64,000 bases of DNA from Bryobacteraceae bacterium (GCA_041946685.1 JBHGAV010000010.1:23370-87369), one strand, 5' to 3'; counted from the stretch's first letter, positions 1-64,000 are shown. The notes: a model not told the origin generated them from the letters alone. Translations and numbers: made by a program.

Positions 1-190
1 CGCTGTGGGCATCGCGCGGCTTGGTGGGGTCTATGACGAAGAATTCAGGTGCCGGCGTATAGGGGACTTCCTGCACCGCCGACAGCAGATCCTCCAAGCC
101 CGGGAGAAGCCTTGCGGGAGACCGTCTGGACCGGTCGCCTCCGTCACCGCTCTGCTCTGCGCGCCGCAACGCGTCGTGTACGCGACTCAT
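1..190 (-). CDS. EPS-locus tyrosine kinase / chain-length-determinant ATPase partner, N-terminal fragment (runs off left edge)
   Basis: Reverse-strand ATG at 190 is preceded by a GGAGGAGAG Shine-Dalgarno (SD) sequence. The translation MSRVHDALRRAEQSGDGGDRS... continues to the window edge (63 codons). This MSRxxxALxRAE-type N-terminus and the position directly downstream of a kinase-less Wzz/GumC gene fit a split Wzc-like kinase. ATPase motifs lie outside the window. Confidence 0.4.
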   Translation of the reverse strand, partial: MSRVHDALRRAEQSGDGGDRSRRSPARLLPGLEDLLSAVQEVPYTPAPEFFVIDPTKPRDAHS

Positions 191-214
191 CTCTCCTCCA
201 AAGGACTACTCCCG

Positions 215-1873
215 CTATGCCGACTTGGTGAAGTAGTAGTAGACCGAGCCCAGCATCAAGAGGAATCCGACAATACAGGCGCCCGACCAAGCCACCCAGG
301 ATAGCCGCCGCTTCCGCTGCACCAGGAGATCGTTTTCGACCAGAGGCACGCTGCCCAGGACGGGCAGGCCGGTGTACGCTCTCACATCCTTGAGGTTCTT
401 GAGGGACGTGTCCTTCATTTCCCGGCCTCCGGCGAGGAACAGACCCAGCAGCACACCGATGCAAGTGCCCACCCCCACCACCATCCAGCGGTTCGGCTCG
501 GTGGGCGATTGCGGAAGCGAGGCCTGTTCCAGCACCTCCAGAGTCTCCCCCTGCTTCCGGGTCTCCAGGTCCGTGGCCATGGACGACTGGTTGCTCTTCA
601 TGACCAGTTCTTCGTACTGCTGCTTGGCGAGATTGTAGTCGCGCGTCATGAGGGCGTATTCACGCTCGCCGAGCGGACTGGCTTCGATCCGCTCCTGGTA
701 GACCTTGATCGCCTTGTCCAGTCTGGCCTGCTCCTTCACCAGGTTCTGAATCTCCACATCTTTGGATTCGATCTGGCCCTGGAGCCTAGAAATCTCCGCC
801 TGCAACTGCTTCATCTCGCGGCTCTCGACCAGAGGGGCCGGCTTGTCAGGCGCCGCGGCCGCTGCGGCCTTCTCCTCCTCTTTCATAAGAGAGTCACGGC
901 TGGCTCTCAAGCTGGCAAGCTGCGACCGGGCGCGGCGCACGTCGGGATGCGAGTCGCTATACTGCTGGCGCATGCCGGCCAAGGCGGTTTCGAGTGCGAG
1001 GACCTGGCGGTCCAACTGGATGACGCGGTCGCTCTTGACCGCCGCTTCCATCGAGGTGGCCGCCGAGGCGGGAGTCGCCTGGAGCTGCTCCTTGGCCGTG
1101 CGCAGGCTGTTCTCCAGCAGGAGTTTCTCTTGAGTCGCGCGGTTGATGGACGACCCCGCCGTGGCAAGCTGAGCCTGAAGCGCGTTCAACTGCCCCAGGT
1201 TGGAGGACAACTGCTCGGGCAACTTGCCGGAGAACTTCAGCTTGTATTGCGTCAGGCGGTCCTCAATCGCATCGAGGTTCTTCTTGGCCGCGTCGAGCTT
1301 CTCTCTCAGGAACTCAGTGGTCATCACCGATTCGGACGAGCGGGTTCTGACTGTCTCGTCCAGGAACATTGCAACGATCTGACTCACCACTTTCTGGGCC
1401 AGGTACCGGTTCTCGTATGCAAAGGATACCCGAAAAGCGGTGGATAGCGGCCGGTTCTCCGCCACATCCCGCAAGGCCAGGACCGGTGCGATCGTGACAT
1501 CCTTCTGCATCTGTTCAACCAAATCCTCGTCCGGTATGCGTCCCTTCTTCCGAGGGTACAGGCCGTTCTGGTTGATCAAGTTCAATATGTTGGTGCGGCT
1601 GCGAACCTGCTGCTCCATAGCGGCGATGCGCTGGCCGATCTGAAGGTTGACGTTCGAGGGGACGTACCTCTCCGGCACGGCCGGAGGAACGATGCGGATG
1701 GTCGCGTCCGAGACGTAGGTGTCGGGCCAGAGGAAGGCGACGACGACGGAGATTACCAAACCCGCAAAAGCCGGTCCAATGATCCACCCGCGGTGCCGGC
1801 GAAGCATGTCGAAGTAGTCGGAGACATCCATCGGCCTTCTACCGACGGCGTAGGGTTCAGTGCTCGGTTGCAT
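215..1873 (-). CDS. Polysaccharide chain-length determinant protein (Wzz/GumC family, no kinase domain)
   Basis: 552-aa ORF. N-terminal TM (WIIGPAFAGLVISVVVAFLWP) is followed by the PDTYVS motif typical of Wzz domains. A long coiled-coil periplasmic region and a C-terminal TM (WMVVGVGTCIGVLLGLFLAGG) follow. No Walker motifs. Confidence 0.8.
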   Translation of the reverse strand: MQPSTEPYAVGRRPMDVSDYFDMLRRHRGWIIGPAFAGLVISVVVAFLWPDTYVSDATIRIVPPAVPERYVPSNVNLQIGQRIAAMEQQVRSRTNILNLINQNGLYPRKKGRIPDEDLVEQMQKDVTIAPVLALRDVAENRPLSTAFRVSFAYENRYLAQKVVSQIVAMFLDETVRTRSSESVMTTEFLREKLDAAKKNLDAIEDRLTQYKLKFSGKLPEQLSSNLGQLNALQAQLATAGSSINRATQEKLLLENSLRTAKEQLQATPASAATSMEAAVKSDRVIQLDRQVLALETALAGMRQQYSDSHPDVRRARSQLASLRASRDSLMKEEEKAAAAAAPDKPAPLVESREMKQLQAEISRLQGQIESKDVEIQNLVKEQARLDKAIKVYQERIEASPLGEREYALMTRDYNLAKQQYEELVMKSNQSSMATDLETRKQGETLEVLEQASLPQSPTEPNRWMVVGVGTCIGVLLGLFLAGGREMKDTSLKNLKDVRAYTGLPVLGSVPLVENDLLVQRKRRLSWVAWSGACIVGFLLMLGSVYYYFTKSA

Positions 1874-1906
1874 AGAGAGGCGCCTCCGTCAATCCTGCTG
1901 CTCGTC

Positions 1907-2548
1907 CTAAGGCACGATAATCTGGTCCCCACCCTCCAATAGCAGATTCTGGCTCAGATTCTTGCCCTTAACCCAGTCGCGATAGTTGAACTTGTACCGC
2001 TTCGGACCCCGCATGATCAGGATGTTCTTGGTGTCCGCGTACTCCCGGAAGCCGCCGGCGATGGTTAGCGCCTGCGAAATGGTCGTCGGCACCACGAGCG
2101 GGTACTGGCCTGGCCGGTTCACCTCCCCGATCACGAAGTACTTCTTGCTGTTCACGGAGAGGACCGAAACCATCACCTCGGGTTCGGTGACGTACTTGAC
2201 CAGCCCCTCCCTGATCAACTCGGCCAACTTCAGAGGCGTAATGCCTCCTGCCTGCAAGTCTCCGATCAGCGGCAAGGAGATCTTGCCGTCGGGCCGGACA
2301 GAGACGGGGCCCGACAAGTCCGGCTCCCGCCACACCCTCACCTGGAGGATGTCTTCGGCGCCGATCAAGTAAGTGTTCGGGTCGACAGGCGCCCCAACCG
2401 ACTTCCTCAGGGCTTCTTCCTCGGGGCTCACCTGAGCCGGAGGCGCAGTTTCCTGCCGTTTCTCCTGCGCACCCTGCGCACACGACGCGGACAAGAAAAT
2501 GAACAGGCAAAGAAGAATACTCCCCAACACCAATGCACGTCTAGGCAT
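1907..2548 (-). CDS. Polysaccharide export protein (Wza/Poly_export + SLBB type)
   Basis: ORF 1907-2824 trimmed to ATG 2548, which begins a signal peptide (MPRRALVLGSILLCLFIFLSASC). Wza-like blocks are present: YLIGAEDILQVRVWREPDLSG, DGKISLPLIGDLQAGG, GEVNRPGQYPL. Confidence 0.8.
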   Translation of the reverse strand: MPRRALVLGSILLCLFIFLSASCAQGAQEKRQETAPPAQVSPEEEALRKSVGAPVDPNTYLIGAEDILQVRVWREPDLSGPVSVRPDGKISLPLIGDLQAGGITPLKLAELIREGLVKYVTEPEVMVSVLSVNSKKYFVIGEVNRPGQYPLVVPTTISQALTIAGGFREYADTKNILIMRGPKRYKFNYRDWVKGKNLSQNLLLEGGDQIIVP

Positions 2549-2836
2549 TATGTCTACCTCAGAGGCGCATGAACCTCCTGCCCCTCGATCGCCGGCCAGC
2601 GGACACCGCGGTTTTATACCGTCAACGTAAGCAATTGTACAATAACTTCGCCGTTTCGCGAAGCAGCCCCGCGCCGAGGAGGATTGAACGCAAGGCGTGC
2701 GGCGTCCGGCCAAACCATTGCTGCGGCTACAGAAACGCATGGCTATGCTTCTTGGACGGCGGGGGTACCAGGACCGTTCTGGGGCGAATAAGAGGGGAAG
2801 AAAGGGGTTCTTTCCGACCGCCACTCAGGCGGCCGC

Positions 2837-3475
2837 TCAGAACGTGAGGCCGATTCCTACGGACGCCTCCTGGTGTCTCAAGTTACCCCGGGCGCTCATT
2901 ATTTCCTGAATATCCAAATCGTAGGGCTTGCCGGTCAGGCAATCGCGGGCATCGAGGCGTACCTGAGCGTGCTGGAAGAGCCTGATCTTCATGCCCAGTC
3001 CGTAGTGGAATCCGTAGTTGCGGGTTGAGTACCCAGACCAACTGGGGACATTGCGGGGACTGATGCTCTTCTGCGCCTGAGCCCCCAAGGCGAAGAAAGG
3101 CCGAAACCGCTCGTTCTTCGGCATCCAGTAAACGAGGAAGTCGATGAAAGCTTGGTGCAGTTTCACCGTGCGATCCAGGGTCTCCTTAGGCACGTCCTTG
3201 GAAGCCTGGGTCTTGACTCGCAGGGTGGCCCGCGTCTGGAGGTAGCCCAGTTCGTAGCCGTAGTAACGGTGCGGGTTCCAGGTAAGGCGAAGACCGTTGC
3301 TGTAGCCGTTTCTGAAGGTCGTGTCGGTGTCCTTGGGAGACACGGGGGATGAAGATCCGAGCGGCGTCTTGCTCATCCGGGCCCAACCGCGCAGGACGGA
3401 GACTTCCACCGTCTGCCCACAGAGGGGAGCGAGAGCGGCCCATGCCAGGCCCGCAAACCACAAGATCTGTTTCAT
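2837..3475 (-). CDS. Outer-membrane beta-barrel protein (porin/OmpA-like barrel family)
   Basis: ORF trimmed to ATG 3475, which starts a signal peptide (MKQILWFAGLAWAALAPLCGQ). Alternating amphipathic strands rich in Y/G and a C-terminal ...VGIGLTF ending in Phe are the classic OMP signature. First gene of the EPS export gene string. Confidence 0.65.
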   Translation of the reverse strand: MKQILWFAGLAWAALAPLCGQTVEVSVLRGWARMSKTPLGSSSPVSPKDTDTTFRNGYSNGLRLTWNPHRYYGYELGYLQTRATLRVKTQASKDVPKETLDRTVKLHQAFIDFLVYWMPKNERFRPFFALGAQAQKSISPRNVPSWSGYSTRNYGFHYGLGMKIRLFQHAQVRLDARDCLTGKPYDLDIQEIMSARGNLRHQEASVGIGLTF

Positions 3476-3538
3476 ACGAGTTGCCGGAACGCCGCTATCG
3501 CCAGAGGCGAGACACCCCTTCCCGAGGGGAAGCAAACA

Positions 3539-4117
3539 TTATAGCTTGGTGGAGAGGCCGCAGGCGGATAGCCGTAGTTCTTTCAGGTGGCGATAAACGA
3601 GGGCGACGGGGAGCCCGACGACGTTGAAGTAGCAGCCCTCGATGCGGTCGATGAACTTGGAGGCCAGTCCCTGAATGGCGTACGCTCCGGCCTTATCCAT
3701 CGGCTCGCCGCTCTGGACATAGCTTGAGATTTCCTCGTCCGACATGGCGACGAACCGGACGCGGGTGGACTCGGCATCCGTCACGAGGCGGTCGCCCGTA
3801 CGCAGGCAGATGCCGGTGACGACCTCGTGCTCGCGGCCGGAGAGCAGCCGCAGCATCCAGGCGGCTTGCTCGCGGCTCTCCGGCTTGCCGAGCACGCACC
3901 CGTCCACGACTACCACGGTGTCGGCGGCGAGAATCGTTTCCCCCGAGGAGACGGCCACCGCCAGCGCCTTCTGGCGTGCCAGCCGCAGCACGTGCTGGCG
4001 GGGGTCCTCGCCTGCCAGCAGGGTTTCGTCGACCGGGGCGGCACGGGTGATGAACTCGATACCCGCGGAGGAGAGGATCTCCCTCCGGCGCGGCGACTGG
4101 GAGGCGAGCACGAGCAT
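3539..4117 (-). CDS. maf: Maf-like nucleoside triphosphate pyrophosphatase / septum formation inhibitor
   Basis: ORF 3539-4462 trimmed to ATG 4117 ([22 protein letters not shown]...). Contains the canonical Maf SPRR motif, and GAYAIQG is conserved near the C-terminus. Confidence 0.85.
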
Positions 4118-4150
4118 ACCCGCATGGTACAATGAACGCTCATTCCCACC

Positions 4151-4546
4151 ATGGAGCGCGCGGGCAGAGTCATCTCCAGAACAAGACTGGCCGGGGGCGC
4201 GGTGTGCCTGGAAGAGCTGGCCTGCGCCGGTTGGCCGGTTGCGGTCGGCAAGAAGATAGCCGTTCACACGCGGGCGACGTCCCTTTCCGGCGGGCGCCTC
4301 CGCGTGGAAGTGGAGGACGCGGTCTGGCAGCGGCAGCTCAGCGTGCTGAGGAAGCAGATCCTGGCGAGGCTGGAGGAGGTGGTGGGTGCGGCGGTGGTCC
4401 GCGACATCGATTTTCGGGTAGTCCCACGCCGCAGGTTGCCTCAACTCGCCTCCGAGCCGCACACACGGCCGGATGAGGCGGACCAGATCCAGGACCCCGT
4501 GTTGCGCTCGATATACCGCAAGCAGCGGAGGAGGCGGTCCGCGTGA
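4151..4546 (+). CDS. DUF721 / DciA-like protein
   Basis: 131-aa ORF with the DUF721 pattern W..VG.KIA.HT....L..G.L.V.V.D..W...L ([36 protein letters not shown]). Its stop overlaps the gatC GTG start (GTGA). Confidence 0.6.
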
Positions 4547-4842
4547 AGATCACCGAGCAGGAAGTGCGCTATGTGGCCGGCCTGGCCAACCTGAACCTGT
4601 CGGCTGAAGAGGTGCGCCGGCTCCGGGACGACCTGGACGAGATCCTGGCGCACATGGACAAGCTGAATGAGCTCGACACCAGCGGAGTGGAGCCCATGGC
4701 GCAGGTCCTCTATGACGCAGGAGAGACGGCCACGCTGCGGGAAGACCAGGAGCGGCCCGTCCTGGGGAGCGATATTGCCCTGGCGAACGCTCCCCTGGCC
4801 GGAAGCGGCTGCTTCAAAGTTCCCAAGGTGATCGAGAGGTAG
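4543..4842 (+). CDS. gatC: Asp/Glu-tRNA(Asn/Gln) amidotransferase subunit C
   Basis: 99 aa. [22 protein letters not shown]...[21 protein letters not shown] is a typical GatC sequence, and the gene lies immediately upstream of gatA. Confidence 0.9.
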
Positions 4843-4847
4843 CCCGG

Positions 4848-6290
4848 ATGGAGATCGCCTCGCTCACGGTGGACCTGGTCCGGGAGGGCCTGCAGAAACG
4901 CCGCTTCAGCGCCGAGGAGCTTGCGCGGGAAGCCCTGCGGTTTGCCGGCGAAGAGAATCCGAGAACCGCCGCTTACCTCCATTTCTGCCCGGAGCGGGCG
5001 CTGGAGTCGGCGCGGCGGATCGACGGGAAACTCGCGCGTGGAGAGGATGCCGGCCCGCTGGCCGGCGTTCCGGTGGCGGTGAAGGACGTGATTCTGACCA
5101 AAGGGATCCGGTCCACAGCGGGCTCCAGACTTCTGGAACACTACGTCCCTCCCTACGACGCGACTGCGGTGACACGGCTCGAACAGGCCGGCGGTGTGAT
5201 TGTCGGGAAGACGAACTGCGACGAGTTCGCTATGGGCTCGTCCACCGAGAACTCGGCGTTCGGGCCGGTGCGTAATCCGGTGGCGCTGGACCGCGTGCCC
5301 GGAGGGTCGAGCGGCGGGTCGGCCGCCGTGGTGGCGCAGGGCACCGCCGTGGTCTCTCTCGGTTCTGACACCGGAGGGTCGATACGCCAGCCGGCGTCTT
5401 TTTGCGGGGTGGCCGGCGTCACCCCGACCTACGGACGGGTCTCGCGCTACGGGTTGATCGCCTTCGCCAGCAGTCTGGACCACATCGGGCCGTTCGCCAG
5501 AAACGTTAAGGACGCGGCGCTGCTGCTTCAGGTCATCGCCGGACGGGACGAGATGGATTCCACCTCCGCGTTCGCGCCGGTGCCGGATTACGTGAGCCTG
5601 CTGGACGGCAACGTTCGGGGCCTGCGTGTCGGCCTGCCCCGGGAGTACTTCACCGGGCTGGCCAGCGAGACGGGCGACTTGATTCACCGCGGGATCGAAA
5701 CACTAAAGAATCTGGGCTGCGAGGTAAGCGAAATCAGCCTCCCGTCAACCGAGTACGCCATCGCCTGCTACTACATCATTTGCACCGCGGAAGCCAGTTC
5801 CAACCTGGCGCGCTACGACGGCGTGCGCTACACCACCCGGACGAAGGAACCCGCCAGCCTGGTCGATATGTACCGCTCCACGCGAGGGGAGGGCTTCGGA
5901 GCCGAGTGCAAGCGGCGGATCATGCTCGGCACGTATGTGTTGAGCGCGGGATACTACGACGCCTACTATCTGAAAGCCCAGAAGGTGCGCGCCCTGATCG
6001 CAAGGGACTTCGCACGGGCGTTCGAGCAGGTGGACGCGATCGTCGCGCCGGTCTCTCCCTTCCCCGCCTTCAAGCTGGGGGAGAAGATCGACGACCCGCT
6101 GGAGATGTATCTCTCCGACATCTACACGATCACGGGATCGCTGGCAGGCATTCCCTGCATGAGCGTGCCGTGCGGCCGGACGGCCTCGGGCCTCCCCGTG
6201 GGCATGCAGATTCTGACCAGGCACTTCGACGAGGCGGGGATGTTGCGGCTAGCGGACGCGTTCGAGAAGGCCGGCGGCGCCGAAGGCTGA
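4848..6290 (+). CDS. gatA: Asp/Glu-tRNA(Asn/Gln) amidotransferase subunit A
   Basis: 480 aa. Carries the amidase signature GGSSGGSAAVVA and the KTNCDEFAMGSSTENSAFG block. Synteny with gatC. Confidence 0.95.
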   Translation: MEIASLTVDLVREGLQKRRFSAEELAREALRFAGEENPRTAAYLHFCPERALESARRIDGKLARGEDAGPLAGVPVAVKDVILTKGIRSTAGSRLLEHYVPPYDATAVTRLEQAGGVIVGKTNCDEFAMGSSTENSAFGPVRNPVALDRVPGGSSGGSAAVVAQGTAVVSLGSDTGGSIRQPASFCGVAGVTPTYGRVSRYGLIAFASSLDHIGPFARNVKDAALLLQVIAGRDEMDSTSAFAPVPDYVSLLDGNVRGLRVGLPREYFTGLASETGDLIHRGIETLKNLGCEVSEISLPSTEYAIACYYIICTAEASSNLARYDGVRYTTRTKEPASLVDMYRSTRGEGFGAECKRRIMLGTYVLSAGYYDAYYLKAQKVRALIARDFARAFEQVDAIVAPVSPFPAFKLGEKIDDPLEMYLSDIYTITGSLAGIPCMSVPCGRTASGLPVGMQILTRHFDEAGMLRLADAFEKAGGAEG

Positions 6291-6354
6291 GCGGTTCGCC
6301 GGAAGTCTGAATCCTCACCCCACCTGCGCGCATCCTTTGCAGTAGGAGAACGAG

Positions 6355-6963
6355 ATGCCATTCACACTGCCTAACCTGCCCTATGCATTCGACGCGCTGG
6401 AGCCTTACATCGACAAGGCGACCATGGAGATCCACCACGGAAAGCACCATGCCGCCTACGTGACCAACGTGAACAAGGCGCTGGAATCCGCGCCGGAGCT
6501 GGCCGGCAAGAGCCTGGAAGAGCTGCTGGCGGGTAACCTGGCGAGCGTTCCGGAGAGCATCCGCACCGCCGTGCGCAACAACGGCGGCGGGCACGTCAAC
6601 CACGCGATGTTCTGGAGCATCATGGGGCCCAACGCGGGCGGCCAGCCCGCCGGAAAACTGGGCGAGGCCATCAAGAGCACGTTCGGCAGCTTCGACACCT
6701 TCAAGGAGAGACTGACGGCGGCCGGCATGGGGCGCTTCGGCTCCGGTTGGGCGTGGCTGGTCAAGGACCAGGCGGGCAAGCTGGACATCTACTCGACGGC
6801 CAACCAGGACAGTCCCCTCATGGAGGGCAAGTTCCCCATCATGGGCGTGGACGTCTGGGAGCACGCCTACTACCTGAAGTATCAGAACCGCCGCGCCGAA
6901 TACCTGGCCGCCTGGTGGAACGTGGTGAACTGGAAGGAAGTCGAGAAGCGCTTCCTGGGTTAG
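6355..6963 (+). CDS. sodA: Superoxide dismutase, Mn-type (Fe/Mn SOD family)
   Basis: 202 aa with [33 protein letters not shown] (Mn-type pattern) and [15 protein letters not shown]. An AGGAGA SD sequence precedes the ATG. Confidence 0.9.
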
Positions 6964-6968
6964 CGCGG

Positions 6969-6989
6969 GGCGGGACTGGCGCTCCCGCC
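6969..6989 (+). terminator. Possible stem-loop after sodA (GGCGGGA-N7-TCCCGCC)
   Basis: 7-bp perfect inverted repeat 6 nt after the sodA stop codon. There is no U-tract, so at best it is a weak or non-canonical terminator. Confidence 0.3.
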
Positions 6990-7031
6990 TGACAACAGCG
7001 GCCATGTATACTGTCATGCGTGCCGGTCTGC

Positions 7032-8039
7032 ATGGTGACAGGGGCCGCCGGTTTTCTCGGATCGCATCTTGTTGACCGGCTGCTGAGTGAGTCGCACAAA
7101 GTAATCGGCGTAGACTCGTTTACCGGCTCCTATTCCCCAAAGAGCAAGAGGGAGAACGTTTCCACAGCGCTCCGGGACCCCAACTACGCCCTTCTGGAAG
7201 TGGACGTAGCGGACCTCACCGTCTCGATGTTCCCTGAGCTTCCGGAATACGTCTTCCACCTGGCGGGACAGCCCGGCGTTCGGCAGAGTTGGGGCCGGGG
7301 ATTCGCCGGCTATGTGCAGCGCAACATTCTTGCCACTCAGTCTCTCTTGGAAGCGCTGAGAAGCCGTCCGCCGCGACGCTTCCTTCTGGCATCCTCCTCA
7401 TCGGTGTATGGCGCCTGCGGGCGCTATCCCATGGGGGAGACGCAGCCGCCGCGCCCCATCTCCCCCTACGGCGTGTCGAAACTCGCCGCGGAGAATCTGT
7501 GCTTCGCCTATTCCCGCGAGTTCTCCTTCTCCAGCGTGGCCTTGCGCTTCTTCACGGCATATGGACCCCGCCAGAGGCCCGACATGGGTGTGTTCCGGTT
7601 CCTGCATGCCGCCAGCAGCGGAAGACCGGTGGAGGTGTTTGGAGGAGCCGAAACCCAGCGCGACTACACCTATGTGGATGACGTCATCGATGCCTGCCTC
7701 GCAGCCATGCACCTGGACGTGCGGTTCGAAGCTATCAACGTCGGAAACGGAAGACCGATCTCGCTGACGGAGTGTCTGGACGTCATCAGCCGCGTTACCG
7801 AGCGAGACTTGATCCGCCTCCACCGGGATCGCCCACCAGGCGACTCAACCAAGACGCACGCAGACATCAGAAAGGCCCGGTCGCTCCTCGGGTTCGAGCC
7901 GAAATGGTCGTTCCCGGCCGGCGTTAAGAAGCAGTGGGAGTGGTATCTCGGCCTGCCTACCACCCGCGCCGCGGTGTGCGAGCCTGGTCCGGCGACGCCA
8001 CGAGCCACTCGGAACACAGGAAATGGAACTAACGACTAG
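7032..8039 (+). CDS. NAD-dependent sugar-nucleotide epimerase/dehydratase (extended SDR)
   Basis: MVTGAAGFLGSHLVDRLL is the GxxGxxG Rossmann motif, and the YxxxK catalytic motif is present (SPYGVSKLAAE). The ORF-track start at 7020 is GTG; the ATG at 7032 is more canonical. The 3' end overlaps the next gene by 17 nt. Confidence 0.8.
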   Translation: MVTGAAGFLGSHLVDRLLSESHKVIGVDSFTGSYSPKSKRENVSTALRDPNYALLEVDVADLTVSMFPELPEYVFHLAGQPGVRQSWGRGFAGYVQRNILATQSLLEALRSRPPRRFLLASSSSVYGACGRYPMGETQPPRPISPYGVSKLAAENLCFAYSREFSFSSVALRFFTAYGPRQRPDMGVFRFLHAASSGRPVEVFGGAETQRDYTYVDDVIDACLAAMHLDVRFEAINVGNGRPISLTECLDVISRVTERDLIRLHRDRPPGDSTKTHADIRKARSLLGFEPKWSFPAGVKKQWEWYLGLPTTRAAVCEPGPATPRATRNTGNGTND

Positions 8040-9189
8040 AAGGCCTCGTGCGGATCCGCTGCGCAGGAACTTGGAGGGCATCCGGGGAGCCGTCCTCCGC
8101 AGGATGACTTTGCTGTGCGACGGCGTTCCGCTCGAGTTCCGCGATATCCCTCCGAAGAAACTCCTGAATGCCGCGAAGGCAGAGTTATCCGTGCATTCCA
8201 AGCCGCTTCGGCCATGGGCTATGCCCATCCACCTGATGGTGGAACCATCCGCCCACTGCAATCTGGCCTGCTCGCTCTGCCCCGTCACCAGAGGGTTGGA
8301 GCGTCCGCAAGGGCATATGGACCCGGCTTTGTTCCGCAGATTGCTGGACGAGACCGGAGAATTCGTCTTTACGCTGCTGTTCTGGGACTGGGGTGAACCT
8401 TTTGTCAATCCGCACGCCTTCGAGATGATCGCTTACGCCAAGGCCAAGGGTGTGAAGGTGATCTCGAGCACGAACGGGCACTTGTTCGCACAGCCGGAGA
8501 TGGCGGAGCGCCTGGTGCGCTCCGGCATCGACATGATCATTTTCGCCATCGATGGGGTCACACAGCAGACCTATGAACGGTATCGCCAGGGAGGGCTGCT
8601 CACGGCCGCTCTTGAAGGGATGAGAAACGTCGCGGCTCTGAAGCAGGCTCTGGGCAGCGTTACTCCGATCATCAATTTCCGCTTCATCGTGATGGCTCAC
8701 AACGAGCACGAGATCCCCCAGGTCAGGGAGCTGGCGCCTCGCTCGGGCGCGGACGTGCTCAGTTTCAAGACACTGAATCCCCGCTCGATGGACCCGTACG
8801 GAGATCGCGAGGAGGCCGACCCGGGAGGGGGCGCCTCCTATCTCCCGGAGGACAAGAGTTACTGGCGGTTTGCTCCTGACCCGCGAACCGGCGGCCGCCA
8901 GCGGCTCCGCCGCAATCCCTGCCGGCAGCTTTGGACGGCACCGGTCATTCACTGGAACGGAACGGTGTGCCCGTGCCCTTTCGACCCCCGGGAGAGGTAC
9001 GTCCTCGGTTCCCTTAAGGACCACAGTCTTCGCCAGATCTGGCAGGGGGAGGCATACCAGTGCCTCCGCCGACGCTTTCGCGTGAATTGGGAGGAGATCC
9101 CACTTTGCACCGACTGTACGTACGCTTACAAGGGTGGGGACTGTTCCCGGGAGACTGTCGCAGAAGTGACCACCTATGCGCGCTCCTGA
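8023..9189 (+). CDS. Radical SAM enzyme with C-terminal SPASM/twitch-like Cys-rich domain
   Basis: CxxxCxxC radical SAM motif (HCNLACSLCP). The C-terminal Cys cluster is CRQLWTAPVIHWNGTVCPC...C...CTDCTYAYKGGDC. The start could also be the internal ATG at 8104. Confidence 0.8.
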   Translation: MELTTRRPRADPLRRNLEGIRGAVLRRMTLLCDGVPLEFRDIPPKKLLNAAKAELSVHSKPLRPWAMPIHLMVEPSAHCNLACSLCPVTRGLERPQGHMDPALFRRLLDETGEFVFTLLFWDWGEPFVNPHAFEMIAYAKAKGVKVISSTNGHLFAQPEMAERLVRSGIDMIIFAIDGVTQQTYERYRQGGLLTAALEGMRNVAALKQALGSVTPIINFRFIVMAHNEHEIPQVRELAPRSGADVLSFKTLNPRSMDPYGDREEADPGGGASYLPEDKSYWRFAPDPRTGGRQRLRRNPCRQLWTAPVIHWNGTVCPCPFDPRERYVLGSLKDHSLRQIWQGEAYQCLRRRFRVNWEEIPLCTDCTYAYKGGDCSRETVAEVTTYARS

Positions 9190-10120
9190 CGACTCCTTCA
9201 AGGCGCCGCCGGCTTTGAGCGTCGTCATCTCCTGCTACCATTCCCGCTCGACGCTGGATGATTGCCTATCCAGTCTCCGGCGGCAACAGACGCGCAGACG
9301 GTTCGAGGTCATTCTGGTGGACAGTTCCGCGGACGGGACGGCTGACCACGTACGGCGGAACTTTCCGGAAGTCCGCCTGCTGGCATCCGCGCGGCGCCTG
9401 TATTGCGGGGACGCCCGCAACCTCGCGCTGGGAGTAGCGCGGGCGCCCATCGTCGCGTTCCTCGACGCCGATTGCTATGTCGGGGCGGAGTGGGTCGAGG
9501 CTGTGCTGGAGGCGCACCGCTCGCCGCATTGGCTGGTCGGCGGCGCGATCGATAACGGTAGCCGGAACAGCGTGACCGCCTGGGCCTACTACTTCTGTGA
9601 ATTCAGCTTGTGGCTGCCCCGGACGAAGCCGGAAGAAATCGGCGAGATCGCGGGCTGTTGCCTTTCCCTCAAGCGCGAAGCGTTCGAACGGTATGGCCCG
9701 TTTCTCGCGGGAACTTACTGTTCGGACACGGCGTTTCAGTGGAGGGCAGCGCGGGACGGACAAAGGGTGCTCTCTAGCCCCGCCATCCGCGTGTATCATA
9801 CCTGTGAATCAAGCCTGGGCGAATTTCTGGCGCATGTGGTCGAGCACCGGCGCTTCTTCATATTGGTGGCCCGGCACCAGAGGAAGCTCGAAGGCTGGCG
9901 GCGGTGGGCGGCGATCGCCGCGTCGCCGCTGTACCCGTTCCTTCTATTGGCTTTGACCGGCTGGCGGGTGGCAAGGCGCCCGCGTTACCTGGGTTGGTTT
10001 CTGCTCTCCTCGCCCCTGGTGTTTCTCGGATGTTGCGCGCGTGCGTGGGGTGAATTGACCGGCCTGCTCGCCGGGCCGCGCGCCTCGGACTCGGACGCTT
10101 CGATCCCTGCCGTGCGCTAA
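9176..10120 (+). CDS. Family-2 glycosyltransferase with C-terminal membrane segments
   Basis: LSVVISCYHSRSTLDDCLSSL...EVILVDSSADGT...FLDADC is the GT2 fold with a DxD-like motif. Hydrophobic C-terminal helices follow. Overlaps the rSAM gene by 14 nt. Confidence 0.8.
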   Translation: MRAPDDSFKAPPALSVVISCYHSRSTLDDCLSSLRRQQTRRRFEVILVDSSADGTADHVRRNFPEVRLLASARRLYCGDARNLALGVARAPIVAFLDADCYVGAEWVEAVLEAHRSPHWLVGGAIDNGSRNSVTAWAYYFCEFSLWLPRTKPEEIGEIAGCCLSLKREAFERYGPFLAGTYCSDTAFQWRAARDGQRVLSSPAIRVYHTCESSLGEFLAHVVEHRRFFILVARHQRKLEGWRRWAAIAASPLYPFLLLALTGWRVARRPRYLGWFLLSSPLVFLGCCARAWGELTGLLAGPRASDSDASIPAVR

Positions 10121-10132
10121 GATCTGTTCCAG

Positions 10133-11104
10133 ATGCAGCCCGTTCTGGAACTGCGCGATCTGGCCAAACACTACACGGATCACACAGCCCTGGAGGGGAT
10201 CTCCCTGGAGATCCCGTGGGGCTCTTTCTATTCTCTGCTGGGGCCGTCCGGCTGCGGCAAGACCACCACGTTGCGCCTGGTCGCGGGCTTCGAGCAGCCG
10301 ACCCGCGGCGAGGTCCGCCTCAACGGACAGTCCATCAACCATCTCCGCCCCTATGAGCGAAACGTCAGCACGGTCTTCCAGAACTACGCCCTGTTTCCGC
10401 ACCTGACCGTGGAGGAGAACGTCCGGTTCGGCCTCAAGCGCCGGGGCGCCACAGATGCGGACCGCCGCGCCCGCGAGGCGATCGCGATGGTGCAGCTTGC
10501 CGGCAAGGAGAAGCGCTACCCTTCGGAGATTTCGGGCGGCGAGCGGCAGCGGGTGGCGCTGGCGCGGTCCCTGGTGCTGGAGCCGGAGGTGCTGCTGCTC
10601 GACGAGCCGCTGGCCGCGCTCGATCCCGCTCTCCGCAAGCAGATGCGCGGCGAACTGAAGGAGCTTCAACGCCGGATCGGCATCACCTTCCTGTTTGTCA
10701 CGCACGACCAGGAGGAGGCGCTTACTCTCTCGGACAAGATCGCGGTGATGCGGCAGGGTCGGATCGAGCAGACCGGCACGCCCGAGGAGATCTACCTCCA
10801 TCCGCGGACCCGTTTTGTAGCCGGCTTCCTGGGCGCCGTCAACTGGATCGACGGAGCCGGCATCCGGCCGGAGGCCACTCGGCTTACGCGCGCGGCTCCC
10901 CCGGCGGGAGCGCGGACCTGTCCGGCCGTCGTCGCCGGATCCGTGTTCCTGGGCAACTTGTTCCAGGTGGAGGTCCACCTCGCTTCCGGCGGAAGCGTTG
11001 TGGCCGAGGTTCCGCGGCCCGACGGCGGTTTCGACCAGGGCGAGCGCGTTCAGGTGTGGTGGCGCGAGTGCGACGAAATGCGATTCCCCCAAGAGCCCGC
11101 ATGA
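10133..11104 (+). CDS. potA: Spermidine/putrescine-type ABC transporter ATP-binding protein
   Basis: Walker A GPSGCGKTT, signature SGGERQRVALARS and Walker B LLLDEPL are present. The C-terminal TOBE-like tail and pot-type operon context support the call. Confidence 0.85.
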   Translation: MQPVLELRDLAKHYTDHTALEGISLEIPWGSFYSLLGPSGCGKTTTLRLVAGFEQPTRGEVRLNGQSINHLRPYERNVSTVFQNYALFPHLTVEENVRFGLKRRGATDADRRAREAIAMVQLAGKEKRYPSEISGGERQRVALARSLVLEPEVLLLDEPLAALDPALRKQMRGELKELQRRIGITFLFVTHDQEEALTLSDKIAVMRQGRIEQTGTPEEIYLHPRTRFVAGFLGAVNWIDGAGIRPEATRLTRAAPPAGARTCPAVVAGSVFLGNLFQVEVHLASGGSVVAEVPRPDGGFDQGERVQVWWRECDEMRFPQEPA

Positions 11105-11931
11105 AGCGCCTGCGCCTGCTTCTCCTAAGCCCGGCGGCCGTGGTGATCGGCGTGCTCTTCATCGCGCCGCTGGGCGTGGTGCTGCTCTACAGCTTCCTCA
11201 GCCGGGGGGTGTTCGGCGGCGTCGAGGGTCCGGCCACGCTCGACAACTACACGCGGCTCGCCGATCCGCTGTACCTCAAGATTCTGATTCGTTCCGTTCT
11301 GATGGCGGCCGCGGCCACCCTGGGGTGCCTGCTGCTGGGATTCCCGTTGGCGCTGTTCATTTCGCGCGCCGGTCGAAGGAAGGGCCTATATCTCGGCCTG
11401 GTGATGCTGCCCTTCTGGACCAGTTTTTTGGTGCGCACCTATGCCTGGATGTTCCTGCTGCGGGACACGGGCCTGATCAACGCCACGCTTCTGCACCTGG
11501 GCTTCATCCGGGAGCCGCTGCCGCTTCTCTATAGCGCCGGCGCGGTACTGGTGGGTCTGGTTTACGGCTACCTGCCCTTCGCCGTGCTGCCGCTCTACGC
11601 CACTCTGGAAAGAATCGACCCGAATCTGCTGGAAGCCGCGGCGGAGCTGGGAGCGAAGCCCTGGCAAACGCTGCGGCGCGTGATCCTCCCCTTGTCGGCT
11701 CCGGGACTCCGGGCGGGCGCGGTACTGGTCTTCATCCCCTGCCTGGGCGCCTACCTGACGCCGGACCTGCTCGGGGGCGCCAAGACCGTGATGGCGGGCA
11801 ACCTGATCCAGAACCAGTTCACCGGGGCGCGCGACTGGCCCTTCGGGTCGGCGGCGTCGCTAGTCCTGATGGCGGTGACGATGGGGATGCTGGCGCTGTG
11901 GGTGCGGCGCGAAAAGGAGAAGCTGCTGTGA
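11101..11931 (+). CDS. potB: ABC transporter permease (PotB-like)
   Basis: ATG 11101 overlaps the potA stop (ATGA). The product MKRLRLLLLSPAAVVIGVLFIAPL is a multi-TM BPD_transp_1-type permease. The ORF-track start at 11056 lies inside potA. Confidence 0.8.
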   Translation: MKRLRLLLLSPAAVVIGVLFIAPLGVVLLYSFLSRGVFGGVEGPATLDNYTRLADPLYLKILIRSVLMAAAATLGCLLLGFPLALFISRAGRRKGLYLGLVMLPFWTSFLVRTYAWMFLLRDTGLINATLLHLGFIREPLPLLYSAGAVLVGLVYGYLPFAVLPLYATLERIDPNLLEAAAELGAKPWQTLRRVILPLSAPGLRAGAVLVFIPCLGAYLTPDLLGGAKTVMAGNLIQNQFTGARDWPFGSAASLVLMAVTMGMLALWVRREKEKLL

Positions 11932-12686
11932 GGCGGCTGCTGGCGCTGTACGCGGCGGGTGCCCTGGCGTTCCTGCACGTCCCGCTGCTGGTGCTTATTC
12001 TATTCAGCTTCAATTCGTCGAGATTCACTGTCTGGGAGGGCTTCACCGTCCAGTGGTACCGGGCGGCCGTGCGCGATCCGCAACTGGTGGAAGGCGCGGT
12101 CAACAGCCTCCTCATCGCCCTGGCCGCGACGGCCATCTCGACCGTCATCGGAACGCTGTGCGCCTATGGGCTCTGGAAGCGCGGCTCGGGATTCATCTCC
12201 GGATCGCTCTACCTGTCGCTGGTGACGCCGGAAATCGTCATCGGGATCTCGTTGCTGGCCTTCTACCAGTGGATCTTTCGTTACCTGGGCGCGCAACTGG
12301 GCATGCACACCGTCATCGGCGCGCACGTGGCGTTTTCGATCGCCTACGTGGTGGTGGTGGTCGTGGCCCGGCTGCGGACGCTCGACCCGGCGCTGGAGGA
12401 AGCGGCCATGGACCTGGGAGCCACCGAATGGCAGGCGTTCCGCGAAGCGACCCTGCCGCAGCTCTGGCCGGCGGTCGCCGCGGCGGCCCTGCTGGCGTTC
12501 ACGGTCTCCTTCGACGATTACGTGATCACCAGCCTGGTGGCGGGCGTGGATTCGCAGACGCTGCCCATGGTCATTTACGCCATGGCCAGGCGCGGCGCCA
12601 GCCCGGTGATGAACGCGGTGTCGGCCCTGATCGTGGTGGGATTCGGAGCGCTGATCGTGGCGGCGGAGAGGTGGAGGCGCGCGTGA
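11928..12686 (+). CDS. potC: ABC transporter permease (PotC-like)
   Basis: The in-frame GTG at 11928 overlaps the potB stop (GTGA). The product is VRRLLALYAAGALAFLHVPLL..., and the EAA-like loop is EEAAMDLGATEWQAFREATLP. The alternative GTG at 11898 is the ORF-track start. Confidence 0.8.
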   Translation: MRRLLALYAAGALAFLHVPLLVLILFSFNSSRFTVWEGFTVQWYRAAVRDPQLVEGAVNSLLIALAATAISTVIGTLCAYGLWKRGSGFISGSLYLSLVTPEIVIGISLLAFYQWIFRYLGAQLGMHTVIGAHVAFSIAYVVVVVVARLRTLDPALEEAAMDLGATEWQAFREATLPQLWPAVAAAALLAFTVSFDDYVITSLVAGVDSQTLPMVIYAMARRGASPVMNAVSALIVVGFGALIVAAERWRRA

Positions 12687-13687
12687 ACCGCAGGCTGTTC
12701 CTGATGTCGGCGGCGGGCGCGGCCGGCTGCTCGCGGGGCGGGGCGCGCCTCAACGTCTTCAACTGGTCGAACTACGTGGCGCCGGACACGATCCCCAACT
12801 TCGAGCGGGAGACGGGCATCCGCGTCCGCTATGCCGTATACGAAAGCAACGAGGAGATGCTGGCGCGGGTCTTCTCGGGCAATTCCGGCTGGGACGTGGT
12901 CTTTCCGACGCACTACTTCATACGGCCCATGCGGGAGCAGGGCCTGCTGGCGCGATTGAGCCATGAGCGGCTGCCGAACCTGCGGTCGCTCGACGAGGGT
13001 TTCCGCTCGCCGGAATGGGACCCGGACCTGGAGTGGTGCGCGCCGTACATGTGGAGCGGGACCGGCATCGCCTATAGCCGTAAGGTGGACCCCGCGCCTT
13101 CGTCCTGGGCCGCGATGTGGGACACCAGGCTTTCCGGGCGGATCACGATGCTGGACGATCCGGCCGAAGTACTGGGCGCGGCGCTCAAGAAGCTGGGGTT
13201 GCCGGTGAACTCGACCAGCCCGGACCAGTTGTGGCGGGCGCAGCAGGAGGCGATCCGGCAGAAGCCTTTGCTGCGCGCCTACCTGAACGCCGAGGTGCGC
13301 GACCAGTTGGCGGCGGGCGACGTTCTGGCGGCGCAGATGTGGGGCACGACGGCGCAGCAGGCCATGGACGCGTCGACCGGCCTGGCGTTCATCTACCCGT
13401 CGGAGGGTTTTCCGCTGTACGCCGACTGCGCGGTGATCCTGCGGGAGAGCCGGCGGGTGGAACTGGCGCACCGGTTCATCGATTACCTGCTGCGGCCGGA
13501 GGTATCGGCATCGATCTCGAGGGCTTCGCGCACGGCGGCCTGCGCGCGCGTGCCGGAGGAGTTGCGGCGCAATCCGGTGCTCTATCCGCCGCCGGATGTG
13601 CTGGCGCGCGGCGAGTGGTGGCAGACCCCTCCCCCTTCCCTCCAGCGCCTCCGGGACCGGCTGTGGACCGAGATCAAGAGTACGTAG
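12683..13687 (+). CDS. potD: Spermidine/putrescine-binding periplasmic protein (PotD/PotF family)
   Basis: Only the C-terminal 334 aa of ORF 12053-13687 look real. GTG 12683 overlaps the potC stop and starts a lipoprotein-like signal (VNRRLFLMSAAGAAGCS). LNVFNWSNYVAPDTIPNFERETGIRV, typical of PotD, follows. Confidence 0.85.
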   Translation: MNRRLFLMSAAGAAGCSRGGARLNVFNWSNYVAPDTIPNFERETGIRVRYAVYESNEEMLARVFSGNSGWDVVFPTHYFIRPMREQGLLARLSHERLPNLRSLDEGFRSPEWDPDLEWCAPYMWSGTGIAYSRKVDPAPSSWAAMWDTRLSGRITMLDDPAEVLGAALKKLGLPVNSTSPDQLWRAQQEAIRQKPLLRAYLNAEVRDQLAAGDVLAAQMWGTTAQQAMDASTGLAFIYPSEGFPLYADCAVILRESRRVELAHRFIDYLLRPEVSASISRASRTAACARVPEELRRNPVLYPPPDVLARGEWWQTPPPSLQRLRDRLWTEIKST

Positions 13688-13729
13688 AACAGCTTCCCGG
13701 GACGCAAGTGGGGCGGCTTTTCAGGCCGC

Positions 13730-13751
13730 GGACCCGCTTCCAAGCGGGTCC
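13730..13751. terminator. Stem-loop between convergent potD and aldolase genes (GGACCCGC-TTCCAA-GCGGGTCC)
   Basis: Perfect 8-bp GC-rich stem with a 6-nt loop in the 115-bp convergent intergenic region. No clear U-tract on either side. Confidence 0.45.
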
Positions 13752-13802
13752 AGCCGGCCAGAGACCGGCTGCGGGTAAGAATACCCGCCCCACATGCAAG
13801 TC

Positions 13803-14648
13803 CTACCGCTCGCCCGGCGGGGGCGCGCTGACGTTGCCGCGGCCCGGAGGCGTCCAGCCGTCGTTGGATGGGCCGTTCTGGAAGAACTTGGATGTGCCGC
13901 TGAGCGGATGGCCCGTGGCGTATGTCGCGTTGGCCTGGCCGAAGATCTTGCCCGCTTTCAAGGTTTCGTCATGGACCTTCGTGACCATCTCCAGATACTT
14001 CGGGTCCTTCTGGTTGAGCCCGGAGAAGGAGCTCAGGTCGGCATTGCCGATGATCACCACATCGATCCCGGGAACTCGGGCGATTTCATGGGCGTTGGCC
14101 ACGCCGGTGGGCGTCTCGATCATGACCACCACCAGCATGTTGTCGTTGACCGTCTGCCGGTAATTGCCATACTTGCCCCAGAGACGACTGGCCTGGCCCC
14201 CGCCCGAACTGCGGCGGCCCGCTGGCGGAAAGAGCGCCCACTTGGCGGCTTCCCTGGCGCGCCCCTCGTCATCAACCGTGGGTATGATCACGCCGAGCGC
14301 GCCGATGTCGGTGGCATGCTGGATGTGAAACTCCTGGGCGTCGGGCAGCCGGATCATGGGGATCGCCGGAACGTCGGGGCACGCCGCGATCATCGCTTCG
14401 ATATCCGCGAACGAGAGCGTGCTGTGCTGCATTTCAAACCAGGTGTAGTCGTAGTGCTTCGCTGATTCGCAGTAGCCCTTGGGGTCCATCCGGGACTGCG
14501 TGAAGCTGAAGACCTGCTTGCCTTCCAGCAGCTTCTGCTTGGCGGTGTTGTACAGCTTGGGCTTGGCGGCCCCCTGTCCCTGCGCAGACAGGGTCGCGCC
14601 GGCGGCTAGGGCAAGCAAGGCCCCCCAACGAATCCAGTTAGAACGCAT
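13803..14648 (-). CDS. HpcH/HpaI-family aldolase with N-terminal signal peptide
   Basis: 281 aa. The signal peptide is MRSNWIRWGALLALAAGATLSAQG. HpcH/HpaI blocks are present: PMIRLP, DIGALGVIIPTV, VVVMIETPTGVANAHEIARVPGIDVVIIG. Confidence 0.7.
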   Translation of the reverse strand: MRSNWIRWGALLALAAGATLSAQGQGAAKPKLYNTAKQKLLEGKQVFSFTQSRMDPKGYCESAKHYDYTWFEMQHSTLSFADIEAMIAACPDVPAIPMIRLPDAQEFHIQHATDIGALGVIIPTVDDEGRAREAAKWALFPPAGRRSSGGGQASRLWGKYGNYRQTVNDNMLVVVMIETPTGVANAHEIARVPGIDVVIIGNADLSSFSGLNQKDPKYLEMVTKVHDETLKAGKIFGQANATYATGHPLSGTSKFFQNGPSNDGWTPPGRGNVSAPPPGER

Positions 14649-14715
14649 CTTACGTGTAGACCTCCTTCACGCCTTCCTCGCGGAAATGGCGACGAAAGGA
14701 AGTATACACCGGGCG

Positions 14716-16929
14716 CTACGCCCAGGTGAAGCCGTGTTTGGACAGCGGCAGGTCGCGGATGCGTTTGCCAGTGGCGGCGAAGATGGCGTTGGCGATAGCG
14801 GGAAGAATGGGAGGAAGCGCCGGTTCTCCCAGCCCCGTGGGCGGATTGTCGGAAAGCCGCCAGTGCACTTCGATGACGGGCGGCGCCTGGTCGATGCGCA
14901 CGAAATCGTGCTCGTGGAAGTTGGTCTGCACAACCCGGCCGCGGTCGAGCGTGATCTCCTGAGCCATCAACTCGCTCATGCCGTCGATGACGGAGCCTTG
15001 CACCTGCTGCTCAGCGCCGGATGGATTGATGACTTGGCAGCCGACATCACCGGCCACCCAAACCCGGTTCACGCGAACGCCGCTGTCTGCATTGACGGTG
15101 ACCTCGGCAACTTCAGCGAAGTAGCCGAGGTGGCTGAAATGAAAGCCGACTCCCATCGCCGTGCCCTGGGGCAGCCGGCGTTTGCCCCAGCCGGAGCGCT
15201 CGGCCACTAGTTCCAGGACGCCGCGCATCCGTTCGGCGTTGAAGACAGAACCCTGCTGATTGGGGAGAGGAAGGGGCGGCACGGCCAGGAGCGCCAGCCG
15301 GAACGCCAGCGGGTCCTTGCCCGCGGCGTGAGCCAGTTCGTCAAGGAACGAATGCATGACGAAAGCGTGCGCGTTGCTGCCCGGGGCGCGAAGCGCGCCC
15401 GTCTTCAGACGCAGCGGCATGACCGAGGTGTGCAAGGCGAAGTTGGGGATGAAGCGCGCCGGAAATTCGTTGGCGGAAAAGCCGGCGGACGGAGAGAACC
15501 GCGCGCCTTCGCCAAAGCTGACGAAATGATCGCGCCAGGCCACAAGATTCCCGGAAGCGTCCAGACCGCCGCGCAGAAGGTGGAATCCGGCAGGACGGAA
15601 GTAATCATGGGTCATGTCGTCTTCCCGGCTCCAAAGCAGCTTCACCGGCGCCCCCGCGGCGCGGGCGATCCAGGCGGCCTCCACCATGTAGTCGTTGGTA
15701 AGTCTGCGGCCGAACCCGCCGCCGCCCCGCAGCAGGTGGACGGTGATATCGCTTTCGGGGATCCCCAGGAACCTGGAGACCAGGGCGCGGCCCGTGGCCG
15801 GCTGCTGGCTGGTGGTCCAGATTTCCAATTTTCCGTCCCGATAGCGGGCCGTGGAGCCCTGAGGCTCCAGGGGAGCGTGCGCAATGAAGGGGTAGGAATA
15901 CGTCGCCTCGACGACGCGGGCTGCGCCCCCGAGGGCGGCCTCCACATCGCCGTCGCTGCGCAGAGTCTGGCCGGGAGGCTGCTTGAACAGTTCCCCGGCG
16001 CGGCGCGCGAAGCCCTCGCTGGATTGCTCGGCCGCCTGGCCCTCGTCCCAGGTGACTTCCAGCTTCTGCCGCGCGGACTCGGCCTGCCACCAGGTATCGG
16101 CCAGAATGGCGATGCCCGGCTCCAGGCCCGGGTCTCCCGCAACGACCGGATCGCGCACCGCGTTGCCTTCCACCACGAACGCCTGGCGGACACCCGGCAG
16201 GCCCCTGATGACGTCCAGATTGGCGCGGACCACCCTTCCTCCGAAAACCGGACACTTGTGGTAAACGGCGTGTAACATGCCGGGCAAGGTGAAATCGATT
16301 CCATAGACAGCCTTGCCGGTAACGATGTCCGAGACCTCGACGTGAGGGGTTCGGTGGCCGATGATCTTGTAGTCCTTCGGATCTTTGAGCGGCACCGTGG
16401 CCGGATCCGGCGGGGAAAGGGTGGCGGCGAGAGAAGCCAGCGAGCCGTAACCGGCCGAGCGTCCGGAGGGACGGTGGTAGACGCTGCCCGAAGAGGTGTA
16501 GCACTCCGACGGCGGCACACCCCAGGTCTGGGCGGCGGCGGCGATGAACATCTGCCTGCCGGCGGCGCCCACGCGCCGGAGGGGGTCCCAGTTGGTGGGG
16601 GTCGCGGTGCTCCCGCCAGCGGCCTGGCGGCCGTAGCGGGCGTCCAGGAAGGCCTGCTCGACTTTGACGCTCTTCCAATCGACGTCCAGTTCCTCTGCGA
16701 TGAGCATGGGCAGCATGGTCCTGACTCCCTGCCCTACTTCGGGGTTCTTGGCCATGATGGTCACGGCCCCGTCCGCGGAGATCCGCATGAAGGCGTTCGG
16801 CTCCAGGGCGGGCGTGGGAGCTGCGCCGGGGCCTTGCGCAACTGCCTCCGAAACCGGGTGGAGGCAGAGCAGCAGGCCGCCACCGCCCAGCGCCGTGGCT
16901 CGCAGGAACTCGCGTCTGCCGGTCTTCAT
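14716..16929 (-). CDS. Molybdopterin-binding subunit of xanthine-dehydrogenase-family aldehyde/isoquinoline oxidoreductase (IorB-like), Tat-exported
   Basis: ORF trimmed to ATG 16929, giving [21 protein letters not shown] (twin-arginine motif). The 737-aa product has IorB-like architecture. ATGA overlap with the upstream 2Fe-2S subunit gene. Confidence 0.8.
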
Positions 16930-17402
16930 GGCCGCCCTCCACGGGCCGCGGCCATCTCGGCGGCCCTGTGAATCGCCTGGCGTATGCGCAGGTAGGTGGC
17001 GCAACGGCAGAGGTTGCCGTGCATCGCGGCGTCGATGTCGCCGTCCGAGGGCCTGGGCTTCTCGGCCAGCAAGGCCGCGGCGTTCATGATCTGGCCGGCC
17101 TGGCAGTAACCACACTGCGGAACGTCGACTTCCTGCCAGGCAAGCTGGAGGGGGTGGGTCCCGTCCGGCGACAGGCCCTCAATCGTGGTGATGCGGGCGC
17201 CGGCGGCCTCCGCAACCGGCGTCGTGCAGCTACGCACAGCCTTGCCGTTGAGGTGGACGGTGCAGGCGCCGCAAAGCCCCATGCCGCAGCCGTACTTTGT
17301 TCCTTTCAGGTCAAGAACATCGCGGAGCACCCAGAGCAGGGGCGTATCGGCGGGAACATCCACCGTGCGCGCAAGGCCGTTCACGGCCAGTTTATAGGGC
17401 AT
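16926..17402 (-). CDS. [2Fe-2S]-binding small subunit (IorA/CoxS-like)
   Basis: ORF trimmed to ATG 17402 ([10 protein letters not shown]...). Two 2Fe-2S motifs are present: [11 protein letters not shown] and [10 protein letters not shown]...LCRCATY. Confidence 0.85.
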
Positions 17403-17475
17403 GGTTGGAGGATGCGGCGACGATGCGAAAAGATTCTCGGCAGACCGCGGCAATAAAGGTAAGATATAGGTTCGG

Positions 17476-18333
17476 ATGTCGCTGCTGTTGCAGACAGGAT
17501 CGATATTCCCGCCATTCGGGCCGGCCGCCGTGCTGGACATCTTACTGGTGGCTTTTCTGGTCTACCAGTTCCTCATGATGGTGAGAGGCCGGCGGGCCGC
17601 TCAGGTGCTGGTAGGAGTTCTGGTGTTGTTCGCCTTGTATGGGTTCGCCCGGCTTCTCCACCTGCTGCTGCTCGAGTCCATGCTGAAGTTGATCCTGCCT
17701 TACACTCCCCTGGCTCTGATCGTCATTTTCCAGTCGGAGATACGCCGGGCTCTCATCCGGATCGGGAGGCGGCGCTGGCTCGGTTTCGGAGGGCGATTGG
17801 AACGGTTGGAATCAGCCGATGAGATCCTGCTTGCGATCCGGACGTTGCGGCAGAACAAAACAGGCGCGCTTATCGTCCTGGAAAGGGACACCGGGCTCAG
17901 AACCTTCATTGAGAGCGGTGTGAAACTGGACGCCCGCCTGTCGCGGGACCTGCTCCTTTCGATCTTCAACCCGGGTGCGGCGCTGCACGACGGAGCCGTC
18001 ATCGTGCAAAAGGACCAGGTGGCCGCCGCAGCCTGCTTTCTCCCTCTGAGCATGAATCCAGCCCTGACTCGCACCCTCGGAACGCGTCACCGGGCGGCGA
18101 TCGGCATCACGGAGGAAACCGACTGTCTGGCGATCGTGGTGTCCGAGCAGACCGGAGGCGTCTCCGTGGCAGCGCACGGCGAGATCGAACTGAACGTGAC
18201 CCTGAAGCGCGTGGATGAGGTCATGGCGAAGCACTTCGGACGGCGGGGCTCGAGCACGCTCCTTCTCGAGGAAGCCGAAGAGGGCGCGCCGGCGGAGGCG
18301 GATGTCAGAAGAGGGAAGGCGGCCCGGCCATGA
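17476..18333 (+). CDS. cdaA: Diadenylate cyclase CdaA (membrane-anchored DAC domain)
   Basis: Three N-terminal TM helices are followed by the DAC motifs DGAVIV and GTRHRAA. The conserved cdaA-(cdaR)-glmM neighbourhood supports the call. Confidence 0.9.
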
Positions 18334-18518
18334 GACGCCGTCTGCTGGAGAATCTAGGCTGGAAGCTGCTGTCGCTGGCCATCGCCGTGCTCCTGTGGAT
18401 CGTGGTGGTGGGCGAGCCGCGCGAACTGCTCAAAGCCGTGCCGGCGCCGGTGCGCGAATTGTTCGGCTCCAGCAGCACACTTCTGGAGTCCCCCACGCCG
18501 GCGGGAGAAAGGCGCTGA
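18330..18518 (+). CDS. Truncated CdaR/YbbR-like protein (TM anchor only, 62 aa)
   Basis: The ATG overlaps the cdaA stop (ATGA), and its own stop abuts the glmM ATG with no gap. The N-terminus [28 protein letters not shown] matches the N-terminal anchor of YbbR/CdaR proteins. No YbbR repeat follows. Confidence 0.5.
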   Translation: MRRRLLENLGWKLLSLAIAVLLWIVVVGEPRELLKAVPAPVRELFGSSSTLLESPTPAGERR

Positions 18519-19871
18519 ATGGCCCGGCAACTGTTTGGAACGGACGGGATTCGCGGGGTGGCGGGCGAGTATCCGCTGGACCCACGCACAACGCATGCGG
18601 TCGGCATGGCGCTGGGGCGGCTCGCGGTCCGGTTCGGCTCGAATCCGGAAGTCATCCTGGGCGTCGACACCCGCGAGTCGGGCCCGTGGCTTGCCTCGCA
18701 CGTAGCGGGGGGGCTGGCGAGCTCAGGGGCGCGGGCGCGCTTTGCGGGGCTGATCACAACACCCGGCGTCGCCTACCTCACTCGGGCGGACGCATTCGTC
18801 GCCGGCGTGATGATCTCCGCGTCGCACAATCCTTACCGGGACAATGGGATCAAGGTCTTCGGCCATTCCGGCTACAAGCTGGCGGACGAGCAGGAGCACG
18901 AGCTCGAGAGTGAGATCTTCGCCTTGCTCGAATCGGGGGTCGAACCGGCGCCGCTGAAACTGGAAGAGGACCCGGGCCTGGACCAGCGGTACCTGGACTA
19001 TCTGGCCGCGACCTTTCCCGCTTCGCTGGAAGGGCTGCGGATCGTCGTCGATTGCGCCAACGGAGCGGCGACGAAGCTCGCGCCGGCGCTGCTGGAGAGG
19101 CTCGGCGCCCGGGTCGAAGCGATCCACTGCGAGCCCGATGGCCGGAACATCAACTTGAATTGCGGCACTCTGCACCTGGAGTCGCTGCGCGAGGCGGTCC
19201 TCGGACGGGGCGCCGATGCCGGTGTGGCGCTGGACGGCGACGCCGACCGGGCGATGTTCGTGTCGCGCAGCGGGAAGATCGTGGACGGCGACGGGATCAT
19301 GCTGCTCGCCGGCCGCTTCCTTCTAGCGCGCGGAGAGCTGACCGGCCCGGACGGCCAGCCAACGGTGGTTTCCACAGTCATGTCGAACCTCGGGCTGGAG
19401 AAGGCGCTGGCCAGGGAAGGGATCCGGATGCCCAGGTGCGCCGTCGGCGACAGGTACGTGCTGGAAGAGATGCTCCGGACGGGCGCGGTTTTGGGCGGAG
19501 AGCAGTCCGGCCACGTCATCTTTCATAATTACGCCACGACGGGGGACGGTCTGCTGACCATGCTGCGGGTGCTGGAGGTGATGCTGGCATCCGGCAAGGA
19601 CCTGGACGAGCTGACCCGGGGCCTGGAACACTACCCCCAGAGACTGGTCAACATCCGCGTTCGCGAGAAAGTGCCCTTCGCCCAGTTGCCGGACGTGGAC
19701 TCGGAGATCGCCGCCGCGGAGGCCGCGGTCGGCGATACGGGCAGGATCCTGGTTCGCTACTCAGGCACCGAGCTTCTGGCAAGGGTGATGGTGGAGGCGG
19801 CCGACCGGCGGCACGTGGAGGACTACTCCACCCGCATCGCGGCCGCCATCCAGAGAGCGATTGGCGCCTAG
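18519..19871 (+). CDS. glmM: Phosphoglucosamine mutase
   Basis: GTDGIRG and the active-site SASHNPYRDNGIK are present, as is the metal-binding motif DGDADR. 450 aa. Confidence 0.95.
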   Translation: MARQLFGTDGIRGVAGEYPLDPRTTHAVGMALGRLAVRFGSNPEVILGVDTRESGPWLASHVAGGLASSGARARFAGLITTPGVAYLTRADAFVAGVMISASHNPYRDNGIKVFGHSGYKLADEQEHELESEIFALLESGVEPAPLKLEEDPGLDQRYLDYLAATFPASLEGLRIVVDCANGAATKLAPALLERLGARVEAIHCEPDGRNINLNCGTLHLESLREAVLGRGADAGVALDGDADRAMFVSRSGKIVDGDGIMLLAGRFLLARGELTGPDGQPTVVSTVMSNLGLEKALAREGIRMPRCAVGDRYVLEEMLRTGAVLGGEQSGHVIFHNYATTGDGLLTMLRVLEVMLASGKDLDELTRGLEHYPQRLVNIRVREKVPFAQLPDVDSEIAAAEAAVGDTGRILVRYSGTELLARVMVEAADRRHVEDYSTRIAAAIQRAIGA

Positions 19872-21022
19872 TATCCGCGCAGCTTGTCGCACACGTTGAC
19901 CAGCGGTAAGCCGTTGGTGAACCGGTGCACGTTATCGGCGATCAGCCCGATCAGCCGGATCTGCCGTTCCGGCGCAAAACCGCCGCTGTGCTGCGTCATG
20001 AGCACGTTCGGGCAGTCCCAGAGCGGACCCGTGGCCGGATATGGCTCGGGGCTGACTACGTCCAATCCCGCGCCGGCGATCCGGCCTTCCTTCAGGGCGG
20101 CGACCAGCGCCTTCTCTTCCACCAGCGGGCCGCGCGAGATGTTGATGAAGTACGCCGTCTTCTTCATCGCCCTGAAGACCCTATCACTGAACAACCCCTC
20201 GGTCACATAGCTGGCCGGGCGGCCGGCGTCCGGCATGGGCGGGACCCAGGGAGTGGCGCTGACCAGCACGTCGCACTGCGGCACCATCTCCATGAGCCAG
20301 GTCGGATCGTGGAGCTCGTCCACAAACACCGGTCTGGGCATGGGCTTGGGATCGACTGCCAGAACCCTCATGTTGAAACCGTACTTTGCGATCTTGGCCG
20401 TCGCCTGCCCCAGCCCGCCGCAACCAGAGATGCCGATGGTCTTGGCGGTCCGCAGCGCTTCACTGCTGTAGGGAGCTCCCTGCAACTCAACCAGACCTTG
20501 CGAGACCCTCGCCCACTTCTTCTGGCCGAACTGCGGCCAGTAATACGTCTGGAGACCGCGCGTAAGCGCCAGCAGCATGGAGAAAGCCGTCTCGCCCAGC
20601 GCCGGTCCGAACATCCGCGCCATGTTGGTCACCACCACGTTACTCTTGACCAACTCCGGGAACAGCGTGGTCTCCAGGCCCGCTTCCGTGGCTTGCAGCC
20701 ATTTCAGGTTCTTCGCCTTCGACAGCATGTCGGCATTCAGCGAGCCCAGGATCACGTCGGCAGTGGGCAGCGCCGCGTCCAATTCCTGCTGGTTCTTGGG
20801 GTTGATCCACTCCACGTTCCTGCCTGCGGACACGATCTGCTTGACCTCCGCGTCCGTGTAGCGCGCAGGTCCAACCACGGACCTTGCCGTGGCCACCAGG
20901 AGCCGCGTCCGCTCCGGCGGCGGATTGAAGACCGCAATTCTGTCCGAGCTGTCGACCGCCAGGGCAGGCGCCGCGGCAGCGGCCGACAAAAATGATCGAC
21001 GAGAAAAGTCAAAATCGCTCAT
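19868..21022 (-). CDS. D-isomer-specific 2-hydroxyacid dehydrogenase family protein with Tat signal
   Basis: MSDFDFSRRSFLSAAAAAPALAV is a twin-arginine signal. The NAD-binding motif GCGGLG and the catalytic-type ISRG...E...QHSGG residues are present. Confidence 0.75.
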   Translation of the reverse strand: MSDFDFSRRSFLSAAAAAPALAVDSSDRIAVFNPPPERTRLLVATARSVVGPARYTDAEVKQIVSAGRNVEWINPKNQQELDAALPTADVILGSLNADMLSKAKNLKWLQATEAGLETTLFPELVKSNVVVTNMARMFGPALGETAFSMLLALTRGLQTYYWPQFGQKKWARVSQGLVELQGAPYSSEALRTAKTIGISGCGGLGQATAKIAKYGFNMRVLAVDPKPMPRPVFVDELHDPTWLMEMVPQCDVLVSATPWVPPMPDAGRPASYVTEGLFSDRVFRAMKKTAYFINISRGPLVEEKALVAALKEGRIAGAGLDVVSPEPYPATGPLWDCPNVLMTQHSGGFAPERQIRLIGLIADNVHRFTNGLPLVNVCDKLRGY

Positions 21023-21148
21023 GGGAACTCCCTTCAGTGGGACATACTACCACGGATAGGCTGCCCGCTGAGGCTGATCTGGAAACCGGCGTTTAACTCT
21101 GCGCGTCTCGGATCTCATAGGATGGTAGGTGTGGGAAGGAGGACGGGC

Positions 21149-21931
21149 ATGAGGTATATGTGCGCTCTCGCGGCGCTTGCTGCCATTCCGCTAATGGCTG
21201 CGGACGGGCGCGTGAACAAGGTGGCGACCACCGAATGGGACAACGTGCTGCCTCAGGTGGTCGACGGCGGCCCGGGCGGGCAGGGCTGGTCCACGCGGAT
21301 CATGCTCGTCAACATGGGCGGGAAGGCAGGCGAGTTCACACTTTACTTCTACAAGGAAGACGGCACGCCCTGGCCGCTCGAATTGAAGAACGAGGGGGTG
21401 GTGACCTCCGTTACCAAGGCGATCCCAACCGGCGGCGCGGTCTTCCTCGAAACCACAGGGAAGGCGGAGACGACCAGCCAGGGGTGGGCCTACATGTCAA
21501 CGGTCAACTGGATCTCCGGCATGGCGGTGTTCAAGGCAGCCTGGATGCCCACCAACGACGCCGAGGCGGTGGTGCCTTTCGCCGGTGAAGCGGACTCGAC
21601 CTTCTACATCCCCTTCGACAACCGAAACGGGTACGTGACCTCGGTGGCTCTGGTGAATCCCTACCCGAAGACAACCGCCAATGTGGCCGTGCAATTCCGG
21701 AACCCCGATGGGACCATCATCAAAGACGACACCATCACGCTGCTTCCCGGACAGCATCTGGCCTTCGAAACCTCAAACCGTTACCCCGAAACGGCCGGCA
21801 AGAACGGTGTCGTCCAGTTCTATGTGGACCCGGCCACGCAGGTGGCGGTCTCAGGCCTGGGGTTGCTTTTCTCGCCTCGCAACACCTTCACATCGATTCA
21901 CCCGGTGGCTATCGACCCGTACTTATTCTGA
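21149..21931 (+). CDS. Secreted hypothetical protein with two similar beta-rich halves
   Basis: ATG 21149 is preceded by GGAAGGAGG. The signal peptide is MRYMCALAALAAIPLMA. Two internally similar segments are visible (LPQVVDGG..WSTRIMLVNMGG..FTLYFY / YIPFDNRNGYVTSVALVNPY..VAVQFR). I recognise no catalytic motif. Confidence 0.55.
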   Translation: MRYMCALAALAAIPLMAADGRVNKVATTEWDNVLPQVVDGGPGGQGWSTRIMLVNMGGKAGEFTLYFYKEDGTPWPLELKNEGVVTSVTKAIPTGGAVFLETTGKAETTSQGWAYMSTVNWISGMAVFKAAWMPTNDAEAVVPFAGEADSTFYIPFDNRNGYVTSVALVNPYPKTTANVAVQFRNPDGTIIKDDTITLLPGQHLAFETSNRYPETAGKNGVVQFYVDPATQVAVSGLGLLFSPRNTFTSIHPVAIDPYLF

Positions 21932-21935
21932 TGTG

Positions 21936-23648
21936 TCAGCGGCCGTTGGGCTGGCGGTGGGTGGATGATCCCTTGCGGAGGCTCGCCCCTTCCTGGGCCG
22001 GACCCGAGGGCCGGCGGCGCAATGACAGGGTCTCCCAGTAGTCCGACCAGTTCCTCGCGATCACGAAGAATCCGAAGGAGATGGCCCCGAAAGCCACCAG
22101 GGCGACGAAGGCCATGGCAAGGTAGTGCAACGGAAGGCTGGCGTGGTCCGGCTCGAAGAATAGGCGGGCGAATTCGCGTCCGAAGTTCATGCCGAAGAAG
22201 CCCGTCACCACAGCCCCGGCGCCGAGCAGCAGGCTCAGCACGGCCAGGCGGTTGACGGCCTCCGTGTTCCGGAATTGATAGAAGTTGTGGAGCGAGGCGT
22301 TTAGCTTCTCGATCTCTTCCTCGATCTGAACCTTCATCGGTCCGATACGGTACTCCCGGCACTGCATGGTGAAGTGCTCGATCTCCTCGTCCTTGTTGGC
22401 CAGCTCGTCAAAGTGCCAGTAGTTGGAGAAGTGGAGGAAGTCGGCGCGCAGGTCGCTGGCCAGGCGGATGTTCTCCGTGGCAAAGCGGCTGTCCTCCTGG
22501 TCGAGGTAGAGCTGCTTGGACACGAGCGCCGTCCTTTCGGAAAAATCGAGCAGCGTGGCGCGGTAGAAGAGGGCCACCAAGGCCATCAGGTAGTAACGCG
22601 TGTTGAACATGCGGTGAATCAGGAAGCCCTCGCGGAGCGCATGTTCGTCGCAGTCGAATGTGCCGAACGCGGCGGTGAGGTTGCTGTAGCTGGTGAAGCC
22701 GTAATACGTCCCCAGGTGCGCCCAGCGGCGGTAAAGTTGCGCCTGCATCTGGGCCTGAGTGAATCCCGGCTCGTAGCGGTAACCCTCACCCATGCGGTCC
22801 ACGTAAAGAAAGCGGCTGAGTAACACCTGGTACTGCTCGGAGCGGATGTAATCCGCGGGAAGCCCCGCGGGGTCGAGCGCCACGTACGTGTAGACGATCA
22901 TGCGCTCGTCGAGCACGGGCTCGTACTCCTCGCGCCGGTAGTCCGCGAAGTAGAGCAGGGACGTGATGGTGCAGGACAGAGGCGGAAGAACCCCGGTCAT
23001 CTCCTCGTGCTCAAACCTCTCCTCCGCCAGCGGCAGTCGCTTTCCGCCGTGGTCGAGCGTGAGCGCCATGCGGGATGGGAAACGGCCCTCCCGGATTTGC
23101 CGGCCGCTGGAAGGATACACCTTCCGCATGGTCTCGTTGATCCACAGCGCATCTACCGTGCTGATACGGGTCGCTTCCACCCCGATCGAGAGGATGCCGA
23201 TGCCGTTGGCGAACAGAAACAGGCGCAGGTCCGTCACCTCCACGTTCGCCCGCCTGCCCTTCAGGTCCTCGGCTTCAAACCAGACCTTGGACCCCTCGGG
23301 AATCGGGATCTGGTAGCAGCGCAGCAGCGACTCGTGTTCGCCCGAGGCGCCAGATTCATCCGCCGTGTCGAAGAACACGCGGCGCACGATGGGGTGAAAG
23401 AACACCATGTCCTGGTAGGCGGGGGAATCGGCGTCGAAGCGCGCGTAAGCCGCGCGCCGCCACGGGCCGAGTGCGCCGGCCACGGACGGCCGCCCCTCCT
23501 CCCGGTGCGCCGCGAGCCACTCGTCCAGTCCGTCGATCCAGCGCCGGCCCGTCGCCCAGATGTCCCTGTGGTCCTCCAGCACGGTCTGTTTGTCGATGGA
23601 GAACGGAAAAAGAAAGTACGTGTGCAGGTGGAGGATGCCCGGCGCCAT
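21936..23648 (-). CDS. CorA-like divalent cation channel with enlarged N-terminal domain
   Basis: The C-terminal TM pair carries the CorA signature GMN (VVTGFFGMNFG). The roughly 480-aa cytoplasmic part is much longer than in canonical CorA. The start is set at ATG 23648; the ORF-track start at 23747 is TTG. Confidence 0.65.
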   Translation of the reverse strand: MAPGILHLHTYFLFPFSIDKQTVLEDHRDIWATGRRWIDGLDEWLAAHREEGRPSVAGALGPWRRAAYARFDADSPAYQDMVFFHPIVRRVFFDTADESGASGEHESLLRCYQIPIPEGSKVWFEAEDLKGRRANVEVTDLRLFLFANGIGILSIGVEATRISTVDALWINETMRKVYPSSGRQIREGRFPSRMALTLDHGGKRLPLAEERFEHEEMTGVLPPLSCTITSLLYFADYRREEYEPVLDERMIVYTYVALDPAGLPADYIRSEQYQVLLSRFLYVDRMGEGYRYEPGFTQAQMQAQLYRRWAHLGTYYGFTSYSNLTAAFGTFDCDEHALREGFLIHRMFNTRYYLMALVALFYRATLLDFSERTALVSKQLYLDQEDSRFATENIRLASDLRADFLHFSNYWHFDELANKDEEIEHFTMQCREYRIGPMKVQIEEEIEKLNASLHNFYQFRNTEAVNRLAVLSLLLGAGAVVTGFFGMNFGREFARLFFEPDHASLPLHYLAMAFVALVAFGAISFGFFVIARNWSDYWETLSLRRRPSGPAQEGASLRKGSSTHRQPNGR

Positions 23649-23874
23649 TGCGGTGATTATAGCGGATCGCAGCCGTCTCGCAGCAGCAATCGCAGCGCGA
23701 GCGAGGAGGTCAGGCGCGCAGGATCGGCGAACGCGAAATGGCTTCAACGCCTCGAAGCGACGAGAAGATGGAACGGGCTAATTGTTGCAGGGCAAAACTG
23801 GCCCGAAAAGCGTCGAGTTTCCCCACGTCGATTGAGGAAGTTTTCGGCAGCCTCGTTTCGCGAACAAAATGAGT

Positions 23875-23902
23875 TTTAGACCTGAAAATACTCTGATATA
23901 CT
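23875..23902 (+). promoter_or_regulatory. Candidate sigma70-like promoter upstream of hydrogenase cluster 1 (TTTAGA-16 nt-TATACT)
   Basis: Lies in the lower-GC part of the 360-bp intergenic region, about 105 nt upstream of the hdrA ATG. Motif-only prediction. Confidence 0.25.
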
Positions 23903-24008
23903 GTCTTTCCTTTTGTGTTGCGGGGCGACTTGGGGAGGGGAATACGTGCGCGCTTGAGCGCGCCGAACGCGAGTCAGGGAGCCGAGTCCAGAGGCAGGAG
24001 AGCAGCCG

Positions 24009-26051
24009 ATGAACCTTGAGGGGATTTCGGAGAAGGCGGGCAACAAGGAGGGGGGCAGCGCGCCGCGCGTTGGAGTTTTCGTCTGCCATTGCGGCGGCAA
24101 CATCTCCGATGTAGTGGATGTGGAGCGCGTGGCGTCGGAAGCGGCCAAGCTGCCCGGCGTTGTTTGCACGATGACACACATGTTCTGCTGCTCGGATCCG
24201 GGTCAGGGCATGATCGAGCAGAAGATCCGTGAACTCGGACTGAACCGCGTCATCGTGGCGGCGTGCTCACCGAGCCTGCACGAAATGACGTTCCGGCGGA
24301 CGGTCGCGCGTGCCGGATTGAACCAGTACCTGTTCGAGCATTCCAACATTCGTGAACAGGTGTCGTGGGTCATCGAGGATCGCGAATTGGCTACGCAGAA
24401 GGCCTTCAGGCTTGTCCGGGCGGCGGTGGCAAGGTCGACGCATCTGGTTCCCCTGGACAAGCGCAGGATCCCGATTCATCCCTCCGCTCTGGTGATCGGA
24501 GGAGGCGTCGCGGGACTGACGGCAGCCCGCGACATGGCCGCGCGCGGGATCGAAGTGGTGTTGATCGAATCCGGACCCTTCCTCGGCGGGCGGATGGCGC
24601 AGCTTCACAGGATCTATCCGACGGGCCAGGTGGCGCGCGAGATACTCGACCCTCTGATCCGCGAGGTCACCTCGCACCCGAACGTTACGGTCCATACGAA
24701 CGCCCAATTGGAAAGCGCGAGCGGGTTCATCGGCGACTTCAGGACGACGGTGCGGATCACTCCGCGCGGCGCGACCAGCGAGTGCACCGACCCGCAGGCC
24801 GTGATCGACGCCTGCCCCGAAGAGTCTCTGGACCAGTTCAACCTCGGCCTTTCCAAACGCAAGGCGATCTACCTTCCCTATGAAGGGTGCTATCCCGCCA
24901 TTCCGGCGATCGACTGGCGGACCTGCACCAAGTGCGGCGCCTGCGTGGAGGCTGCGGGAGGCAAGGGGATCGACCTGGACGAGCAGCCGTCCCGGGTCGA
25001 GATCCGCTCCGGCGCCATCGTGCTGGCCGTCGGCCTGAACACGTACCCGGTCCGCCACGGCGAGTACGGATTCGGGGAGTTTCCCGAGGTGATCACTCTC
25101 GCGCAGCTCAACCGGCTGCTCGATCCGACCGGTCCGACCAAGGGCAAGGTTGCCGTTAACGGCCGGCCGCTGCGGAGCGTGGGGTTCATGCACTGCGTCG
25201 GCAGCCTTCAGCGCAAAGGCATCCACAAGCCGATGCGCGACGGCAAGATCAATGAGTACTGCAGCCGGGTTTGCTGCACCACGACCATGCACACGGCCGC
25301 CGAATTGAAGCAGCAGCAGCCCGACCTCCAGGTCTACGACTTCCACGAGGACATTCGGACATACGGGCGGCGGCACGAGGGCTATTACGACAAAGTCTGC
25401 CAGCTCGGCGTGTCGTTCATCCGGTTTGACCCGCTGCGGCCGCCGCGCGTGGTGCGGGATCCGCAGGGCGAGTCCCCGCTGGTGGTGCGCACTTTTGACC
25501 GCCTGACATTCGGTGAGGAGATAGAAGTCCCGCTGGACCTGCTGGTGCTGGCGACGGGGCTGGTGGCCCGCGACATGAGCACACTCGTGGACCTGTACCG
25601 CTGCTCCGTGGGCGCGGACCGGTTTCTGATGGAGGTGCACCCGAAGCTGCGACCGGTGGAATTGGCGGCTTCGGGGCTGTTTTTGGCCGGCACGGTCCAG
25701 GGGCCGATGGACATTACCGAATCGACCGCTGCCGCCGCGGCGGCGGCGGCGAAGGCTTCGTCGCTCATCACCACCGGCGAGATCGAGCTGGATCCCTTCG
25801 TGGCCTACGTTCAGGAAGATGTCTGCAGCGGCTGCCGCGTCTGCTTGACCGTGTGCCCGTTTGCGGCCATTTCTCGGGACGAAGCCAAGGGCAAAGCCGT
25901 CGTCAACGAGGCTCTGTGCACGGGATGCGGAACGTGCGTGGCAACGTGCCCGTCCAACGCCCTGCAGCAACTGGGATTCGAGGATGTGCAGGTGAAGTCG
26001 GAGCTGCTGGCCCTGCTGGAGCAACCCGGGGAGCCGGTGGCGGTGGGCTGA
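24009..26051 (+). CDS. hdrA: Heterodisulfide reductase subunit A-like flavoprotein (HdrA / QmoB-like), cluster 1
   Basis: 680 aa. N-terminal VGVFVCHCGGNIS, FAD motif VIGGGVAGLTAA, the HdrA Cys block HCVGS...YCSRVCC, and a C-terminal 2x[4Fe-4S] ferredoxin domain (CSGCRVCLTVCP / CTGCGTCVATCP). Confidence 0.85.
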   Translation: MNLEGISEKAGNKEGGSAPRVGVFVCHCGGNISDVVDVERVASEAAKLPGVVCTMTHMFCCSDPGQGMIEQKIRELGLNRVIVAACSPSLHEMTFRRTVARAGLNQYLFEHSNIREQVSWVIEDRELATQKAFRLVRAAVARSTHLVPLDKRRIPIHPSALVIGGGVAGLTAARDMAARGIEVVLIESGPFLGGRMAQLHRIYPTGQVAREILDPLIREVTSHPNVTVHTNAQLESASGFIGDFRTTVRITPRGATSECTDPQAVIDACPEESLDQFNLGLSKRKAIYLPYEGCYPAIPAIDWRTCTKCGACVEAAGGKGIDLDEQPSRVEIRSGAIVLAVGLNTYPVRHGEYGFGEFPEVITLAQLNRLLDPTGPTKGKVAVNGRPLRSVGFMHCVGSLQRKGIHKPMRDGKINEYCSRVCCTTTMHTAAELKQQQPDLQVYDFHEDIRTYGRRHEGYYDKVCQLGVSFIRFDPLRPPRVVRDPQGESPLVVRTFDRLTFGEEIEVPLDLLVLATGLVARDMSTLVDLYRCSVGADRFLMEVHPKLRPVELAASGLFLAGTVQGPMDITESTAAAAAAAAKASSLITTGEIELDPFVAYVQEDVCSGCRVCLTVCPFAAISRDEAKGKAVVNEALCTGCGTCVATCPSNALQQLGFEDVQVKSELLALLEQPGEPVAVG

Positions 26052-26061
26052 GAGGAGAACC

Positions 26062-26571
26062 ATGACGCAGATTGCGGCAGATCATGGAGAAGAGCGGGCG
26101 CAGGTCTGGCAGCCGCGTATCGTGGGCTTTCTGTGTTTCTGGTGCTCGTACACGGGCGCTGACAGCGCGGGCACGGCCCGCATGAAATACGCTCCGAACG
26201 TGGACATTATCAAGGTCATGTGTTCCGGACGGATTGACCCGGAGTTGATCACGATGGCGTTCGCGCGAGGGGCGGACGGAGTGATGGTGCTCGGCTGCCA
26301 CATCGGCGACTGTCACTACGTGTCGGGCAATCACAAGACGATGGTGCGCATGCCTCTGCTGAAGCGCCTGCTCGCCGATCTCGGCATCGAGCCGGAACGC
26401 TTCCGGCACGAATGGGTGAGCGCGGCCGAAGGCGAGAAGTTCAGCCGGCTGGTGACCGAGATGACCGAGCAGGTGCGAGCGCTGGGGCCGTTGAACTGGC
26501 CCCGGCTGATGCACCAGCGGGGCGTCGGCCACGGACAGGATCTTCATCCGTGGGGCGGGGGGCACGCATGA
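26062..26571 (+). CDS. mvhD: Methyl-viologen-reducing hydrogenase delta subunit (MvhD), cluster 1
   Basis: IVGFLCFWCSYTGAD...VMCSGRIDP...GADGVMVLGCHIGDCHY is the MvhD/FlpD Cys pattern. Confidence 0.85.
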   Translation: MTQIAADHGEERAQVWQPRIVGFLCFWCSYTGADSAGTARMKYAPNVDIIKVMCSGRIDPELITMAFARGADGVMVLGCHIGDCHYVSGNHKTMVRMPLLKRLLADLGIEPERFRHEWVSAAEGEKFSRLVTEMTEQVRALGPLNWPRLMHQRGVGHGQDLHPWGGGHA

Positions 26572-27536
26572 GCGCGAACGGCAAGCTGAAAGTGGGAATG
26601 TACTGGGCCTCCAGTTGCGGCGGCTGCGACATTTCGCTGCTGGAGATCGGAACGCGGATTCTCGACCTCATCCAGATCGCCGACGTCGTTTTCTGGCCCT
26701 GCGCCGCGGATTTCAAGTATCAGGACGTGGCGAACTACCCCGATGGACACATCGACGTCTGCTTTTACAACGGCGGCGTGCGCAACAGCGAGCAGGAAGA
26801 GGTGGCGCGGCTGCTGCGCCGGAAGAGCAAGACGCTGGTGGCCTACGGAGCTTGCGCCGGCGACGGTGGAATCCCGGCCCTGGCCAACTTCACGACGAAG
26901 GAGGCCATCTTCGCCGCCGCCTATCATGACAACCCTTCGCTCGACAACCCGGGAGGGGTGGAGCCGCAACCGGAGTTCGACGCGGCCGTGGGCAAGCTCC
27001 ATATTCCGCGCTTCTATCCGGCGGTGCTGCAACTGAAGGACGTCGTGCCCGTGGACTACGTGCTGCCCGGGTGCCCGCCGCAGGCGGACCGGGTCTGGGA
27101 GTCCATCCAGGCGCTCGTTTCGGGAGCCGTGCCGGCCAGGAACGAGGCGGTCCGGGTCGGATGTGCGGACAAGACGGTCTGCGAGGAGTGCCCTCGGGAA
27201 AAGCGCCTGGTCAAGATCAAACAGTTCCGGCGCCATCACCAGTTCCGCCCCGAGCCGGGCTGGTGTCTGCTGGAGCAAGGGATTCTGTGCATGGGCCCGG
27301 CGACACGAAGCGGCTGCGGCGCGCTTTGTCTGAAGGCCGACATGCGTTGCGAGGGCTGCTACGGGGCGCCGGCGGCCGTGAGCGACCAGGGGGCCGCCAT
27401 GGTGGGCGCCATCGGGTCCCTGCTGGATGCCGGGTCGGAAGACCGGGCGCGGGAACTGGTCGGGGAGATCGCCGATCCCTCGGGCAGCTTCTATCGCTTC
27501 ACCATGTCGTCGAGCATGATGAAGGTCCGCCGTTAG
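26568..27536 (+). CDS. mvhG: [NiFe]-hydrogenase small subunit (MvhG-like), cluster 1, no Tat signal
   Basis: ATG 26568 overlaps the mvhD stop (ATGA). The product starts MSANGKLKVGMYWASSCGGCDISLLE. Distal FeS Cys motifs are present (CEECPREK, CMGPATRSGCGALCLKADMRCEGCYG). No RRxF signal is present, so the enzyme is cytoplasmic. Confidence 0.85.
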   Translation: MSANGKLKVGMYWASSCGGCDISLLEIGTRILDLIQIADVVFWPCAADFKYQDVANYPDGHIDVCFYNGGVRNSEQEEVARLLRRKSKTLVAYGACAGDGGIPALANFTTKEAIFAAAYHDNPSLDNPGGVEPQPEFDAAVGKLHIPRFYPAVLQLKDVVPVDYVLPGCPPQADRVWESIQALVSGAVPARNEAVRVGCADKTVCEECPREKRLVKIKQFRRHHQFRPEPGWCLLEQGILCMGPATRSGCGALCLKADMRCEGCYGAPAAVSDQGAAMVGAIGSLLDAGSEDRARELVGEIADPSGSFYRFTMSSSMMKVRR

Positions 27537-27550
27537 AGGGGAAGGATGAG

Positions 27551-29065
27551 ATGAGCACCGTCACCACAGCGAACGGCCAGGGTTACCGGCGGATCAGCAT
27601 CGACCCGGTGACCAGACTGGAAGGCCACGGCAAGATCGACATTTTCCTGGACCGGGAAGGAAACGTAGCCGACTGCTTCTTCCAGGTCCCCGAGTTGCGG
27701 GGATTCGAGAAGTTCTGCGAGGGCCGGCCGGTCGAGGAGCTGCCGAGGATCACCCCGCGCATCTGCGGAGTCTGCCCCGAGGCGCACATGATGGCCAGCG
27801 CCAAGGCCTGCGATGCGGTCTATGGAGCGGAACTGCCGCTCACGGCGAAGCTGCTGCGCGAGTTGCAGTACAACATCTTCTATGTGACCGACCACGCCAC
27901 CCACTTCTATGCGCTGGGCGGGCCGGATTTCGTCATGGGGCCGAAGAGCGACCCGGCCACGCGCAATCTGATCGGAGTCATCGGCAAAGTCGGGCTGGAG
28001 ATCGCCGGGCAGGTGCTGAAGTGCCGCGCCTGGGGACACGAAGCGGCGGGCATCTTCGGCGGCAAGCCGGTGAACCCGGCCAACGCCATCCCCGGCGGCA
28101 TGAGCAAGGGGCTGAACAAGGACGAGCGCCAGCGGGTGGAAGAGATCTGCCGCTTCATGGTCGAGTTCGGCAAGCTGACGCTGAAGATCCTGCACGACGT
28201 GGTTCTGGCGAACCGGGAGTACGTGGACCTCATTTTGAACGGGCCTTACATGCACCGCACCTACTCGATGGGGCTCGTGGACGAGAAGAACCAGGTCAAT
28301 TTCTATGACGGCATGGTGCGGGTCGTCGATCCCGAGGGCAAGGAGCTGTGCCGTTACGCGCCGCCCGACTACACCAAGCACATTGCCGAGCGGGTGGAGC
28401 CTTGGAGCTATCTCAAGTTCCCGTACCTGAAGGCCGTCGGCTGGAAAGGGTTCGTTGACGGAATGGAGTCGGGAGTGTACACGGCGACTCCACAATCCCG
28501 GCTCAATGCCGGCGATGGCATGAATAGCCCGCTGGCGCAGGAAGCCTACGAGGAGTACTTCGAGACCCTGACGGGCGACCGGAGCGGGCGAAAGCCCGTC
28601 CATCACAGGCTCGCCATCCATTGGGCACGCTGTGTCGAGTTGATGAACGCCGCCGAGCGGAGCCTGGAGCTGATCCAGCACCCCGAGATCACTCACCCGG
28701 AGAATTTCCGGGTGGTCTGCGACAAGACACCGCACGAGGGCGTGGGGATCGTCGAAGCGCCGCGGGGCACGCTCACGCACCATTACGTCACCGACGAGAA
28801 CGGCATCGTCAGGAAGGCCAACCTGGTGGTCGGCACGACGAACAACCACGCGGCCATCTGCATGTCGATCAAGCAGGCCGCCGAGGGCCTGATACGCAAG
28901 GGCGTCGAGGTCACCGAAGGGGTGCTGAACATGGTGGAAATGGCATTCCGGGGTTACGACCCCTGTTTTGGGTGCGCCACGCATAGTCTGCCTGGGCAGA
29001 TGCCGCTGGTGGTGCGGGTCCGAGACTTCGAAGGACAGGTTTTGTCGGAGGCCAGGCGGGACTGA
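27551..29065 (+). CDS. mvhA: [NiFe]-hydrogenase large subunit (MvhA-like, group 3c by synteny), cluster 1
   Basis: In-frame ATG at 27551. Motifs present are RLEGHGKI, N-terminal RICGVCP and C-terminal DPCFGCATH, followed by a 26-aa tail that is the substrate for an endopeptidase. Confidence 0.9.
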   Translation: MSTVTTANGQGYRRISIDPVTRLEGHGKIDIFLDREGNVADCFFQVPELRGFEKFCEGRPVEELPRITPRICGVCPEAHMMASAKACDAVYGAELPLTAKLLRELQYNIFYVTDHATHFYALGGPDFVMGPKSDPATRNLIGVIGKVGLEIAGQVLKCRAWGHEAAGIFGGKPVNPANAIPGGMSKGLNKDERQRVEEICRFMVEFGKLTLKILHDVVLANREYVDLILNGPYMHRTYSMGLVDEKNQVNFYDGMVRVVDPEGKELCRYAPPDYTKHIAERVEPWSYLKFPYLKAVGWKGFVDGMESGVYTATPQSRLNAGDGMNSPLAQEAYEEYFETLTGDRSGRKPVHHRLAIHWARCVELMNAAERSLELIQHPEITHPENFRVVCDKTPHEGVGIVEAPRGTLTHHYVTDENGIVRKANLVVGTTNNHAAICMSIKQAAEGLIRKGVEVTEGVLNMVEMAFRGYDPCFGCATHSLPGQMPLVVRVRDFEGQVLSEARRD

Positions 29066-29080
29066 GGGAGAACGATCAGC

Positions 29081-30400
29081 ATGGCGAAGATCAAGGAACG
29101 CTACGACGGGCTGGTGGTGGGCGGCGGCATCGCCGGCATGCAGGCGGCGCTGGATCTGGCGGGCCAGGGATACGAAGTACTTCTGGTGGAGCGGGAGCCC
29201 TCGATCGGCGGCATCATGGTCGGCCTGAACAAAGTCTTTCCGACGCTGGATTGCAGCAGTTGTATCTGTACGCCGCGCATGGCCGAAACTGCGCACCACG
29301 AGCGCATCACCTTGCTCACCTACACGGAAGTGGATGAGGTCCGGCGGGAGGGAAACGGCTTTGAGGTGATGCTGACAAAGAAGCCCCGCTACGTTGTGGA
29401 AGAGGATTGCATCGGGTGCAGCAAGTGCGAGCTCGCCTGCCACGAGTGGGCCCCCCACGAGTTCGACTACGGCCTGGGCGCGCGGGCGGCCATCTACATT
29501 CCACACGGAAACGCCATCCCCCAGGTTCCGGTGCTCGACCCCGACTACTGCATCTTCGACGGCGCATGTGCCAGGGTCTGCCCCACCAACTGCATCGACT
29601 TCACCCAGGAGCCGCAGAAGCTCAAGGTGGACGTGGGCGCCGTGATCATCGCCTCGGGACTCAAGACCACACCCATGGACGCCAAGAAGGAATACGGTGG
29701 CAACAAGTATCCGAACGTCATGAACCCCCTGGCCATGGAGCGGGTGCAGAGCTCGAATGGCCCTTACGGCCACGTGCTGCGGCCCTCGGACGGGAAGGTC
29801 CCCAATTCGGTCGCCTATGTTCAGTGCGCGGGCAGCCGCGACAAGTCCATAGGCGTGCCCTACTGCTCGCGCGTGTGCTGCATGTACGCGCTCAAGCAGG
29901 CGATCATGATCAAACATCAGCGTCACGAGACCGAGGTCACCATCTATTACATGGATATTCGGGCTTTCGGCAAGGGCTATGAGCAGTTCTACCGCCGCGC
30001 GCTGGCCGAGGGTGTCCGCGTGGTGAAGGCCAAGGTAGCCAAGATCACCGAGGTCGGGGATCACGATCTGTCCCTCCGCGTGGAACTGAACGACGAAGGA
30101 GGACGGGTGGCCGACATCCGCCATGACCTTGTGGTGTTGAGCCAGGGGATCATTCCCGGCTGGCGTCCCGATGAGGGACTGGTGCCGGCGGGGCTGGACG
30201 ACGACGGCTTCTTCAAGATCCGGGAGGTGACGACCCGGCCGGCCAACAGCCCCCGGGACGGCATCTTCGTGGCGGGAGTGGCGACCGGCCCGAAGGACAT
30301 TCCCGATGCGATCGTGGAGGCGGGCGCGGCGGCGATGGAGGCCGCCATGTACCTTCATCGCACCCAGCCGCGCAAGCCGGCGATGGCGTGTGCGGATTGA
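29081..30400 (+). CDS. Short HdrA-like flavoprotein (QmoA-like)
   Basis: 439 aa. FAD motif VVGGGIAGMQAA, an inserted 2x[4Fe-4S] domain (CIGCSKCELAC, ACARVCPTNC) and the HdrA-type QCAGSRD...YCSRVCC block are present. It lacks the N- and C-terminal domains of full-length HdrA. Confidence 0.75.
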   Translation: MAKIKERYDGLVVGGGIAGMQAALDLAGQGYEVLLVEREPSIGGIMVGLNKVFPTLDCSSCICTPRMAETAHHERITLLTYTEVDEVRREGNGFEVMLTKKPRYVVEEDCIGCSKCELACHEWAPHEFDYGLGARAAIYIPHGNAIPQVPVLDPDYCIFDGACARVCPTNCIDFTQEPQKLKVDVGAVIIASGLKTTPMDAKKEYGGNKYPNVMNPLAMERVQSSNGPYGHVLRPSDGKVPNSVAYVQCAGSRDKSIGVPYCSRVCCMYALKQAIMIKHQRHETEVTIYYMDIRAFGKGYEQFYRRALAEGVRVVKAKVAKITEVGDHDLSLRVELNDEGGRVADIRHDLVVLSQGIIPGWRPDEGLVPAGLDDDGFFKIREVTTRPANSPRDGIFVAGVATGPKDIPDAIVEAGAAAMEAAMYLHRTQPRKPAMACAD

Positions 30401-30429
30401 GCGGGGAGTCGCGCGACAGGAGGCATCCC

Positions 30430-30723
30430 ATGGGAGACGCGAAACGCAACTGGCGGGAGGATCTGAAGGTGTTCCGTGAACGCCAGGGGGGAGTGAGCGA
30501 GGCGAAGAAGGCGCGGACCAAGGAGACCCGGGAAACGGTGAAGGCGATCGAGGGCGCGCTCAGGGGCGGTCCGCTGACTGTGCCGGAGATCTCCGCTGCG
30601 ACCAAGATTCCCAGCCAGAAGGTCCTCTGGCATCTAATGGCGATGAAAAAATACGGCAGGGTCGCCGAGGCGGGCCCGGCGGGCGAGTACTACCGCTACG
30701 AGCTTAAGGAGGCATCATCGTGA
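30430..30723 (+). CDS. Small winged-helix (wHTH) protein of unknown role
   Basis: ATG 30430 is preceded by AGGAGG with a 6-nt spacer. The 97-aa product has a basic N-terminus followed by LTVPEISAATKIPSQKVLWHLMAMKKYGRVAE..YYRYEL, an HTH-plus-wing pattern. Its stop overlaps the next gene's GTG start. Confidence 0.6.
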   Translation: MGDAKRNWREDLKVFRERQGGVSEAKKARTKETRETVKAIEGALRGGPLTVPEISAATKIPSQKVLWHLMAMKKYGRVAEAGPAGEYYRYELKEASS

Positions 30724-31880
30724 GCGTTCGTGTCGATCCCAGAGTTACCGGTCAACTGGCCCACTATGGAGGGGAAACGGCCGTCAAGTGCTTCAACTGC
30801 GGCAACTGCACCGCAGTCTGCTCGCTCACCAACCAGGATGCCGTTTTCCCCCGCCGCTACATCCGGTACATCCAGCTCGGCCTCAAGGACAAGATGCTCG
30901 GCAGCCTCGACCCCTGGCTGTGCTACTACTGCGGGGACTGCTCGGATACCTGCCCCCGCGAGGCCCAGCCGGGCAAGCTCATGATGGCCAGCCGCCGCTG
31001 GCTGATCAGCATGTACGACTGGACCGGGCTGAGCCGCCTCATGTACGGCCAGGAACGATGGGAGGTGATCATGCTCCTGCTGGTCGCCCTCCTGGTGTTG
31101 GGATTGTTCACGGTCCCCGCCGATTTCGGTTTCCGGCTGCTCGCCTCACATCCCGAAGCGCGTGATAGCGTCAACCTCGGTTATTTCGCGCCGAAGGAGA
31201 TCGTGCACTGGGGCGACCTGACGCTGGCCGCCCTTCTGGGAGGACTGCTCCTGAGCAATGCGGCGCGGATGTTCTGGTTTGTCCGGCGGCAGGGTCCGCC
31301 GCTTCGCTTCGGCGCGCTGATCAGCCAGATCGGAGAGTTTGTGGTTCAAGGACTGACGCAGAAACGCTGGCGCGAATGCGCGTCGGACTCCACCAAGCAC
31401 TGGCTGCGCCATCTGTTGCTGGTCACCGCCTACGGAACGATGTTCGCTCTTGTCGTCGTCTTTCTGAAGTGGTTTCAGGTGGAGGATACGTCGTTCCACT
31501 GGACGAGCCTGCTCGGCTACTATTCCACGCTGGTTCTGATGGGGGCCACGCTGTGGATCATACAGGATCGCAGGAAGAAGAAGGATCAGATCCACAAGTA
31601 TAGCGACATGGCCGACTGGCTGTTTCCGATTCTGCTGTTCCTCACCAGCCTCTCCGGCATCCTGCTGCACCTGGCGCGGCTGGTCAACCTGGCGATGCCG
31701 ACGTATTACTTTTACGTAATTCACCTGATGATCGCGGTGCCCATGCTGGTGGTGGAAGTGCCCTTCGGCAAGTGGTCCCACCTGTTCTACCGGCCGCTGG
31801 CGCTGTACCTGCTGGGAGTTCAGAGCAAGAGCCGGGCCCGGGAGACGGCCGGCGTCAAGGCAACCCCGGTGGCGGCGTGA
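30720..31880 (+). CDS. QmoC-like membrane protein: HdrC-like 2x[4Fe-4S] domain fused to NarI/HdrE-like six-TM (putative dihaem b) domain
   Basis: GTG 30720 (GTGA overlap) is preceded by AGGAGG. The N-terminus carries CFNCGNCTAVC and CYYCGDCSDTCP. About six TM helices follow with conserved-looking His residues (VHWGD, HWLRHLLL, LLHLARL, VIHLM, FGKWSHLFYRP). Confidence 0.7.
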   Translation: MSVRVDPRVTGQLAHYGGETAVKCFNCGNCTAVCSLTNQDAVFPRRYIRYIQLGLKDKMLGSLDPWLCYYCGDCSDTCPREAQPGKLMMASRRWLISMYDWTGLSRLMYGQERWEVIMLLLVALLVLGLFTVPADFGFRLLASHPEARDSVNLGYFAPKEIVHWGDLTLAALLGGLLLSNAARMFWFVRRQGPPLRFGALISQIGEFVVQGLTQKRWRECASDSTKHWLRHLLLVTAYGTMFALVVVFLKWFQVEDTSFHWTSLLGYYSTLVLMGATLWIIQDRRKKKDQIHKYSDMADWLFPILLFLTSLSGILLHLARLVNLAMPTYYFYVIHLMIAVPMLVVEVPFGKWSHLFYRPLALYLLGVQSKSRARETAGVKATPVAA

Positions 31881-32383
31881 GCGGGACCAGCACACGTCGC
31901 ACCGCCGTACTGGGTTTGGGCAACCCCGTGGTTGCCGACGATCGCGTGGGCTTGGCGGTGGCCGAGCGAATCCGGAGGTTGCTCGAGGAGTCCCCCATCA
32001 AGGACGTCGAGGTGCTGGAGAGCATGCGCGGCGGCTTTGAGCTGATCGACTTGCTGAGCGGTTTCGCTCATGCCGTGATCATCGACTGCCTGACGGTGCC
32101 CGATCCCACGCCGGGGCGCGTGCATCGCCTGGCTCTGGACAACGTCGCCGGCAGCGCCCGGCTGATCAACGCGCACGAGATCAGCATCTGGGAGGCGTTC
32201 GAACTGGCCAGGAAGATGGGCATCGACATGCCGGAGACCGTCGACATCTTCGCCATCGAGGGAGGAGACACCCTCACGATGACGGAGGAGATGACCCCGC
32301 TGGTGGCTGCGGCGGTCGAACCGCTGGCCCGCCAGATCCACACTGCGCTGGCGGCTGGGATGGGCGCTGCACCTCGATTTTAG
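31877..32383 (+). CDS. [NiFe]-hydrogenase maturation endopeptidase (HyaD/HycI/FrhD family)
   Basis: GTG 31877 overlaps the upstream stop (GTGA). AVLGLGNPVVADDRVGLAVAE is the GNxxxxDDGxG motif. 168 aa. Confidence 0.8.
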   Translation: MSGTSTRRTAVLGLGNPVVADDRVGLAVAERIRRLLEESPIKDVEVLESMRGGFELIDLLSGFAHAVIIDCLTVPDPTPGRVHRLALDNVAGSARLINAHEISIWEAFELARKMGIDMPETVDIFAIEGGDTLTMTEEMTPLVAAAVEPLARQIHTALAAGMGAAPRF

Positions 32384-32388
32384 GTCCG

Positions 32389-32410
32389 TGCCCCAACTGC
32401 ATCTGGGGCA
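32389..32410 (+). terminator. Stem-loop after protease gene (TGCCCCA-N8-TGGGGCA)
   Basis: 7-bp perfect stem 6 nt after the stop codon, at the start of a 203-bp lower-GC spacer between the two hydrogenase clusters. The downstream tract is A/T-containing but is not a clean U-run. Confidence 0.4.
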
Positions 32411-32586
32411 AATCGCCCAATCTTCCCGCAACCTGGGGCGAATGAAGCCGCAAGTCTATTAATTTCTACAAAAAGACCCGATTTTCCCAATATGGGTTAT
32501 TGGCCCCTAAAGTGCGGGTGTAATCCATACATCACAGCAGGCCTCGGGTTTTTGTCTAACTAGCGGTCATCACGGGAGTCATTATT

Positions 32587-33171
32587 GTGCTGGCACTCAT
32601 CCGAAGGAAGATGAAGTTCCAGCGGGAAGCTGATCCGGTCTGGGCGGACGAGATCAGCAGGCAGCCTGGAATCGATCGAATCTGGTCCTGCATCCAGTGC
32701 GGCACCTGCTCGGGAACGTGTCCCCTCTCCATCTACATGGATTTTACGCCAAGGCGCATTATCGCCCTGGTGCGCGAAGGATTCCGCAGCGACGCTCTGA
32801 GCAGCCAGACCATCTGGCTTTGCGCATCGTGCTATTCCTGCGCTTCTCATTGTCCTCAGGACGTCCACATAACCGACTTGATGTACAGCTTGAAGCGGGA
32901 AGCGATCAAGCATCGCATGTACCCGCGGCGTTTTCCGATTCCGGTGCTCGCGCGCGAGTTCTTCAACCTGGTGCGGCGGCACGGGCGCAACAGTGAGGTC
33001 TGGCTGGTTGTCAGAATGGCTCTGAAGTCCAATCCGTTCGTGCTGCTGACGATGGCCAAGTACGGATTCGGACTGATGCGCACGGGCCGCATGAGCCTGC
33101 GGCAGGAGCGTATCCAGCGCACGCACGAACTCCAGAGCGAACTTGCCGCGCCGCAGGAGGTTTCGCGATGA
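32587..33171 (+). CDS. hdrC: Heterodisulfide reductase subunit C (2x[4Fe-4S])
   Basis: CIQCGTCSGTCP and CASCYSCASHCP motifs are present. The start is uncertain (GTG 32587 or ATG 32611). ATGA overlap with hdrB. Confidence 0.85.
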   Translation: MLALIRRKMKFQREADPVWADEISRQPGIDRIWSCIQCGTCSGTCPLSIYMDFTPRRIIALVREGFRSDALSSQTIWLCASCYSCASHCPQDVHITDLMYSLKREAIKHRMYPRRFPIPVLAREFFNLVRRHGRNSEVWLVVRMALKSNPFVLLTMAKYGFGLMRTGRMSLRQERIQRTHELQSELAAPQEVSR

Positions 33172-34088
33172 GCGCCAATGAGAACTGCCGGTCGAGATAC
33201 GCCTACTTCCCCGGGTGCTCGCTGAGCGCCACCGGGCTCGCCTACGACGAGAGCCTGAAGGTGCTGTTCCGGCTGCTGGGAGTGAAGCTGGATGAACTGG
33301 AAGACTGGAACTGCTGCGGCGCTACGTCCTACATGTGCATTGACGAAGGCGCGGCGTTCCTGATGTCGGCACGGAACCTGTCCATCGCGCACAAGATGGG
33401 CGCCAGCGAGGTTCTGGCGCCGTGCAGCGCCTGCTACCTGGTGCTGCGTAAGACGCAGGACTACGTCGAGCATCACCCCGCGGTTGCCGAGAAGGTGAAA
33501 CAGTCTCTGCGGCAGGCCGGGCTGGAGCCGATGAATTCGGTGAAGGTCAGGCACCCGCTGGAGATGCTGTACAACGACGTGGGCGTGGAGCAGATCAAGT
33601 CCCTGTCCAAGCGCAAGTGGCGCGGCGGACGGATCGCCTGCTACTACGGGTGTCAGGCCGTGCGGCCATACGACGAGGTGGACCGGTCGCATAATCCGAT
33701 GCGCATGGACGAGTTGATGAACGCCGTGGGCGCCCCGACGGTGGACTACTCGCTGAAGACCAAGTGCTGCGGCGGCTCGCTCACCGGGACGATGCATGAG
33801 GTCGGGTTGCGCCTCAACTACATCCTCCTCAAGGAAGCCGCCCGAAAGGGCGCCGAGGCGATCGTCACCATCTGCCCGCTCTGCCAGTTCAACCTGGACG
33901 TCTACCAGGCCGAGATCGCCAAGCAGAGCGGCGAACGCTTCGACATGCCGATTCTGTACTTCTCTCAGGTGCTCGGATGGGCGCTCGGGGGCGAGATGCG
34001 GCAACTGGGGCTGCAGCGCTCGCTTGCCGGCCAGAGCTTGATACGCCGGTGGTTCGCCGCCCACGAGGAGGTGGAAGCGTATGTCTGA
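33168..34088 (+). CDS. hdrB: Heterodisulfide reductase subunit B (two CCG domains)
   Basis: Two complete CCG-domain Cys patterns are present: PGC...NCCGA...PCSAC and YGC...KCCGGS...CPLC. Confidence 0.9.
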   Translation: MSANENCRSRYAYFPGCSLSATGLAYDESLKVLFRLLGVKLDELEDWNCCGATSYMCIDEGAAFLMSARNLSIAHKMGASEVLAPCSACYLVLRKTQDYVEHHPAVAEKVKQSLRQAGLEPMNSVKVRHPLEMLYNDVGVEQIKSLSKRKWRGGRIACYYGCQAVRPYDEVDRSHNPMRMDELMNAVGAPTVDYSLKTKCCGGSLTGTMHEVGLRLNYILLKEAARKGAEAIVTICPLCQFNLDVYQAEIAKQSGERFDMPILYFSQVLGWALGGEMRQLGLQRSLAGQSLIRRWFAAHEEVEAYV

Positions 34089-36075
34089 GCGGAACGGCGC
34101 AGTTCGAATCGGAGTCTATGTCTGCCATTGCGGCAGCAACATCGCGGCTGTCGTGGACTGCAAGGACGTGGCCGACTACGGCCGCGGATTGCCGGGCGTC
34201 GCGATTTCGAGGGACTACAAGTATCTTTGTTCGGATCCGGGGCAGGAACTGATCCGGCAGGACATTCGAGAGCACAATCTGGACCGCATCGTGGTGGCGT
34301 CCTGCTCGCCGCACCTTCACGAGCACACGTTCCGCACGGCCGTCGAACAGGCCGGTCTGAACGCCTACTACCTGCACATGGTCAACATCCGCGAGCACAA
34401 CTCGTGGGTGCACCAGGACCGGGCCAAAGCCACCGACAAGGCTAAGGACATGGTCCGCGCGGCGGTGCGCCGCGTGGCGCGGCACCAGCCGCTCAAGAGG
34501 GGCAGCGTTCCGATCGATCCCGCCGTGCTCGTCGTCGGGGGGGGCATCGCCGGCATCCATGCCGCGCTGACGCTGGCCAACGCCGGAAAGAAGGTCTATC
34601 TGGTGGAGAAGCAGCCGTCCATCGGCGGCCACATGGCGATGTTCGATAAGACCTTCCCGACGCTAGACTGCGCGGCCTGCATCCTGACCCCCAAGATGTC
34701 GTCGGTGAAGGCGCACAAGAACATCACGCTTTGGTCGAACGCCGAGGTCACCGAGGTGAGCGGCTACGTCGGGAACTTCGACATAAAGGTGACCCGCTGG
34801 CCGCGGTACATCGACGAGGACCTCTGTTCGGGCTGCCTGGAGTGCATCGATGCTTGCGTTTACAAGGACGCCAAGTTCCCGGACCAGTTCAACATGGGGC
34901 TGAGCAAGCGCAAGCCGATCTACATTCCCTTTCCGCAGGCGGTCCCCCAGGTTCCGGTGATCGATACGGAAACCTGTATCCAGTTCAAGAGCGGCAAGTG
35001 CAAGAAGAGCTGCCTGGCGGCCTGCGCCGACCGCAAGGCCATCAACTTCCAGCAGAAGGAGACGGTGGAGCAGATACGCGTGGGGGCCATTGTCCTGGCA
35101 ACCGGCTTCCAGGCGTTCGACGCCAATCAGGTGCCATACTACGGCTACGGCACGTACCCGAACGTGTACACGTCGCTCGAAATCGAGCGGCTGGTGAATG
35201 CTTCGGGCCCGACCAGCGGCCACGTCGTCCTGCGGGACGGGCGCAAGCCGAAGTCGATCGGGATCATTCACTGCGTCGGCTCACGCGATACGCAAACCAA
35301 CCGCTGGTGCTCGCGGGTCTGCTGCATGTACTCGCTGAAGCTGGCGCATCTGCTCAAGGAACACACCGGCGCGGAGGTGTTCAACTTCTACATCGACATG
35401 CGCACCCCCGGCAAGGGTTTCGAAGAGTTCTATCAGAAGCTGCTGAACGAGGGTGTTCACTTCGTTCGCGGCCGCGTGGCGGAGGTCACGGACTGGGCCC
35501 TGGACCCCACCGAGGACAATAAGCTGGTCCTGCGAGTGGAAGATACTCTGCTGGGCACGGTGCGCCGGATTCCGGTGGACATGGTCGTTCTCTCCGTCGG
35601 CATTCAGCCGCAACCCGACGCCCCCGAAGTCCGGCGGATGTTCAACATCTCCTGCGCCAGCGAGGGCTTCTTCCTGGAGCGGCACCCCAAGCTGGCGCCG
35701 GTCAACACCTTCACCGACGGAATCTTCCTGGCCGGCTGCTGCCAGGGGCCGAAGGACATTCCCGACACGGTGGCGCAGGCCGGAGCGGCGGCCGCGGAGG
35801 CGCTGGCCCTTATCGATGCCGGGGAGGTGGAAACGGAACCCTACACGGCCTATGTGGTCGAAGAGGAGTGCTCGGGCTGCCGCACCTGCGTGCCCCTCTG
35901 CCCGTACGGCGCGATACAGTTCAACGCGGAGAAGAACCGGGCGTTCGTTCAGGAAGTGCTCTGCAAGGGCTGCGGCACATGCGTCGCGGCCTGTCCGTCG
36001 GGCTCGATCGGGCAGCACCTGTTTGAAGACGACCAGATTTTCGACGAGATCGAGGGGGTGCTAGCCAATGCCTGA
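34081..36075 (+). CDS. hdrA: Heterodisulfide reductase subunit A, cluster 2
   Basis: 664 aa. IGVYVCHCGSNIA, VVGGGIAGIHAA, HCVGSRD...WCSRVCC and the C-terminal CSGCRTCVPLCP / CKGCGTCVAACP motifs are present. Confidence 0.9.
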   Translation: MSERNGAVRIGVYVCHCGSNIAAVVDCKDVADYGRGLPGVAISRDYKYLCSDPGQELIRQDIREHNLDRIVVASCSPHLHEHTFRTAVEQAGLNAYYLHMVNIREHNSWVHQDRAKATDKAKDMVRAAVRRVARHQPLKRGSVPIDPAVLVVGGGIAGIHAALTLANAGKKVYLVEKQPSIGGHMAMFDKTFPTLDCAACILTPKMSSVKAHKNITLWSNAEVTEVSGYVGNFDIKVTRWPRYIDEDLCSGCLECIDACVYKDAKFPDQFNMGLSKRKPIYIPFPQAVPQVPVIDTETCIQFKSGKCKKSCLAACADRKAINFQQKETVEQIRVGAIVLATGFQAFDANQVPYYGYGTYPNVYTSLEIERLVNASGPTSGHVVLRDGRKPKSIGIIHCVGSRDTQTNRWCSRVCCMYSLKLAHLLKEHTGAEVFNFYIDMRTPGKGFEEFYQKLLNEGVHFVRGRVAEVTDWALDPTEDNKLVLRVEDTLLGTVRRIPVDMVVLSVGIQPQPDAPEVRRMFNISCASEGFFLERHPKLAPVNTFTDGIFLAGCCQGPKDIPDTVAQAGAAAAEALALIDAGEVETEPYTAYVVEEECSGCRTCVPLCPYGAIQFNAEKNRAFVQEVLCKGCGTCVAACPSGSIGQHLFEDDQIFDEIEGVLANA

Positions 36076-36532
36076 CCTGGTGAACATACAGACACAGTTC
36101 GAACCGAAGATCGTGGCTTTCTTCTGTAATTGGTGCACCTACCTGGCGGCCGACCTGGCGGGAACGTCGCGCCTGAAGTACGCTCCCAACACGCGTGTGA
36201 TCCGCGTGATGTGCTCGGGCCGGGTGGACCCGCAGTTCGTCCTGGAAGCGTTCGCCAAGGGCGCCGACGGCGTGCTGATCGGCGGATGTCATCCCGGCGA
36301 CTGCCACTACCAGGAGGGCAACTACAAAGCGCTGCGCCGCTTCCACCTTCTCAAGCGGATGGTCAGGGAAATGGGGATCGAGGAGGACCGTCTGCGGCTG
36401 GAGTGGATCTCGGCCGCAGAAGGGGATCGCGTGAAAGTGGTGATCAACGACATGGTGGAGAAGGTCCGCGCTTTGGGTCCGCTCAAGATCAAGCAGCCGG
36501 ATGAAGCCGTGGCGGAGGAGGTGACCGCATGA
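36068..36532 (+). CDS. mvhD: MvhD, cluster 2
   Basis: IVAFFCNWCTYLAAD...VMCSGRVDP...GADGVLIGGCHPGDCHY. Overlaps hdrA by 8 nt. Confidence 0.9.
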   Translation: MPDLVNIQTQFEPKIVAFFCNWCTYLAADLAGTSRLKYAPNTRVIRVMCSGRVDPQFVLEAFAKGADGVLIGGCHPGDCHYQEGNYKALRRFHLLKRMVREMGIEEDRLRLEWISAAEGDRVKVVINDMVEKVRALGPLKIKQPDEAVAEEVTA

Positions 36533-37500
36533 GCGCCAAGCCGAAGGTCGCCTTCTATTGGTGCGCATCCTGCGGCGGCTGCGAGGAAGCCGTCGTGGAC
36601 CTGGCCGAGGGGATACTCGACGTCGCAGCGGCGATCGAGATCGTGATGTGGCCCGTGGCCATGGACTTCAAGCGCAAGGACATCGAGGCCATGGAGGACG
36701 GCAGCATCGTGGCCACGTTCCTCAACGGGGCGATCCGCTCGACCGAGCAGGAAGAGATGGCGCGCTTGCTGCGGCGCAAGTCGCAGTTCATGATCGCCTT
36801 CGGGGCCTGCGCGCAGCTCGGAGGCATCCCCGGCCTGGCGAATCTGTGGGACCGCAAGAGTATCTTTCAGAGGGTCTATTCGGAAGTCGGCAGCATTGTC
36901 AATCCCGAGGGGGTTGTCCCCCAGGTGAACCACGCGGACAACGGCCGCAAGCTCCACCTTCCGGCCTTCTATGACACCGTTAAGACCCTGGAGCAGGTGG
37001 TGGACGTGGACTACCTGGTCCCCGGCTGCCCGCCCACGCCCGACCTGCTGAAGCAGGCGGTGGACACCCTCCTCAGCGGCGAGCTCCCGCCCAAGGGCAC
37101 GGTGCTGGCTCCGGACCGGGCGCTGTGCGACGAGTGCCCGCGGAAGGAGACCAAGCCCGACAAGCTCTCCATTGCGGGATTCAAGCGGCCGCATCAGGTG
37201 TTGATCGACCAGGAGAAGTGCCTGCTGGCTCAGGGGCTGATGTGCATGGGCCCGGCTACCCGGGGAGGCTGCGGCACGCGCTGCATCCAGGGCAACATGC
37301 CCTGCACCGGCTGCTTCGGCCCGACGAGCCGGGTCAGGGATTTCGGCGCAAAGGCCATGTCCGGGTTGGCTTCCCTGCTGGAAGCCAAGGACGACGAGGG
37401 CATCATCGAAGCTTTGGGCTCGGTCCCGGACCCGGTCGGCAGCTTCTATCGGTACAGCCTTCCGGCGTCCCTGCTGGTGAGAAAGAAGGTGGAGGCCTAA
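36529..37500 (+). CDS. mvhG: [NiFe]-hydrogenase small subunit (MvhG-like), cluster 2
   Basis: ATGA overlap with mvhD. KVAFYWCASCGGCEEAVVDL and the distal Cys motifs CDECPRKE and CMGPATRGGCGTRCIQGNMPCTGCFG are present. No Tat signal. Confidence 0.9.
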   Translation: MSAKPKVAFYWCASCGGCEEAVVDLAEGILDVAAAIEIVMWPVAMDFKRKDIEAMEDGSIVATFLNGAIRSTEQEEMARLLRRKSQFMIAFGACAQLGGIPGLANLWDRKSIFQRVYSEVGSIVNPEGVVPQVNHADNGRKLHLPAFYDTVKTLEQVVDVDYLVPGCPPTPDLLKQAVDTLLSGELPPKGTVLAPDRALCDECPRKETKPDKLSIAGFKRPHQVLIDQEKCLLAQGLMCMGPATRGGCGTRCIQGNMPCTGCFGPTSRVRDFGAKAMSGLASLLEAKDDEGIIEALGSVPDPVGSFYRYSLPASLLVRKKVEA

Positions 37501-37504
37501 TTCC

Positions 37505-39010
37505 ATGTCCACGACGACCGCAATGGAGCACCGGATCACCATCGACCCCATCACGCGGCTGGAGGGGCATGGCAAGATCGACATCTTCCTCAACGACTCG
37601 GGCAGCGTGGAGCGAGCCTATTTCCAGGTGCCCGAACTGCGCGGCTTCGAGAAATTCGCCGAGGGCCGCCCGGTGGAGGACCTTCCGCAGATCACCTCCC
37701 GCATCTGTGGGGTGTGCCCTACCGCCCACCATATGGCGGCCACCAAGGCGCTGGACGCCGTCTATCAAGTGGAGCCGACCCCGGCGGGGCGGAAGATCCG
37801 CGAGTTGGTCTATTCCACCTTCATGGTCGAAGACCATGCGCTGCACTTCTATGTCCTCGGCGGGCCGGACTTCGTCGTCGGCCCTACGGCCCCTGCCGCC
37901 GAGCGCAATATCCTCGGCGTGATCGGCAAGGTCGGCGTCGAGACCGGCAAGAAGGTGATCGAGATGCGCCGGAAACTGCGCAGCCTCGTATCGCTCGCGG
38001 CCGGCAAAGCAGGACATCCTGTGTTCGGCCTGCCCGGCGGCGTGGCCCGGCGAATCAGCGAGGAGGAGCGGAGCCAGTTCCGGCAGGTGGCGGCGGAAGC
38101 CGTCGAGTTCGCGCAGTTCACGCTGGGCCTGTTCGACTCCATCGTCCTCAAGAACTCAGGCTACGTGGACTTGATCCTGTCGGACCCCTATACCCATCAC
38201 ACCTACTACATGGGCATGGTGGACAAGAACAACAAGGTCAACTTCTACGACGGCCAGCTTCGCGTGGTGTCACCCGAAGGCAAGGAAGCGGCCAAGTTCG
38301 ATTCGACGAAGTACTTCGACTACGTAAGCGAGCGGGTCGAACCCTGGAGTTACATGAAGTTCTGCTACCTCAAGCAGCCGGGCTGGACGGGCTTCAACGA
38401 CGGCCCGTCGAGCGGCGTTTACGGCGTCGCGCCGGCGGCACGCCTGAACGCTGCCGACGGCATGGCCACGCCGAAGGCGCAAGCCGCCTACGAGCAGTAT
38501 TTCAGCGTGCTCGGCGGCAAGCCGGTGCACCATACGCTGGCCAATCACTGGGCCCGGCTGGTGGAGATGCTCTACTCCGCCGAGCGGATGAAGCAACTGG
38601 CGGACGATCCGGAGGTGTCCAGTCCCGACATCCGAAAACTGCCGACAGCCGTGCCGAAAGAAGGCATCGGCGTGGTCGAGGCACCCCGGGGAACGCTGGT
38701 GCATCACTATGTGACCGACGAGCGCGGGCTGGTGAAGAAGGCCAACCTGATCGTCGCGACGCAGAACAACGCCGCACGCATGTCGATGAGCGTGGAGAAG
38801 GCCGCCCGTGGGCACGTGACGCGCGAGACGCTTTCCGACGGCGTCCTGAACATGGTGGAGATGGCCTTCCGGGCCTATGATCCATGCCTTGGATGCGCGA
38901 CCCACGCGCTGCCCGGAGACATGCCTCTTATGGCGCGCGTCCGCAGTCGGGATGGAGAAGTGCTCTACTCCGTCCGGCGCGACCGGGGCGGTCTGGTCCG
39001 CCGGTCGTAA
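37505..39010 (+). CDS. mvhA: [NiFe]-hydrogenase large subunit (MvhA-like), cluster 2
   Basis: RLEGHGKI, RICGVCP and DPCLGCATH are present, followed by a C-terminal extension. 501 aa. Confidence 0.9.
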   Translation: MSTTTAMEHRITIDPITRLEGHGKIDIFLNDSGSVERAYFQVPELRGFEKFAEGRPVEDLPQITSRICGVCPTAHHMAATKALDAVYQVEPTPAGRKIRELVYSTFMVEDHALHFYVLGGPDFVVGPTAPAAERNILGVIGKVGVETGKKVIEMRRKLRSLVSLAAGKAGHPVFGLPGGVARRISEEERSQFRQVAAEAVEFAQFTLGLFDSIVLKNSGYVDLILSDPYTHHTYYMGMVDKNNKVNFYDGQLRVVSPEGKEAAKFDSTKYFDYVSERVEPWSYMKFCYLKQPGWTGFNDGPSSGVYGVAPAARLNAADGMATPKAQAAYEQYFSVLGGKPVHHTLANHWARLVEMLYSAERMKQLADDPEVSSPDIRKLPTAVPKEGIGVVEAPRGTLVHHYVTDERGLVKKANLIVATQNNAARMSMSVEKAARGHVTRETLSDGVLNMVEMAFRAYDPCLGCATHALPGDMPLMARVRSRDGEVLYSVRRDRGGLVRRS

Positions 39011-39018
39011 CGCGGCCC

Positions 39019-40146
39019 TCAGGGCAGGGCCGCGATCATCCGGTCAATATCCTCGGGGCTGATGTAGAAATGGGGCGAAGCCCGCACCCAGCCCTGCCGT
39101 GGGGCGGCGATGATTCCCTGTTCCTTCAAACGACTGACGACCAGCCGGCTGTCCAAGCCCTCTTTTCGGAAGCTGACGATGCCGGCGCCGCTGGCTGGGG
39201 TCCGGGCGATCATGAGCTCGTAACCCTTGGAGACCACGCCTTCGCCGATCTGGTCGCCGAGGGCCTGGACCGCCGGGGCGATGCGCTCCACCCCGATTTC
39301 AAGCAGGAAGTCGATCGCGGCCCGAAGGCCGTAACAGCCGATCGTATTGAGGGTTCCGCACTCGTAGCGGCCGGCGTCGGGACGCAAGGCCATGTCCCGG
39401 CTGGCGTAATCATTGTATCCGGCCACGTTCGTCCAGCCGAACTCCACGGGCTCAACGTGATCCTGCAAGTCTTTATGAATGTAAAGAATTCCGCATCCTT
39501 CCGGCCCCAGGAGCCATTTGTGTCCGTCAGCGGCAAGAAAGTGAATCCCCGCCTTGCGAACGTCCACCGGGAATGCTCCCAGGCCCTGGATTGCGTCCAC
39601 CATGAACAGGCATCCGTGCCGGCGGCAGATCCCACCGATGGACTCCAGGTCGGCGCGGTAGCCGCTGAGATACTGCACAAAGCTGATGGACAGGAGGCGC
39701 GCCCCGCGGCAGGCTTCGTCTATCCGGTCGAGCCCGTCGTAGATCGAGAGCCATAGGACGTTCACGCCGCGCGCCTCCAACCGCTTCCAGGGAAAGTAGT
39801 TAGCGGGAAACTCCTCCCGGAAGGCGATTACCTTGTCCCCCGGACGCCAGCCCAGGCCAGTGGCCACGGTCGCGATCCCCTCGGAGGTGTTCTTCACCAG
39901 CGCGATCTCTCCGGCCTGAGCGCCGATCAGTTTTGCCGCCGATTTGCGAAGAGCATCGTAAGTGGCAAGCCACGCATCGTAGTGGTAGGAGCCAAACTGG
40001 CATGCGTCATCGGCCAGGTCCCGCATGGCATCGGCGGCGGGCCTGGACAGCGGCGCGACCCCCGCGTGGTGGAGGTAGAGCAGGCGCCGTGTGACCGGGA
40101 AGGAATCGCGGTACTGGAGCCACAGAGGCTGTTCGTCGTAACCCAT
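39019..40146 (-). CDS. Class-V aminotransferase-fold PLP enzyme (cysteine desulfurase / selenocysteine lyase-like)
   Basis: The PLP-lysine context is FLAADGHKWLLGPEGCG, with class-V fold blocks throughout. The start is ATG 40146 or upstream at 40200. Convergent with mvhA, with only 8 nt between the stop codons. Confidence 0.7.
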   Translation of the reverse strand: MGYDEQPLWLQYRDSFPVTRRLLYLHHAGVAPLSRPAADAMRDLADDACQFGSYHYDAWLATYDALRKSAAKLIGAQAGEIALVKNTSEGIATVATGLGWRPGDKVIAFREEFPANYFPWKRLEARGVNVLWLSIYDGLDRIDEACRGARLLSISFVQYLSGYRADLESIGGICRRHGCLFMVDAIQGLGAFPVDVRKAGIHFLAADGHKWLLGPEGCGILYIHKDLQDHVEPVEFGWTNVAGYNDYASRDMALRPDAGRYECGTLNTIGCYGLRAAIDFLLEIGVERIAPAVQALGDQIGEGVVSKGYELMIARTPASGAGIVSFRKEGLDSRLVVSRLKEQGIIAAPRQGWVRASPHFYISPEDIDRMIAALP

Positions 40147-40234
40147 GCTTTCGACTATACGTTTAACGGAGTAGTGGCCGCCACAGAGGAGGCGGTACAA
40201 TGCCTATAGCACTCCGGGGAAGGAGGGACCTGCC

Positions 40235-41302
40235 ATGACCTGCCGGTGGAAAGTCTTAATCACTCCGCTGTTGGCGTTGGCCTTTTTGCTTGCGGCCGCC
40301 GGACCGCGGATGGCAGCCCAGGAGACCGCGACGGACAAGAAGGAGACGTCCAGCAAGAAGCGGACATCCAAGGATAAGAGCAAGAACCCAGACGAGATCG
40401 GCAACCGGGATGTCGACGGGCGGGTCAACCTGTACTCGCTCGAGAAGGAGATTCAGCTCGGCAAGCAACTCGCCCAGGAAGTCGAGCAGGGTGTCAAGAT
40501 CGTGGACGACCCCGTGGTCGCCGAGTACGTCAACCGGGTGGGTCAGAACCTGGTTCGCAACTCCGACGCGAAGGTGCCGTTTACGATCAAGGTGGTCGAC
40601 AGCGACGAGGTGAATGCTTTCGCGCTCCCGGGAGGCTATTTCTTCGTCAATTCGGGATTGATACTTCGAGCGGAAAGCGAAGCGGAGCTGGCCGGGGTGA
40701 TGGCGCACGAGATCGCTCACGTTGCCGCCCGCCACGGCACACGGCAGGCCTCCCGGGGCGAGATCGCGAACTGGCTGAGCTTGCCCCTCATCTTCATGGG
40801 GGGATGGACGGGATACGCAATCCGCCAGGGTGCCGGGCTGGCGATTCCGCTCACATTCCTGACGTTTTCCAGAGGCTTCGAGGAGGAAGCCGACCGGCTG
40901 GGCTTGCAGTACATGTACGCCACGGGCTATGACCCGACTGCGTTCGTCGACTTCTTCGAGAAGATTCAGGCCCTGGAGAAGAAGAAACCCGGGACCATCG
41001 CCAAGGTGTTCGGCACGCACCCGATGACCGAGGACCGGATCAAGCAATCCCAGAAGAACATCCAGGAGATGTTGAAGGCCAAGCCCGAGTACGTGGTGAG
41101 CACCTCCGAGTTCAACGACGTCAAGAACCGGTTGCTGGCTCTGAACACGTACCGAAGGCCGGACCCCAAGGATGCCAACCGCCCCACTCTGCGCAAGGCG
41201 CCGGGCGGGAGCACGGCCCCGGTAGAAGGCGACGGCAAGAGCGGCAAGGACTCCAAGTCTGGTTCAGATGACGACGAGCGGCCGACCTTGAAGCGGCGCT
41301 GA
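40235..41302 (+). CDS. Secreted M48-family Zn metalloprotease
   Basis: AGGAGGG SD sequence, signal peptide LITPLLALAFLLAAAGP, and HEIAHVAARH (HExxH) with the surrounding M48 context AFALPGGYFFVNSGL. Confidence 0.8.
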   Translation: MTCRWKVLITPLLALAFLLAAAGPRMAAQETATDKKETSSKKRTSKDKSKNPDEIGNRDVDGRVNLYSLEKEIQLGKQLAQEVEQGVKIVDDPVVAEYVNRVGQNLVRNSDAKVPFTIKVVDSDEVNAFALPGGYFFVNSGLILRAESEAELAGVMAHEIAHVAARHGTRQASRGEIANWLSLPLIFMGGWTGYAIRQGAGLAIPLTFLTFSRGFEEEADRLGLQYMYATGYDPTAFVDFFEKIQALEKKKPGTIAKVFGTHPMTEDRIKQSQKNIQEMLKAKPEYVVSTSEFNDVKNRLLALNTYRRPDPKDANRPTLRKAPGGSTAPVEGDGKSGKDSKSGSDDDERPTLKRR

Positions 41303-41313
41303 CGCGCCCGGCT

Positions 41314-42243
41314 CTACCTGATAAAGCCCATTTGGCGCAACGAGCCGGCAACCGGCTGAGCGTCGAAATCCGTGAACACCGCGCGCTGGTGCCCGTTCTC
41401 CAGCGCCACGCCGTACGGCACTCCCACAAAAGAGAAGGTCCTGCTCAGCACCGCGGCGTCAGAACTGAGCAACGCGGGAAGGCCGGTCGAAGACACAAAC
41501 TCCTGCGCAAACTCCGGCATCTGGGTCGAAACGGCAATCACCTTCGTTCCCCCCCAATTCAGCTTGGCCAGTTCCCGGGCGGCGTGGTCGCAGTGAGGGC
41601 ACTCCGGGTTGAAGAAGAACAGGAACACGCGGCCCTGATGCAACGGAAACGGCTTGCCGGCGACCTGTATGGTCTCCGGCGCTGTCACCCAGGCCCGCCG
41701 GGCTGCGACGACTCCGTAGGAGACGCCCGCGAAGACGCCAACGGCCCCGAGCACGATCAGGGCGTTGCGGACGCCGTGAGAGGGCTTGGCCCACCATCCG
41801 GCGGCGGCCGCCAGCAACAGCATGATGGCGTCGCCGATGAAGAACGCCGGGCCGACCGCGCGCCTGAGCCAAGGGAAGCAGTTGCACTCCTCGCCCCTGA
41901 GAACGTTGTAGTAGAGCCCGATGTAGACTATGAAAGCCACCAGGAGCAGACCGCTGAGCCACGCTCCCCAACGCCGGAAACGGGGAACCAGCAGCAACAC
42001 CCCGGCGAAAGTCTCCGCGATGCCAAACGCCAGCGCCGCGGGCAGGCTAAGCGCCTGGGGAACCTGCGCCTGGGTCATTCGCACGGCGGCCGCGAGTGGA
42101 TCCGTCACTTTCCAGACACCGGCGACGATGAAGGTCAGCGCCAGCAAAACAGCCGAAACCACGGAGAGAGAAGTCTTCCAGCGTGCCGGTTCTAAAGGTC
42201 CGGCATCACTAGCCGCCTGTGTCATACTCTCAATTCTATCCAT
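41314..42243 (-). CDS. MauE/DoxX-type membrane protein fused to thioredoxin-fold domain (CPHC)
   Basis: Four to five TM helices with the MauE-like CNCF motif (EECNCFPWL) are followed by a C-terminal thioredoxin-like FFFNPECPHCDHAAREL. Confidence 0.65.
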   Translation of the reverse strand: MDRIESMTQAASDAGPLEPARWKTSLSVVSAVLLALTFIVAGVWKVTDPLAAAVRMTQAQVPQALSLPAALAFGIAETFAGVLLLVPRFRRWGAWLSGLLLVAFIVYIGLYYNVLRGEECNCFPWLRRAVGPAFFIGDAIMLLLAAAAGWWAKPSHGVRNALIVLGAVGVFAGVSYGVVAARRAWVTAPETIQVAGKPFPLHQGRVFLFFFNPECPHCDHAARELAKLNWGGTKVIAVSTQMPEFAQEFVSSTGLPALLSSDAAVLSRTFSFVGVPYGVALENGHQRAVFTDFDAQPVAGSLRQMGFIR

Positions 42244-42255
42244 ACAGGAAGCAGT

Positions 42256-43527
42256 CTATGCACCGAGAAACGCCCGGGCGGCGCTGACGGTCCTCTCGAT
42301 ATCTTCGTCGGTGTGCGCCGCCGAGACGAAGGCCGCCTCAAACTGGGATGGCGCCAGGTAGATGCCACGCTCCAGCATGGAGTGGAAGTACTCGGCAAAC
42401 CGCCTGGTGTCCGAGCGCTTGGCCGATTCGTAGTTCGTCACCGGCCCTTCGCAGAAGAAGAGCGTGAACATGGACCCGACACGGTTGGCGGTGAGCCCTG
42501 GAGGAATGTCGGCCACCAGCCGCGCCGCGCGCCGCTCGAGCTGCCCGTAGATCGCCGGGTGCGCCTTGAGGTGACGCAGCATCGCCAGGCCCGCGGCGAC
42601 CGCCAGGGGATTCCCCGACAGCGTGCCCGCCTGGTAGACGGGGCCGGATGGGGCGATGCGGGACATCACGTCCGCCCGGCCCCCATAAGCGCCGATGGGC
42701 AGCCCTCCGCCGATGACCTTGCCGAGAGTGGTCAGGTCGGGACGAATCCCATAGAGTTGCTGGGCCCCGCCGGGGGCGACCCGGAAGCCCGTCATGACCT
42801 CGTCGAAAATCAGCAGCGCGCCGTGCCGCTCCGTGATCGTGCGCAAAGCCTCCAAAAATCCCTCCGCCGGCGGCACACATCCCATGTTGCCCACAACCGG
42901 TTCTACGATGACCGAAGCGATCCGACCGCCGTGCGCCTGGAAAGCCCGCTGGACGGCCTCGACCGAGTTGAACGGGAGCGCGATGGTCGTGTCGGCGAAG
43001 CTCGCCGGCACGCCGGCCGTGTCCGGAAGACCGAGGGTCGCCACGCCCGATCCGGCCTTCACCAGGAGCGAATCCACGTGCCCGTGGTAGCAGCCCTCGA
43101 ACTTGACCGTGAGGTCGCGGCCCGTGAAGCCCCTCGCAAGGCGGATGGCGCTCATCGTGGCTTCGGTGCCGGAGTTGACCAGCCGCACCAGTTCCATAGA
43201 CGGCACGAATTCGCGGATGGTCTCGGCCAGCTCGATTTCGCGCTCGGTGGGAGCGCCGAAACTGGTTCCTTCGGCGGCCGCCTCCTCCACCGCCCTCAGG
43301 ATCTCAGGGTGCGCGTGGCCAAGCAGGAGTGGGCCCCAGGAACCGACGTAATCGATGTACTCGTTACCATCGGCATCCCAGATATGCGAGCCACGGCCGC
43401 GGGTGATAAACAGGGGTGAACCTCCCACTCCGCGGAATGCGCGGACGGGCGAGTTCACGCCGCCGGGGATCGACTGCTTCGCCCTGGCAAACAGCTCCTC
43501 CGATTTCTTGTGAATCATGCGGATCAC
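42256..43527 (-). CDS. hemL: Glutamate-1-semialdehyde 2,1-aminomutase
   Basis: [33 protein letters not shown] and FDEVMTGFR are present. The start is GTG 43527 or ATG 43518. Confidence 0.95.
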
Positions 43528-43533
43528 CGGTGA

Positions 43534-44709
43534 TCAGGTCTCGCCGGGCACCAGGCGGCTCAGCAGAAAACTCACGGCCGTCTCGAGCATCGTCCCGTGC
43601 AGATTGCGGAGGAGGCGGTCCTTGAGGCCGATGTAGCCTTGAGTCCCGGCAAACAGGTCCTGCATCAGGTCGTGGAATCTCGGGCTGCGGCGCATGAACT
43701 GGATCATGCGCTGCGGAACGCTGGCCCAGAGGAGGCTACCCCTGAACAGGCGCCGGGCGAGCGCGGCGCCAAACTCCAGGTTCGCCGCAAAGTCCCGCTC
43801 AAGGAGAGCACGGTAGGCGTGCGGCTTCTGATCCATGGCGTGGGCGTCGGAGAGCACCACTTGGCTGGCGAGGTCCCCGGAGCGCATGGCGTAGTAAAGT
43901 CCCTCTCCCGTGATGGGATCGACCAGACCGCCGGCGTCGCCCACGGCCAGCCAGCCCTCACCGGCCACCCTGTTCTTGCGCCAGGCAGGCGATGCCAGGG
44001 AGGGGAGAAGGTGGCTGTAGAACGACCCATTCTTGCCGGAGATCCCCTTCTCTTCCATGTAAGCCTCGAGCCTGGCCCGCAGGCGCCGCGCCGGCTCCCC
44101 TTTCCCGCAGATCCCGACCGAGAGATGGCCGCAGCGCGGGAAGACCCAGATGTAGCCTTCAAGCTGCGGGAGGAACTGAATATCGATGTGCTCTTGCTCC
44201 TCCGGCACATAGTAGCCCATCGCCAGCATGGTGTCCGCGGAAGTCAGCTCCGTCCCCACACCGGGAAGGGGGTTGCGCGCCCCCGTCGCCACGATGCAGA
44301 AGTCGGCCGAAAGCGAGCCGTGCCTGGTTGTGAGCCGCCACCCACCGCCGTTACGGTCCAGGCCGACGACGCGGGCCTGCTCGATCTCGGCCCCGGCCTC
44401 TTCCGCGCGCGCGAGCAACATGCGGTTCAGCTCGTAGCGCGAATAGATCACCATGGGCTGGCGCAGATCCATTTTGGCCGCGCCCGCGCCGGGAGCGGCC
44501 AACTGAGTCATAGTGACAAGCTTCTTCGGGCGGTCGTTCTCGATTAGAAAAGGGTATTTTTCGTAAGCCTTGTACGTCAGCCCGCCGCCACAGGGCTTCT
44601 CCCAGGCGAGCTTCTCGTCGAACAGCACCGTCTTCAAGCCGGCCGACGCCAGCCGCTCCGCGGCGAAAGCGCCCGCCGGACCCCCGCCCAGGATGGCGAC
44701 ACGCTTCAT
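43534..44709 (-). CDS. Geranylgeranyl reductase family FAD-dependent oxidoreductase
   Basis: MKRVAILGGGPAGAFAA...KPCGGGL is the hallmark GGR N-terminus. 391 aa. ATGA overlap with the upstream lipoprotein gene. Confidence 0.75.
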   Translation of the reverse strand: MKRVAILGGGPAGAFAAERLASAGLKTVLFDEKLAWEKPCGGGLTYKAYEKYPFLIENDRPKKLVTMTQLAAPGAGAAKMDLRQPMVIYSRYELNRMLLARAEEAGAEIEQARVVGLDRNGGGWRLTTRHGSLSADFCIVATGARNPLPGVGTELTSADTMLAMGYYVPEEQEHIDIQFLPQLEGYIWVFPRCGHLSVGICGKGEPARRLRARLEAYMEEKGISGKNGSFYSHLLPSLASPAWRKNRVAGEGWLAVGDAGGLVDPITGEGLYYAMRSGDLASQVVLSDAHAMDQKPHAYRALLERDFAANLEFGAALARRLFRGSLLWASVPQRMIQFMRRSPRFHDLMQDLFAGTQGYIGLKDRLLRNLHGTMLETAVSFLLSRLVPGET

Positions 44710-45107
44710 TTCTTGGTCTCGGGGGCTGGGGCGCCGCCGACCGGCGGGTGGCCGGAAGGCATACCCTCCCGCATCTCGCCCGCGGCGCCGTGGGCTGTGG
44801 AACCGCCATCCGCCCGGCCCTTCACCGTCCAGCGGTTCCCTTGCCGCTCGAGCGTATAGTTCATGGTCATACCGGGGCCGCTCTGGTCGCCCTTGGCCCG
44901 GAAGGAAACGGCCGCATCCGCCTCGTTCTCGCGGAAGGCGACCGAGACCACGTCAATCTGCATGGAGTTCAGGTTCAGATTGCCACGCTGGGAGAGGTGG
45001 TCGAGGACGGCCTGGCGCACGGCCTCCTTGCTTTCCAGTCCCCGATTGCAGCCCCCTAGAGCCAGCGCAAGCGAGAGTGAGACAACAGCCAGCACGGCGG
45101 TTTTCAC
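44706..45107 (-). CDS. Small lipoprotein, unknown function
   Basis: GTG start. The signal plus lipobox-like sequence is KTAVLAVVSLSLALALGGC. A compact alpha+beta-looking domain is followed by a Gly/Pro-rich tail. Confidence 0.55.
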   Translation of the reverse strand: MKTAVLAVVSLSLALALGGCNRGLESKEAVRQAVLDHLSQRGNLNLNSMQIDVVSVAFRENEADAAVSFRAKGDQSGPGMTMNYTLERQGNRWTVKGRADGGSTAHGAAGEMREGMPSGHPPVGGAPAPETKK

Positions 45108-45159
45108 AGAACGATTATACCCGGAAAGGCAAGCGAAACCTGCCCGGGAGGCCTTCCCA

Positions 45160-45882
45160 TCAGGACGCGAGCAGGCGGCTCTTGGGCGTCAGCAGAATCG
45201 AAACCGCCGCGGAGGCGAACTTGAGGTTGCGTAGAAACGCGTTCTTGGATTCCCCTTCGGGACGCTTCACCCACTTGGTAGACACTTCCACGGCGCGGTA
45301 GCCGAGCCGCACAGGCTTCAGCAGGATCTCGGCGCAGAATTCGTGCCGCCCGTATTCCCAGCGCACCTTGCGAAGCACGTCGGACGTGATCAGCTTGTAC
45401 CCGAATGTGATGTCGCAAATCCGGAGACGGTAAAGGACCCGGAAGATCAGGTTGTACCCGTAGTTTAGAACCAGCTTCACGGGGTCGTAGCCGGTGAAGC
45501 CCCCTCCGCTCAGCCAGCGGCTGGCGCACACGATGTCGGCCCCAGTTGCCAGGGCGGCATCCACGAGCTTCCCGGCATCGTCAGGATCGGTTTCGAGGTC
45601 GCTGGACATGATCAGACCGTGCGTGCCGGTCATGTGCGGGATGGCCTCACGGTACGCCCAGCCAATGCCCGGCCTGTCGCTCTGGACGAAGATGCGGATG
45701 TTCGGATCCTGCCCGGGAAGCTGCCGGCAAAGTTCCAGGCACTCCGGGCTCGATCTCGGAGAGACCACGATCAGGATCTCGTGCAGGTATCCGCCAAGAC
45801 TCCGGCAGAGGCGCCCGATGGACTCGGTCAGCAAGTCCGTCTCGGAGTACACGGGCATCAACACGCTCACCTTCATGGTCAC
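45160..45882 (-). CDS. GT2 polyprenyl-phosphate sugar synthase-like glycosyltransferase (DPM1/ArnC/GtrB type)
   Basis: KVSVLMPVYSE, LIMSSDLETDP (the DxD-equivalent) and the C-terminal amphipathic region resemble Ppm1/ArnC-type enzymes. The start is GTG 45882 or ATG 45876. Confidence 0.7.
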   Translation of the reverse strand: MTMKVSVLMPVYSETDLLTESIGRLCRSLGGYLHEILIVVSPRSSPECLELCRQLPGQDPNIRIFVQSDRPGIGWAYREAIPHMTGTHGLIMSSDLETDPDDAGKLVDAALATGADIVCASRWLSGGGFTGYDPVKLVLNYGYNLIFRVLYRLRICDITFGYKLITSDVLRKVRWEYGRHEFCAEILLKPVRLGYRAVEVSTKWVKRPEGESKNAFLRNLKFASAAVSILLTPKSRLLAS

Positions 45883-45886
45883 CTTG

Positions 45887-47026
45887 TCACGACCCGGCGA
45901 TCGTCCTGCATGCGTTCAGCCAAAGCCGCATGTGCCGCGCGGTCTCGTGAAAGAAACCGCGCGCGCTGTCCGTCCAGATGGTCCCGGTCATGCGCTCCAC
46001 CACGTCGTCCAGAGCCTCGCTGAGAGCGCGATATGCCTCCTGGTAGGTCGTGCCGGTAAGCTTGACCTCTCTGAGCCACGGCAGCAGGTCTTCAAGAAGC
46101 AGAATGCAGGGCAATTCCCGCGTGGCGTCCCTGAAATGGTCGTGGCTGTTCCGGATATGGTCCGTGATGGGCGTCCCCACGCGGACGTAGCCGCCCAGGT
46201 GCCTGGCGCACGCCTGGGCGAAATAACCCGAGAAGATGTCCCCATACCGGTCGATCTCCCGACCACCGATGTTGTAGCCCATCCGGATGAAATAGTACGA
46301 AGGAATCGCCTCCCCCCGCAGAGCGGTGTTCTGGCTGTTCACCGGCGACCACGTCGAAGAACCCAGCACCATGGACGGGCCTTTGAAGTACGAGGCTTTC
46401 GACCCGCTCACCAGCCAGGTGATGGCATCGATATCGGGGTCGCGCAGCCACAGACCCGCGTTGATGTGAACCGGCACGCGCTCACGACGGGAACGGACGA
46501 CCTCGGGCATGTGCCTCGCATGGTACGGGAACCCCCGGGGGTAGATGGGTACGGGCCGATCGAGACGCAGCAGATCACAGATGTTCAGGTAGCCCGTAGA
46601 CGAATCGACCACGGTCTGTTCCGCGTCGTCATGGCAGACCACCACGTGCTCGGAAAGGAAGTCCTCGCCCCTGCAACAGAAGTTGTCGTCGTCGATGGAG
46701 ACGAGCAGGTCGGGCTGAAGCTCTAAGGCCATGAGGAAGCCGATGTTCCGCCGGTTGTCGGAGTCGTAGGGTATCGCGTCGGGCGGCATGCCGGCGCGTC
46801 TCAGGAACGCATCCTGCTCTTCGAGGGTGGGGCAAGAGACTCGCAGGCCCCTGGCGCGCAGCACCGCGCAGGTATCGAACGCCTTCGCCGGGGTCTTCCG
46901 ATCCGGGATCACAAAGACGGTGGCCGCCTCCAGATGGCCGAACTCTACGAAATTGGCGTGGTACTGCTCGAGGAGGACCGGATTGGCAATCGTGGTCAGC
47001 ACAACGGCTGCGTTCTTCTGTCCCAT
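45887..47026 (-). CDS. Reversibly-glycosylated-polypeptide (RGP / GT75, UDP-arabinopyranose-mutase family)-like protein
   Basis: Hand alignment to plant RGP1 finds several shared blocks. LVSIDDDNF matches IFTIDDDCF and PRGFPY matches VRGYPF. NAGLWLRDPDIDAITWL matches SHGLWLNIPDYDAPTQL. IDRYGDIFSGYFAQ...HLG..V..G.P matches IGRYDDMWAGWCVK...HLG..VKTGLP. Confidence 0.6.
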   Translation of the reverse strand: MGQKNAAVVLTTIANPVLLEQYHANFVEFGHLEAATVFVIPDRKTPAKAFDTCAVLRARGLRVSCPTLEEQDAFLRRAGMPPDAIPYDSDNRRNIGFLMALELQPDLLVSIDDDNFCCRGEDFLSEHVVVCHDDAEQTVVDSSTGYLNICDLLRLDRPVPIYPRGFPYHARHMPEVVRSRRERVPVHINAGLWLRDPDIDAITWLVSGSKASYFKGPSMVLGSSTWSPVNSQNTALRGEAIPSYYFIRMGYNIGGREIDRYGDIFSGYFAQACARHLGGYVRVGTPITDHIRNSHDHFRDATRELPCILLLEDLLPWLREVKLTGTTYQEAYRALSEALDDVVERMTGTIWTDSARGFFHETARHMRLWLNACRTIAGS

Positions 47027-47043
47027 ACGGGGGTTCCCTTAGG

Positions 47044-48597
47044 CTATGTCGTTGTGCGTCCCGGTTTTCGCTTGTAGATTCTGTAGCTTCCTGCCTGGAA
47101 CACCAGGTCGTGTTCTTCCGTCAAGACCCTCCTGATGTGCGCCGCAACCGCGGCCTGATCAGCGCCGAACCCCTCCCACCAGTGTTGGTACCAGAAGTCC
47201 ACAACTATATAAGGCGTCCTCTTTCCACTGTAGTAGCCCAGCCGCGCATCATCAACAATACGCCTGTACGGAAGCGCGAAGCCGAGGGTAGAATCTCCCA
47301 TGATGGCGGCGTCCTCCCCGGCATGCTGCTTCAGGTATGCCACCGTGGGCACGTATCCCTTCCCGTAATCGTCTGCGCGGATCTGCCCGACCAGCGTCTT
47401 GACGTGCAGAGACACCAGAGTAATGACGATGGCGGCGCCGCAGGCTATACTCCCACGCGTCCGAGGAAATCGCTCCAGCCAGAGCACGAATACCGCCGCG
47501 TAGAGGGGAATGATGTGCACGAGGTAAATTGGAGCCTTGAACCCCACCAGGAAGGTCATGCAAATGAGATACAGAGCTGCCAGCAGCGGAATCTCCCTCC
47601 CGCCGGGCGCCTGCTTAGCCCGGATACCGGCGATCAGCGTGAACAGTGCGAGCCAGTAAAAGGCCGGGACGAGGATCGTCGCTTTGCCTATATAAGGCAT
47701 CCAGAAATACTTCCATCCGTAGTGCGCCACGTAGCGGACAAAGAGCTCTTTCAGGACGGCCCCGTGGGGATCGAGCACTCCGGCGAACCTTGCGCCCGAG
47801 CCGACGCCCGCGTTCGCTCGAAATTGCGCCCAGAAGTAGTCCGGTCTCTGCAAGATGTACGCGCCCCATCCCAGTGCGCCCGCCACGTAGGGCAGTAACG
47901 CATAGAGGTGTCTCGGCCTTAGCCGGCCTCTGTCCAGCCAGATCGTCAGAAAGACTAATCCGGCTCCGCCGAGGAGACCGTTAGGATGCGTGAAGAGCGC
48001 GGCAGCGATGAGACAATGGCCAGCGAGGATCGCCCGCTCGAAGTGTTCTTCCCGCCAGGCGAGATAGCACGCCAAGGCCCCGAAGTTGAGCCCCGCGCAC
48101 ATCATGTCCATGCGGCCGTCGGCGGCACCATCGATGAATGTGAAGTCAATCGCGGTCATCAACAACGCAAGAGACGCGAGCACCCTGTTCCGCGTCAATT
48201 TCTCCACAATCACGAACAATGAAACCAACACGACCAGACCCCATGCGGTCGAGATCGCACGCATGGAGAGCAAACCGAATCCGAACACCTTGAACCAGGC
48301 CGCCTGCATCAATACGTGCAGCGGCATGATCGTATAGGTGTACTCGTTGATCCCCTTCAGGTTCGCGTTGAGGTTGGAGCCGGTGGGTTCCAGGGAGGGC
48401 GTGCCCATGGAGCCGTTGGTCATCAGGTTGTAGGCAGGCGCGGCGATCCACCCCTCGTCCGCCCAGGGGGCCTTTGTGAAGGCCACTGCCACCGAGAGGG
48501 AGAGATAGAATACGGTAGCTGCGATCAAGATCCACGAACCGACAGAGATGCGTCTCATGTCGCGCTGGATGTTCTTCCGGCCGGCTGGTTCGTTCAC
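47044..48597 (-). CDS. GT-C fold membrane glycosyltransferase (ArnT/PMT_2-like)
   Basis: About 11-13 TM helices with an acidic first-loop motif (APWADEGW), similar in size and architecture to ArnT/GT39/GT83 enzymes. The start is GTG 48597 or ATG 48558. Confidence 0.65.
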   Translation of the reverse strand: MNEPAGRKNIQRDMRRISVGSWILIAATVFYLSLSVAVAFTKAPWADEGWIAAPAYNLMTNGSMGTPSLEPTGSNLNANLKGINEYTYTIMPLHVLMQAAWFKVFGFGLLSMRAISTAWGLVVLVSLFVIVEKLTRNRVLASLALLMTAIDFTFIDGAADGRMDMMCAGLNFGALACYLAWREEHFERAILAGHCLIAAALFTHPNGLLGGAGLVFLTIWLDRGRLRPRHLYALLPYVAGALGWGAYILQRPDYFWAQFRANAGVGSGARFAGVLDPHGAVLKELFVRYVAHYGWKYFWMPYIGKATILVPAFYWLALFTLIAGIRAKQAPGGREIPLLAALYLICMTFLVGFKAPIYLVHIIPLYAAVFVLWLERFPRTRGSIACGAAIVITLVSLHVKTLVGQIRADDYGKGYVPTVAYLKQHAGEDAAIMGDSTLGFALPYRRIVDDARLGYYSGKRTPYIVVDFWYQHWWEGFGADQAAVAAHIRRVLTEEHDLVFQAGSYRIYKRKPGRTTT

Positions 48598-48797
48598 CCC
48601 GTCACACTCCTGTCAGCTCCTGGAACCACTGACTCTCCACAAAAGTACGAGTGCGTGTCGAGAAATGTCAAGCGATCTGCCCGGCTTTCAAGCGTCTGTC
48701 GAAGTTGCACGTGATCGCGCTGCGCCGTTGCGGGCACAGGCCGATTCTTGATATAAGCGGGGCGAGCGCGTTGGTTGAGGCGGCTTGCGTTCGTGAA

Positions 48798-49382
48798 ATG
48801 ATCACCATTGCCTGGGACATGGACGACGTCCTGAACAATCTCATGTGGGCCTGGTTCCAGGGGGAATGGCGTCCCACGCACCCGGACTGCGGGCTCCAAT
48901 ACCGGGATCTCACCGAGAACCCCCCGCACCGCATCCTGGGAATCGAGCCCGGCGAGTTCTTGGAAATGATCGACGCCTACCGGGCATCCGATAAGGCGGC
49001 CGATCTCGTACCGAATCGGGAAATCCTGGATTGGCTGGCCGGGTGCGGCTCCCGCTGCCTGCACGTGGTGGTGACCGCGCGCCCCATCGGAAGCCTCCCG
49101 CAGATGAGCCACTGGCTGTTTCGCCACTTCGGCTGTTACGTCCGGGCGCTCGGGGTCGTGCCGGTCCGCCTCAAGCCCGGCGAGGCCGCCTATCATCGCG
49201 GCAAAGGGGAGTTCCTGAAATGGTTCGGCAGAGTGGACGCGATGGTGGATGACAGCGAGGATAACCTCCGTTCCGCCGAGGCGAGCGGCGTGCGCGGCAT
49301 CCTCTTCCCGCAGCCGTGGAACCGCAGCCGGGCATCGGTTTCCGATACATTGGGGTTTCTGAGCGATCTGGTGACAGGCTGA
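48798..49382 (+). CDS. HAD-superfamily hydrolase (5'(3')-deoxyribonucleotidase/NT5C-like)
   Basis: ATG 48798 starts [14 protein letters not shown] (HAD motif I, DxDxV), and a late DD motif is present (MVDDSEDN). Its stop overlaps the next gene's start. Confidence 0.65.
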
Positions 49383-51046
49383 TGCTTAGATTGCTGGCAG
49401 CGGTACCGCGCGTCCTGCTCGAGAATCCGCTGTTCATTCTGGAAGCGCTCCTGGTAACGGTTGCGCTGCTCATTGCGCTGGAGGGAAAGCCGTGGTTCAG
49501 AGGCGCTCGCCGGGTCTTTCTTGCGCTCGCGCGTCGCCGCGGCCTTGCCGTGGCGGCAGTCGGGCTCTGCGCTCTCGGCGGGCGGCTGACACTGCTGCCC
49601 ATCCTGCCGGTCCCGGTCCCCCATGCCCACGACGAGTTCAGCTACCTGCTTGCGGCGGACACCTTCGCCTCGGGCCGGCTGACGAATCCGACCCATCCCA
49701 TGTGGGTCCACTTCGAAACGATGCACGTCAACCAGAAGCCCACCTATATGTCCATGTACCCGCCCGCGCAGGGCATGACGCTGGCGGCGGGAAAGGTGCT
49801 GTTCGGGCATCCCTGGTGGGGAGTCTGGCTTAGCGCGGGATTGATGTGCTCGGCGATGTGCTGGATGCTCCAGGGCTGGCTGCCGCCCGGATGGGCGCTG
49901 CTCGGAGGACTGGTGGCCGTAGTCCGCCTGGGCCTGTTCAGCTATTGGATGAACAGCTACTGGGGCGGCGCCGTGGCCGCAATCGGGGGAGCCCTGGTGC
50001 TCGGCGCTTTCCCGAGGATCATGCGGCGGCAGCGGGCCTTCGACGCGACGCTGTTTGCAGTGGGCATGGCCATCCTGGCGAACAGCCGTCCCTACGAGGG
50101 GCTCCTGGTGGCGCTTCCCGCGGGGATCGTACTGCTGGCGCGACGGCCGACGTCGCGGGTGATCGCGCCGGTCGCCCTGGTCCTCGTACTCGCCGCCTCG
50201 GCCATGCTCTACTACAACTTTCGTGTCGCGGAGGATCCTTTCCGCCTGCCCTACCAGGTAAACCGCGAGACCTATGTTCAGGCACGCTACTTCGTCTGGG
50301 AATCTGTGAATCCCCGGCCCGTCTACAACCATGCCGCCATGCGGGACTTCTACGTCAACTGGCTGCTCAGGCAGTCACAGTGGGCGAGCACTCCGTCTGG
50401 CTTCCTTCAGAACGCCGTCCACTTTGCGGTCTACTTCTGGGCGTTCTTTCTTGGTCCTCTGCTCACCGTTCCTCTCATAATGCTTCACCGCGTGGCGCGC
50501 GATCGCCGCATGCGGCTGCTTATCGTCACGGCGGCGCTCTCGGTGGTGGGCCTCGGCGCCAACCTGTTCTTCGTGCAGCACTATGCGGCGCCCGCCACTG
50601 CCCTGCTCTATGTCCTTCTGCTTCAAGGATTGCGGCACCTGAGCGCGTGGCGCCCGCCGCTTGCGCCGGCCTTCGCGGCGGTCTGCGCAGTGATGCTGCT
50701 GGTCCGGCTCGGGGCGGAGCCGGTCCGGGCGCGCCTGATGCCGTCGGACCTTGCCACCTGGTTCCACAGCCCGAAGGGGTTCGTCAAGCGGGCTGAGATT
50801 CAGAGCCGCCTGAGCGAGACTCCGGGCACGCACCTGGTCGTCGTGCGCTACAGGGAAGGACACGACCCGGAGCGGGAGTGGGTATACAACGCCGCCGACA
50901 TCGACCGGGCGAAGGTGGTCTGGGCGCGGGAGATGAACGAGGCGAGCAACCGCCGTCTGCTCACCTACTTCAAGGGCCGCCGCAGCTGGCTCCTGGAAGC
51001 CGACCTCGACCCGCCGAGGTTGTCACCCTATCCGCCGCTGGAGTAG
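49382..51046 (+). CDS. Polytopic membrane protein, GT-C-like putative glycosyltransferase
   Basis: ATG 49382 overlaps the upstream TGA. The product has about 11 or more TM helices, a first-loop HDEFSY acidic motif and a soluble C-terminal domain. Family assignment rests on architecture only. Confidence 0.5.
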
Positions 51047-51054
51047 ACCGGACC

Positions 51055-52572
51055 ATGCAGCGCTCACACTTGCTCGTCCCGGCCCTCTTGCTCGTCACGC
51101 TCGCGCCCTCGGCGTACCTGGCCTGGCGTTTCAGAGCGATGCCGCACCTGCGTGCGACCGGCGACGATCAACTCTACCTTGTGTCCGGCAAATCGCTGGC
51201 CGAGAACCGCGGCTACCGGATTCTCAGCCTGCCCGGCGAACCCTTCCAGACCAAGTACCCGGTGCTCTACCCGCTGTGGCTCTCGCTGCTATGGAGGCTC
51301 GCCCCCGGCTTTCCCGGAAACCTGCCGCTGTTCATGCTGGCCTCGTATGTGTTCCTTCCGATCTACGTGATCGCCCTGCGGCGTACTTTTTTGTCGCTGC
51401 GCTTCGAGCCGGCGGAATCCTGGCTGCTCTGCGCTCTGGCGGTCATGAATCCAGCGGTTCTGGCAGCCGCCACTTCGGTCGGCCCCGACCTCGCCTGCTC
51501 CTTCCTGATTCTTGTCGTTCTGCTGCTGTTAGACGACTCAGGCCGGCGCGGACCGGAGCGCGTGGTGCTCGCGGGCGTTTTGAGCGGCGCCGCCTGCCTG
51601 CTGCGTTCGGCGGTTTTCCCGGCGCTTCTGACCGCGCCGCTCTATCTGCTCTGGCGGCGCGGGCGCGCGCGCGCCCTCTTGTTCGTCTCGGCCATGGCGC
51701 CCTTCGTCGTGGGTTGGGGCCTTTGGGCGCGCGCGCACCAGCCGACCGCGGGCGACGCCACGACCCTCTTCTACACGAACTACCTGGGGGATTTCCTGCT
51801 CCACTTCTCCTGGAGCAGGGCGCCCGGTCTCGCCTTGAATAATCTTCGCTCGGTGCTCGAGTATGCGGGGATGTCGGCGGCATTTGTCGCCGCGATAGCC
51901 GCGCCGGCGCTCTTGGGCGGGCTCTCGATCGTGGGCGCCGCGTGGCTCGCCAGGCGGCGTGGCGTCACCCCGTACCACGTCTTCGCCGCCGCCTATCTCG
52001 CGATGCTGGTGATCTGGCCCTACAAGCCGCTGCTGCGTTATCTGTTGCCCGTCCTGCCGCTGATTTCAGCCGGCCTGGGATCTCTCGTGTTGCGGCTGGT
52101 CCGTTCTACAGCTCCTCGACATGCGCGCCCGATGGGATTGGCGGCGCTGTCGGCGTTGTGCTGCGCCTCGGCGGCGCTCGGCTTCTCCACGTATCACGCA
52201 GATCTGCAGAGGTTCGAGTCCGGCCTCGCTGCCGAACGCGCGGCTTACGCGTGGATTCGCGATCACCTGCCCAGCTCCGCGCGGTTTGTGGCGGCACACG
52301 ACGGCGTGTTGTATCTGTATACAGGAAGGCAGGCGACAATGTATGAACCGTTGAAGGAGTTCTATCTGGAGCCCCGCCAGATCGGGACCTGGCGCCAGAA
52401 CCTGCCTCAGTTCGCGCGCAGCCGGGGCGCAGGGTACGCGTTCTGCGACGCGCGTCTGTGCGCGGGTGCGCTGTCCGAACAAGAGACTCCTCTGGCGCGC
52501 GCGGTCCTGAGAGAGCACTACCGCGAGATCTTCCGCATCGGCGAGGTGACCGTGTACGAGCTGGCGGAGTAG
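51055..52572 (+). CDS. Polytopic membrane protein, GT-C/PMT_2-like putative glycosyltransferase
   Basis: ATG 51055 starts MQRSHLLVPALLLVTLAP. The product has a GDDQLY first-loop acidic motif, multiple TM helices and a soluble C-terminal domain. Confidence 0.5.
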   Translation: MQRSHLLVPALLLVTLAPSAYLAWRFRAMPHLRATGDDQLYLVSGKSLAENRGYRILSLPGEPFQTKYPVLYPLWLSLLWRLAPGFPGNLPLFMLASYVFLPIYVIALRRTFLSLRFEPAESWLLCALAVMNPAVLAAATSVGPDLACSFLILVVLLLLDDSGRRGPERVVLAGVLSGAACLLRSAVFPALLTAPLYLLWRRGRARALLFVSAMAPFVVGWGLWARAHQPTAGDATTLFYTNYLGDFLLHFSWSRAPGLALNNLRSVLEYAGMSAAFVAAIAAPALLGGLSIVGAAWLARRRGVTPYHVFAAAYLAMLVIWPYKPLLRYLLPVLPLISAGLGSLVLRLVRSTAPRHARPMGLAALSALCCASAALGFSTYHADLQRFESGLAAERAAYAWIRDHLPSSARFVAAHDGVLYLYTGRQATMYEPLKEFYLEPRQIGTWRQNLPQFARSRGAGYAFCDARLCAGALSEQETPLARAVLREHYREIFRIGEVTVYELAE

Positions 52573-52745
52573 GAACGCCATGCCCGAACTTCCCGGCGCC
52601 TTGCTCGCCGGCCTGATCCGCTAAAGCCCGTCTTTCTCGAGGTCTTTTTGATACTGGCTGCCGGCCGTCGGCGCGAAATGCGGAGTCTCCCTCCTCTCCC
52701 CGTACTCGACGGGCCGGTAAGGCCGGGCCACCTCCTGCAACCAGG

Positions 52746-53885
52746 CTACAGACGCTGCGTTCCCTCGCCGACTTTGACCTCAAGTTTCAAAGTCCGGCCG
52801 TTGCGGTAGATCGTCAGTTCGAGTGTCTCGCCCAGGCGTTTCCTGGCCACGGCCCTATCCAGAGCCGTGGCGGTTTCCACCGCCCGGCCGTCAATCGCCA
52901 TGATGAGATCGCCGCCGACAGGGATCTCGTAGTTGCCGATAAGTACGCGCTGGCGCGCGCCGCGCAGCCCGGCCTGAGCGCCGAGCGAGCCGGGTTGGAC
53001 CGTGAACACCAGCAGCCCGCCTTCAGGGGGCAGGTCGAGCAGTTCGGCAAGATTCCCCGAGATGTACATCCCCCGAACACCGGTCTGCGGCCGCTTCGCC
53101 GCCGTGCGGAAATCTTCGAGCAGCACCTTTGCGCGGTTGATGGGGAGGGCAAAGCCGATGCCCACATTGGCGGCTCCCACAATCATGGTGTTGATCCCGA
53201 TCACACTTCCTTGCGAATCAAGCAGCGGGCCGCCGCTGTTGCCGGGGTTGATCGCAGCGTCGGTCTGGATCATGTCTTCCATGCCCTGGCTGCCCTCGCT
53301 CCGCACCGAGCGATGCAGCGAGCTGATAATGCCGGTCGTGAGCGTTCCCTCCAACCCGAATGGATTGCCAATGGCCAGGACCTTCTGGCCGACTTGAAGA
53401 CCGTCGGAGTCTCCCAGACGCAGGAAGGGAAGCTGTTTCTTGGGTTCAATCTTCAACAGGGCCAGGTCGTTGTCGGGCTCGCGATAGAGAATGCTGGCAT
53501 CGTACTGGCTTCGATCGGCAAGGATGACTTTGATCCGAGCGCCGCGCCCGGCAACAACGTGGTCGTTTGTGAGAATCCGACCGTCCGAGTCAATCAGGAA
53601 ACCGGAGCCGGCGCCCTGAACGGGCACCAGCTCGAAGAACCAGCCTTCGCGATAGACGACCGTGCTGATATTCACCGTCGCCTGGTTGGCCGACTTGTAG
53701 ATTTCGACATTGTTCAGCTCATCCGTGCTCAGGCCGGCGGAGCGTGCATGATCAGGTTCGCTCCACAGGCGCCCCGTGTCGCTCACCGACTGGAATAACC
53801 GCAGCGGCCTCCAGTCGGCCACACTTGTCAGGTAGACAAACGCCGCTACCATCAACAGGGCGAGCACAACGATTCGCATCTTCAT
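52746..53885 (-). CDS. HtrA/DegP-family serine protease with one PDZ domain
   Basis: N-terminal anchor, a catalytic triad context (TNDHVV, NDLALLK, GNSGGPLL) and a C-terminal PDZ domain. Confidence 0.9.
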   Translation of the reverse strand: MKMRIVVLALLMVAAFVYLTSVADWRPLRLFQSVSDTGRLWSEPDHARSAGLSTDELNNVEIYKSANQATVNISTVVYREGWFFELVPVQGAGSGFLIDSDGRILTNDHVVAGRGARIKVILADRSQYDASILYREPDNDLALLKIEPKKQLPFLRLGDSDGLQVGQKVLAIGNPFGLEGTLTTGIISSLHRSVRSEGSQGMEDMIQTDAAINPGNSGGPLLDSQGSVIGINTMIVGAANVGIGFALPINRAKVLLEDFRTAAKRPQTGVRGMYISGNLAELLDLPPEGGLLVFTVQPGSLGAQAGLRGARQRVLIGNYEIPVGGDLIMAIDGRAVETATALDRAVARKRLGETLELTIYRNGRTLKLEVKVGEGTQRL

Positions 53886-54484
53886 ACGGCGCTCCGTAGC
53901 AAATTATAGACCTCCCGCACCTGCCGCATCGTGTCGGCTTCAGAACCGGAGGTATCGATCACATAGTCGGCGACCTTGCGCTTCTCTTCGAGCGGCATCT
54001 GGCGGCGGATCCGGGCCAGCGCCTCCGCGCGGGTGAGGCCGCCGCGTTCGACAGCTCGCTCCAATTGCTGCTCCTCGCGGCATATGGTTAGCACAACCTT
54101 GTCCAGACGCTTGTAGGTGCCCGCCTCGATCATGACCGCGGCCTCGACCACCGCGATCGCCCCGGGCTCCCTCGCCGCGATCTCTGCCAGCAGCCGGTCC
54201 TGCTCCCGGATCACCAGGGGATGAACCAGCCGGTTCAACGCGTCCAGCCGCGCCGGGTCGCTGAAGACAATGGCCGCCAGCCGCTTGCGGTCAATCGATC
54301 CGTCCGCGGCCAGGATCTCCTTGCCGAACTCCTGCGTGATCGGCTCAAACGCCTCCCCGCCCGGCTGCATCAAGGCCCGCCCGATCTCGTCCGCGCTGAT
54401 CAGCCGGCAGCCCAGCGCCGCCAAAGCTTTGCCTACGAAGCTCTTCCCGGTGGCGAGGCCCCCCGTGAGCCCCACTTTCAGCAT
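53882..54484 (-). CDS. coaE: Dephospho-CoA kinase
   Basis: ORF trimmed to ATG 54484 (MLKVGLTGGLATGKS, the P-loop). 200 aa. ATGA overlap with the degP start. Confidence 0.9.
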   Translation of the reverse strand: MLKVGLTGGLATGKSFVGKALAALGCRLISADEIGRALMQPGGEAFEPITQEFGKEILAADGSIDRKRLAAIVFSDPARLDALNRLVHPLVIREQDRLLAEIAAREPGAIAVVEAAVMIEAGTYKRLDKVVLTICREEQQLERAVERGGLTRAEALARIRRQMPLEEKRKVADYVIDTSGSEADTMRQVREVYNLLRSAV

Positions 54485-55401
54485 CCGCGGATTCTCCGCT
54501 CGGCGGCGTCGATGGCGTTGGACATCAACATGGCGATGGTGAGAGGGCCCACGCCGCCGGGAACCGGAGTATACGCGCCGGCGCACTCCTCCATGTCGAC
54601 GGGGTGAACGTCGCCGACCAGGACGCTGCCGTTCTTGTCGAACACGGCCAGCTTCTCCGGCTTCCGCGCGAAGATCGCCTCGGCCCGAGCGCGGTCGTCG
54701 ATGCGGTTCATGCCCACGTCCACGACGGTGGCGCCGGGCTTGATGTATTCGGCCGTGATCATGGCCGCCCGTCCCATGGCCGCCACCAGGATGTCCGCCC
54801 GGCGGCACACTCCGGCCAGATCGGCGGTCTTGGAGTGGCACATGGTCACGGTGGCGTGCTGGTGGAGCAGCAGGAACGCCATGGGCTTGCCGACCAAGTC
54901 GCTGCGTCCCACCACCACCGCGTTCTTCCCTGCGATCGGGATCTGGTAACGCTTCAGCAATTCCATGATGCCCGCGGGGGTGCAGGACCGCAGGCCCGGC
55001 CGGTTGGTCACCAGGTTTCCGACATTCATCGGGTGGAGACCGTCCACGTCCTTCTCTGGAGAAATCGCCAGCAGGACGCGCTTGGCGTCCACCTGCGGCG
55101 GCAGAGGCATTTGCACCAGGATGCCGTCGACCTCGTCCCGGCGGTTCAGTCCCTCCACGATGCCGATCAGTTCCTCCGTCGAGGATGTGGCCGGCGGCGT
55201 GAGCCGCTCGCTCCGAATCCCCAGTCCCTCACAGGCTTTGATCTTGTTTCGCACGTAAATGTGCGAGGCCGGGTCGTCGCCCACCAGGATGACAGTCAAG
55301 CCCGGGGGGCGGCCCAATGCCGCCAGTTCGGCCACACGCTCTTTGGACTCTTTGAGAATCTGATCCCGAATGCGGATGCCGTCCAGAATTGTGGTGCTCA
55401 T
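54478..55401 (-). CDS. folD: Bifunctional methylenetetrahydrofolate dehydrogenase/cyclohydrolase
   Basis: ILVGDDPASHIYVRNK, VQMPLP and VVGRSDLVGKP are canonical FolD blocks. Confidence 0.95.
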   Translation of the reverse strand: MSTTILDGIRIRDQILKESKERVAELAALGRPPGLTVILVGDDPASHIYVRNKIKACEGLGIRSERLTPPATSSTEELIGIVEGLNRRDEVDGILVQMPLPPQVDAKRVLLAISPEKDVDGLHPMNVGNLVTNRPGLRSCTPAGIMELLKRYQIPIAGKNAVVVGRSDLVGKPMAFLLLHQHATVTMCHSKTADLAGVCRRADILVAAMGRAAMITAEYIKPGATVVDVGMNRIDDRARAEAIFARKPEKLAVFDKNGSVLVGDVHPVDMEECAGAYTPVPGGVGPLTIAMLMSNAIDAAERRIRGC

Positions 55402-55405
55402 GAGT

Positions 55406-56785
55406 TTACGATTGTCTCCGGCGCATGTGGTACACGATCGCGCCCACGGTGACCGTCAGCGCCGCGGCAACCGAAACCTTCGGCTGAAGCATGATGCCGT
55501 ACACCGTCATCCACAAGCCTACCAGCAGGAAGAGCACGGGCAAAAGCGGCCAGGCGAAGCTGACCACGCGCAGCTTCTGCCATTCTTCTCGGCGCCGGAA
55601 GATGAACAACGAGCTGACCGACAGCACGGCGAAGAAGTTGAGCATGAAGCCGATGTAGATGACCAGTTGCGGGAACGGGGTCAGCGTCATCAGCACCGCG
55701 CAAGCGCCCTGCAGCAGGATGGCGGGCACGGGTGTGTGCCATCTTGGATCCACCTTGGCGGCCACGGGGAGGAACGCGCCGTTCTTAGCCATGGCATAGT
55801 AGACCCTCGGCCCGATGGTCACCATGGCGTTCACGGTGGAAACCAGGGAGAGCGCCATGAGGGCGCTAAACACCCCCGCGATCCCGGCGCCGAACAGCTT
55901 GGATGCCGCCAGCGCTCCCACCGCGAGCACTCCCTTCATTTCGCCAAGCGGCGCGGCATAGATGAAGACCAGGTTCAATCCGAAATACAGGGCCGCGACC
56001 AGACCGGCCCCCAGGGCGAGGGCGACGGGCAAGGTCTTTTCGGGCCGCTTCAACTCCTCCGCCACATATGTCGCCGCGTTCCAACCGCTGTAGGCGACAT
56101 AGATCCAGAACAGGCTGATCACGAACTGGGCCGCCAAAGGCGTGGTCGAAGTGCGGTCGGTGGACATCGAGAAGTGCCCCCAGTCCCCGGTCCCAATGGC
56201 GAAGCCGAGAACAATGAAGGCGAACAGCACCAGAATCTTTGCGCCCGTGAGCACGTTTTGAATTCGTGCAATCCGTCTCACACCGAAGAAGTTGAGGATG
56301 GTGAACAGCGCAATCAGGCAGGAAGCGGCTACTTGCGCCCCTCCCAACTTCAAGGAGAAGGAATCCGAGCCGATTGTGAGCTGCGCGTTCTCCTGCTTCA
56401 AGCCGGGGAAGAAATAGCCCAGGTAGTCGGAGAACGCCAGCGCCGCGGCGGCAATCGGAGCCGAGAAGCCCGCGAAAAAGGAGACCCAGCCGGTCATGAA
56501 GCCCCACGTGGGCCCGTAGGCACGGGTCAGATAGACGTATTCGCCACCTGAACTTGGGAAGTTGACGCCGAGTTCCGAGTAGCAGAAGGCCCCGACCAGG
56601 GCGAACAGCGCCCCCACGACCCAAATCACCAGCACCAGCCCCGGCGTGCCCAGGTCACCAGCCAGAAAGCCGCTCGTGGCGAAGATGCCAGTGCCGACCA
56701 TGTTGGAGACTACCAGGGCGGTGGCGCTGACGACGCCGAGCTGCCGCAGCAGCGCGGAAGGGCTTTCGGAGGAAGTCCGGGGCAT
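55406..56785 (-). CDS. APC-superfamily amino acid permease
   Basis: Twelve-TM pattern with an N-terminal GVVSATALVVSNMVGTGIF motif. The start is set at ATG 56785 (ORF-track start is 56836). Confidence 0.85.
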   Translation of the reverse strand: MPRTSSESPSALLRQLGVVSATALVVSNMVGTGIFATSGFLAGDLGTPGLVLVIWVVGALFALVGAFCYSELGVNFPSSGGEYVYLTRAYGPTWGFMTGWVSFFAGFSAPIAAAALAFSDYLGYFFPGLKQENAQLTIGSDSFSLKLGGAQVAASCLIALFTILNFFGVRRIARIQNVLTGAKILVLFAFIVLGFAIGTGDWGHFSMSTDRTSTTPLAAQFVISLFWIYVAYSGWNAATYVAEELKRPEKTLPVALALGAGLVAALYFGLNLVFIYAAPLGEMKGVLAVGALAASKLFGAGIAGVFSALMALSLVSTVNAMVTIGPRVYYAMAKNGAFLPVAAKVDPRWHTPVPAILLQGACAVLMTLTPFPQLVIYIGFMLNFFAVLSVSSLFIFRRREEWQKLRVVSFAWPLLPVLFLLVGLWMTVYGIMLQPKVSVAAALTVTVGAIVYHMRRRQS

Positions 56786-56842
56786 AGCCGTGCTCTTTTC
56801 GGTCACTTGGACATTGTACGCCAGCCCAGGTAGCATTCAGGT

Positions 56843-57535
56843 ATGGCTTTCCCGTATTTGGCGGTGGCCGTCTGGGGGCTGGTGCTGTGGGCCGCGGATC
56901 CGTACACAAGCCAGCGTGAGAGGATGGTCAGCGAGCAAATCGAGGCGCGCGGAGTCCGCAATCCTGCCGTTCTCAAGGTTATGCGAGCCACCCCGAGGCA
57001 TCTGTTTGTGCCTGAAGCCCTGCGGAGCCAAGCGTATGTGGACAGCCCTTTGCCCATCGGCCTGGGACAGACCATCTCACAGCCTTACATTGTGGCCGTC
57101 ATGACGGAACTGCTCCGGCCCGACAAGAGCAGCAAGGCCCTCGAGATCGGAACAGGATCGGGCTACCAGGCGGCCGTACTGGCCCCCCTGGTCAGGCAGC
57201 TCTACACCATCGAGATTGTGCCCGAACTCGCCAAGCGTAGTGCGGAGCTGCTGAAGCAGCTCGGATATACCAATATCACCGTCCGGCAAGGTGACGGATA
57301 CCTGGGGTGGCCCGAGGAAGCTCCCTTTGACCGCATCATCCTGACCGCAGCGCCCGGCGAGATTCCCAAGGCCCTCGTGGCCCAACTCAAGCCCGGAGGA
57401 GTTCTGGTCGCACCCGTTGGGGGCACTGTGCTCGGGCAGGATCTGATCGTCTTGGAAAAGGCCGCAGACGGAAAGATCCGCGAGCGCTCCGTCTTCCCGG
57501 TCCGCTTCGTGCCCATGGTGCGTGGAAAAGGTTGA
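56843..57535 (+). CDS. pcm: Protein-L-isoaspartate O-methyltransferase
   Basis: GQTISQPYIVAVMTELL and the SAM motif LEIGTGSGYQAAVLA are present. The first 26 codons are hydrophobic and signal-like. An internal ATG at 56921 would give a canonical cytoplasmic Pcm, so the start and localisation are uncertain. Confidence 0.85.
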   Translation: MAFPYLAVAVWGLVLWAADPYTSQRERMVSEQIEARGVRNPAVLKVMRATPRHLFVPEALRSQAYVDSPLPIGLGQTISQPYIVAVMTELLRPDKSSKALEIGTGSGYQAAVLAPLVRQLYTIEIVPELAKRSAELLKQLGYTNITVRQGDGYLGWPEEAPFDRIILTAAPGEIPKALVAQLKPGGVLVAPVGGTVLGQDLIVLEKAADGKIRERSVFPVRFVPMVRGKG

Positions 57536-57764
57536 ACCAGAGGGCCTTGATGCCGCTCATGGGCGGCACGCCCAGTTCTTGGAGTCCTGGCGTATGTTCT
57601 GCGCATCATAACGGATGGAGCGGGCAGCTCCGGCTGGCTGGTGGTGTTCGTCGCCGTGGCTCACGTGGGGGTCGGAGCGCTTACCATGGGGGCCAGCTTC
57701 ATCCTTGTGTTACAGGTTTGGCGGCAACTGTATTGCCCGGCGACGAAGCCGGCAAGTTAGGTTC

Positions 57765-58586
57765 ATGCGACCTTATATCGAGCTGACCAAGCCTCGGATT
57801 ACCTGGCTCATCCTAATGAGCACGGGGATAGGGTTCTGGGCGGGCATGGGGCCGGTGTGGAGTTTGGCCGCTCTGTTCCATACCGTGATTGGCACGGGCC
57901 TGCTCGCTTCAGGCACCGCCGTCTTGAACCAGTGGTACGAGCGCGACACTGACGCTCGAATGAAGCGCACCCAGGGTCGCCCACTGCCGGCCGGCCGCGT
58001 CACACCCGGCCGCGCCCTGGGGTTTGGAATCGCGCTGGCGCTGGCCGGATTCCTGGAGCTTTGGCTGGCCGTCAACCTGCTGGCCGCCCTGCTCGGGGCC
58101 CTGACCCTGGGAACCTACCTGTTGGCCTACACACCGCTGAAACGCCTTTCGCCCGTTTGCACCGCGGTGGGCGCATTTCCAGGCGCCATGCCTCCGCTCA
58201 TCGGCTATGCGGCGGCGGCGGGAAAATTGGACACGCACGCCTGGGTGTTGTATGCAATCCTGTTTCTCTGGCAGTTTCCTCACTTCCTTTCGATTGCCTG
58301 GATTTACCGGGAGGACTACGCGCGCGGCGGCCTCGTCATGCTGCCGGGTGAGGAGGCAACCGCAGGGCAGATTTTTCTGTCATCCTTGTTGTTGATTCCG
58401 GTCAGCCTCCTGGCTGGCGGGGGGCTGATCTATTCGGCCGGCGCGTTGGCGTTGGGCCTGATCTACTTCGCGGCTGCTGTGCGTGCCGCGCGAGGGTTGA
58501 ATGGGGTGCGTGCCCGGCAGTTGCTCGTGGCGTCGGTGACTTACTTGCCGCTCTTGTACACGTTCATGTTGCTGGACAGACGATGA
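57765..58586 (+). CDS. ctaB: Protoheme IX farnesyltransferase (heme O synthase)
   Basis: ATG 57765 starts MRPYIELTKPRITWLILMS. UbiA-family Asp-rich context is present (NQWYERDTDARM). Its stop overlaps the actA ATG. Confidence 0.9.
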   Translation: MRPYIELTKPRITWLILMSTGIGFWAGMGPVWSLAALFHTVIGTGLLASGTAVLNQWYERDTDARMKRTQGRPLPAGRVTPGRALGFGIALALAGFLELWLAVNLLAALLGALTLGTYLLAYTPLKRLSPVCTAVGAFPGAMPPLIGYAAAAGKLDTHAWVLYAILFLWQFPHFLSIAWIYREDYARGGLVMLPGEEATAGQIFLSSLLLIPVSLLAGGGLIYSAGALALGLIYFAAAVRAARGLNGVRARQLLVASVTYLPLLYTFMLLDRR

Positions 58587-59230
58587 AGCCGGTATTCGCA
58601 AAATCAGCGGACAGGTTGCTGCGGATCTCCTTGGTGGTTCTGGTGACAGGCCTCGCCTCGGCCGTCGGCCTGGGCTCATGGCTCTTTCATCCCAGGCAAA
58701 GGGAAGTGGGCTACTCTCCCGTGCAGCCGGTGCCGTACAGTCACAAGCTGCATGCAGGCGACCTGGGCCTGGACTGCCGCTACTGTCATATCACCGTCGA
58801 GACGGCCGCCATGGCCGCAATTCCGCCTACCCAGACCTGCATGAACTGCCACGAACGAGTGAAGAGCCAGAGCACAGCCCTGGCCCCCATCCGGGAAAGC
58901 TATGCCACCGGAAAGCCGGTCCCCTGGGTGCGGGTACATCGGCTGCCCGACTTCGTCTACTTCAACCACAGCGCGCACGTGAGCGCGGGCGTAAGCTGCG
59001 TGAGTTGCCACGGGCGCGTCGACCAGATGATCGAAGTGAAAGCAGTCGAACCCCTCAACATGGCCTGGTGCCTTGATTGCCACAGAAACCCGGCGGCCAG
59101 GATCCGGCCGCGGGAACTGGTGACGAACCTTGGCTGGAAGCCGGACCGGGACCCCGTGGAGTTGGGACGCGAACTGGTGGCGGCCAATCACATAGCTCCA
59201 CCGACGAATTGTTCGGGGTGCCACCGATGA
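58583..59230 (+). CDS. actA: Alternative complex III subunit ActA (pentahaem cytochrome c)
   Basis: N-terminal TM and five CxxCH motifs (CRYCH, CMNCH, CVSCH, CLDCH, CSGCH). Followed by actBCD. Confidence 0.85.
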   Translation: MKPVFAKSADRLLRISLVVLVTGLASAVGLGSWLFHPRQREVGYSPVQPVPYSHKLHAGDLGLDCRYCHITVETAAMAAIPPTQTCMNCHERVKSQSTALAPIRESYATGKPVPWVRVHRLPDFVYFNHSAHVSAGVSCVSCHGRVDQMIEVKAVEPLNMAWCLDCHRNPAARIRPRELVTNLGWKPDRDPVELGRELVAANHIAPPTNCSGCHR

Positions 59231-62139
59231 GCATGACCGGGAAGAAGTACTGGCGAAGCCTGGAGCAATTCGCCGAGACACCCCGCTTCAAGGAATGGCT
59301 CCACCGGGAGTTCCCTTCAGGCGCTTCAGAACTGGCGGGCACAACATCGCGCAGGAAGCTGCTCCAGTTGATGGGCGCTTCGCTTGGCCTGGCGGGGCTG
59401 ACCGCCTGCCGCCGTCCTCAGGAGAACATCCTTCCTGCCAGCTATGGCTCGGAAGAGCTCGTACCCGGAGTGCCGCTCTGGTACGCGACCAGCATGACCC
59501 TGGGCGGCTACGCCACCGGCCTGCTGGTTGAATCCCACGACGGCCGGCCGACCAAGGTCGAAGGGAACCCGAACCACCCGGCCAGCCTGGGTGCGACTTC
59601 GGGATACGCCCAGGCCGCCGTGCTCGGCCTGTATGATCCCGACCGGTCCCGGACCGTGCTCGCCGCGGGAAAGCCCTCGAGCTGGGACAACTTCGAGTCC
59701 TTCGTTAAGTCCCACTTCGACCCGGCCCGCATCGGCGACGGCGCGCGGCTCCGCTTCCTGAGCGAGAGTCTGGCGTCTCCTTCGCTCGAAGCCCTCCGGA
59801 AGCACGCGCTCCAGCGCTTCCCGAAATCCAGGTGGATTGAATACGAGCCGCTTAACCAGGATCAGGCGCTGGCCGGCGCTCAGATCGCGTTCGGGATTGC
59901 CTGCCAGGCGCATTATCACTTTGATCGCGCGGACGTAGTTGTCTCTCTGGATGGCGACTTCCTCGGGCAGGACGCCTTGAGCCTGGCGTGGATTCGCGAC
60001 TTCGCGCGGCGGCGGCAGGCCGGCTCGGCCCAGTCCTCCATGAACCGGCTCTACGTCGTGGAGAGCCGTTACTCCACGACCGGCGCCATGGCGGATCATC
60101 GCTCGCGGCGCCGGCCCAGTGAGGTGATCCGGTTCGCGGTGGATCTGGCGCGCCGGTTCGGGCTGCCCGGCGGCGCCCCTGCGCAGGACAAGTTCCTCAA
60201 CGCCCTGGCCGGCGACCTTGAGGCCCATCGAGGCCGGTCGCTGGTTGTGGCCGGGCCGCGGCAGCCCGCAGAGGTGCATGCGCTGGCCCATTTCATCAAC
60301 CAGGCGCTTGGAAATGCCGGCGCGACCGTGACTTATCTCTCGATTCCGCGCGGCGAGTTCCAACCGCAGATCCAGGCGCTTCAGTCGCTCGCCTCCGAGA
60401 TGGATGCCGGACAGGTGGAGACGCTGGTCATCCTAGGGGGAAATCCGGTTTTCAATGCGCCGGCGGACGTGGATTTTGCGGACCTCATGAAGAAGGTCCC
60501 CCACGCGATTCGACTGGGCATGGAAGAGGACGAGACTTCGGCCGTTTCATCCTGGCACCTGCCGGAGGCGCACTTCCTGGAGTCCTGGGGGGACGGACGC
60601 GCCCTGGACGGCACAGCCTCCATCCAGCAGCCCCTGATCGAGCCGCTTTTCGGCGGCCGGACAGCCGCGGAGGTGGCCGCGCTGGTTACGGGATACAAGG
60701 ACCGCCGCGCCTACGACATTGTCAGGAACTACTGGCTCTCACAGTGGCCCGCGGCCACAAGAGAAAAGACGTGGCGCAAGGCCCTGCACGATGGAGTGAT
60801 CGCCGGCTCGGCCAGCCCCGTCGTGGACGTCTCGGCGGACGGCCGGCGCATCGAGGCCGCCGTGGGCAAGCTGCCCGCATCGTCCTCCGGTATGGAGTTG
60901 TCTCTTGTTCCCGGCTGGGCGGGCTGGGATGGCCGCTTCGCCAACAACGGCTGGTTGCAGGAGGCGCCCGACCCGATGACCCGGCTCACCTGGGACAACG
61001 CCGCGCTGGTGAGCCCCGCCACCGCGCGCAAGCTGGCTCTGGCAACCGGCGACCTGGTGAGTGTGGGCAGCGCAGGCCGCAAGGCGCTGCTGCCGGTGAT
61101 TGTTCAGCCGGGCCACGCCGATGAGTGCGTCTCGGTGGCCGTCGGTTACGGCCGCAGGCGCTGCGGCCGCGTGGGGCGCAACGTGGGGTACGATGCATAC
61201 CCACTGCGCACCACTTCGGCTCCCTGGTCGGCGTCCGGCGTGGAATTGCGAGCGGCTGGCGGAAGACGAAGGCTCGCAATCACGCAGAATCACCACAGTC
61301 TGGAGGGCCGCCCTTTGATCCTGGAGGCGACCCTGGAGGAATACCGCCGGAACCCCAAATTCGTCGCCAAGTCCGCGCCCCATGAAGAGCATTTCTCGCT
61401 GTACAGGGAGCGCACCTACGACCAGGGCTACCAGTGGGGGATGTCCATCGACCTGAACGCTTGCGTGGGGTGCAACGCCTGTGTCCTGGCTTGCCAGGCG
61501 GAGAACAACATCCCCATCGTGGGCAGGAACCAGGTGACCAGGGGACGCGAGATGCACTGGATCCGGGTCGACCGCTACTACGAGGGCCCGCCGGAGGACC
61601 CGCGCTCGGTGTCGCAGCCGGTCACCTGCCAGCAATGCGAGAACGCGCCGTGTGAGAACGTCTGTCCCGTGGCGGCGACCACGCACAGTCCGGAGGGCCT
61701 GAACGACATGGCCTACAACCGATGCGTAGGGACGCGCTATTGCTCCAACAACTGCCCCTATAAGGTGCGGCGCTTCAACTTCCTGGATTTCCACAAGGAC
61801 ATCAGCGAACTGGAGAAGATGGCATTCAATCCGGACGTCTCCGTGCGCATGCGGGGCGTGATGGAGAAGTGCACCTACTGCGTGCAGCGCATCGAGGAGA
61901 AGAAGATTCAGGCGGCGCGCGAGGGGCGCCGGCCGATCAAGGACGGCGAGATCCGGACGGCCTGCCAGCAGGTCTGCCCGGCCGAGGCCATTGTCTTTGG
62001 CAACATCAACGATCCCGCCAGCCGGGTGGCGCGCCTCCGCAAGGACGACCGGAGCTACGGCCTGCTGGCGGAGTTGAACACCAAGCCGCGCACCACCTAC
62101 CTGGCGAAGCTGCGCAACCCGAATCCGGAGTTGGGGTAG
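59227..62139 (+). CDS. actB: Alternative complex III subunit ActB (molybdopterin-like domain fused to 4-cluster FeS domain), Tat signal
   Basis: ATG 59227 overlaps the actA stop. The Tat-like signal is SRRKLLQLMGASLGLAGL. The C-terminal FeS motifs are CVGCNACVLAC, CQQCENAPCENVCP, CVGTRYCSNNCP and CTYC. Confidence 0.85.
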   Translation: MSMTGKKYWRSLEQFAETPRFKEWLHREFPSGASELAGTTSRRKLLQLMGASLGLAGLTACRRPQENILPASYGSEELVPGVPLWYATSMTLGGYATGLLVESHDGRPTKVEGNPNHPASLGATSGYAQAAVLGLYDPDRSRTVLAAGKPSSWDNFESFVKSHFDPARIGDGARLRFLSESLASPSLEALRKHALQRFPKSRWIEYEPLNQDQALAGAQIAFGIACQAHYHFDRADVVVSLDGDFLGQDALSLAWIRDFARRRQAGSAQSSMNRLYVVESRYSTTGAMADHRSRRRPSEVIRFAVDLARRFGLPGGAPAQDKFLNALAGDLEAHRGRSLVVAGPRQPAEVHALAHFINQALGNAGATVTYLSIPRGEFQPQIQALQSLASEMDAGQVETLVILGGNPVFNAPADVDFADLMKKVPHAIRLGMEEDETSAVSSWHLPEAHFLESWGDGRALDGTASIQQPLIEPLFGGRTAAEVAALVTGYKDRRAYDIVRNYWLSQWPAATREKTWRKALHDGVIAGSASPVVDVSADGRRIEAAVGKLPASSSGMELSLVPGWAGWDGRFANNGWLQEAPDPMTRLTWDNAALVSPATARKLALATGDLVSVGSAGRKALLPVIVQPGHADECVSVAVGYGRRRCGRVGRNVGYDAYPLRTTSAPWSASGVELRAAGGRRRLAITQNHHSLEGRPLILEATLEEYRRNPKFVAKSAPHEEHFSLYRERTYDQGYQWGMSIDLNACVGCNACVLACQAENNIPIVGRNQVTRGREMHWIRVDRYYEGPPEDPRSVSQPVTCQQCENAPCENVCPVAATTHSPEGLNDMAYNRCVGTRYCSNNCPYKVRRFNFLDFHKDISELEKMAFNPDVSVRMRGVMEKCTYCVQRIEEKKIQAAREGRRPIKDGEIRTACQQVCPAEAIVFGNINDPASRVARLRKDDRSYGLLAELNTKPRTTYLAKLRNPNPELG

Positions 62140-62142
62140 AAG

Positions 62143-63528
62143 ATGGCGGAGAACGTAATCGAGCGCGCGAACGGGCTGGACACCCCTTTGATCCTAGGGC
62201 GGCCGACGCTCGCCGACGTGACCGGGACCGTCAGCGGGATCGTCGAGCGAAAGCCGCCGCGCGCCTGGTACGCCGCCTTCGGAATCAGCGCCACTCTTAC
62301 GCTCGTTTTGGGCGCCATGCTGGCGTATCTGGTGACCACCGGCGTCGGCGTCTGGGGAAACAACCAGCCCATCGGCTGGGCCTGGGACATCACCAATTTC
62401 GTTTTCTGGATCGGAATCGGCCACGCCGGAACGCTCATCTCCGCCATCCTGTTCCTGTTGCGCCAGCGGTGGAGAACCTCGATTAATCGCGCGGCCGAGG
62501 CGATGACGCTGTTCGCCGTGATGTGCGCAGGCATCTACCCCCTGTTCCACGTCGGCCGCCCCTGGCGCGCCTACTGGCTCCTGCCGCTGCCCAACGCCGA
62601 TCTGGGCATGTGGCCCAACTTCCGGAGCCCGCTGCTGTGGGATGTCTTCGCGGTCAGCACCTACGCCACCGTGTCGGCCCTGTTCTGGTACGTCGGCCTG
62701 ATCCCGGACCTGGCTACGCTGCGCGACCGCGCCACCACGCGGATCCGGCAGTTCGTCTACGGGGTGCTGGCGCTCGGCTGGCGGGGTTCGGCCCGCCACT
62801 GGCGGCACTACGAGATGTCCTATCTGCTGCTGGCTGGGCTCTCCACCCCCCTGGTGGTCTCGGTTCACTCGATCGTCAGCTTCGACTTCGCCGTCTCGGT
62901 GATCCCCGGCTGGCACACCACGATCTTCCCACCGTACTTCGTCGCCGGCGCCATCTTCTCGGGCTTCGCCATGGTCGTGACGCTCATGATCCTGGCGCGA
63001 AGCGTCTACCGTCTGGAGAACCTGATCACCATGCGCCACCTGGACAACATGTGCAAGGTGATGCTGGCCACCAGCATGATTGTCGGCTACTCCTACGCCG
63101 TGGAGTTTTTCACCGCCTTCTTCAGCGGCAATCCTTACGAGCGGTTCGTGTTCGTCAACCGGGCGATCGGTCCTTACGCCTGGGCGGTGTGGACCATGTT
63201 CACCTGCAACGTCATCGTTCCGCAGTTGCTCTGGTTCAAGCGACTCCGCAACACCTTGCCGGTCATCTTCGTCGTGTCCATTCTGATCAATGTGGGCATG
63301 TGGTTTGAGCGGTTCGTGATCATCGTGACCTCGCTGCACCGCGACTATCTGCCCTCCAGTTGGGGTTACTTCCGCCCGACTCCGGTGGACATCCTGACCT
63401 TCGCCGGGAGCATCGGCCTGTTCCTCACCCTCTTCCTGCTCTTCGTGAGGTTCCTGCCCATGGTGGCGATGGCGGAAGTGAAGGGCGTAATCGCAACCGC
63501 GCCATCCCACGGGGAGGTGAAGTCATGA
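62143..63528 (+). CDS. actC: Alternative complex III subunit ActC (NrfD/PsrC-like quinol-interacting membrane subunit)
   Basis: 461 aa with about ten TM helices. NrfD-like WGxxIxxFxFxIGxxHAG context is present ([22 protein letters not shown]). Confidence 0.85.
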
Positions 63529-64000
63529 CGCCCCGCGTGCACGGCGTCGCCGCCCAGTTCCCGTCGCCGGAAGCGCTGCTGGCGGCGGTGAGAGGCGCAC
63601 GCGCGGAAGGCTACACCAGGATGGACGCCTTCACCCCCCACCCGGTGCACGGGCTGGACCGGGCCCTTGGTTTGGGCCGCTCCCGGCTGGGGTACTTGTC
63701 ATTGGCAGGAGGCGTGGTGGGCGCGATTTCCGCTCTGCTGCTCCAGTGGTGGACAGGCGCGGTGGACTACCCCCTGGTGATCGGTGGAAAGCCGCTGTTC
63801 GCCTTTGAGTTCTCGATCCCGGTCACCTTCGAGCTTACGGTTCTGCTGGCTTCCTTCGGCGCCGTCATCGGCATGCTGGCGGCGAATGGCCTGCCGCGGC
63901 TGTCGCACCCGGTCTTCCGCGCGGAGACGTTCCGCCGGGTGACCGACGACGGCTACATGCTGCTGATCGAAGGCGACGATCCCAAGTTCGAGACGGAGGC
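63525..64000 (+). CDS. actD: Alternative complex III subunit ActD (DUF3341), 5' part, runs off right edge
   Basis: Not in the ORF track because no stop codon falls in the window. ATG 63525 overlaps the actC stop (ATGA). My translation is [49 protein letters not shown]..., followed by two TM segments, which is the typical DUF3341/ActD start. Confidence 0.75.

Follow-up and report, generated by a model that had tools for sequence, protein, structure and literature searches.

A widespread bacterial gene string that probably couples an Mvh-type [NiFe]-hydrogenase to a Qmo-like membrane module

Three described systems combine HdrA-like flavoproteins with partners resembling those discussed here, namely QmoABC of Desulfovibrio, the methanogen MvhAGD-HdrABC complex and the Mvh-Qmo-Hdr cluster of certain Archaeoglobi. 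QmoC of sulfate reducers carries two haems b, which quinols can reduce, while docking of a hydrogenase has been predicted for the MvhD-like domain of QmoB (PMC3333476). In HdrA, the inserted domain binds ferredoxin (PMC9430772). The Mvh-Qmo-Hdr cluster, reported in Ca. Methanoglobus nevadensis (10.1101/2022.12.01.518715; ISME J 2023) and Ca. M. hypatiae (10.1101/2023.09.08.556235), is highly expressed and has been proposed to bifurcate the electrons of H2 to menaquinone and ferredoxin, although it is biochemically uncharacterised (10.1101/2022.12.01.518715; 10.1101/2023.09.08.556235).

The window analysed here, a stretch of 64,000 nucleotides from the genome of a soil member of the Acidobacteria (Bryobacteraceae), harbors eight consecutive genes on the plus strand between positions 24009 and 32383 (Table 1), and the gene and domain calls agree with the single string that had been recognised in a first-pass annotation. 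An independent gene caller returned identical boundaries on a Logan contig for the products of 439, 97, 386 and 168 aa. The several 4-nt overlaps noted earlier amount to three, at mvhD/mvhG (ATGA), at the winged-helix/qmoC-like junction and at the qmoC-like/protease junction (both GTGA), and the remaining junctions are gaps of 10 to 29 nt. The sole promoter candidate upstream of hdrA is not significant on its own, as one such site was found where 2.4 would be expected by chance in 17 kb, and scanning for promoters and terminators gave no information on co-transcription of the eight genes. As had been stated, no CCG domain (HdrB) is present within the string and no apr, sat or dsr domain was detected by Pfam/NCBIfam in the part of the window that was scanned (40 ORFs between 7019 and 52573). 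We propose, on a modest balance of probability, that the eight products form one membrane-anchored complex with a bifurcating path from H2 to ferredoxin and menaquinone.

Table 1. Features of the eight-gene string and of the adjacent paralogous set
Feature	Position	Strand	Remarks
Promoter candidate, sigma-70-like (TTTAGA-16-TATACT)	23875..23902	+	sole match upstream of hdrA; weak
Long HdrA, 680 aa	24009..26051	+	NCBIfam HdrA2, 645 bits
MvhD, [2Fe-2S] adaptor subunit	26062..26571	+	Pfam FlpD, 3.9e-52; aligns to HdrA2 profile positions 644-774
MvhG, [NiFe]-hydrogenase small subunit	26568..27536	+	VhuG, 8e-64; without Tat signal
MvhA, [NiFe]-hydrogenase large subunit, Mvh/group 3c-like	27551..29065	+	VhuA, 4.6e-107
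Short HdrA, 439 aa, QmoA-like architecture	29081..30400	+	covers only HdrA residues ~145-570
ArsR/SmtB-like winged-helix protein, 97 aa, no Cys	30430..30723	+	resembles an ordinary ArsR-type regulator by fold
QmoC-like membrane subunit, 386 aa	30720..31880	+	HdrC-like N-terminal domain and six predicted TM helices
Hydrogenase maturation endopeptidase, 168 aa	31877..32383	+	TIGR00072, 1.1e-25; only one in window
Adjacent canonical set hdrC-hdrB-hdrA-mvhD-mvhG-mvhA	32587..39010	+	starts 204 bp downstream of the eight-gene string
hdrC	32587-33171	+	
hdrB (CCG domain)	33168-34088	+	
Second hdrA	34081-36075	+	
Second mvhD	36068-36532	+	
Second mvhG	36529-37500	+	
Second mvhA	37505-39010	+	

By sequence similarity, the hydrogenase itself appears Mvh/group 3c-like. 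MvhA, MvhG and MvhD, the [NiFe] ligand motifs, a full-length HdrA and the lack of a Tat signal were all found, the last of these having been noted before and being borne out by the start of MvhG (MSANGKLKVGMYW), from which a twin-arginine is absent. MvhA, whose closest solved relative is the MvhA chain 5odc_F (2.8e-109), contains RICGVCPEAH at residue 70 (RxCGxCxxxH) and DPCFGCATH at residue 470 (DPCxxCxxH), the latter followed by a C-terminal tail of 26 aa on which proteolytic maturation would act. The protease gene co-occurs with the hydrogenase among relatives, as 19 of 27 loci with a hydrogenase have it after the qmoC-like gene, versus none of 30 which lack a hydrogenase.

The two HdrA paralogues differ in a complementary manner. 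An end-to-end alignment of the long protein with M. marburgensis HdrA (8rvu_a) scores 551 bits (3.9e-164). The protein has an N-terminal domain and a FAD/TrxR-like domain, an inserted ferredoxin domain that is degenerate and predicted to hold a single cluster and, at its C-terminus, a 2x[4Fe-4S] ferredoxin domain. The short protein, confirmed as HdrA-like by its match to methanogen HdrA (393 bits), lacks the N-terminal domain and the C-terminal ferredoxin domain; it consists of the FAD/TrxR-like domain and an intact inserted ferredoxin domain, in which CxxCxxCxxxC and CxxDxxCxxxCP are both present. Both of these motifs are retained in all 27 short HdrAs, one cluster of the inserted domain is lost in all 22 long HdrAs, and both are lost from the long HdrA of hydrogenase-less relatives. 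Such complementary loss of Fe-S motifs would fit a heterodimer of the QmoA/QmoB kind. The decay of a ferredoxin-binding domain in the long paralogue, together with the lack of any ferredoxin gene in the cluster, could also be taken to indicate a plain H2:menaquinone oxidoreductase, a respiratory uptake hydrogenase facing the cytoplasm, in which electrons would pass from Mvh through the flavins and Fe-S clusters of HdrA and the QmoC-like protein to quinone with no involvement of ferredoxin. We consider this unlikely, given that the inserted domain is complete in every short HdrA, that two FAD-binding paralogues would make a costly wire, and that cytoplasmic H2 oxidation with quinone reduction conserves little energy unless coupled to ferredoxin.

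The 386-aa protein had been mapped onto QmoC, a fusion of an HdrC-like domain with an HdrE/NarI-like membrane domain, and the first of these elements is well supported: its N-terminus matches HdrC (7bkb_C, 1.7e-11) and contains eight invariant cysteines in two CxxCxxCxxxC motifs. Six transmembrane helices are present in the AlphaFold model (pLDDT 83), and the protein aligns over its full length with the NCBIfam qmoC profile NF038018 (profile positions 8-358 of 360, 2.4e-55). Its score of 188.5 bits falls under the equivalog cut-off of 300 bits, as does that (202 bits) of QmoC from L075, a canonical-looking qmoABC locus without apr. Conserved residues comprise Cys220 and seven histidines, of which His231, His335 and His354 are ~99% conserved and His163, His260, His292 and His317 85 to 96% conserved, these being found on both inferred membrane faces. 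The NarI part of the description fared less well. Nitrate_red_gam was the sole recurrent Pfam match of the membrane domain, in 10 of 20 members with a best E-value of 1.5e-4, and the window copy reached 16.6 bits against a threshold of 22.9; Foldseek returned nothing at E <= 1e-3 (EtfD probability 0.92, NarI 0.54), a sequence-profile search of the membrane domain against solved structures gave no match, and hhalign with Escherichia coli NarI gave a probability of 0.3%. Since the QmoC cut-off was missed and significant fold or NarI matches were not obtained, binding of two haems b and coupling to quinone are putative, being suggested by the conserved histidines on both inferred faces and by the full-length similarity to QmoC. 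The lack of a significant match between the membrane domain and any cytochrome b of known structure, NarI included, together with the occurrence of Asn or Ser in place of His317 in 11 of 81 homologues (and a gap in a twelfth), is what might be expected if the protein served only as a membrane anchor or passed electrons to another membrane or periplasmic acceptor. This reading appears highly improbable in view of the full-length homology to a family whose founding member has two haems b (PMC3333476), the seven histidines, three of them almost invariant and the other four strongly conserved, on both inferred faces, and the recurring matches to the NarI family.

In 79 of 80 loci, the qmoC-like gene is preceded by one for a winged-helix protein. 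This protein is probably dedicated to the QmoC-like subunit as a partner and is a candidate subunit, assembly factor or regulator; its resemblance in fold to an ordinary ArsR-type regulator counts against a place in the complex.

A gene-order search of contigs, which returned 80 loci, all bacterial, upheld the string as a conserved unit. Of 80 species-level genomes, 28 show the same gene order, and these represent at least two phyla (Acidobacteriota, NC10/Methylomirabilota and others), the hosts being soil and sediment bacteria; in 32 further genomes, mostly Anaerolineales, the module occurs without the hydrogenase. These hydrogenase-less operons (L032-L080 except L075) share the four core proteins at 30 to 55% identity, an MvhD-like gene and the winged-helix gene directly upstream of the qmoC-like gene; they differ in lacking mvhG, mvhA and the protease gene and in the order mvhD-like, short hdrA, long hdrA. 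Such a distribution suggests that the long HdrA, the short HdrA, the winged-helix protein and the QmoC-like protein constitute a portable membrane module which takes different inputs. Because the long HdrA and MvhD are retained where the hydrogenase is missing, both would appear to belong with the QmoC-like protein rather than with HdrBC.

The wording of the first-pass annotation, in which the Qmo-like module took the place of HdrBC, is inapt for this locus, as a canonical hdrC-hdrB-hdrA-mvhDGA set lies next door. The proximity of hdrC and hdrB, on the same strand and with no terminator predicted between the protease gene and hdrC, raises the question of whether a single complex is formed at all: the first hydrogenase and long HdrA could pair with the neighbouring HdrCB as a soluble bifurcating enzyme, leaving the short HdrA, winged-helix and QmoC-like proteins to form a Qmo-like complex of their own with some other partner, and the occurrence of the Qmo-like module on its own in other genomes is in keeping with this. 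Such a split is, in our view, very unlikely. The downstream set possesses its own hdrA, mvhD, mvhG and mvhA, whose products are just 42 to 56% identical to those of the first set, and it probably specifies a separate soluble complex; the retention of the long HdrA and MvhD in hydrogenase-less operons likewise marks them as partners of the QmoC-like protein. Furthermore, hdrB is missing nearby in 19 of the 24 hydrogenase-containing relatives with enough downstream sequence, which indicates that the hydrogenase-QmoC-like module is independent of HdrBC.

In the single bifurcating complex that we favor, H2 would be oxidised in the cytoplasm by MvhAG, MvhA having been matured by the protease, and MvhD would relay the electrons to the HdrA heterodimer. 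To this, the long paralogue would contribute the N-terminal domain and the C-terminal ferredoxin domain and the short paralogue the inserted domain, the ferredoxin-binding element of methanogen HdrA. The electron pair would probably be bifurcated at an HdrA flavin, the uphill electron passing to ferredoxin and the downhill electron reaching menaquinone through the QmoC-like protein, first by its HdrC-like [4Fe-4S] domain and then by the presumed haems b; menaquinone would assume the role of HdrB and the heterodisulfide in methanogens. With a potential of ~-75 mV, menaquinone surpasses even CoM-S-S-CoB (~-140 mV) as a high-potential acceptor. The cluster probably feeds electrons from hydrogen to the quinone pool. 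A fermentative lifestyle is known for many of the host lineages, Anaerolineales and Thermoanaerobaculia among them. This is compatible with a complex that runs mainly in reverse, producing H2 from menaquinol and reduced ferredoxin (confurcation) or by quinol-driven reverse flow as a means of reductant disposal in fermentation or syntrophy; Group 3 hydrogenases are often bidirectional (bioRxiv 10.1101/197269), and confurcation has been proposed for Qmo by Ramos et al. (PMC3333476). That direction is judged quite unlikely on energetic grounds, the mean potential of menaquinol (~-75 mV) and reduced ferredoxin (~-500 mV) being well above that of H+/H2 (-414 mV), so that H2 evolution would require a very low H2 partial pressure.

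Compared with QmoABC of Desulfovibrio (Pires et al. 2003; Ramos et al. 2012, PMC3333476), the window operon has a counterpart for each subunit: a short HdrA-like protein for QmoA, a long HdrA-like protein with an MvhD module for QmoB, and a six-TM protein with an HdrC-like Fe-S domain for QmoC. It differs in that MvhD is a separate protein instead of being fused to QmoB, in the addition of a complete hydrogenase, a protease and a winged-helix gene, in the lack of an aprBA/sat link among the ORFs scanned, and in electron flow that is probably toward quinone rather than from it. The earlier one-to-one mapping onto a split QmoB, QmoA and QmoC holds for domain architecture. Relative to L075, the one qmoABC-like locus available for comparison, identity is 27 to 28% for QmoB, 38% for QmoA and 42% for QmoC (aligned over its full length), and both window HdrAs are nearer to methanogen HdrA, such that their resemblance to Qmo appears architectural rather than orthologous.

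With MvhAGD-HdrABC (PDB 5ODC, 8RVU), the operon shares MvhA, MvhG, MvhD and a full-length HdrA, and its QmoC-like protein retains the HdrC-like domain at the N-terminus. Here, in contrast, a membrane domain follows the HdrC-like domain, the CCG-domain HdrB is absent from the unit, a second, truncated HdrA would replace the homodimer partner, and the acceptor is presumably menaquinone in place of CoM-S-S-CoB.

The closest parallel is the Ca. Methanoglobus cluster, which, by its published description, likewise combines MvhAGD with two homologues of HdrA, one of which was typed as QmoB, and with a cytochrome b in which HdrC and QmoC are fused; aprAB, sat and dsrAB are absent from it. The novelty of the arrangement, which had been left open, is accordingly partial: no description of the bacterial cluster was found in the literature, although the same design has already been recognised, uncharacterised, in Ca. 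Methanoglobus. The archaeal hosts are thermophilic, methane-producing Archaeoglobi as opposed to soil and sediment bacteria, and the bacterial version is far more widespread.

Eight consecutive open reading frames on the plus strand occupy positions 24009 to 32383 of the window (see table), the same boundaries being obtained from an independent gene call (Logan contig). As stated in the first-pass annotation, these genes are tightly packed, and the small hydrogenase subunit lacks a Tat signal, no twin-arginine being present in MvhG. Three junctions are formed by 4-nt overlaps, and the remaining gaps are of 10 to 29 nt. The large subunit, MvhA, harbors both [NiFe] ligand motifs and a cleavable 26-aa tail.

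Features of the window and the basis of their assignment
Feature	Position	Length	Strand	Basis or remark
Radical SAM/SPASM protein	8023-9189		+	Amid glycosyltransferase and epimerase genes; apparently unrelated to the hydrogenase cluster
ORF directly upstream of the cluster	21122-21931	269 aa	+	No Pfam match
Second ORF directly upstream of the cluster	21936-23747	603 aa	-	C-terminal CorA-like match only, weak (9e-6); possibly a transporter of metal (Ni or Mg?)
Long HdrA	24009-26051	680 aa	+	Pfam/NCBIfam
MvhD			+	Pfam FlpD, 3.9e-52
MvhG			+	VhuG, 8e-64
MvhA	27551-29065		+	VhuA, 4.6e-107
Short HdrA	29081-30400	439 aa	+	Pfam/NCBIfam; central FAD and inserted-ferredoxin part only
Second ferredoxin motif of short HdrA	29549-29584	residues 157-168	+	CxxDxxCxxxCP, Asp replacing the second Cys
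Winged-helix protein		97 aa	+	Pfam/NCBIfam
QmoC-like protein	30720-31880	386 aa	+	Full-length NCBIfam qmoC match, 2.4e-55, 188.5 bits (cut-off 300)
Hydrogenase maturation protease	31877-32383		+	Pfam/NCBIfam
Gap between protease and hdrC	32384-32586	204 bp		AT-richer; no predicted terminator and no consensus promoter in a promoter/terminator scan
Canonical hdrC, hdrB (CCG), hdrA, mvhD, mvhG, mvhA	32587-39010		+	Second Mvh set
MauE-like membrane protein	41314-42243		-	Apparently unrelated to the hydrogenase cluster

The hydrogenase of this string had been described in the first-pass annotation as wired to a Qmo-like membrane module "instead of HdrBC", a wording which does not hold for the window locus, as a complete hdrCBA-mvhDGA set adjoins it 204 bp past the protease gene. 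There are, therefore, genes for two Mvh hydrogenases at this locus, the one accompanied by HdrBC and the other by the QmoC-like protein. The proteins of the second set share only 42 to 56% identity with those of the first; the two sets are old paralogues and not the product of a recent duplication. The same tandem arrangement was observed in L002, which is a Bryobacterales MAG, and in four NC10 MAGs (L006, L008, L015, and L029). The two MvhA paralogues of the window are accompanied by a single maturation protease gene; the four NC10 relatives carry two such genes past the second cluster and none past qmoC-like. The genes flanking the two Mvh sets are of a housekeeping nature, and the reported absence of aprAB, sat, and dsr was borne out within the window ORFs scanned, among which no apr, sat, or dsr domain was found. 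The idea of a genomic island was rejected on the basis of the uniform GC content over the region.

With each species represented by a single genome, a scan identified 159 loci encoding a QmoC-like relative, 80 of which were retrieved for analysis, and all window proteins were mapped onto them by tblastn. The gene order to which the first-pass annotation had drawn attention, hdrA-mvhD-mvhG-mvhA-short hdrA-wHTH (winged-helix gene)-qmoC-like, recurs in 28 of the 80 retrieved loci, the hosts of which are Bryobacterales/Solibacteraceae, Holophagae, Thermoanaerobaculales, other Acidobacteriota, and NC10/Methylomirabilales, in addition to one Geobacteraceae MAG and some poorly classified MAGs. A further 32 loci, mostly of Anaerolineales, contain a hydrogenase-less version composed of mvhD-like, short hdrA, long hdrA, wHTH, and qmoC-like genes, which in locus L033 forms a stand-alone five-gene operon (5855-11164); in the hydrogenase-less group (L032 to L080 with the exception of L075; Anaerolineales/Chloroflexota), neither a hydrogenase nor an obvious electron-input enzyme was found nearby. 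A single locus, L075 of a Syntrophobacteraceae MAG, harbors a canonical-looking qmoABC without wHTH, and the upstream region is incomplete in the remaining 19. The wHTH gene precedes qmoC-like in 79 of the 80 loci, and a protease gene follows qmoC-like in 19 of 27 hydrogenase-containing loci versus none of 30 hydrogenase-less loci.

A downstream hdrB was observed in no more than 5 of the 24 hydrogenase-containing loci. The synteny counts indicate, therefore, that hydrogenase, both HdrAs, winged-helix protein, and QmoC-like protein travel together without dependence on HdrBC, which argues for one functional unit and against the rival reading of two unrelated complexes. It argues likewise against a mere use of the neighboring HdrBC by the first hydrogenase. 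MvhA and MvhD of the NC10/Methylomirabilota and related loci (L003, L006, L008, L010, L015, and L029) are 83 to 85% and 78 to 86% identical, respectively, to the window copies, values which, being very high for different phyla, suggest that the entire cluster has recently been transferred horizontally. Regarding cultured hosts, a look-up of seven diverse QmoC-like proteins gave 90% clusters in which only MAG-derived entries were found. The 4.9-kb contig of the Geobacteraceae MAG (L024) carries mvhA, short hdrA, wHTH, qmoC-like, and protease genes, a hint that the Mvh cluster of Geobacter, which has been little studied (GSU2417-2420 in G. sulfurreducens), may have the window-type architecture; no description of its flanking genes was found in the accessible literature.

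The N-terminal 95 residues of the QmoC-like protein, which include eight invariant Cys, gave a match (7bkb_C, 1.7e-11) to the HdrC subunit of Hdr complexes of solved structure, and the AlphaFold model (56 sequences; pLDDT 83, pTM 0.82) contains six long transmembrane helices followed by a C-terminal amphipathic helix. Among 81 homologues, His231, His335, and His354 are approximately 99% conserved and His163, His260, His292, and His317 85 to 96% conserved; Cys220 is conserved as well. If the Fe-S domain is taken to be cytoplasmic, His231, His292, and His354 would lie on the cytoplasmic side and His163, His260, His317, and His335 on the outer side, which would correspond to the pattern expected of two bis-His haems; His335 and His354, 19 residues apart in and just past the sixth helix, could each provide a ligand to one haem.

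A haem-b membrane domain, as proposed, would fit the QmoC homology and the conserved His residues, but no significant match to NarI or to a known fold was obtained. A Foldseek search of the model against the PDB returned nothing at E <= 1e-3, only the HdrC-like domain being confidently matched, and the probabilities were 0.92 for EtfD and 0.54 for NarI. Family and membrane-domain-only HMM profiles yielded no membrane-protein match among all PDB sequences, and hhalign produced no alignment of the membrane-domain profile with Escherichia coli NarI; a NarI fold is not claimed, as the NarI haem ligands could not be mapped without such an alignment. Sub-threshold Pfam Nitrate_red_gam matches were detected in 10 of 20 members (best E-value, 1.5e-4; window copy, 0.0063). 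Desulfovibrio QmoC binds two quinol-reducible haems b (PMC3333476), and this precedent, coupled with QmoC homology and the Pfam matches, suggests that the QmoC-like protein may bind haem and react with quinone. The rival possibility of a protein which binds no haem has the null structural searches in its favor and the conserved His residues against it. In public annotation, the subunit appears merely as "ferredoxin" or "4Fe-4S dicluster domain-containing protein"; the membrane link could, therefore, be missed in metabolic reconstructions which rely on such generic names.

The winged-helix protein shares 100% identity with a hypothetical protein from a Bryobacteraceae MAG, which marks the window as acidobacterial. 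Its 40 detectable homologues are all stand-alone proteins of 84 to 117 aa, none bearing a domain fusion that would prove a subunit role, and Cys is absent from the aligned homologues. The model (pLDDT 81) matches ArsR/SmtB repressors, a generic fold, and the most conserved stretch is a hydrophobic helix, VLWHLMAMKKYG. Its role could be that of a regulator embedded in the gene string or of a subunit that binds protein.

The two HdrA paralogues differ in extent and in cofactor motifs. Long HdrA aligns end to end with Methanothermobacter marburgensis HdrA (551 bits), and short HdrA aligns to residues ~145 to 570 of the same protein, being more similar to the canonical downstream HdrA (43% identity) than to long HdrA (30%). 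Complete long HdrAs numbered 22 among the hydrogenase-containing loci, and in all of these the first inserted-domain CxxCxxCxxxCP motif is absent and a single CxxCxxC is kept, so that one cluster is predicted in this domain; the N-terminal CxC is retained in all 22 and both C-terminal ferredoxin motifs in 21. The short HdrAs keep both inserted-domain motifs (27 of 27), the second being all-Cys in 15 and CxxDxxCxxxCP in 12, among them the window copy; an Asp occupies this Cys position in Pyrococcus furiosus ferredoxin as well. In hydrogenase-less operons, both inserted-domain clusters are lost from 39 of 40 long HdrAs and both motifs are kept in 37 of 40 short HdrAs. In methanogen HdrA, ferredoxin is bound by the inserted domain (PMC9430772). 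Judged from motif content, this complementary Fe-S loss fits an HdrA-long/HdrA-short heterodimer in place of an HdrA homodimer, in which the long HdrA would take in electrons from MvhD and the short HdrA would serve ferredoxin, a testable model for the division of work in a heterodimeric HdrA core.

The earlier assignment of the products to QmoA, a split QmoB, and QmoC stands as regards architecture, the QmoB of L075 possessing N-terminal, C-terminal ferredoxin, and MvhD domains as do HdrA-long plus MvhD, but these share only 27 to 30% identity with it; the mapping onto QmoA and QmoB is an architectural one.

The most likely function, proposed with moderate confidence, is that of a membrane-anchored H2:menaquinone oxidoreductase built on the HdrA heterodimer and probably bifurcating to ferredoxin, in which menaquinone would take the place of heterodisulfide. 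Rival readings, in addition to the two unrelated complexes and the protein without haem mentioned above, are a non-bifurcating wire and reverse operation by confurcation. A broader and distinctly more tentative proposal is that of the bacterial form of an uncharacterized class of flavin-based electron-bifurcating enzymes, with the membrane quinone pool as high-potential acceptor. The paralogues of its asymmetric HdrA-long/HdrA-short heterodimer would share out input and ferredoxin-output functions, its cytochrome b would be QmoC-like, and its winged-helix subunit would be a dedicated one; the donor would be modular, the hydrogenase in Acidobacteriota and NC10 and other donors in Anaerolineales. 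If true, abundant soil bacteria could use H2 both to reduce ferredoxin and to charge the respiratory chain.

In the Acidobacteria literature, Mvh is treated solely as MvhAGD-HdrABC, and a full-text search of an open-access library found no description of the bacterial cluster, an absence which is not proof, nor any biochemical demonstration of a quinone-linked bifurcating hydrogenase. Within the literature searched, the design is described elsewhere only in two genome-based accounts of uncultured or enriched Archaeoglobi. "Ca. Methanoglobus nevadensis" and "Ca. M. hypatiae" have been reported to possess a "Mvh-Qmo-Hdr" cluster, in which MvhAGD is combined with an HdrC-QmoC fusion and two copies of HdrA, one of them typed as QmoB. 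This cluster is highly expressed and lacks genes for sulfate reduction. The authors of these accounts proposed that H2 electrons are bifurcated to menaquinone and ferredoxin; an earlier suggestion, by Ramos et al. (PMC3333476), was that the MvhD-like domain of QmoB has a hydrogenase as its partner. The archaeal cluster has been recognized genomically and not biochemically.

The cluster described here is a widespread bacterial member of this genomically recognized archaeal kind and not a new kind of system; what is new is the range of bacterial phyla in which it occurs, the sister operon devoid of hydrogenase, the conservation of the winged-helix partner, and the complementary HdrA Fe-S loss. 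As the design is conserved in Acidobacteriota, Methylomirabilota, and others, sampled from soils and sediments, and in hydrogenase-less form in Anaerolineales, the idea is no longer confined to one archaeal genus and takes in several lineages of bacteria. For a long-standing question, that of the docking partner of the MvhD-like domain of QmoB in sulfate reducers, the bacterial cluster provides a natural "Rosetta stone".
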